A DNA stretch of 37,091 bases from Perkinsus chesapeaki ATCC PRA-425 (GCA_013115145.1 JAAPAO010000355.1:1-37091); one strand, 5' to 3'. Counted from the stretch's first letter, positions 1 through 37,091 are shown. Notes: a model not told the origin generated them from the sequence alone. Made by a program: numbers and translations.

Positions 1-59
1 TGTGCAACGCGCTCTAAGGCAGAAATGTCGCGCTCGCCCAAGGGATCGATAATGTGAAG

Positions 60-240
60 ATCTCTCACACCAACGGCACTTTTGAAGTGATCAATTTCGG
101 CGTTATTCAGAGAGTACAGGGGCCGGAAGGGCATTCCATGCGTCGATAGCCTTGTACCAACGACGCCGAGAAAATACACTTCTTTCCACTTCTCGAAAAT
201 CCCAAACATTTGGCCAGTTCTTGTATGCAACCGTATATAC
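60..240 (-). pseudogene. Possible relic of a non-LTR retrotransposon ORF2 C-terminus
   Basis: The minus frame reads ...SVFSRRRWYKAIDAWNALPAPVLSE*, then in a shifted frame NAEIDHFKSAV. This resembles the WN-x-LP...FK tail of CR1/L2-type ORF2. It is short and has stops upstream. Confidence 0.3.
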
Positions 241-1430
241 AGTTACGCGAGACGCGTTTTGGTAAGAACTGTTATGGAAAAATTATCAGTTGATACGTGG
301 GTCTAGCTAGCATACATCAAAGGTGTCATTGAATCGACCTATATCGAATCTTAGGAATCATAGGATTTGTTGACAACAAATCGTTTAGTAAGTGCCGCCT
401 CTCCAATAAGTGATAGTATCTAGGGTTACTCTAATGACTACAACAGATCATACAGCTGCATCATTATCGGGTATACAACCTAATAGGATTGGAAGGTAAT
501 AAAAGGAAGTGGTGCAGTCTTTGGATTCACTAGTCACCATTTACTCAATAACGTAATGTACTTGTATTAATATTTATTATATAAGACGAAATTATCCGAA
601 TTCCTAGGTCCCATCCACGGACCTATTTAGCTGTTCCGTCCTCCTTGAGTAAGCTCTATCCACGGAGCGAGCATGTTCCCTGCCCTTGTTCTCCATTGAA
701 TATACGTCCCATCAATTCAGCATTATATTAATATTAATATATAATGTACAATGTATAAGATATTCTAATAAACGTATATCTTTATAAAGTACAATATATA
801 AGATATTCTCACGCCAATACGATGGAACGGGCTTTGCAAGTGTGGAGGATGTAGATGTATTATTCTGATTATATATTTATAAGTTCAACATTGTGCATTA
901 TAACTCTTCAGGACCGATTCAACCTTCTCCTATGCCACATCAATGGCAAGTAGATACAGTAATGATCCCCATTCTGTTTTATTAAGTCCCCCGCCTGATA
1001 TTGATGTCACCATATCTGCACATGCTTCGGATGTCTTATGGCCTATGAATATGGGGACTAGACAACAAATAGAGTTGGCCAAGGCACGGAATGCCACAGT
1101 ATCGGCGTTGAGGGGGATGAGGAAGCTGGAAAGTGAGGTAATAAGGACAAGGTCGATGGATGCGAAATATCCTCAAAAGGGATTCCGTTGGTATTGACAC
1201 TCGAATGCAGTGGGAATTGGCGAGCACGGAACCTTTTTGCAATGTTGGTGGTATTAATTGAGAAATTATAGTAATAGATGTTATTTAGTATTTACTGTGT
1301 TAAGCGCATTTACCTGTTCGACAGAGTGTCCGGAATTGGCTATTATTCCCTATAGGTTAAAGCGTTAAGAGGTCGACTGGAAGATTTAGAGGTTGAAAAG
1401 GCGCTTAATGAAAAGAGTTTGAGGGATGAG

Positions 1431-1491
1431 GTAGTACCGTAGTGGTATTCTGATAAGCGAAAGGTCTGTGGTTCGAACCTAACTCGTGGCA
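1431..1491 (+). pseudogene. Truncated tRNA-like or SINE-head relic
   Basis: A-box-like TACCGTAGTGGT and B-box GGTTCGAACC (1470-1479). No complete cloverleaf, and the 5' acceptor strand is missing. Confidence 0.3.
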
Positions 1492-4240
1492 TTTAAAATA
1501 TATTTTGAAGGCCGTTAAATGCCTTATATAGAGTTAATGAGAAGCTTGCTACTAGTCGCTTCGACAGCATATAGGGAAGAAAATAGATTACGTTATAGGA
1601 AATATAAATAGGAAAACCAACTTATCTAGGATACAGAGATCCTGTCGAAGTGTGGAGATGATCTCAGAAGACGCTCTTCTTCTTTTAGCTTTTTTCAAAG
1701 TCCCTTTCTGAAGTATATCAGCTCGTATATAATATAGAAGATCACCCCGGCATATCGTTTGTTGTTAGATAGAGCGTTTGAAGGCAGGAGAGGAGACCAT
1801 GTTATTGGATGATAACGCTGAGGATGATGATATACCCGATGAAGGAAGCAGTACTATTAGTAATATTAAACAGGATGGTGCTGATAATAATGGTGCTAAT
1901 AGGAGGTAATGAATGGGATGATTTAGTGGGGTGAAATAATAAGTTATAGATAGATAAATTATAAGTGTTATACTGTAAGATATTCCAGTTAAAGAGAGGT
2001 AAATTATAATAATACATATTATATTGTATATTGTAGGATTTGCTGCGGTGGAATTTATTTAGTGAGATTCGAATCAACCAGATCTGTATTGAGGACTCAA
2101 ATCGGCTATAGCATGTATGTGCTGCCAGCACATTTCTCTATGTAACGATTTTTTGTAAAGCCATTACTCAGAGCCTAATTAGAATATCACAATGTTTGAT
2201 GAGGCATTAGGAAGAGCTCGTAGAGAGCTTCAAGTTGGTACCTTACTCTGCTCGTAACTCTCACGCGCCAAAAAATTATGAGGTATGGGCCCTTTTTTCG
2301 CATCACCCTGTATAATGAAACTGTATGCCATATTGCCTAATCTAGAGGATTAGAAATACATCAACGACGGTATTCTTCGTGTTTCGGTATATCTGGTGAA
2401 AATTAAGAGTTAAGTGGCGAGCTTTCGGCAGTTCAGTTTTTGAAATATCCAGACATATACAAGTTGAATAGATAGGTTGGAGGTGTGATGCTGTACTCAG
2501 GTCTAGCGGTGAAGAAGGCTCTAAGAGATTCTTCGATCAAGCTATGGACCAAACGTAATAGGGGGGATTAGGAGGAGAAATCGGTATGATAGTTATCGCT
2601 TGTCTTTATTGAGAATGTATTATAAAGTGTATCTTAGAAACAACGTGGAGTCCATTGTGAATATGTGGAAGTGTATGGGCTGTTTTTACCGGCGTATCTT
2701 AGGTTGGAGAGTGCACGTCGTGAAGGTGATAGTAATAGATTTATGATGGGTCCTCCAGAAGGGCAAAGTGTAACATTAGAGATGGCTAATAGAGCTTTGG
2801 CGAATGGATGCAAGAAGAGGGATGAGGAGATAGCACGACTGAGGGTAATGAGTAAGGGGAAATGGCAGGTTTAAGGGCATTTTTGGTACACTAGTTGGTA
2901 GCAAATATATAATAATGAATTGTATGAGCATTTCTACGTTATTTTACTGTGCAGCACTTCTCTGCCTTTGACCAGGCAGCAGGCCAGGAGTTCCACTATA
3001 GGAGTAGGGCTGCCGGCTAGCCTGGTGTATTTATAAATTGTAGAATTAATGAATATGTGATAATAATTTACACCACTAATTAATATATAGTAATAAGTAA
3101 CTTGTATATATTTTTAATTACTAATTAGGATTTGCCGATAATCTTTCCAGTCCATCACTAAGTTGTTTCTGAAAAGATATCATCGGAAGGTTCTCGTCTC
3201 GGGGTGAATTATGGAAACTTTTTAAGAGACCTGAAACCCGAGAAGTTCGAGATTGGTGGGTATGTCAGGCTGAGCTGGAGCGAGTAACGAATGAGTTGAA
3301 TGAAATGCGAACGAAGGAGAGGATGCAAAAATCGGATAAAGGAGAATCTTCTTCCGAGGTTGAAAGCGCGGAAGATACAAAAGAGGTCAAGAAGGATACG
3401 AGGGATGAAGTGGTCGACTGGAAAACTGTTGTGAGATCGACGGCGGGCAAGGATGATGAAAATGCAGACACATCGGCTCCAGCTCAGAATACTGCCGCCC
3501 AGGAGGATAAAAAGAAGCAGAAATGGTAACCTATTTTGTATCTTTCGTGCTTGAACTCGAGATATTTCTTAGGTACAGGAAGCTGTTATGTTTTTCCTCG
3601 AGCGTTGAGGATCCGGCAAAGGTCAAACCAGCGGCCGGGGCTGACCAACCTTCGACACCTCCGGTTTTATCAGCACGAACTGAAGCCGCCACTAGCGCAC
3701 CTCATTCACCCTAAGATTATTAATACCGTATTTTCCTCAAATAACGTTGAAATTGGTGTATACTTGCATTCGATAACCGGCGACCCATAACGTACATTAG
3801 GACGGTTATCTCTACTGATATAAGCCAAGTCACCATCTTCATCATCATTAATATTGCAGATAACTTAATCCATTCCATCGGGGAGGTTATTGTTGCTGTT
3901 CGCGTTGGGTTTAGTTGTTAACAGTTGCAGTGGCAATGATGAGCAGATGGGCAATTTCGGCAACATCTTAGTATTTCGCTATGTCTATAATGTTAAGGTC
4001 GCAATCGAGAACCTATATTAGACTTCATAATGCGAATGAAAATGAATCGTCATTCAAGCTTCATATTAGGCGGAAGAATTTTGCTGAATGATACTGACAC
4101 GCAATGCTCCTGCCTGAATTTCTATTTGCAGTGGAGCAAGCATTTTTCCTAGTTGAGTTTTCGACCTTGCTTATGCGAAATTTTCGAATGTTTATTCCGA
4201 AATTTCGGGGGTATGCCTTGGGGGCGCCGTGGGGGCGGAG

Positions 4241-4448
4241 GTGGGCGAGTAGCATTAGGCTTGTTGCTTATCATGTGTTCGATATATTCAACACGGTTGA
4301 TAGTGGGCGAGTAGCATTAGGCTTGTTGCTTATTATGTATTCGATATATTCAACACGGTTGATAGTGGGCGAGTAGCATTAAGCTTGTTGCTTATTATGT
4401 ATTCGATATATTCAACACGGTTGATAGTGGGCGAGTAGCATTAAGCTT
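4241..4448. repeat. Tandem repeat, 62-bp unit, about 3.3 copies
   Basis: Units begin GTGGGCGAGTAGCATT at 4241, 4303, 4365 and 4427 and are nearly identical. Confidence 0.95.
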
Positions 4449-6481
4449 ATAATGTCAATTCCACCCAACAACGATCTCCGAGTCTCCCTAATTCCAGAGC
4501 ATGCTCAATGTACTGAATTCGATGACCATGCACCAGATGCTACTACTAAGTTCCATGAGATCGAGCCTGATATGGCTTATCACGGAGGAGGGGGTGGATA
4601 TAGCAGCCCTATAAGGACACATAGGAGCAACTCCGAGTGAGAGATTCCGATGCGGGGACCGGAAGTATCAACACCAAGTTATCTCTCGCAGCTCATGGAA
4701 GGCGGAGTCTTCACGAAGAGATATTTCACTAATAAAAGCTTAGACGAATATCCCGACTTTTTCCGGGGGAAAATCTCGTAAAGATGGTGTTGCATTTTAC
4801 GGGAATAATTGGGTCACCGCGGCGCAGGATGACGTGAGAAAACACTGAAGAGAGTATTCGCCGCCGCCTCGACTTGGTGAAGCGATTTAGGGCATCATCT
4901 GAAAGTAAAGGTGCGCCACAAATACAACAGATGCGTATGAAAATCAGGGAGGCATCTTGCCTCACAGAAGTGCATTTTCGGGGGTAGAAAAGGGCTCCTA
5001 ATACTGAAGTACGATGTGGACTTTACTGCTAGGAGATGTGTTCTTAGAGCAAAATGAAACATAAAATGCTTACTTCCTACTGGGCCTGACATGGGAGCAT
5101 CCGATGCTCCTCGATTACGATCTACATGTACCGGTGTATTCCTATTATTTTCTTCAGAAGACATTGAGGAGAATCTCCTCACTGTTTTCAGGAATCTAAT
5201 ATGCAATAAATAATGCATATAGATAAGGTATGATTATTTTATTAGTAATAACATAATCATAACTTTTACTATATATTATATACCGTACAGTGTACACTAT
5301 ACAGTAGATCTGCATTATAGATTCTTGGTAGAGACTCTCTATTACTACTAAACTATTCGAGAGTGCCCGAATAAACACATGCTGCATATTCGCCTACTCA
5401 TTCCCATCGCCACGGTAACTGTTTATTGTTTTCAGTGTAAATGACGTTAACCCGTTCACATCTCGATCACTTCTACGTGCGACACCAGGACTGCTGCCCC
5501 TCTCAACAGCGGAGCCTTTGTAGCATCCTCGAGGTATGTGGGTGTTGGCGCATCATTATCAGGTACGATTCGGTCCATACGGGCCTTGGTTCACCGTACG
5601 CTAATCGCAGTACGTGGGGATCGGTCGGTGATGACTATAAGGGAAATGCTTCTCTTTCCCCAATGTAGGTGGGGGAGATATACCGCATACCTTTGTATTA
5701 TCTGTATTGATTAATTCGGTGTACTATCTTGAGCCTGAGCAAAGGTCGTGATAGCACTGGAGAGACGGCCTTTGTTGCAGCAATCAGGAATACGGTCTCT
5801 AGTAAAATGATTATTCCTCATAATAATACACATCCATAATCTCTCCATCATCTACCTCGTTGTTGAACGTTATTATATCCCCCATCCTTTTCAGTCGTCG
5901 TCCCCGTTTGCTGTCTACTAGTATGGCTGATGTAAGTGACTTAATGTGTGGTATGTCGGATGAGGGTGGAATTAAAAGACGATTATCTACTGCTGGTAAG
6001 CATGCTGAACTCGTTAAATTTCGGGCGGATTTGTGCAAACACAACTGCGATATGTTCCTAGTTGGTTTTTCGGACCATTGCTCCGGAATGCTAAGGATAG
6101 CTTTCTATCTACTAAGGAATGCTTTAGTATCCCTGAAGCTATTCTATCTACAGTGTAGATCCACAACAAGCGAATACTCCCTCACGCCGTTCCTTTACAG
6201 GATGGTCTGACTAATGTTATGTTGTATATGGAGCAATAGTCGTCTGTTGGATGCTTGGGTCCCTAAGGACAACGGCCATGCTCTCAATATGATGCCGTGC
6301 GCATTCCGGAAGCCATATAGGCAATGAGAAGGGTTTTGTACCTGGGCGAGCAGCTTGCGTAGTTGCTTGCTTTGATATTATCCATGTGGCAGTTCGGCTG
6401 CGAGAGGTACTCACCGATTGTGCATCAGATGGTAGTTATTGGTGCGACTCTCGCACTGCGATATCTCGTTCGAGACTATAG

Positions 6482-6643
6482 CAACAAACCACAAGCACCT
6501 CCAACATCGCGGAGGCATTCAACCGCAAAATAAACAGATGGCTGGGGAGTCACAATCTTAGCGTCCTCTCTATCGTTTACAATTGCCTTGAACTTCACGG
6601 TGCAGCCGAATTTCACTTTAGACTTGCAAGGGGCATTCCTCGA
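6482..6643 (+). pseudogene. Possible MULE/IS256-like transposase C-terminal relic
   Basis: The frame reads TTSTSNIAEAFNRKINRWLGSH, resembling the T-N-N-x-x-E-x-x-N motif around the catalytic Glu. It is bounded by stops. Confidence 0.3.
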
Positions 6644-7153
6644 TGAGGAGGCGAAGATATGGGCATTGACTGTGATCGGTCCGGTATCTTTCCGCGTTCT
6701 TGTGACTGTTGTACAGCGTTGAAAGTGACCAATGCGTTCGAGGAGATCCTATTCTCGAAGGGCGTACCCAAGATGATGGTGACGGAGCTCGGCATGTGTT
6801 TACAATGCAAACCGTTCTTCAACTAAAGTGCACGCTAGGGTGTTCTACTTCCCTCAGTATGCCTGTCAATGGCAGACTGTCAAACTTCTGATGTGGTAGC
6901 TAAATAATGCGTCCAGGCTGGATACTGCAGTTAAAAATATAACTCTAAAATAATAATAACACTGTTCTAATCTCTCTGAGTCTCGTACTATAGCAGTACG
7001 TTGTACTCGGCGCGCGAACAAAACTAGTGGTCGGTTCACAATGAAACTTTACTTGTGAATCAATCAATATTAGTTTCATTATGAAACAGCGGCCGGCGCT
7101 GTGATAACAACTCAAAGTTGTTTTTCCGGCCAAGGAAGTATATTTTGCCGTTC

Positions 7154-8281
7154 ATGTCCATCTATCCTGAGCGGAACTGTAAGGAACATTCTTGACATCA
7201 GGCACGCCATCTGAGCGTCGAGCCAGGAAAGCATCCCCGGCTGGCGTCTCTACTGTACATACAACTTTCTCTATTTCCAGCGCCTTTGTTAATGTTGGTC
7301 TTTTGTCGGCACCCTATGCCTTCGCTAAAGTAAGTGTCGAGCACTATTTTTTATCCAAGTTGATTTGCTCAGAGTGGCTCGCTAAGCTTGGCAGTTCTCC
7401 CTATAGTATGCCTGCTTATGTTCAGTGCTGCCGAGAAGGTAAGAGTTGGTGGTGATGAGGGGATTACATACGAATAGTAATATACCGTCACATATCGGTA
7501 TATCTATGATATTACTGAAATTTCCAGCGTTAATGATATTATGGAAGTTCATTTAATAATGATACCTCCTGTATTTCTTTTTATAAGATTCATTTCAGGT
7601 TAAAGTATGCTTGAAGAGGCTCGACTCTGTCGTAAGATACCCTCTAGCTCCCCTAGAGAAGGATTTCTCTTTGATGGCTTATGTTTGTTTTGGTGAGATT
7701 GGCAGAAGTATAATTTCAACTGTATTTGTGGTGGAGCTAACTTCTGCTATGTTGACGTAAGTCTAATCGTATTGCGATTCCCTATGAACCAACTATTCCA
7801 CCAAAAACGTTAGTCTCAGAGTTACTTACACTTTTTAACCATTAATTGCATCTCTTTTCAACCAAAATTTGTCGTAAATGCCGGCCCTCTTCTTCTTTTA
7901 AATATATCCCTATTATAATTGAGGGCCCGTAACATTCTCCAGCTCTGATCCTCAGTAGTTGTTCAGTTGTAAACATACTGTAGTTCGCCATGCCGATAAT
8001 GCTATATAATGTTATACGCGACCAATCTCATAGTACTATTTTCATACCGTTCTCTCCACTACCTGTCTAATATGGAACTGTCTCTTCATAGTATCCCATT
8101 ATTAGATATTTCATAATGATAGAGAACTCAGTGGTGGCAACTATACCAACATGGAACAATCTAGGAGTAAGGCGGTGTATCTACTTAGTGATCTGATGCC
8201 CTTCTTCAGGTGTTGGTTGCATCGGGTATCTTCTCCTTCTTTCTGCTCTTCGTTCCAATGGACTGGTTAGCATCATTCCAA
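7154..8281 (+). CDS. Amino acid/auxin permease (Aa_trans) family transporter; multi-exon, 5' part only
   Basis: Spliced exons read STVHTTFSISSAFVNVGLLSAPYAFAK / SGSLSLAVLPIVCLLMFSAAE / IGRSIISTVFVVELTSAMLT / VLVASGIFSFFLLFVPMDWLASFQ, with GT-AG boundaries. The start and 3' end are uncertain. Confidence 0.65.
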
Positions 8282-8942
8282 GTAAGCGCTCTCGTTCATA
8301 TAATCGTCACAGGAATGTGTTCTTCGGAGGTCGAAAAGTGTTCCTAATGCGGAGGAGAAATGGAGGGGATTTCGATAGAAAATACGTTCCTAGGCCCAAA
8401 TACAACGCATACTTTTTTCTGGCAACATCCGATGCTGAGACTACCTTGGGGACTTTCTTTATGAAATATTGTCGTTCTGGCCGAGCAGTTGGAATGGAGC
8501 AGCTCAGTAATGGAATTATAGACGCAACTCGGTCTATAATTGATTCATCAAACTCCATTAATTGATAAAAAAGTCGATGAACTGAATGGCGGCGCTCATT
8601 GTTCCAATCTCGCCACCTTAACTACTCGAAATCCGACCTCTCCCTGCCATCAGGTTCTCTCATCAGGTTATTCGAGCTCGACTGCTCCTACGTGCGAACT
8701 TAGAGATGGGAAATCCTCTCCGTTATTTTCTCAGATCCTTATGTTCGAGATTTTTAAATCCCTATACGGGGGGGAAATTTCTGCAATGGGGAATTGGCCA
8801 TTGCGGTCAGCAGGAGGCTGGGGCTTGTGGCTTCCCAGTATTTTTGTTGAAACCGGTGTGAACTTGTCGGTGTTCCTCCGCCGGTGGGGAGAATTTTATT
8901 AATGGAAAAATTGGTTATTACGAGGTAATTAAGTAACTTGTG

Positions 8943-10756
8943 ATGGCAGCAGAGTCGCGGTCATTCTTGAGAGAGCTTCCAATGTTGAGAGTGACATTGT
9001 TGGGGATGGGGGGAAGTGGGAAGACGTCCCTCATCAATGCATTCGTAATAGTGGATATCGAGCAGCTCAAAGTGTTGAATAGGTTAATAACAATATCCTG
9101 GAAGCCCATATCCCGACCAGCAATCCAACTATTTATTATAAGGTAGGGCGATTATAGCTGAAGATGAAGGAAGTGCTTCTAGATGGTGCCATTGAGCGGA
9201 TCGCATGGCGAGCAGTCTTTGTTAGAGATCGAGGACACGTATTCGAGTTATAGGGCAGATGGTAAGGTAAGAAACGACAGCGGCAGGATTCGAACCTGCG
9301 CGGGCAGAGCCCAGTGGATTTCTAGTCCACCTCCTTAACCACTCGGACACGCTGTCTTGGCGGTGCTGTTGAGGGCTTGCTCCCGTCCGTGACAGGTCCT
9401 TAACGAGAATGGTCATATGGTTCCGAGAAATGTTAAGAACTTCCTCAGTTTGCGACGCTCCGCCCGAAGCCCCAAAGTAATGTGAACTCCTCGCAGCCCG
9501 AAGTACCCTTTTTAGGAAGAATCTAGCAACCACAATCTGCCATTCGAAAACGTCAACGTTCCGCGAGCTGGCAAGTAGTACGCGGCGTCACGTCACGCTA
9601 TTTCTCATCGTTCCCGTTTCAGGTATAACACTTGTGCAGATGGACGCATGGGGTTCATGATAGTGTTTGACAGTAAGTGGGGAATCGATCTTGCCTAGCA
9701 GCTCGGAGCCCACGAACGCCATAAATTTTTAGTGCAGAGATGGTGTTGTCGAAAGGGCATCTAGAGCTAGGGTAATTGTTTGACAGGCGCTTCACTATAA
9801 GGAAGCTACACTATAAGTTTCACTACTCACCGTAATTTACAAACTATCGCGCGGATGTCAGCTTTATGGTAAAAGGAGTTACCAGCAGCTTAGCGTTTTA
9901 CTGTCTTTCAACTTGAGTTCACTTTCACAGGTAGCAGTGAAGAGTCCTACGAGGAGGCGCTCAATATAGCGCTTCTTATGGAAGAGACATTCAAGAGGAA
10001 GCGAGCTAGAATAAAGCCAGTTGTTTATCTTGTTGCTAACAAGTGTGATTTGGATTCTGAAAGCTCAAGGTGAGGTATGTATTAAACTACATGTCCTGTG
10101 CAGGCTACTGCCTCCTGGGTGAGAGTAGTGTTGCTTAAGATAGGAAAGACATGATATATTGAAATATATAATGAAGTAAATATTAAAATATATAANNNNN
10201 NNNNNNNNNNNNNNNNNNNNNNNNNNNNNNNNNNNNNNNNNNNNNNNNNNNNNNNNNNNNNNNNNNNNNNNNNNNNNNNNNNNNNNNNNNNNNAATAAAG
10301 TAAATATTAAAATATATAATAAAGTAAATATTAAAATATATAATAAAGTAAATATTAAAATATATAATAAAGTAAATATTAAAATATATAATGAAGTAAA
10401 TATTGAAATATGTCATAAACTTCTCCTTGACGTGTCCAAACAAGCCTTCTTCCAATGCAGCCACATTCATTATTACTCTCCTCTATCTGTTTAGGTATCA
10501 GCAGATAGCTCACACTGCAGAGCTCTTCGCTCGTGAGAAAGGCATGCGATGCTGGCGAGTTTCAGCCAGAGACTTCCGACAAGTGGGAAAACTGTTCAGA
10601 GATATGGTCAGCGATATCCGTAGGAGTATCTTACGCACTATGAAGAATATCTTTTTAGGATCCGACCCAAGCCTTTGTTCCCATAGTGGCCTCTCAGACC
10701 AAATCCAGAACGTTGACGATAAACCCGAGCGAGCGACAGTTTGTTCAGTCCAATAG
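8943..10756 (+). CDS. Atypical Ras-superfamily small GTPase, multi-exon, C-terminal CaaX
   Basis: G1 LLGMGGSGKTS, G3-region LEIEDTY, GFMIVFD, G4 LVANKCD, G5 VSAR, and C-terminus CSVQ-stop at 10756. Exons are joined by GT-AG introns. Confidence 0.85.
9275..9356 (-). tRNA. tRNA-Ser (anticodon AGA), 82 nt, long variable arm
   Basis: The reverse complement is GACAGCGTGTCCGAGTGGTTAAGGAGGTGGACTAGAAATCCACTGGGCTCTGCCCGCGCAGGTTCGAATCCTGCCGCTGTCG, with all stems paired and A and B boxes intact. Confidence 0.97.
10157..10410. repeat. AT-rich 24-bp minisatellite in a GTPase intron, spanning an assembly gap (N at 10196-10293)
   Basis: The unit AAATATATAATAAAGTAAATATTA repeats on both sides of the N run. 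Confidence 0.9.
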
Positions 10757-10848
10757 GCGAACGCATGCTAAATTGAAAGCCTCTGTTTCGATCTCTGTGT
10801 TGGCGTTGTTAATAACGGATACTTTCCTGTCGATATTAGCGTTTAGCG

Positions 10849-13800
10849 ATGCCGGCGATGAGTAGCACGGCTCCGATGAGCGAGTCTTTGAGGTCCTCGG
10901 CGAACTCATCGCAAAATATAAATGTATTGTTGATTTATCTGCGGAAAATGAAGTTTCGCATAGGTTTGCATTCGGGTCCGTCCGCTAACGACAAGCGAGA
11001 CTCTGGCGAGCGGCGGGGCATCGTCAACTTGCGTGACTATAGAAGGGGACAAAACAATCTGTATCCCATCACTTAGTAAGGCCTATACCTTTGATAGAGT
11101 GTATGGTCAGAACTCCACACAGGTAGGCTAAGTCGATCTCTGCGGTGTTTTATTCCCAAAGGCGACTAAGTAGATTGTATTATTTATTGTACTTTGTATT
11201 CAATCGCTACACTAGTTGCAACGTAGCTACTTCATCTTACTTGACTCGGTTGATGATACTTATATTTCACCTAAATCTTCATTTATAGTCACCCAGCGTC
11301 AATATATATCATAATTCATCATTTTAACTGATCATTACCATCATGCATCACCATTCAACTGCCATCTCCCTCTCAGGAATCACTCTACAATGCCTCCATC
11401 GATCCCCTTGTATCAGAGTTCTTTGCAGGATACAACTGTACAATAATTGCGTATGGTCAAACAGGTGAGCGCAGGTTCGATCCCGGCATGTTGCATTATA
11501 TATCTCAGGTTCCGGTAAGACCTACACTATGGGGAGCGCTAGTTACGTGTCGCAGGACTCGGGTCTCATTCCAAGAGTAAGCAAGGTTGATATTCACTTT
11601 GCAAATCTAGTCATTTACTGTGGGAAAGTTCCAAATTTGTACTTGTTAGTTTTTTTAATTCGATTACGCGGCACTAATTCAAAGCTTTGGTAAACCGGAT
11701 ACGCCACCGATTGGGTTGAAATGCAGTGCGAACCCGAAGGTTGTAAAAATCTTTTCCGGACAACTTTTGGAACATTTGAATCACATCACGGTCGGCTTGG
11801 TTGTGGAGACGTTCTTAGTATCATGACGATCCTTCCAAGACTGATTCCGTTCGTTTGGGCTAGCGGAGAAATTTCTAGCGTTTCGTGGACCGTAAGGGAA
11901 TCATTGTACACTTCAACCTCACCGAGGGAAGCTCATCGGGTGGCAGTGTTTGTGTAGATCGAACTCCACTGGCTTGAAAATAAGATACGAGTGTCTTCAG
12001 GTTATCGCTGAAATATGTCGGAGAGTTGAGGAATGTGACCCGGAGGAGACGATCGAATTGACATGCAGGCAAGTTACGGCACGCGACGGTTACGGATGTC
12101 TTTGGGAAAATAACCGGTGAATTAGAAACCCGCAAGCTCAAGTTGACATCGTTGTCGTTTCGAAATTAAGGATAATGGGTTCGCTGATTGTCTCCTTTCC
12201 TTCGGCCATCCCTTTTAGTTTCATCGAACTCTACAACGAAGAGATCCGCGATCTACTAGACCCCTCAGCAGGCGCAATGGAACCTACTTCATGTAGCTAC
12301 TACTAAGATATCACCACCGCACTATGAAGATTTTTGGTATCTTTCAGCTCGAACGACAACTTGCGGCTTCCCCGCCGGAAAGCGTGGAATTAGCCGTACT
12401 GTGCCGTCATCCGACAAGATACGAATTATTGAAGATCCTGCTTCTAAGAACATTATTGTAAAAAGCGCTCGCCCAGTTGATCGATTATGTTGTCTTATGT
12501 AGGTTATTGGGTGTACAGAAGAGCCTGTTGAGAGTGCCGCCGATCTGCATCTTTGTCTGGATAGGGGATCTGTTGTTAGACGGTGAGCGGGTGGGGTAAA
12601 TTATACTTCAAAAATTTGGGGAAAAGTTTTTGCTACTCATCCTACCAGACCGGAAAAATATCATCTTCAATGTGGATGATGAGAGTTGACATTGGATTCA
12701 CTGTTATCAAGATTTTTCACGCTTCAGCATGCATTTGATTTTAATTTGTCCTTGCTCGTATCTGTGTTCTAGAATTTCCCGGTCGGATAGGTCCTTTCCG
12801 TGGGCGATACAGTACTCTGTATTATACTGTACACCAATAAAATGACCACCTATTGTCGTTCATGTTGGTGAGGTCTCAACCACGGCGACAGAAGAGGAAT
12901 ACCGCATCAGTGATATGTCATTTTTCGTACATCTGATTGAAGTTCGTGACGACCTGTTCGTTTCGCGTCACAAAGTATGTCATAATATCACAGTCATAGG
13001 AAACAATCAATCGCGCGCATTTGGTTCTTAAGACCTTTGTTTCCTATCGGACGCCCTATCTCATCTGCGCACTGAGGACGCCCTTCTGTTTCTGAGCTAC
13101 GTTGATGACTGATCGAATTAGTCACCAATTTTATTACAAGCTCAATCAAGCTTATTTGTTGCTTATTTGTATTTATTGCCTTCCATCGATTTCAGGACGG
13201 CCTCGACTGGAATGAACAGCCAGTCCTCTAGAAGCCACGCTATATTCACTATTGGAATGGTGGTTAAAAGTAAATCTTACAGATGCACTCGTATCAACCT
13301 CTGACGTATCTTCCCAGCAAATCCCGACGAAGCTTCCGGGGATGGGGGCGCAGCAGCTTGCTCTTATCGAGTGGCGAAATTTCATTTCGTCGACCTTGCC
13401 GGGAGCGAGCGCATCAAGCGAACCATGGCCACGGGAAATCGATTGAAGGAAGGCATTCATATTAATAGGTGAGTTCACTAATACGACAATGATGATGATG
13501 ATGCTTAGGAGATTCTAGCCAGTCGTTGGTCATTAGTTTAATAATAATCACTATAGTATAATAATATAACAATCATCAACGGGTTTACCTCTTCACCGCG
13601 GCGGAGGCTTCAATCGAGGATAAATCGTGAAGCAAAAATATTACGAAATTCGATTTAGGGGGTCGTCTTTGACATATGTCTCAAGATCGGTGCGTCGTGC
13701 AATTGTTTCTGTTGTTCTATGGCGCTCTGACTATTATTGATCATATGCTCTTATGATGATACCAATCGATTAGTCGTTCCCTAAAAGTGGACTACTTCTA

Positions 13801-16800
13801 CGTTGTTGCTCATTCAGTGGTCTGCTGGCGTTGGGTAATGTTATATGTGCGCTAAGCTCGGCGATGGAGGAGAGCAGTTCGGCAACAACCGCAGCTTCAG
13901 GAGGAGGAGGACTGGGGGACTCTGCTGGAGCAGGATCTATTCAATCTCATGTAGGACTGAATGAAATCTTCACAGTGCGAAAGATACTCTTTCTAGATAC
14001 CCTATAGAGATAGCAAGTTGACTAGAATACTTCAGGCGAGTCTTTAGTAACTTCGTGGCGCGCGGTCAATTTGCCACCTTCAGGATTCATTGGGCGGCAA
14101 CTCGCGGACAGTTATGATAGCGTGTGTGTCACCAGCCGCTGCAGACTTTGCTGAGACTTATAATACTATTAAGTGAGCGAAAGTGCTTACTAATGCGGAG
14201 ATGGTATAGTAGAAATTGTGCCAGAAAATATGTTTTAAGACGAGAAGGAAACACCAGATGCATTCGTTATTGCAACATCTGATTTTAATTACTTTACTAG
14301 TGTTATTTGCTGATAATATGAAACAACATTCTCATGTACTAAAATATTTACATTTATTTACATTATGTACATGTATTATACCCTTCATTAAAGTGTTCCT
14401 CCGCCCGCCTGCTAGAGGTTGTATAAGCAACAGCGTATCGGTACACTATTGTATTTCCTTGCCGCACCTCGCTTAACTCAGTAGGATCTTGAAAAGTGGC
14501 TCAGTTGAATTTTTACTTTTGCAGCAAAGTTTAGCTCGACAAGTCTCTGATTGGCCATATGATCTGGCAACCTTGTAGCGCTATCATTCCTGCATTCTCC
14601 TCTTAAATATGATTATCTTTACCCCGAAGGACCTGTCCGCCCCGGCCCGAAGGACCCCGGGCCTTTCCGCATCATTACCCTACTTTTATGATAACAGTCG
14701 CATTTGCTTTGTGTCATTTGTCCCCCTTGTATAGATATGCCAGTCGTGCTCGGTGCATCACAAACCGTCCAGTAGTGAACACCGACCCTACCAAGAAACT
14801 GGTCATGGAGCTGAGACAGCAGGTGAGCTACCCAGCTTGGCAGCCCCTTGCTTCCCAGACACCCTCTCCGGCTTCTAGGATCCTCTAAACTAGAACGTAT
14901 TTCGCCTGACACACTGCGCGAGTATAAGCGTTCGGTGAGATCTAACGTACCGCAGCGCAGAATCATTGTCTCTAAGCTTCCCAAGTCTTTCTATAATAGC
15001 CTCCGCGCAATCATCATTTATAGCGCATATTTGATGCTCTGATGATTGTTATTAATATATCAATCATATAGAAGTCGATATAGATTGATACGGGACAGGT
15101 CAGTAGGCTCTCGACACAAAGTGAACTACTTTGGCGTGATGAATTGATTATTAAAATTTTTGTAGATACGTGACTTAACGGAGGAGAAGTTGCGCTTTAT
15201 GGGTCTGGGCAGCGGTGGAGAGGGAATGGATGAGATGCGGAATGAAATGAGAAAATGGCAACAAAAGTGAGCTGGGAAATGGCGAAGCCTCTGATTGAAA
15301 CTGAAACCTGAAGTTGATCGATAATTTAACGGGGCGCGTTGTAATGTCGTAGTGGTCCAGCAAGAATGGAACCAGTAAAGCTCGAAATGACAGTAAAATA
15401 TATTATAAAACAGTATTATCGTGGTGCACAATTACTTGGATAACTTTTTTCTTGGATCTTTTCCGAAATTTTCCGTTAAATTTTTACTAATTTTCCATTT
15501 TTTCCGACTTATATCAGGTACACCGCCTTACACGCTCACTGTGTGGGTCGAGGCATCGATCTTATCGGTGACGGTTTCGAGGCTCCTGAAGACGTAGATC
15601 TCGAGGGTAAGCTGTCGAACCGTGGATCAGAGCAGTTGATGGGAAATAATAAACGCCTGCAAGAAAGGTGAGTTGCTCGATTGGCAACAGTTGACGAGCG
15701 TGCGTGTTGCAGCTCACTTATCTTTATGCGGTGGTTGTTGGGAAATGCTATAACGAGAAAGTGGTAGAGATCATTCTTCCACTGAAATATATCTACAACT
15801 TTCTACCATATACCTATTCTTGCAGCCTTCTCTAAGGGTGCATTATCATGAGACTCGATATACCATGTGTGCAGTTGCTTTGTTTCAGAGCCCTTCTCCG
15901 CTACTTGTAAATGATACTCCCTTTACAGCTCTCAATTATGTCTCTTAACATATTAGCTAGTCGCGGCAGCTTTGTTCATTTGCGTTTCCGTCAAACGAGG
16001 AATGGCTTGAACTAGAGCTTCCCTGCATTTTATGCTTTCTATCATTATGTTAGTTTCCAAAAGACCATTAATTTTCCCTATCAATACATCTTTTTTGCTT
16101 CTATTAATACAGCTTTATTTGCTTCTATTAATACAGCTTTATTTGCTTCTAATAATACAGTTTCAATGCGCTGTATTTGTTCTCTATCGCCCGACTTGTC
16201 CTTATTATTGATAAGTTAGTAGTACAGCTTGTTGTTCCAGATGTTCGTCATTGGAAAGTCAACTGGCCGAGTATAGGGAGGTGATGGCTAAGGTGTGGGT
16301 CAGGAATAAGAAGTTGGATGCTGAAGTTGCCAAGCTTACGGGAACGACTGGTGGAGAGGACGATGCAAACGAGGTGAGAATGACGGCCTTGATGAAAAGG
16401 TTAATAGGCTTTAACTTATAGAAGATAATAAGCTATTACAGAGAGCCTTCTCTTCGCCGTAGAGCTATTGGATCCTGCCGGCCGACTTCCCAGTGGGATT
16501 CGTCATAATTATTTCCTGCGCGTTCGCTTTGGTAGCGGGCTCAGCCTGTCGGGCTGTAGAGAATTTTGCGAACTATCTTGAGCAGGATTACTTAGCTGAC
16601 ATGCGGAGTCGTTAAGTCTTGAATTAGCTGTACACTCTCTGTCGTTGTAATGCAGGCAGTAATACCTGGCACGATTCGGACTAGTACCTGCCTCAGTAGT
16701 GCGGGTATGTGGAGCAGACTTTCAGGATCTTGAATCTTTAGCTTTTCTTATCGCTTATTCCAGCCTGTCTCTGTGTAGCTCCCTCCCGAAGAGACTGGCC

Positions 16801-19800
16801 TTGATGCCTCTACTGATGGTGGAGATACTTCAACAACTGAGAGCGTGGATGACCCAAACGATCGTTTGATCAAAGTGAGGCATCCACCGGTTTGGCATCG
16901 ATTAGTATTTTTCTCAGCATCTTGAACTAGATGAGAGTAATCTGTCTGGTCTTATCGGAGCTGTTATGGAAGATAAGGAGAACGAAGTGAGCTCGAAAGT
17001 TGGATTCTTGCAAGCTCCGCCTTGATATATAGTCTCAGTTCAGTTTACTAAATACGCCTCAGTGTTCATGAACTCTCAGTTTTAGCTCTTACTGAGAAGG
17101 ACACCAAGAACTTCCCACTAAAGTGCCTCCTGGCTCGTATCATCATTCGTATTACTGTGTTTGCAAACTCGGTAGAGCATTGGCAGCATCAGCTTGCCGC
17201 ATAGCTTCTGTCGCATCAAGTTTTACAGCTGTACGTATATTGCGATAGTGGCTCGTATCTATTTGAGAGAATCATGGGCCCTTCCGGGGAATTGGAATTT
17301 CGTCGGTAATGCGGTGGACATCGATTGTTCAGGAAGGGGATCTGGCTGGAGCTGTGGAGGCATTATTGCAGGCTACGAGCAGCTGGATGGATAAAGACGC
17401 AGAAAACAGCAAAGGAGAAGATGGCCTGAAACACAGGTAAGCAAGTTAACCTATCTTGAATCTTTCTTAGTTCAACTAAAGCTTCCTCCTTTCAGTATTG
17501 CAGCTCAAGAACGGCATCTCCAAGGTCTTCGTAATGAGCATGAAACTCACTCAGCAATGCAACAGGCATATCTCGACAAGATCCACATGTACGAGCAGAT
17601 GGTCGCTAAGGCCAACAAGGAGAAAGAGGTAAAATATGAATCGCTTCGCTCCGCTAAGAGTGTATCTACTTCAGGAGTTGGCTGCCCAAATAAATGCTAA
17701 GAAAAGCGATAAAAATATGACAGAACTGCTTGAGAGAAAGTAACGACGGAGCGAAGCGATTCATGTTTACCTTCTTGTTTCGCGGCAGACAGCGGGAGAA
17801 TCAGCGGCTGTTGGACCAGCAACATAAGGAGATGCAACAGTTACGTAGGGAACTTAATAGCATCCAGAAGGCCAAGGACAGATGTGGACAGGAAGTGAGA
17901 GAATATGAAGTAAAATATTAATATGTACATCAGGTGGCACGACTGGAGAAGGAGCTTACAACGGCTAAGGGGGAGAAGGTTAAAATGCAAAAACAAAAGA
18001 AAGAGCATGATGAGGTGAGGGATAATAGATACACGGATCGTACGGAAATCCAGGCCACATTTTTCCATCTTTTTTTCGGAACTTCTATGGTGGAAAGATC
18101 GTTGGTGAGTTGAAGACGGTATTGCGCTGCTCGACTTAATTTATTGGCGGGAGATAGCAGCAGCGTGACCGTCGGTTGTTGAGATTTCGTAGTGGTAAAG
18201 CACTCACTAGACAACACTATAATTTAACGAATAGGTTTCTGTTCACTTCATATAGGGAAACTGGTAAACTCTTCACTTGAAGTTCACGCTACTGTTCTCG
18301 ATGGTTTGTGTTATTTGTATTCATATTATTATACCAAATATGAGAATCTTTCGTTGTTTTTTCGGAGGTCGAGCGTGCTTTAGGCTCATCGAAAGATACT
18401 CCAGGATCGCGACCGTGTTATTAACCAATTGAAGAGGGTCCAGGCCAAGAAAACGCTCGAGGCGAAGAAGACTGCTGATGTGAGCCCTCTAGCATCCTGG
18501 AGTCGCGGCGAGAGCTTCTTCCGGTAGAGCAACAAGAAGGCGGTTACTACATTGACGATACGAAACGAAACGTTACTGAAACAGTTAAATGCTTTGAAGG
18601 AAGCTCAGAAAAGACGTAGGCTGGGCACGGTGCAGCGGGATACCTACTACTAGTACTGTGACTGTTGTATCTGTTTCGAATGATAGGAAATATCTAGTGA
18701 TGTGATATTACTTGCCCGTACTGTATACGACAACCTATATGATACTGTAGGATGCACTACTATAACGCACCAACTCATCATCAAGGATGTCGTGCCTGTG
18801 TCATGCTCACCTACGTGTATATCGCACGCGTGACGAATACTAAGGAGCCCCCATAAAAGGAGAAGTCATCAAGCTGCCTCTCAGTGCTCCTCTAAGATGG
18901 AAGAGCGTTCCTAATACGGAGGAAAAAAGACGGAAAATATTTTCCTAGACGAGAAGGAAACATAGACGGCTTTCCTTATGGGAACGTCCGATGTTCCCCC
19001 ACGATTCCCTGCCACAATGGTGTTCCCACCTAAGGGACCGTCAGCTTTCGGCAAGCTAATATTGAATCATTTTAGACTAGTTGGGTTCAAAGGACTTCAG
19101 TGCAATAGCGCAATTCTGGAGTGCTCGTATCAATATAATATCTCACTTGGCTTCTCTAGGTGTCGACTCTCGAAAGAAATCGTTCGGTCCGCCTGGGAAG
19201 GCCCTAAAAAGGCAGCAGAATAAGCCCGCGGCAGTCCGCGGCAAAACAGGGCCGGCAACCACCGAAAAAAACGACATCAAAATCTGGCTTGATGATTTGA
19301 TGGAGAAACAGATTGCGCGAGATGGCACAGCAGAGATGGTGCGCCCGCTGGCGGGTGAGAGTTCGATAGGTTGACTTCAGGCTGAGAAGCTCTCTGAGGA
19401 GTTGGACGAGTTGGAGAAAAGATTAGATTCGCAGAGGTAGGTTTGAGCGGAGCGAAGCACAATGTTTGGGACAGACGATATATATTCGAGTTGGAGTCTA
19501 AAATGGATGACACAGAAGGAATGAAGAATCGAAGGAAGTCTCGAGAGAGATATCATGTAAGCATTTTAGAAATGAAGGATTTCCGTTTCATTCAACACGG
19601 TTGAGCATGTACGTTTGGACTCCTGTGTCGGTAGAATATGTTATGCTTTCGCATGAGGATGATATTATACCATTAATAAACAACACGATATCTGTCGGAA
19701 ATTTCACGAAGCTCTCGGCCAAAGTATTTGCTATTTGTGCAGCACTGTCCCGATTACTTCAGGCTGAGCTGTTGGATGCCCAGGAGAATCTAGACTCCAT

Positions 19801-22800
19801 GTCGGCGCAGTGGTCGGTGATGCAAAAGCGCTATATTGAGGTAAGTCTTATTCCACTTGTTCTCTCGTATGTTTTGGCAGCTGACCGATCCTGCCAACAA
19901 TTCAGCTCGCCCTGGTGACAGCCTCAAAGAGGTAAGAAAAAACTGCTTCGCTCCGCTAGGATTTTCTTCAGATTCTCTCGGTTGTGTCTAGTAATTTAGA
20001 TGTGATGGCGAAGATCTTTTGGGAGGATCTTATGAGCGGTAAGGTGCCATCCTGGAATTCGAGCCGCAAAATGGCGAGAGTGGTATGTCTTCAGCACGCA
20101 AGCGCATCAGAGATTTGGACGGACGACTGACGGAGCTTCGAGACCAGTGTTCTCGAAAGGAATCTCAACTAGCCGAGCAAAGCTCGAAAATGGCGTTATT
20201 AAGGAATGACTTCTCCAGAAGAGTATCCGAGCTGACATCACAGAGGAAGATATCTGAGCTTGCGATGATATCGAAGCAATTGGTGGATGCATCAACACCG
20301 TGTAAGATTATCGAACTTTGGCTTTCACAGTTCAAACTATGAGGCATGTCCCTAGTTGATGATATGGTGTAAATTATACCGTATAATACAAACTAGAGGG
20401 CCGTGTACTGCCTGTAGGCTGACATCCTTTGGTTAGTCCATGACATCTTAAAAATTGATTGCATTCGAAAGTATGCATCCTTTGGGTCAGGATGAGACTC
20501 CTTTGCAGTTCGCACAGCCGCTTTGTGTTCGTGTATGACACTATCATATAGCCCCACAGTACTATCTGTTCGTACTACTATATCAATATTCATTTTGTAT
20601 GCTACTGGTAGCATGTTTCATTTCAGTGCTTCCTCGTCGAAGTGGCGTTAGATCTTCTGATGTATCTCGAGATGGCTCCCCGATAGCAGTTCAAGGTCGG
20701 CAGTCAACACCCGGTCGAACTGAGGTGAAGCATATAAAGCTCGATAATCTTTACTATACGATGTCTGGAGCGCTTTTTCAGGTGTCTGAGATACCTGTTA
20801 TAAATAAGGGCACGCCTTCAGTTGAAGACGAGCTTCAAGTGCGTATTTCATACCGTATTTCCTTCTGATCTTCTTCCTATTTCAGCCCCTTCCATCTTCG
20901 CCAGTATCCCCTAGCATGAATGACATGCTTTCGTTTATGCCACTTCGTCGAAGGGGTATGAGACACTCTTTAGTTGATGATATTGAAAGCCAAGAAGTTC
21001 TAGATTTACAGTAGGGCCCATTAAGTTTATATTTATATACCTTACTGTGGAGGACACAAAAGATATCTCGAGTTCGTATCTGAGTATGAATATACAATAT
21101 CACGTTTTGTCAATGTAAAACCCGGCGGAGTGTGATGTTTTGTATGTGGCTTACTAACACCAGTTGAACTTTTACGATCCTTCCTGGTGGTAGAAGCGTT
21201 CGCCAACTCTAGTTCTCGAACTCTGAGTCCTCTGGATTGTAAACCAATTCTCATGTATCCTCCTCGTGGATCGTATAAGCCAGACTCATAGTTCAACATA
21301 AGTGTTAATTATTATACTGCTCCTTCATATTAGTGTAAGTAAGTTTCTTTATTTAGGTCACAAACTGTCTACCAAGAGGCTCTTCTGTCACGTACTCGCT
21401 CTGAGCACATAAAGGCTTTGCAGGACAGAATTGAAGAGCTGGAGGACATCAACGTGAGTCTGAGCCGGAAGTTAATGACAGCTGAAGAGGAAAAAGAACT
21501 ACTGCAGAAAGAGAGGGGAGGACAATCAGGCTCGGTGAGTTGAAACCGTCGTGAACTCCGCAGCTCTCGTTTCAAGGTTGAGCGAACAGCTTCGATGAAA
21601 GCCACAAAGCGAGCCAGACTGGCGCAGGTGACAAGAACGACAGAGTCAGCAGATTATAAACGTGAGAATTAACAGACTAAGACTCGAGTTGGCTGGCAGC
21701 AGGTTCCCAACCAATACGGAAATGGAGCGTCGAGAATGAGAACGATGGAGATCGAAAGAATATAGAAAGGCCGTTTGAACTCACTCGAAAAGGTGAGGAT
21801 TAGAAATTGGAGTTGATGATGGTCCTGTTTAGGATCTATGGCCGATTTGCGAATGGGGGAAACTCTTTGGGGAGCTGACGATTCTACTGCACCGTGAGTT
21901 TTATAGATGACATCCGTGGGATTCGAACCTGCGCTTGTAGTTGGTATTGCACCCATCGCGAAAGGGATGCCCACGAGTACTTCCTTACAAGCTGTTGCAT
22001 GACTGAAGGCCCTTCCCTCCACCTTTGGACTGGCAGCATGGGAAACATTCGAGTTTGGGATCTCGGTGGCCGACCAACTCAGGTATCCATCTCGACCTCG
22101 GAAGTTTCGGTCCAAGCTGTCGGGTCCTCAGATCAAATCGGTCCCCATATCTGCTGGAGGGCAGAATATTATTGTGAGGAGTATGTGTGCTATTGACTGC
22201 AACCTAGTGGCCGCTGCAGTCTCCAACAGTGTCAAAATAATCGATAAAAGTAACTCTCAATGGGGCCTATTTGTTTATTCCATTGCCAGGGTGTCCCTCC
22301 CACAGTTGCTGTGTTGCAACCGTCGCTACCGGTGAGAGTAAGGACGTCTGCCAAGTAGCTTTAGTGTAGACATCTACCACTGCCCGTAGATCACTCACTC
22401 CCCGCTGCTCAGGCCTAATGGTGGCGCCAAACATTTGGCTGTGGCATGTTCTGGACTTAGACTTTACGATTTGCGGACATTCGAGGAGCTCGACCGAGGC
22501 ACCAAGCGAGAGTCGACGTGACTCGCTACTATTTTCTGTTAGCGATTTATTGCAAGTGTTTTCAGAGCATCGGATGCGACAACACCACAGTATGCTAAAC
22601 TTCCTAGTGGGCAGATGGACCTCTTGGCGGTAGTAGCATCGGAGGACTCCAAGCTGTTCGCTGGTGGAAGGGAGAAGACGGTGTGGAAGGATTTGGTCAC
22701 CATTACATATTCTCTTGTTCAGATACGTATGTGGACTGATCCCACTAGGACGCTATCGGCTCAAGTGTAAGACTGTGGCTATGCTGTCCTATGCAAGCCT

Positions 22801-23341
22801 GATCGATCAGATTCCAGCCTCCTCACTTTGATGCAGTTTCATGCTTACAACCCATTGAATCATCTTACCTAGTCAGCGGCTCCCGTGATAAATTCCTAAA
22901 ACTATGGGAAGTCGGGAGCCAGCCCTCCAGCCTCTGTTGTAACACTCTTTGCAGGTACCCACATCCAAGTCAGTTCATAACGATTCAACTTTGCGCACAA
23001 TGAGCCGACAGTGCCTTGCTAGTGTTCAAGCTCACAGTGATTGGATTACAGCGCTCAGTCTGGTGGAGGTGAGACTCGAAGCTGCTGCTGTTTGCACATG
23101 TCTGAAGGTACCCGATAAAGCCTTGGGCCCGAGGCTTATATCAGCTAGCCGAGACGGTATTGTTAAAATGTGGAGCCTCCAGTGCGACACCGGCGGGCCT
23201 TCTCTTAAGCGAGATTACGCTTCTCGCCATTCCAACGTAAAAGCCGGTCACCGCATCTCCACACAGCTTGTTTTAGGGCCCTATTGCCGGCGTTACTTCT
23301 TGTCCCGAAGCCGAAGGATTGTTCGTGACCGTTTCACATGA
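10849..23341 (+). CDS. Kinesin-4/KIF21-like protein (N-terminal motor, long coiled coil, C-terminal WD40 repeats), many exons
   Basis: Motor motifs: [26 protein letters not shown]|[34 protein letters not shown] (about 13215), FVDLAGSER (about 13392), [22 protein letters not shown]|[23 protein letters not shown]. Coiled-coil exons lie at 15.5-21.5 kb. WD40 exons include [28 protein letters not shown] and [12 protein letters not shown]. The last exon and stop are uncertain. Confidence 0.88.
16094..16163. repeat. 24-bp tandem repeat, about 3 copies, intronic
   Basis: TTTGCTTCTATTAATACAGCTTTA at 16094 and 16118, with a variant at 16142. Confidence 0.9.
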
Positions 23342-24834
23342 TCGCTCCTTCCGTGTATGGAAGAAGAATAATTCAATAAATAGCATTTAACTAGTTCTCC
23401 AATTCAAAGATTAATGTTTAGTTTTGGTATATAAAGTGATGGTCTTGCATAATCTTTGCCCATGGCTGAAACGTGGAAAAGATCACGGGAAACTTTCCAA
23501 CTGTAAAAAAAGAAAGAACGAAGAAAGCAAGCCAAAACGGGTCTCAAGATCACCAATTCGGCGAGTAGGAAATTCACTCCGAACAAGGACATCAATTTAG
23601 CGGCAGTGCCACTACCGCAGTGGTCAGAGAGGGAAATCAATCTCACGGATAAGGACATCACTCTCACGAAAAATGATCGCAATCTCATGGGCACGTCTCT
23701 TTGGGGTTGTAGTTTCAACTACACACAAAGAATCTTTGTACTGCTGTACTTGCACAACGTTATGTGAACGAATCCTTCCCGTTGCGCGGAAGTATCCTCC
23801 ACGAAGATGCTCATGATCAACCTAATGATTAGGCTTGTGACAATCCGCTTGCCAGAGGCTGACTCCGCCTATTTGAATGACCTCTTCGGACGGCTCGTAG
23901 GCAATTGACCACTTGTGTTGAACAGTGAGGTGGTCTTCCGTATTAAACGCCCATAACTCGGTGGAAAATGTAATTCAAAAGGCATTACCATCAATGAGAT
24001 GAATAGTCTCGTATGATGTGGATACTAGAGCGACAATCGCCGCTCTGGCTATCTACTGTCTAGGTGCTTCAATACGAGCGGGCCTGTGCACGGTTATTGT
24101 GACTGCTAGCCGCATTGCGTGCTGAAATGTCGCGTTGCACTGCATGAAAAATCGCTGACATTTCTTTTCCGAGATAGAGCGAGTCAAGCTGGCTTGGAGG
24201 ATAATCGATATTACTTATCGTAATCTATGGAGAATCCGCTAAAGAGTAAATTAAGTCGAGATTCGTTATACTCGAAGAGATTTCTATTCGCGTGCAGTGC
24301 GGACTCCGCACGCCGCGTTTCTAAATGCCTCGTACTGAATTTGGTGAGCTTCATCAGACAATCCAAGTTGGATTGTCGCTGTATGATTTCGCATGTTCGA
24401 CAACCTATCCGAAGTATACACGGTGACAATCTCATTCGACTACCAACTCGGTAGCAGTAAGCAGCAAGTAGCAACAGCGGTAGTTCTCCACCTCGCAGTA
24501 CAAGAATGTGCTCAGCACAATCCATTCGCTAGTGACTCTTGGTTCTAGGCGTGCTGTGGTACAGTTACTGTGCCTGTAGGACTACTTGCTGGGACGTACA
24601 TGGAGAGGACTCATCGGCTGCGCCTCATTGACTGCTTCTAACTGGGAAACTAAGTCGCTGAGACCTAGTTATCTGAGCGAGTTTGTTTCACCGTGGAAGC
24701 TCCACTGAACCAGATTGAAGGAGGGGTTCCAGCAGGACCTCGTAGTCAAGGTTAACTTCCTAAGCATGCCTCGGTAATACAGAGTCAGAATGGAATAGCG
24801 GAAGTTTTAGGTGTGAAGGGTTACCCTTTTATAC

Positions 24835-25815
24835 ATGTTGCATCGCTGCTTCGTTCTCGGCTGTGTCCTTCCCTTGAACATCGCTAATCTCGGTGTAACT
24901 GGCGCTTTTCCTGTAAACGACCCTTTATATTGGCAGCAGGCCCCATACCTAGAAGCTGTTAATGTCACGGGAGCATGGAGGCGTCTGCATGCCTCGGGAG
25001 TGGTTAGAAAGAGCGTTACGGTAGCCCTTATCGAGACCGGAGCTCAGATGGATCACCCCGACTTAGTTGCAAATCTTGTAGAGGGCTATAATGTTATTGA
25101 TGGTAGCCACAACACTGACGATATCGTGGGTCATGGCACTGCAATGGCCGGAATACTTGGTGCTACTATCAACAACAAGGTGGGTATGGCTGGTGTTATG
25201 GACTTGGTTAATATCATGCCAATTTCCGCAGTTGGTCTTCAAACCCCGCAGACTTTGTCAGCTGGTATAGACTATGTTATAAACAACAGGGAAGCGAAAG
25301 GCATACAGTTTATATTGTTCCCTTTTAACTACGATGTGATTGAACCCTACTTGGCCGACCAGTTTAAACGAGCGGACCAAGCTGGAATCCTTATCATCGT
25401 AACAGCTGGAAATTTGGGTAAGGATATCACCACGGAAAAGAGGTACCCCTGTGCTCTGACTGAACAGTTCAGTTCAGTTTTGTGCGTCGCTGCGACAGAG
25501 CAGTCGGAAATGAAACTGACATATTCTGCTAATTTTGCGGATTACGTGGACGTCGCTGCACCAGGCCTTCGAATTATGGCGACGGGACTCTATAATACCT
25601 ATAAACCTGTGCCGGGTTCCTCCGCATCATCTGCTATTGTTGCTGGTGTGGTTGCGATGCTCTACAGTCTTGATCCAACTCTGTCTCCCGCTGATATCAA
25701 GAAGATCATCAAGGAAACTTCCAAGAAAGGGCTCACTGATCACACTGGAAAAGTCGTTTTTCCCTTCGGTCTAGTCGACGCAGAAAAAGCTGTGGCGAAG
25801 CTGATACAGGGATAG
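24835..25815 (+). CDS. Secreted subtilisin-like serine protease (peptidase S8), 326 aa, intronless
   Basis: Hydrophobic N-terminus; VALIETG (Glu67 at the usual Asp position), GHGTAMAG (His100), TAGN (oxyanion Asn193), DVAAPG, GSSASSAIVAGVVA (Ser263). Confidence 0.95.
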   Translation: MLHRCFVLGCVLPLNIANLGVTGAFPVNDPLYWQQAPYLEAVNVTGAWRRLHASGVVRKSVTVALIETGAQMDHPDLVANLVEGYNVIDGSHNTDDIVGHGTAMAGILGATINNKVGMAGVMDLVNIMPISAVGLQTPQTLSAGIDYVINNREAKGIQFILFPFNYDVIEPYLADQFKRADQAGILIIVTAGNLGKDITTEKRYPCALTEQFSSVLCVAATEQSEMKLTYSANFADYVDVAAPGLRIMATGLYNTYKPVPGSSASSAIVAGVVAMLYSLDPTLSPADIKKIIKETSKKGLTDHTGKVVFPFGLVDAEKAVAKLIQG

Positions 25816-25989
25816 GCTACCTCGATATGATACTGCGCGTGCTGCTGTGCGGATCATTCCTAACATATCTTCAATTGCTTCAATTGACGCGACATATATT
25901 CTTCAGTAAGTCCAAGTGAATCACAATAGATGGCTTTTCTCGGATCATGAGGTAGCCAGCGAAAATGCTCTTGAGTGAGAGATTCTCAG

Positions 25990-26730
25990 GAGAATCTCAG
26001 ATTAGTGACCTTGTCCGTCAATAGTAATCAGTCTTCGTCTCTGAGCCACTTTATGTGTCTGCGCTGGAGCGCACGAGTGCTTTCAAAGCACTGTTTTGCT
26101 TGGGCCGAGCTATGGCCGTTGTTCATCAGTGTAAGTATCGAGGTTGTAGGTGGGCTTTAGTGTCTAGCTAGTTGGTGCTTTGGTTTGTTGAACCCCATCA
26201 TATACTGGTGAGTCATTTTCATATTGAGACCGTAATGACTTTGAGTTTAGTTCAGGGTGACAACGGAGCAACTGTTCGTAAGTGTTCAAACGGGTGTGCC
26301 AGAGCGGGAAGTCAATTTAAGTGACTTATTCTCAAAGTCTCTTCGGAAACCACAAGGTCGAGGTGCGTTCTCGGAGAATCTCTCCTGGATAGATCCGAGC
26401 AGTGGAGTGCCTGGCGAATACTGCCTTCTGAGGACGTGCCACGTCCTCCGAAGTATGATAGTTTGCACCAGTTCTGTCTTCTATTTACATTGAGCTCTCA
26501 CGTCAAATATTGCTGTTGCCTGCTCTTCTATACCTCTACCTACATGGATTTAGGTTTGCAGGTCGTTCCCAAAGTCTGGGCTCCAGACCGAGGCGTTACT
26601 GACAACGTCGATATTCTATGTTATATTGAGTAACACCTTACGAAGATTAATTAGTCTGGCATAATATCCCTAGCACAAGCTGCACAATGCCTCATCACAT
26701 GATAGCAACTGCTGAAGTTACTGGTAAGTG
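25990..26730 (+). other. Unidentified multi-exon gene or gene fragment
   Basis: Regularly spaced GTAAGT/GTGAGT donors and AG acceptors, with short open exons such as VFVSEPLYVSALERTSAFKALFCLGRAMAVVHQ. No family recognised. Confidence 0.3.
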
Positions 26731-26795
26731 AACGCTCACCAACGAGAGGAATTATAATATACTATATATATCAAATAGTGTATAACAGTTAAACC

Positions 26796-26993
26796 GCTCA
26801 GCAATACCCACACCCAATAACTCTTAAAAGAGTTAATGGTTCATCGAAGTCGAATACATTATTGTATTGACTAAACCTCCATTAGGGTGGAAAGGTATAC
26901 AACTCCTCATCACGGTTTAGGGTTTTGTCAAGAGTACTCTTGTGAACGAAAGGAAATCACTACATAAGTGATCCTGTTCGAGTACAGTCGACA
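26796..26993 (+). repeat. Dispersed repeat, copy 1 (inverted relative to 34542-34753)
   Basis: About 200 bp aligns by eye at roughly 90% to the reverse complement of 34542-34753. Weaker similarity continues to about 27085 and about 34441. Confidence 0.92.
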
Positions 26994-27249
26994 TACATTA
27001 ATAGCACGGAGACGCGTTATTGGGGTGAGAGTTGAGGGAAGTGTGGTATGACTGATCACACAATCTTCTGTCCCTCAACGCGCTTCTTGTGGCAGGTCGA
27101 CCAGAGCACAGTACAGTGCAACGGCTTTAATAGCTGGTGTGGCACCAACTCAGTGCTGCAGCACTTGTATAATTCTCAAGGGTCGGCGACATCGAGACCT
27201 GTTCTTGAGGTGTCGCAGGATCCATTAAGCCTGGTAGACCGATCCACTA

Positions 27250-28420
27250 AGGATTGGTATAGGTGACGATGGATAATAATAAGATTTTCAACGCGCTCCC
27301 TGGACGGTCCAAAAGCATAACTATCTCATAAAAACGTCCAACAGCAGGGTCCCAAGATCCCAGCCGTCCGAACCATCCAAGACTCGACAGAGAGTGAAGG
27401 CCTAGAGGACTACAGTACTGGCGACAGACGAATACCATCGTGTCTTTCTCGTTATTACAGAACGTTCCAATCGGTATTTCAACAAGTACAACGGGGTAAC
27501 GGGGTAACGGGGTAACTACATCGCCTGCTTTATGGGTGGCTCTACGATAGTAAAACTGTTTACATGCTATGCCTTCAAGTTGAATTATCAACTTCATAAG
27601 GAGCTTTCTGGACCTTGCGAGCACTGGTAAACTCTTACGCACTTCATCGAGATCAATGGTGACAGGCTTATGCGACGCAAGTGACATTTGGACTAAAGCT
27701 GAAATAGTCCTTCGATGATTTGAGGGTCTCTAAAGAGGCGATAGCCACTGACAGGAAGAAAAGTTTTATTTCCTTCGAATTTTCTTAGAAAATTCGTCTG
27801 TACGCAGGAAAGCTGCAGTTGTTCGAAGAATTAAGCGAGTGTGACCAGCATAGAACTGGAGGTATGGATTGGAAATTCAACTTCATCTTCGGACTCCGGG
27901 GTTATCGACTTAACGTACTTTCACAGGATGCTTCGTATATGGCACTGCGTATCCCAAAGAGTGTATGCACGTATAGTGCCTTGCGAGTTGCAAAGATGAA
28001 ATCTGTGCGATTCAGACCTGTGCTTATGGCTAGTATTTCACTCATCGTGAATGAGAAGCCCAATAATACTTACTCACAAACTCTTGTATGACAAAGGACC
28101 GAGCTTCGGTCACCGAAGAGCCCGAACGGTGATCCGAAGGGGGGTCACAGTTTGGGACCTCGGTGGCGACTTCAAGTAGCCATCTCGAACATGGAGTAAT
28201 TCCTTAAAACCGCTTGAAGTGACACATCCCATTGGAAGGTTACTTGAACCAACTCAGTTGATAGCTGACAGTTGGTAGTCGGAGTGTGACATTCAATGTT
28301 GGACAGTTGAATGTCACATGCATCACGTGGCGTACTTTACTTTTCCACACAGTCTACGTTGAGTCGTTCATAAATTTAGTTTACCTGCAACTTCATAACC
28401 ACGTAGACTAGGATAAAATG
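27250..28420 (-). other. Unidentified multi-exon gene
   Basis: Minus-strand GTAAGT/GTAAGA/GTAAAC donors with short open exons such as WLLEVATEVPNCDPPSDHRSGSSVTEARSFVIQEFV. The frame could not be assembled end to end. Confidence 0.3.
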
Positions 28421-28444
28421 GATTGTCCGAAAAACGAAAGTGAT

Positions 28445-28563
28445 GTGAGCGAAGTTGGAGGCATCTGAGTTCGAACGAAGTTGGAAGTTCCAAGACGGAA
28501 TTTAATGTCCCAAGAGCGAACAAGATCTTTGGGTTTCGTATTCGGACCTCCAACTTCGCTCAC
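28445..28563. repeat. 119-bp segment bounded by perfect 17-bp inverted repeats (MITE-like)
   Basis: GTGAGCGAAGTTGGAGG (28445-28461) and CCTCCAACTTCGCTCAC (28547-28563). No TSD seen. Confidence 0.6.
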
Positions 28564-28894
28564 CGCCACGAGATTTATTTTTCCAAGGACGAACTAGATA
28601 TTGAGGTGTAGTGAACAATCGAATCAGAAAACCATCATGTTGAACTTCTGGCCCGATTTTTTTCAAGAACCACGGGATGAGCTCGATCGAGAGTGTCTTT
28701 AGAATTCTTATCAATAAGCGGATTCGTTACTACTTGTCGTCATCTATCATCCATAGCACATTGCCACTTTGGAAAAACACGACATATACAGATGTAAGCA
28801 ATGAACAAGTGATTGCTGATGATTCACCCGTGATAGGAAGGTTAATCATAAAAAAGACTGTGCTCCAAAGAGCTTGCACTAACCGCCTAATATA

Positions 28895-29528
28895 TCACTG
28901 CTTGTACATACATAGGTTCGGATACCCCTTCCCGTAATTCTGGCAGTACGCGTTCTTCGGGCAGTCCTGAAAGAACAAAAACTCTTGATGACTTTCTACA
29001 GCTCAAGTTATCTACCTTCTCCGAGGAGCACGGGATTCCGCAGAGGTACGTCGAACCGATTTTCATGCACTCTGGGGACTCCTGGGGGTGGAGAGGGCAT
29101 TTGTGCCCACCGGCACAATTAGCTGAGCATACGGCTCCGACAACTACATCGTCTTCCTGAGTTCCAAAACGCATCAGTGCGCGCTGTTGAATATCGTCTC
29201 ACAGTGTATGTAACCGGGGAACAAGGTTTCTCACACGAGCATTCGTGACCCTCGGCGTCACACTTACCAGTTGGCTTGCCGTAGCACGGGCCTAAATATA
29301 GATGCTGAGAAGTTGCATCACACAGCAACCGTAGTATGTAGATAATCTACAGTAGATTACCCGGGCTATTCAACTGCGGCCTGACGGAAGGATGCCTGAG
29401 AAGATTCTTCGCCGTCGAGGATCTCAAACAGTCTCCTACCAGTATTCGCCAGAGCGTTCGTGAAACACCAGTTCAGTCGCAGCACAGCTGAAGGTCGTAA
29501 CAAAGAAGATCATTTGTAGCACCGGCAT
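28895..29528 (-). CDS. Small secreted cysteine-rich protein, about 6 exons
   Basis: Signal-like MPVLQMIFFVTTFSCAATE, then exons ...YLGPCYGKPT / EDDVVVGAVCSANCAGGHKCPLHPQESPECMKIGSTYLCGIPCSSEK / DCPKNAYCQNYGKGYPNLCMYKQ*, with GT-AG introns. The middle exon phases are uncertain. Confidence 0.65.
29337..29358. other. Perfect 7+8+7 hairpin-type scar, X=TGTAGATT (in an intron)
   Basis: TGTAGAT AATCTACA GTAGATT. Confidence 0.85.
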
Positions 29529-30390
29529 AACGGTCAACTGATACGAGGATTGCACTTACTTACGCTGAATCGACCAAGTGTACATAGACGATGACTATAG
29601 TCAATGACGAGCTTGATGCAAACCTATAGGTCGAGCCCCGAGGATGCCGCCAATCGGGTGTCCCCCACCGGCGCAGAGGTTCCCATAGAACAGAAGGCAT
29701 CCTTATCAGACGAGTAGTGGTAAAGAAATAGACCGCACTTGGTCGAACGTCGCGAGGCAGTCCGCCACCGCTTGCAGTCTCTTAGCCAGAATCCAGCTAT
29801 GCGGGAGTCTGTGATTGCGGTCACATCGCCAAAATTCAGCTATGAGGGCTGTTTCTGGTTGCACTGTCTGCTGCGTTAGAAAAGTCCGGCCTCGGGTATT
29901 GTCGCGTGCTCGTGTATCGTCGGTTGAATGCGGAGCTTGTCAGACAGCGACTGTCTGTCTTTCGTTCTCCGGCACACGGGGTGTTTTGGAGAAATAGTAA
30001 TCCGCATCTCGGTCACGCACGCAGGCATACCGCTTCCGGTTTCACATGTACTGGGGAGAATCTCACTAGTAGAGTTGATGTCGGTGATGTAGCTCGGCTC
30101 CGCTTATCATTCCTCATGAGCCACCACATACCCACTCTTGAGCAGATTCTTGAGGGGGAAGGAATATAAGTCTGATAACTAATAATGTATAGTTCGATAT
30201 TCCCTGCATCGCGTTCCAAGCTGTTCGTTTTCCGTGATACGAACTCGCCTTGCGAAGAAGTAGATAATATTTCTTTGTTACACTGTGGTATTAGGGATGT
30301 TGTGCACCAGGAGTAACTTCTAGCTCAGAGCTTATCAAGGGCACAGAAAACCCTAACGAATGCGTGCAACTGTGTAGATGACATGGTACA

Positions 30391-31485
30391 TCAATAACGA
30401 CTGATGTATATTTGTCGGACATCAGCCCCGACAGCATCATCATCAACGGCTACCAATTCAGGTTGAACGAACTCCTCATCCGCCGCTTCCTCGAGTGCAA
30501 CCAAGTCTTGCATTTGCGCATTGTAAGCCGCAGCCATGTCATGCAATATGCAGCTTGCAGTGAACGCCGAAGGTAGCCTCGCTAGGGATGATCTCCAAGG
30601 ACGACTCAGACATTGGAATCGCATCTTCAGCCTCCCAAAGGTTTGCTCTATTATAACCCTGGCTGCACAAATTGCCTTCTGAAATCTCCGCTGGCTTTGG
30701 CCTAGACCAGGTACTTGATGCGCCCCAAACGGAGTTAGGCAGTAAGGCCTACAAGGGTATGCCGAGTCTCCAATCGCGCAGTACGGCTTGAGGTCAGTCA
30801 GTATCCCGGGGAGGCTACTCTCATCGAAAATTCTAGCATCGTGAGTGCTTCCAGGGAAAGAGCAATCGAAATACCGAATAGTGCCGTCTAGGTCGCAGCA
30901 TACCATAGCATTCACACTGAACCAGCCTTTTCGATTTATGTACGCATCACCGTACTCATCCGGACGCCTTATCGGGAGATGAGTGCCGTCCACGGCTCCT
31001 ACCACCATAGGCATGCCACGCCTTCTCGCAAACGCAATGCTTGACCTCTGTGCCTCCTCGGGGCTGAACCAACGAACCCATTTCGTAAGTAACTGAGGTT
31101 TCGATAGAGCATCCAAGCCATCTTTCACATGCCTCCACGCTGTCATGGGCAAGAGCCGAGTTTCCTGCCCTACATTCCAATAAGAATTTCCAGTTGCTAG
31201 ATACTGTATCGTCAAGAGCACTTTCATAAAGGGCAATACTCCATTGCGGCGGCTCTGTCTCACTTCAAGATACGGAACAACCTCTCGGAGAACCTCCAAT
31301 GCACCGGCCTTCGAGAAGCGGAAGTGCTGATGAAACTGCAATTCACTCAGGTACTCGAAGGGATTCTGCCCATCATGAAGTGCAGGCTGAATAGCTACAG
31401 CATTCTGGCCTGCTACTTGAGGAGGAACTGCGGCGTAGGGCACACCTTCTTCATCAGAGTCGCTTTCTAAGAACTCGTAGTTCAT
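30391..31485 (-). CDS. Harbinger/HARBI1-like DDE transposase (DDE_Tnp_4), 364 aa, intact
   Basis: FxxHFRFSK, LLTIQYLATG, GAVDGTH (D), YINRKG, FPGSTHDARIF, IGDSAYP (D), RVIIEQTFGRLKMRFQCL (E). Confidence 0.95.
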   Translation of the reverse strand: MNYEFLESDSDEEGVPYAAVPPQVAGQNAVAIQPALHDGQNPFEYLSELQFHQHFRFSKAGALEVLREVVPYLEVRQSRRNGVLPFMKVLLTIQYLATGNSYWNVGQETRLLPMTAWRHVKDGLDALSKPQLLTKWVRWFSPEEAQRSSIAFARRRGMPMVVGAVDGTHLPIRRPDEYGDAYINRKGWFSVNAMVCCDLDGTIRYFDCSFPGSTHDARIFDESSLPGILTDLKPYCAIGDSAYPCRPYCLTPFGAHQVPGLGQSQRRFQKAICAARVIIEQTFGRLKMRFQCLSRPWRSSLARLPSAFTASCILHDMAAAYNAQMQDLVALEEAADEEFVQPELVAVDDDAVGADVRQIYISRY

Positions 31486-31580
31486 GTCTTTGATAAATGA
31501 AAAGCAAGAGCGGTTTGTTGTGTTGAGAGAGGGATTGGGGGAGGGTGATTCAGCTTTTTCGGTTTCCAGCTAGCAACTAC

Positions 31581-32551
31581 ATGCCTCAGCAGCAGTGGTC
31601 GATGGAGGAGTCGTTGTGCCTACTCAGTATTATAGAAGAAGGAGGGGATTGGATTAAGTCTGTCGGAGGAAATCTGGTTATGGCCGACCCTGCTAATTGG
31701 AATGTTGTGGCCGAGAAGGTGAATGCTACAATGAGATGCGCGTACGAGCCTAAACAGTGCCAGAAGAAATGGGAGTCCCATTCGTTGTCCCATTATGGGA
31801 CAACTTAAAGACTAAAACTAAAAAGTATGCAATCGCAATTGCTAAAGACAGGAAGACTACCGGAGGCGGGAAGGCGATTCCGAGGGATGCCGTATGCGAG
31901 CGGACTATCGATATTGTTGGACGAAACCATCCGACTTACTTCCAGATTCCCAACGCTACAGACAGCCATTCTGGTAGCACACCTAAGTCTGAGGACTCTG
32001 GTTCGAGCGGTAATAGTAATGGGAGTGTTAATGGCGGGAACGATGACATGAGTCTCGATAACAGTCCTGAGATACCCGACATCCGCGGTGAGGGAGAAAG
32101 GTCTTCCGGGAGCAACTCTAGCCTCCCAGAAAAGTCTTTGGTCGAGCTTGACGTTCCATCTGTTACCCCGTCTATTGAATGCGGGCTTATTAGAGCTGGA
32201 TATAAGCTGCAGAGTTCCTGCCCTCCGCCAGCAGTTCGTCCTTTGGATGCTCTACGAGAGAAACGTGCTCGTGAGGACAGTGAGGAGCATGAGTGCAGGA
32301 TGAAGCTTCTTCGCAAACAGTCCGAGCTCTGCAATCTGGAGATAGAGCTTGTCAGGCAGAAAATCGAAGCACATAGCAAAGCAGAAGAGAAGGTCTCTGA
32401 GCTGCACCAGCTAAAGCGGACAGTTGCTGAGTGGAAGAGGAAGCTACTGGAGCATGAAACCGCGGAGAGGACCCTGCGAGTTCGACATGCCGAGGAGGAG
32501 CACAAACTCCGCATTGCTGCTTTGCAGCCGCAGCCTACTGGACTCCAGTAA
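31581..32551 (+). pseudogene. Harbinger Myb/SANT-like DNA-binding protein, frameshifted by a 26-bp insertion
   Basis: WSMEESLCLL...WNVVAEKVN...CQKKW continues as DNLKTKTKK...DRKTTGGG in another frame. Removing 31775-31800 gives one 945-bp ORF (314 aa) with a C-terminal coiled coil. Confidence 0.88.
31768..31804. other. Compound hairpin-type scar, X=AATGGGAC
   Basis: AATGGGA GTCCCATT C GTTGTCCCATT ATGGGAC AAC. Confidence 0.85.
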
Positions 32552-32572
32552 ATGGAGACTCCATTATGGAGT
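32551..32572. other. Perfect 7+8+7 scar, X=AATGGAGT
   Basis: AATGGAG ACTCCATT ATGGAGT. Confidence 0.85.
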
Positions 32573-32887
32573 TTCCAAACCACTTCTTGATATTTGAATT
32601 ACTCTCTTTTTTTGCGCATATAGTGTTGTAGTAGATTTTTTTCGTTAGTCCTATGGAGAAGTATCGTTCCATACGTTAAATATCTATGAATGAATGTGTT
32701 TCGGATCTGAGTCTCATATTATGAGCATGTGTGTTTGAGTGGTGATTATGCGTTGAGTTCAACCAGTCGGCGCGGGTTTGGGACTCAAACTTTGAGTAGA
32801 AATCATGTCGCGCAAACCGGGATGTTGTGTTACTCTACATGTATCGTTGAATGCCAAGCCTGCATATCAAAAGCTTCGGGGCTTCCG

Positions 32888-32959
32888 GTCTTGTGGCCTA
32901 GCCGATAGAACGTCGTGTTGTCATTCACATGGTTGCTGGTTCGATCCCACGTTGCGACA
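32888..32959 (+). pseudogene. Degenerate tRNA-like sequence (72 nt, GTC in the anticodon loop); pseudo-tRNA or SINE head
   Basis: A-box-like TGGCCTAGCCG, B-box GGTTCGATCCC, partly paired acceptor and anticodon stems with several mismatches. Confidence 0.5.
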
Positions 32960-32972
32960 GTTCTAATTCGGA

Positions 32973-33253
32973 CGCCTTAAGGAGGGTCTTAGCTGTGTCT
33001 AAGCTGGGTCCGAGCTGGCTTACGCTCCTTAAGGTCCTCATGTTAGGAGCTTAAGGAAGGATCCACATATGTTACAAGTAGAGGCTCCTTGCGGTCCTTC
33101 CTTAAGGAGCTTGGCTTAGGACCTTAAGGTCCTCCCTTTAAGGACCTAACCTTAGGTCCTTAGGGTCCTTGGCCTCCTATGTTACAAGGTGATGCGCCTT
33201 CCTTAAGTAACTTAGGCTCCTTCCTTAAGGCGCTGCTACTATGTTATAGGCCC
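32973..33253. repeat. CCTTAAGG palindrome array; transposon-end-like
   Basis: Five perfect CCTTAAGG (about 32975, 33028, 33100, 33122, 33223) plus variants, three TATGTTA(C/T)A motifs, and a 13/14 inverted repeat at 32973-32986 and 33219-33232. Confidence 0.85.
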
Positions 33254-34242
33254 TATGTCACATAGCTAGCAGTGAACTGCGCAACTACGAACGTCAAGGC
33301 GAATACTATTCTCGCGTCAACCGTTCGCGCAAGGATGTCCTCGTTTTCGTATCTCTCAGCCAGGCTGGGTCAGTCTGGATATGAGCCAGGGTCCGCCTAC
33401 TCGTTATGGCAGATATCATAACCTCTAGGCTATATCGGCTAATCCACTTCCTACCAGTCACCTGAAATCCTGTCAGTACAAGAGCTACCGCGTCGCGCGC
33501 CACAATACTTATGCATATCCCACCTCTCTAATGGGACGGTCAGAATCTGCAACTCAACCAATGACAATTTCGTCAAATTTACACTAAAAAACGCTTAAAC
33601 GCTACTTCGAGCTCGCCTATATCGGATAAGTATCCAAACAACCTGGTTTTGGTCCATACTTGTGGTGTCATGCTAACGATCACGAACGCACAAACCAATC
33701 AAGAGAGTTCTTCTATTAGGCTTTTCATCATTCCTCGAATGCTGCTCGTTATATTATCCCCCTTCATTCTACTTTTCAATAACGATAACTGTTGATAACT
33801 GACCGACTTTGGTCAGCGGTTCGCTAGACTGCGTTAAGACCGTAACTGGGGACGCATTTCGGCAACCAACCCAAGATCGCGAGCGAGCTTCTCTGGAACG
33901 CGCATACACGGCTCCCCGAGTATGCTGGCACATCCTGAGCTTCTGAAGTTCAGCTTCAGAATATTGAAATCTTATAGTCCTACACTTATAGCAACACTCA
34001 AAACCACTCTGGCAGAATGAGAGTCCCACTACACCACATCAGAGCTTCTGATAGTCAAAACATCAGTGTGGAGTTAATTCTCTGCTCTTCTCGAGTAAAT
34101 CACATGTCGGTCTGAGACGGTCGATGTTGTGTTGGACTGGGAACACTCACTGTATGATTCAGTACTGGACGAGTTGACGGCGAGTGAAATTGCAGTGTGA
34201 GAGGCTCTTACACTGTAATTTACTCGGCTCTTACTAAGAGCC

Positions 34243-34264
34243 GACACTGACAGTGTCACACTGT
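34243..34264. other. Perfect 7+8+7 scar, X=GACACTGT
   Basis: GACACTG ACAGTGTC ACACTGT. Confidence 0.85.
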
Positions 34265-34304
34265 CTCAGTTGGGCAGAGCCACACTGTCTCAGTTGGGCA
34301 GAGC
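34257..34304. repeat. 24-bp tandem duplication
   Basis: CACACTGTCTCAGTTGGGCAGAGC occurs twice. Confidence 0.95.
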
Positions 34305-34541
34305 CCTAGAATCAGCCCCTTCGGCTGCATTCATATCACAATCGGGAATCTTATTTTGAATTGTGCTATCAATACAGCTAAGTTGGTGCTTAGGCTAGTA
34401 ATAGGTGCTCGACCCAGTTTGGATCAACGAAGTGCATCGGAGAAGACCTCGCTTGTGTGGCACAGGTTGTGTTGACAGCCAATTTACAGTAGACTTTACT
34501 CGACTCTTAGCCATATGAGGCGTCTCCATGCTAACGTTCCT

Positions 34542-34753
34542 TGTCGACTGTAGTACAGTCACTGTACCCGAACAGGTTCACTTATGTAGCGATTTCCTTT
34601 CGTTCACAAGAGTAATCTTGACAAAACCCTGAACCGTGATGAGGAGTTGTATACCTTTCCCCCCTCATGGAGGTTTAGTCAATACAAAAATGTATTCGAC
34701 TTCGATGATCCATTTACTCTTTTAAGAGTTATTGGCTGTGGGTATTCCTGAGC
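34542..34753 (-). repeat. Dispersed repeat, copy 2 (inverted copy of 26796-26993, with a 14-bp insertion)
   Basis: By-eye alignment to 26796-26993. Confidence 0.92.
34546..34567. other. Perfect 7+8+7 scar, X=GACTGTAC
   Basis: GACTGTA GTACAGTC ACTGTAC. The paralogue at 26982-26989 has a single 8-mer. Confidence 0.9.
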
Positions 34754-34911
34754 AGCTCGGCACTACCAGGTGTCGATAGTCAGTGTTCTCATTAGGAAAA
34801 ATGATGAACCACCCGTACAGGTTATCACGGTTATAATAAAACCACCACAACTAACAGGTGAGTTACAAAGGGATGTGTGGTCATATAGCAGTAACTCCCC
34901 AGATTAATTCC

Positions 34912-34984
34912 TGGTAACGATTCTACATGTAGAATCAGTGTTAGCGAAATTATCACGCAGAGTATTGTGTGCTTGGAGCACTAG
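34912..34984 (+). repeat. Terminal direct repeat, copy A1 (at least 73 bp)
   Basis: Identical to 37019-37091 up to the window end, and contains the perfect 18-bp palindrome GATTCTACATGTAGAATC. Confidence 0.95.
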
Positions 34985-35643
34985 CCTGGTACATGCGTTC
35001 AACTAGCCTAGCGAAGTGGTGCAAGCTAGAGGTATATAAACTTAGGACTAATAGATTTGTGATCTAATTGTCGAGTTGACGGCATCAACTCGATGAGACG
35101 TTTTGTTATCTTGTCGAAGGCTGCACGCCTTGTGACCCAGTTTTAGCTGTACGCTATAAATTATGATTATATTCGTATTTTGAGGTCACTAAATAAGAGT
35201 TAGTGCTCTGTGGACGGTTTCTAGTGAACCTCCGCGTCCCTACTCTACATAGAGAATACACTGTCTGTAAATGTGTTTCTTTGCATTATCCAAATGCTTC
35301 CATAAGTCATTAGTTTTCATGGAGATGAGTTACAAAGATGGGAAACCGATGTTGAATCAACATAGTTGAAGCATAATAGTATTGTTGATCAATGTTTGAT
35401 TCCTGTGTCATCAATGGGTTATCGGTGACGACTTGTCACAGTTCTGACATACACCACTATTAGTTGATTTCAACTTAGTGGAGCTCCGGGTTTCAAAGAC
35501 GCGCGGGTAGTCAGATCCACCCGAAAGTAATCAGCGAAGGCTCCTGCCTAAGCAAACCAAAGCTAGTGGAATCCATTAAATAGATCCCATTGTTCCAAGT
35601 CGCGCACCCCATAATAATCGATAGCTAAACTTAACGTTGTATA

Positions 35644-35665
35644 ATCTCTTCAAGAGATTCTCTTG
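35644..35665. other. Perfect 7+8+7 scar, X=ATCTCTTG
   Basis: ATCTCTT CAAGAGAT TCTCTTG. Confidence 0.85.
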
Positions 35666-35856
35666 TATATTACTAATGCCGTCAGTAATACCATATCACT
35701 TATATGTGAGGGGCGAACAACTCAGAGTAATATGATATTATTATAATGATAGTACCATTTGCGGCAAATGATTCGCCGATTCTCAGCAAGTTTAATGGCC
35801 TGATCTGTGTAAATTGTGTAATTGTGTGAATTGTGTAGAAGCCGGGTTTGGAGACT

Positions 35857-35878
35857 TGCTCCAATGGAGCAGCTCCAT
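35857..35878. other. Perfect 7+8+7 scar, X=TGCTCCAT
   Basis: TGCTCCA ATGGAGCA GCTCCAT. Confidence 0.85.
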
Positions 35879-36073
35879 ACGCAACGTATCTTTGTGTAAG
35901 CTAGATACTAGAATTAACATTCATAATACTATTACTCAAATATCAGTTTTATGGTTTACCGTCTTGAACCATCCCTCCCGTTTAATGGCTCCTTTCTTGT
36001 TTATACAGGTTTACTGATGACATGTTTTCCCTTGCTTTTCTTAGGTTTATTTACTCTCGATTTTCAATTTATA

Positions 36074-36502
36074 ATGGCCTATAATTATAGAGATAACTAC
36101 GAAGATTGGGACCCGAAGTATAATTACAACAAAGATAAAACCAACTACTCCGGGTACAACAACAACTACTACTATGGCAAAGACTACAGTAGCGGTAACT
36201 ACTACAAGAATGGCAATGATCTGGGATCTGCGGTCAATAAGGATGACATCGACAAGTTGCTAAATATGGGCAGTGGTTCCGTCACAACCAGTATTACCAC
36301 TACGAGGACTTTGCGACGACAGGTCTTTAAGGGTGACCACATGGACAGTTATGACGATGTAATTCGCCAGAGCACCGGCCCAGAACCATGTTGTTTACTC
36401 TCAAGGAAAGTGAACGAAGTGGGTCACTCTTCGGAGTTTCATATTCTCAACTCAGTAAGGATATCAAATATCTGGTTACTACTGTTTTCACTGGTGTGTT
36501 AG
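36074..36502 (+). pseudogene. Truncated ORF1/gag-like N-terminus (Y/N/G-rich)
   Basis: MAYNYRDNYEDWDPKYNYNK... begins about 1.1 kb into the element and overlaps the YR fragment in another frame. Assigned by position only. Confidence 0.4.
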
Positions 36503-36708
36503 AAGAAGATGAGGAGATCGGTAAGAAGACCTCTCACAGTATGAGAAGAACAGGGGTTAGATTGTTAGCTGAAGCGAATGTCCGTTTAGAAGCTATTGCT
36601 GATTATGGCCGCTGGAAGGACGTTAGAACTGTTCAGAATAACTATATGAGAGATCATAGTGGCAGACTTGGTCGTGAAAAGGAGTATTCACAGAACATGC
36701 TGAGTTAA
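36353..36708 (+). pseudogene. Tyrosine recombinase C-terminal fragment
   Basis: SHSMRRTG (H-x-x-R), GRWK and VQNNY (catalytic Tyr). The N-terminal Arg box is absent. Confidence 0.85.
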
Positions 36709-37018
36709 GGATTGCTTTAACAGTTGACATTAGAGTATGTTGTTGTAAGGGTTGTGTTGGATGGGTCATGAAATTCCATGTTGAAAGTTGGGAACGATGG
36801 GAGGTAGGACACTGAAGACTGCTGACCCAGCCAGAGACTGAGTTCGAGTCAGGCGGTCTTTTGGTGCCCTACTGAACAGTGATGGTTGTCAATGAAGACT
36901 AATAACAAGTGGAGACTGCATTAGTCTGTCACTTGACTCTGACAAAGTATATACTATTCATGTCAGAGTTCAACCATCTACTGTTCACATTCCCGACCTC
37001 TGCATCATGGGAATTTCG

Positions 37019-37091
37019 TGGTAACGATTCTACATGTAGAATCAGTGTTAGCGAAATTATCACGCAGAGTATTGTGTGCTTGGAGCACTAG
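37019..37091 (+). repeat. Direct repeat, copy A2 (truncated by the window end)
   Basis: Identical to 34912-34984. Confidence 0.95.

Follow-up and report, generated by a model that had tools for sequence, protein, structure and literature searches.

Recurrent 22-bp scars in Perkinsus genomes, probable footprints of hAT-type transposon excision

Non-coding DNA of Perkinsus chesapeaki, a parasite of oysters and clams, carries a recurrent 22-bp scar in which an 8-mer X is rearranged into X[1-7]+revcomp(X)+X[2-8], lengthening the site by 14 bp. We consider each scar to be, probably, the trace of a single insertion, and subsequent loss by excision, of a cut-and-paste transposon with an 8-bp TSD and flank hairpins, most likely one belonging to the hAT superfamily. 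The window analysed here is the whole of contig JAAPAO010000355.1 from strain ATCC PRA-425, 37,091 nt in length, and was extended with further Perkinsus DNA to 180.6 kb in total.

Scar geometry and distribution

A coordinate check recovered the six perfect 22-mers on which the initial annotation was built, together with its one-mismatch site (32776), its two-mismatch sites (32705 and 35349) and its compound form (31768), all of them as described (Table 1). When unit lengths from 5 to 12 were scanned, the window yielded six perfect scars at a unit length of 8 and none at 6, 7 or 9-12. In order-1 Markov shuffles, perfect sites numbered 0 per window, one-mismatch sites 0.03 and two-mismatch sites 0.1, and the real window holds 6, 6 and 9, respectively; across arm lengths and shuffled controls, enrichment is found only at unit length 8, and the complete lack of perfect scars in shuffled sequence agrees with the earlier estimate of about 1e-4 per window. 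In every scar both palindromes turn on a single-base centre, X8' or X1'.

Perfect copies are indeed lacking from the first 29 kb of the window, as first reported, but the feature is not limited to 29-36 kb: degraded copies lie upstream, and others within the reported interval (32536, 32558, 33937, 34822, 35564 and 35756) had gone unlisted. Nor do the data support the local hopping or hotspot once suggested for this stretch, which is only ~2.5 times denser than elsewhere and forms a gene-poor, transposon-rich contig end, for scars are found genome-wide. In 150.8 kb of P. chesapeaki there are 25 perfect scars and roughly 100-150 recognisable ones, and 8.6 kb of P. olseni adds three further perfect copies; the 180.6 kb of Perkinsus DNA contains 28 perfect scars with a unit length of 8 and none at 6, 7, 9 or 10. 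The overall density is ~1 scar per kb, sites with at most one mismatch reaching ~0.55 per kb of intergenic DNA; to our knowledge, densities reported for natural hAT activity are far below this.

Compared with the tables of called genes, the scars fall either between genes or within called gene spans rich in introns, a distribution to be expected of a 14-bp insertion, which shifts the reading frame. One further scar-like match, at 25452, falls within an intact subtilase ORF and may be due to chance. The target 8-mers, at 28 sites only, are G/C-rich at their centre positions and show a weak bias: of 56 cases, 22 (39%, against a background of 27%; p=0.03) have T at position 2 or A at position 7, the hAT preference being nTnnnnAn.

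Table 1. Scars and associated features of the window, with the evidence for each
Feature	Position	Strand	Evidence
Older degraded scars outside the reported interval (starts 6442, 20366, 23602, 26077, 28097)	span 6442..28118		pattern search
Intact U3 snoRNA gene, copy A	26792..26991	-	Rfam ACEA_U3, 102.9 bits
Perfect scar, X=TGTAGATT	29337..29358		pattern search
PIF/Harbinger DDE transposase	30391..31485	-	Pfam DDE_Tnp_4, E=1.3e-32
Compound scar (+26 bp), X=AATGGGAC	31768..31801		palindrome search
One-mismatch scar, X=TACTGGAG; third part re-used as target of next scar	32536..32557		pattern search
Perfect scar, X=AATGGAGT	32551..32572		pattern search; also in S2 contigs
Two-mismatch (aged) scar	32705..32726		pattern search
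One-mismatch scar	32776..32797		pattern search
Two-mismatch scar	33937..33958		pattern search
Lone odd-centred palindrome, centre 34234, arms 10, adjoining scar 34243	34224..34244		palindrome search
Perfect scar, X=GACACTGT	34243..34264		pattern search; also in S2 contigs
Perfect scar, X=GACTGTAC, 5' end of degenerate U3 snoRNA copy B	34546..34567		pattern search
Degenerate U3 snoRNA copy B	34558-34757	+	alignment to copy A
Two-mismatch scar	34822..34843		pattern search
Two-mismatch scar	35349..35370		pattern search
Two-mismatch scar	35564..35585		pattern search
Perfect scar, X=ATCTCTTG	35644..35665		pattern search
One-mismatch scar	35756..35777		pattern search
Perfect scar, X=TGCTCCAT	35857..35878		pattern search

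Empty sites, inheritance and an independent sample

A geometry this rigid is a possible sign of software or library chemistry. The scars, however, recur in contigs that were assembled independently in another study, of another sample: Logan contigs of a 2022 sample (S2) match positions 30000-34661 with no letter differences and a single 1-bp gap at 34316, away from the scars, so that the scars of this stretch are no assembly artefact. Scars also occur in assemblies of two species, exist as mutated copies and avoid coding sequence, and an origin in assembly, polishing or library preparation is almost certainly wrong.

Comparison with other copies of the scarred sequence uncovered two empty sites, each holding one copy of the 8-mer X and each lacking exactly 14 bp. 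Within the window, U3 copy A contains a single GACTGTAC and provides an empty-site control for the scar that heads copy B: the alignment of the two copies opens a gap of exactly 14 bp, and the Rfam U3 consensus likewise begins with a single copy of the 8-mer. In S2, exactly 14 bp are missing at 35858, the empty site of scar 35857, from copies that are ~4% diverged and derive from a second isolate. These two cases, a U3 paralogue in the window and a diverged copy in another isolate, prove that the scar is a 14-bp insertion relative to the empty site.

The scars are inherited and age by point mutation. Sites with 0, 1, 2, 3 and 4 mismatches number 25, 18, 23, 45 and 126, and the corresponding phase-shifted controls on real sequence give 0, 0, 0-3, 8-15 and 72-91. 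A diverged S2 copy that spans scar 35644 has gaps only at 35601 and 35858 and none at this scar; judged from the alignment, the scar appears to be common to the ~4% diverged copies and hence older than their split, and scar 35857 is not shared.

Excision through flank hairpins and competing explanations

How might such a product arise? On insertion, the element would duplicate X. At excision the transposase would nick one nucleotide into each flank, and the freed 3'-OH would attack the opposite strand, leaving a left flank that reads X1-7, X8', X7'-X1' and a right flank that is its mirror image; a nick at this offset accounts for the single-base palindrome centre, which is the complement of the flank-terminal base. 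Host nucleases would then cut into the hairpins at a distance of several nucleotides from the tip, producing 3' tails that contain the inverted TSD, and these tails, complementary over the TSD, could anneal in register before flaps are trimmed and gaps filled, the product always being X1-7+revcomp(X)+X2-8 with a net 14 bp gained. Repair of this kind would depend on a nick placed away from the tip and then on microhomology-mediated joining, instead of opening at the tip in the Artemis/NHEJ manner. The initial annotation had already proposed a hAT footprint formed by annealing across the inverted TSD (7+8+7), and the unit length of 8, the odd centres, the single-X empty sites and the long tails all favour this part of its proposal, although the agent itself is unseen. 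Opening of both hairpins precisely at the TSD base, which it also assumed, is unnecessary, for the same 22-mer results from any in-register overlap, and a tail of 11 nt is seen in one variant. The uniformity of the scars follows, since any overlapping pair of tail lengths would yield the same product.

That variant is the compound scar at 31768, which consists of an 8-nt left tail, one untemplated C and an 11-nt right tail of which 3 nt are copied from the right flank; its right palindrome (centre 31794, arms 10) extends 3 nt into the flank. It sits at the frame shift of a Harbinger Myb-like gene (Pfam match Myb_DNA-bind_4), between two overlapping open frames. Here, as in a second variant (L003:4486) with tails of 8 and 6 nt, the two tails were joined without annealing. 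Among fully templated hairpin-tail products, an 8-nt spacer occurs 26 times and a 14-nt spacer once; those of 2-3 nt are no commoner than chance predicts, and classical short footprints show no detectable enrichment. Palindromes are predominantly odd-centred, 118 versus 16 even-centred at arms of at least 7 (~7:1) and 17 versus 2 at arms of at least 9, and neither even-centred X+rc(X)+X triples (unit lengths 5-11) nor mixed odd/even triples (6-10) occur in 180.6 kb. Palindrome arms that continue past the 8-mer, together with this odd-centre excess, fit hAT-type flank hairpins. The lone palindrome at 34224..34244 is a candidate one-sided footprint.

Two properties thus point to a hAT element in particular: a TSD of exactly 8 bp and odd-centred palindromes built on the complement of the element-adjacent flank base, the one-nucleotide nick offset being documented for hAT. 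The transposon itself, the hairpin chemistry and the repair pathway are what we infer; for the agent this is so because 180 kb (~0.3% of the genome) yielded no hAT element, filled site or transposase, which in so small a sample is weak negative evidence. No convincing element with an 8-bp TSD and terminal inverted repeats was seen in that DNA, where two matches equal the chance expectation, and no X-element-X arrangement was found. A hAT transposase would carry BED, RNase-H-like and hAT dimerisation domains. The 100 ORFs of the window include no hAT domain, in accordance with the initial annotation, and neither the large ORFs left uncalled at the other loci nor the called genes' Pfam lists show one. 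The PIF/Harbinger transposase encoded in the window was rejected as the scar-making agent, Harbinger TSDs being 3 bp.

The same insertion and excision could be the work of another superfamily with 8-bp TSDs, whether Merlin/IS1595-like, 8-bp Mutator-like, Zisupton or an undescribed hairpin-forming family, and such superfamilies, where uncharacterised, may share the one-nucleotide nick offset. Besides the failure to see hAT in 180 kb, this idea draws on the 8-9-bp TSDs of Merlin and the Merlin-related transposase ORFs of P. marinus (PMC8101967), and on the MULE Muta1, which combines flank hairpins with TSDs of 8-9 bp (PMC5499845). We nevertheless regard it as rather unlikely. Merlin and MULE TSDs usually vary over 8-10 bp, whereas neither 9- or 10-bp units nor even-centred forms were found in 180.6 kb; Muta1, with its variable TSD length, makes a symmetric hairpin of 43+43 nt that predicts even-centred palindromes, a form no scar takes here, and in yeast over 90% of its excisions are precise (PMC5499845); and the reported Perkinsus copies of Merlin have no identifiable TIRs or TSDs (PMC8101967).

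A process without any transposon, in which a template switch or polymerase-theta snap-back synthesis creates an inverted triplication, would also insert an inverted copy of neighbouring sequence. Formally, the forward-inverted-forward product equals a two-jump switch, no element has been found, and the very high density would come more easily to an endogenous process. Such insertions, however, vary in length and position and need a loop of several nucleotides, whereas the scars have a constant unit of 8 and single-base centres; the empty sites GACTGTAC and TGCTCCAT offer no pre-existing quasi-palindrome as a guide; and the unannealed two-tail variants look like two joined ends rather than continuous copying. 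We judge this origin improbable.

Could the host itself make the scars, through a possibly domesticated hairpin-forming nuclease that, for example, eliminates, in a programmed or defensive way, elements which the sequenced stage lacks? Ciliates, alveolates like Perkinsus, use domesticated transposases to clear out germline elements; the uniform product and the failure to see a resident element would suit such an activity. But the decay by point mutation, the flat mismatch spectrum and the scar apparently common to ~4% diverged paralogues indicate that scars are inherited as scars and not remade each generation. We know of no nuclear dualism in Perkinsus, and two X-containing hairpins would still require a prior 8-bp duplication, which is to say an insertion. 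A host nuclease is accordingly very improbable as the source.

Excision of a hAT-type element finds its nearest parallel in Ac/Ds (hAT) of plants, S. cerevisiae and Candida albicans, which shares the 8-bp TSD, joining by microhomology and palindromic P-nucleotide insertions centred on the complement of the element-adjacent base. Such a single-base centre has been published as the signature of Ac/Ds footprints; in yeast the arms of the palindromes extend to 20 nt, and in C. albicans 128 events fell into 28 footprint types, most P-insertions being 0-3 nt (PMC5873905; PMC1978519). Ac/Ds footprints are thus heterogeneous, whereas in Perkinsus nearly all recognisable events gave a single 22-bp product in which the entire TSD is inverted, and the scars have built up naturally to ~1 per kb with the element itself unseen. 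V(D)J coding joints likewise pass through closed flank hairpins, whose opening away from the tip leaves palindromic P nucleotides. There, RAG nicks exactly at the boundary, so that the palindromes are even-centred; P-runs are a few nucleotides long; and with no TSD no forward-inverted-forward triple can form. Artemis opens the RAG hairpins. A literature search found no paper describing these 22-bp scars.

A record of excision in Perkinsus

Excision footprints are normally too short and varied to be recognised, which leaves the history of cut-and-paste transposition invisible. In Perkinsus, nearly every recognisable event left the same 22-bp mark, recording the target 8-mer, the place and, through decay, the approximate age; the scars thus allow excision rate and target choice to be measured directly, and the mismatch spectrum suggests, as a rough estimate, that non-coding DNA gains ~1 scar for every 50 point substitutions. 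They are a major source of indels, breaking genes and RNA genes, of which this window shows the Myb gene of Harbinger and one copy of U3, and their presence or absence is a clean marker for the phylogeny of strains and species. They are also a hazard for annotation: the NCBI model over the scarred Myb gene probably spans the frameshift by means of a false intron.

A further reading, which we put forward tentatively as a doubtful but real possibility, is that a +14-bp mutational process, pervasive and still under way, has put tens of thousands of scars into Perkinsus genomes, at ~1 per kb, and that its driver is not an ordinary hAT element but a hyperactive hit-and-run element or a transposase-derived host nuclease, with nearly deterministic hairpin repair unlike the Artemis/NHEJ of plants, fungi and animals. 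If so, the scars would be a complete fossil record of excision events, and we know of no other genome that keeps one. The pattern suggests an unusual repair of hairpin-capped breaks in this parasite of commercial shellfish.

A 22-bp scar built on an 8-bp unit

The scar, in which bases 1–7 of a target 8-mer (X) are followed by the reverse complement of all eight and then by bases 2–8 (7+8+7), occurs at a single unit length. All six perfect 22-mers that the initial annotation placed between 29337 and 35878 are present in the sequence, as are its degraded sites at 32776, 32705 and 35349 and its compound site at 31768; the scan of arm lengths against shuffled sequence that it called for, run over unit lengths (L) of 5–12, returned perfect copies in the window at L=8 (n=6), none at L=6, 7 or 9–12, and three matches, near chance, at L=5. 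In order-1 Markov shuffles of the window, perfect copies numbered 0, one-mismatch copies 0.03 and two-mismatch copies 0.1, against 6, 6 and 9 observed. A looser test for a hAT signature, defined as a 6-nt core repeated at a spacing of 2–30 with both outer bases complemented, found enrichment solely at spacing 8 (7 matches versus 0.6 expected), with no classical two-base footprint; classical short hAT footprints, with spacers of 2–7 nt, were not enriched. Because aged copies also lie between 6442 and 28097, the scars extend past the interval in which they were first reported.

The window is contig JAAPAO010000355.1 of assembly GCA_013115145.1 in its entirety; the JAAPAO accessions are assigned to Perkinsus chesapeaki in a published paper, and the names of NCBI proteins are in accord. 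We fetched further loci by way of subtilase paralogues, six from P. chesapeaki (113.7 kb) and two from P. olseni. Together with the window, the P. chesapeaki loci amount to 150.8 kb and contain 25 perfect L=8 scars; one P. olseni locus of 8.6 kb (L008) contains three, and a gene-dense one of 21 kb (L009) none. In none of these loci is there a perfect scar at L=6, 7, 9 or 10, and even-centred triples, X+rc(X)+X (L=5–11), and mixed odd/even triples (L=6–10) are absent throughout. When phase-shifted patterns were run as controls on the same 150.8 kb of real P. chesapeaki sequence, scars with 0, 1, 2, 3 and 4 mismatches numbered 25, 18, 23, 45 and 126, against 0, 0, 0–3, 8–15 and 72–91 in the controls. 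Roughly 100–150 scars can thus still be recognised in 151 kb, a density of about one per kb. These controls and the shuffles exclude a chance origin, and the flat mismatch spectrum matches that expected if scars were produced steadily and then decayed neutrally.

Supported by the independently fetched loci, the scars are genome-wide, and the local hopping or hotspot first proposed for 29–36 kb falls away: this gene-poor, transposon-rich contig end reaches only about 2.5 times the average intergenic density, which gene tables and the scar scan put at about 0.55 per kb for scars with at most one mismatch. Scars also lie within intron-rich called gene spans, where their density is about 0.11 per kb. 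By a rough estimate, the tightest groupings, five scars within 1.3 kb in one P. chesapeaki locus (L004) and an overlapping pair at 32536/32551 in the window, barely exceed Poisson clustering. Extrapolation from this sample, which is biased to subtilase neighbourhoods, would put the genome-wide total in the tens of thousands. The species sampled are P. chesapeaki and P. olseni, P. marinus having returned no orthologue; the L008 region is on record in one place, with no second P. olseni assembly.

The scars are a real genome-wide signature. Two observations rule out an assembly artefact. Scars occur in a second species, and Logan contigs of independent origin, in both sample and study (S2, 2022), agree with the window letter for letter over 30000–34661 apart from a single 1-bp gap, at 34316, that lies clear of the scars. 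These contigs carry the scars at 31768, 32551, 32776, 34243 and 34546.

Empty sites, and a proposed repair through flank hairpins

Every scar is a 14-bp insertion into one 8-mer. Empty sites with a single X, which the initial annotation had proposed to look for, were found in two cases. The first is a pair of U3 snoRNA copies that are 94% identical: the intact gene (copy A) reads ...TGTCG ACTGTAC TCGAAC..., with one GACTGTAC, and its degenerate paralogue (copy B) has the 22-mer at the corresponding place, the alignment gap being exactly 14 bp. Since the Rfam U3 consensus starts with a single copy of GACTGTAC, the scarred state is derived. The second is at 35858, where a copy about 4% diverged, found in S2 contigs at about four times single-copy depth, lacks exactly 14 bp and retains a single TGCTCCAT. 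As the diverged contig crosses the 35644 scar without a gap, the relative ages of the two scars follow: that at 35644 appears to predate the split from the diverged copy, and that at 35857 postdates it.

The first and last 15 nt of the scar are each a 7-bp palindrome about a single base, the two centres being the complements of X8 and X1. In random sequence odd- and even-centred palindromes are equally likely; across all loci they number 118 versus 16 at arms of at least 7, and 17 versus 2 at arms of at least 9. Snap-back priming requires a loop, and a palindrome about one base therefore does not arise from it; a one-base centre is what would result from a covalent hairpin nicked one nucleotide inside the flank.

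Other products depart from the 22-mer in their tails, which on the hairpin reading would be the 3′ overhangs of the opened flank hairpins. The compound site at 31768 (AATGGGA GTCCCATT C GTT-GTCCCATT ATGGGAC AAC; net +26 bp) consists of an 8-nt left tail, one extra base and an 11-nt right tail that begins with three bases templated by the right flank (AAC), and on its sequence reads as two tails joined without annealing. At L003:4486, in another P. chesapeaki locus (ACGAAGC GGCTTCGT CTTCGT CGAAGCC), tails of 8 and 6 nt are joined blunt, and lone odd palindromes with arms of 10–14 nt occur, for example, at 34234 in the window and at L004:9541. Products with fully templated tails have an 8-nt spacer in 26 cases and a 14-nt spacer in one, with 2–3-nt spacers at chance level.

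The variant tails and lone palindromes point to hairpins opened at a variable distance from the tip, often 8–14 nt. In the repair that we propose, any overlapping pair of tails would anneal in register, flaps would be trimmed and gaps filled, and the product would always be 7+8+7; because the two tails would be complementary only inside the target-site duplication (TSD), the regular 22-mer would need no precise cut. Perkinsus would, by our inference, cut its hairpins open well back from the tip and use microhomology to join the ends.

Features of the window and of other P. chesapeaki loci (L002–L007)
Location	Feature	Observations
4241–4448	Tandem repeat	Separate repeat, ~62 bp unit
6442, 20366, 23602, 26077, 28097	Aged scar copies	Outside the interval first reported
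10156–10397	AT-rich 24-bp tandem repeats	Flank a 98-N assembly gap, 10196–10293
24835–25815 (+); L002–L007	Subtilisin (Peptidase_S8) family	At least 30 single-exon paralogues, often in tandem clusters; closest ESM Atlas neighbours bacterial
26792–26991 (−)	U3 snoRNA, copy A	Protist-type, intact, 102.9 bits; one tRNA also found in the Rfam scan of the window
30330–30384	Short repeat	Very high copy number, depth 12–100x
30385–33263	PIF/Harbinger element	Single-copy; intact DDE transposase and Myb/SANT-like second gene, the latter's frame broken at the compound scar
34558–34757 (+)	U3 copy B	52.4 bits, under gathering threshold; 5′ end disrupted by scar
34600–34799	U3-like sequence	Read depth ~10x single-copy, hence multi-copy in the genome
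34908–34984; 37015–37091	77-bp direct repeat	99% identical; contains perfect 18-bp palindrome GATTCTACATGTAGAATC; brackets ~2.1 kb
36388–36708	ORF within the ~2.1 kb	Weak phage-integrase (tyrosine recombinase) match
L002:12882–13004; L006:11794–11903; L003:575–674; L005:6612–6701	~95-bp conserved element near subtilase genes	Internal stem ATAGTCTAAC...GTTGGACTAT; CA-rich run at end; candidate small RNA gene or regulatory module
L005:14741–14809; L004:19945–20027	Multi-palindrome structures with extra direct repeats	Two odd-centred palindromes, arms 11–14 nt, spaced 22 and 33 nt; beyond the single-TSD model, may be nested or repeated events

The agent and its relation to known systems

Across the window and 143 kb of other loci, elements combining an 8-bp TSD with terminal inverted repeats (TIRs) did not rise above chance expectation. 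No hAT domain appeared when Pfam was run on 100 ORFs from the window and on 10 large ORFs without gene calls, nor in the Pfam lists of called genes. One candidate, at 22949–26563, with an 8-bp direct repeat TTGCAGGT and TIR-like ends (11/14) around 3.6 kb enclosing a subtilase gene, is probably a coincidence, such matches being as numerous as chance predicts; the ~95-bp repeat common to four loci, which has neither TSD nor TIR, was likewise rejected as the agent.

Apart from the Harbinger DDE enzyme and the tyrosine recombinase fragment, the window has no transposase. The Harbinger element appears to have inserted into the short repeat at its left, since in other copies of this repeat the sequence from 33264 onward comes next; one S2 contig joins ~30379 to 33258, and there are no further Harbinger transposase copies and hence no paralogous comparison. 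The segment bracketed by the 77-bp repeats is possibly a Crypton- or DIRS-like element truncated by the end of the contig; its ~4% diverged copies, present in S2, are absent from sample S1.

The target 8-mers show a weak hAT-like bias: position 2 is T, or position 7 is A, in 39% of cases versus 27% in the background (p=0.03). It is the geometry that carries the assignment to hAT-type excision, which we consider probable. Of the initial hAT reading, the geometry has stood (L=8, odd centres, single-X empty sites), but no hAT or 8-bp-TSD element was found to accompany it in the loci covered. That the agent belongs to another superfamily with 8-bp TSDs seems unlikely. Relics of Merlin, whose TSDs are 8–9 bp, are reported from P. 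marinus (PMC8101967). The hairpin of the MULE Muta1 is symmetric, at 43+43 nt (PMC5499845), whereas the Perkinsus palindromes are odd-centred.

Footprints of Ac/Ds, a hAT system, have been described as palindromes from hairpins nicked one nucleotide into the flank, and hAT footprints as hairpin-derived palindromes joined via microhomology, the arms reaching 20 nt in yeast (PMC5873905); the Ac/Ds footprints share with the Perkinsus scars their single-base centres. The mechanism class is already known. No description of the Perkinsus scars, or of genome-wide palindromic footprints, was found in a literature search that stopped short of the primary yeast footprint papers. The explanation that fits the scars best is that they are footprints of hAT-type excision whose repair has a stereotyped outcome; what appears to be new is a near-exclusive single product containing the whole inverted TSD, and its natural accumulation, in two Perkinsus species at least, to about one scar per kb.
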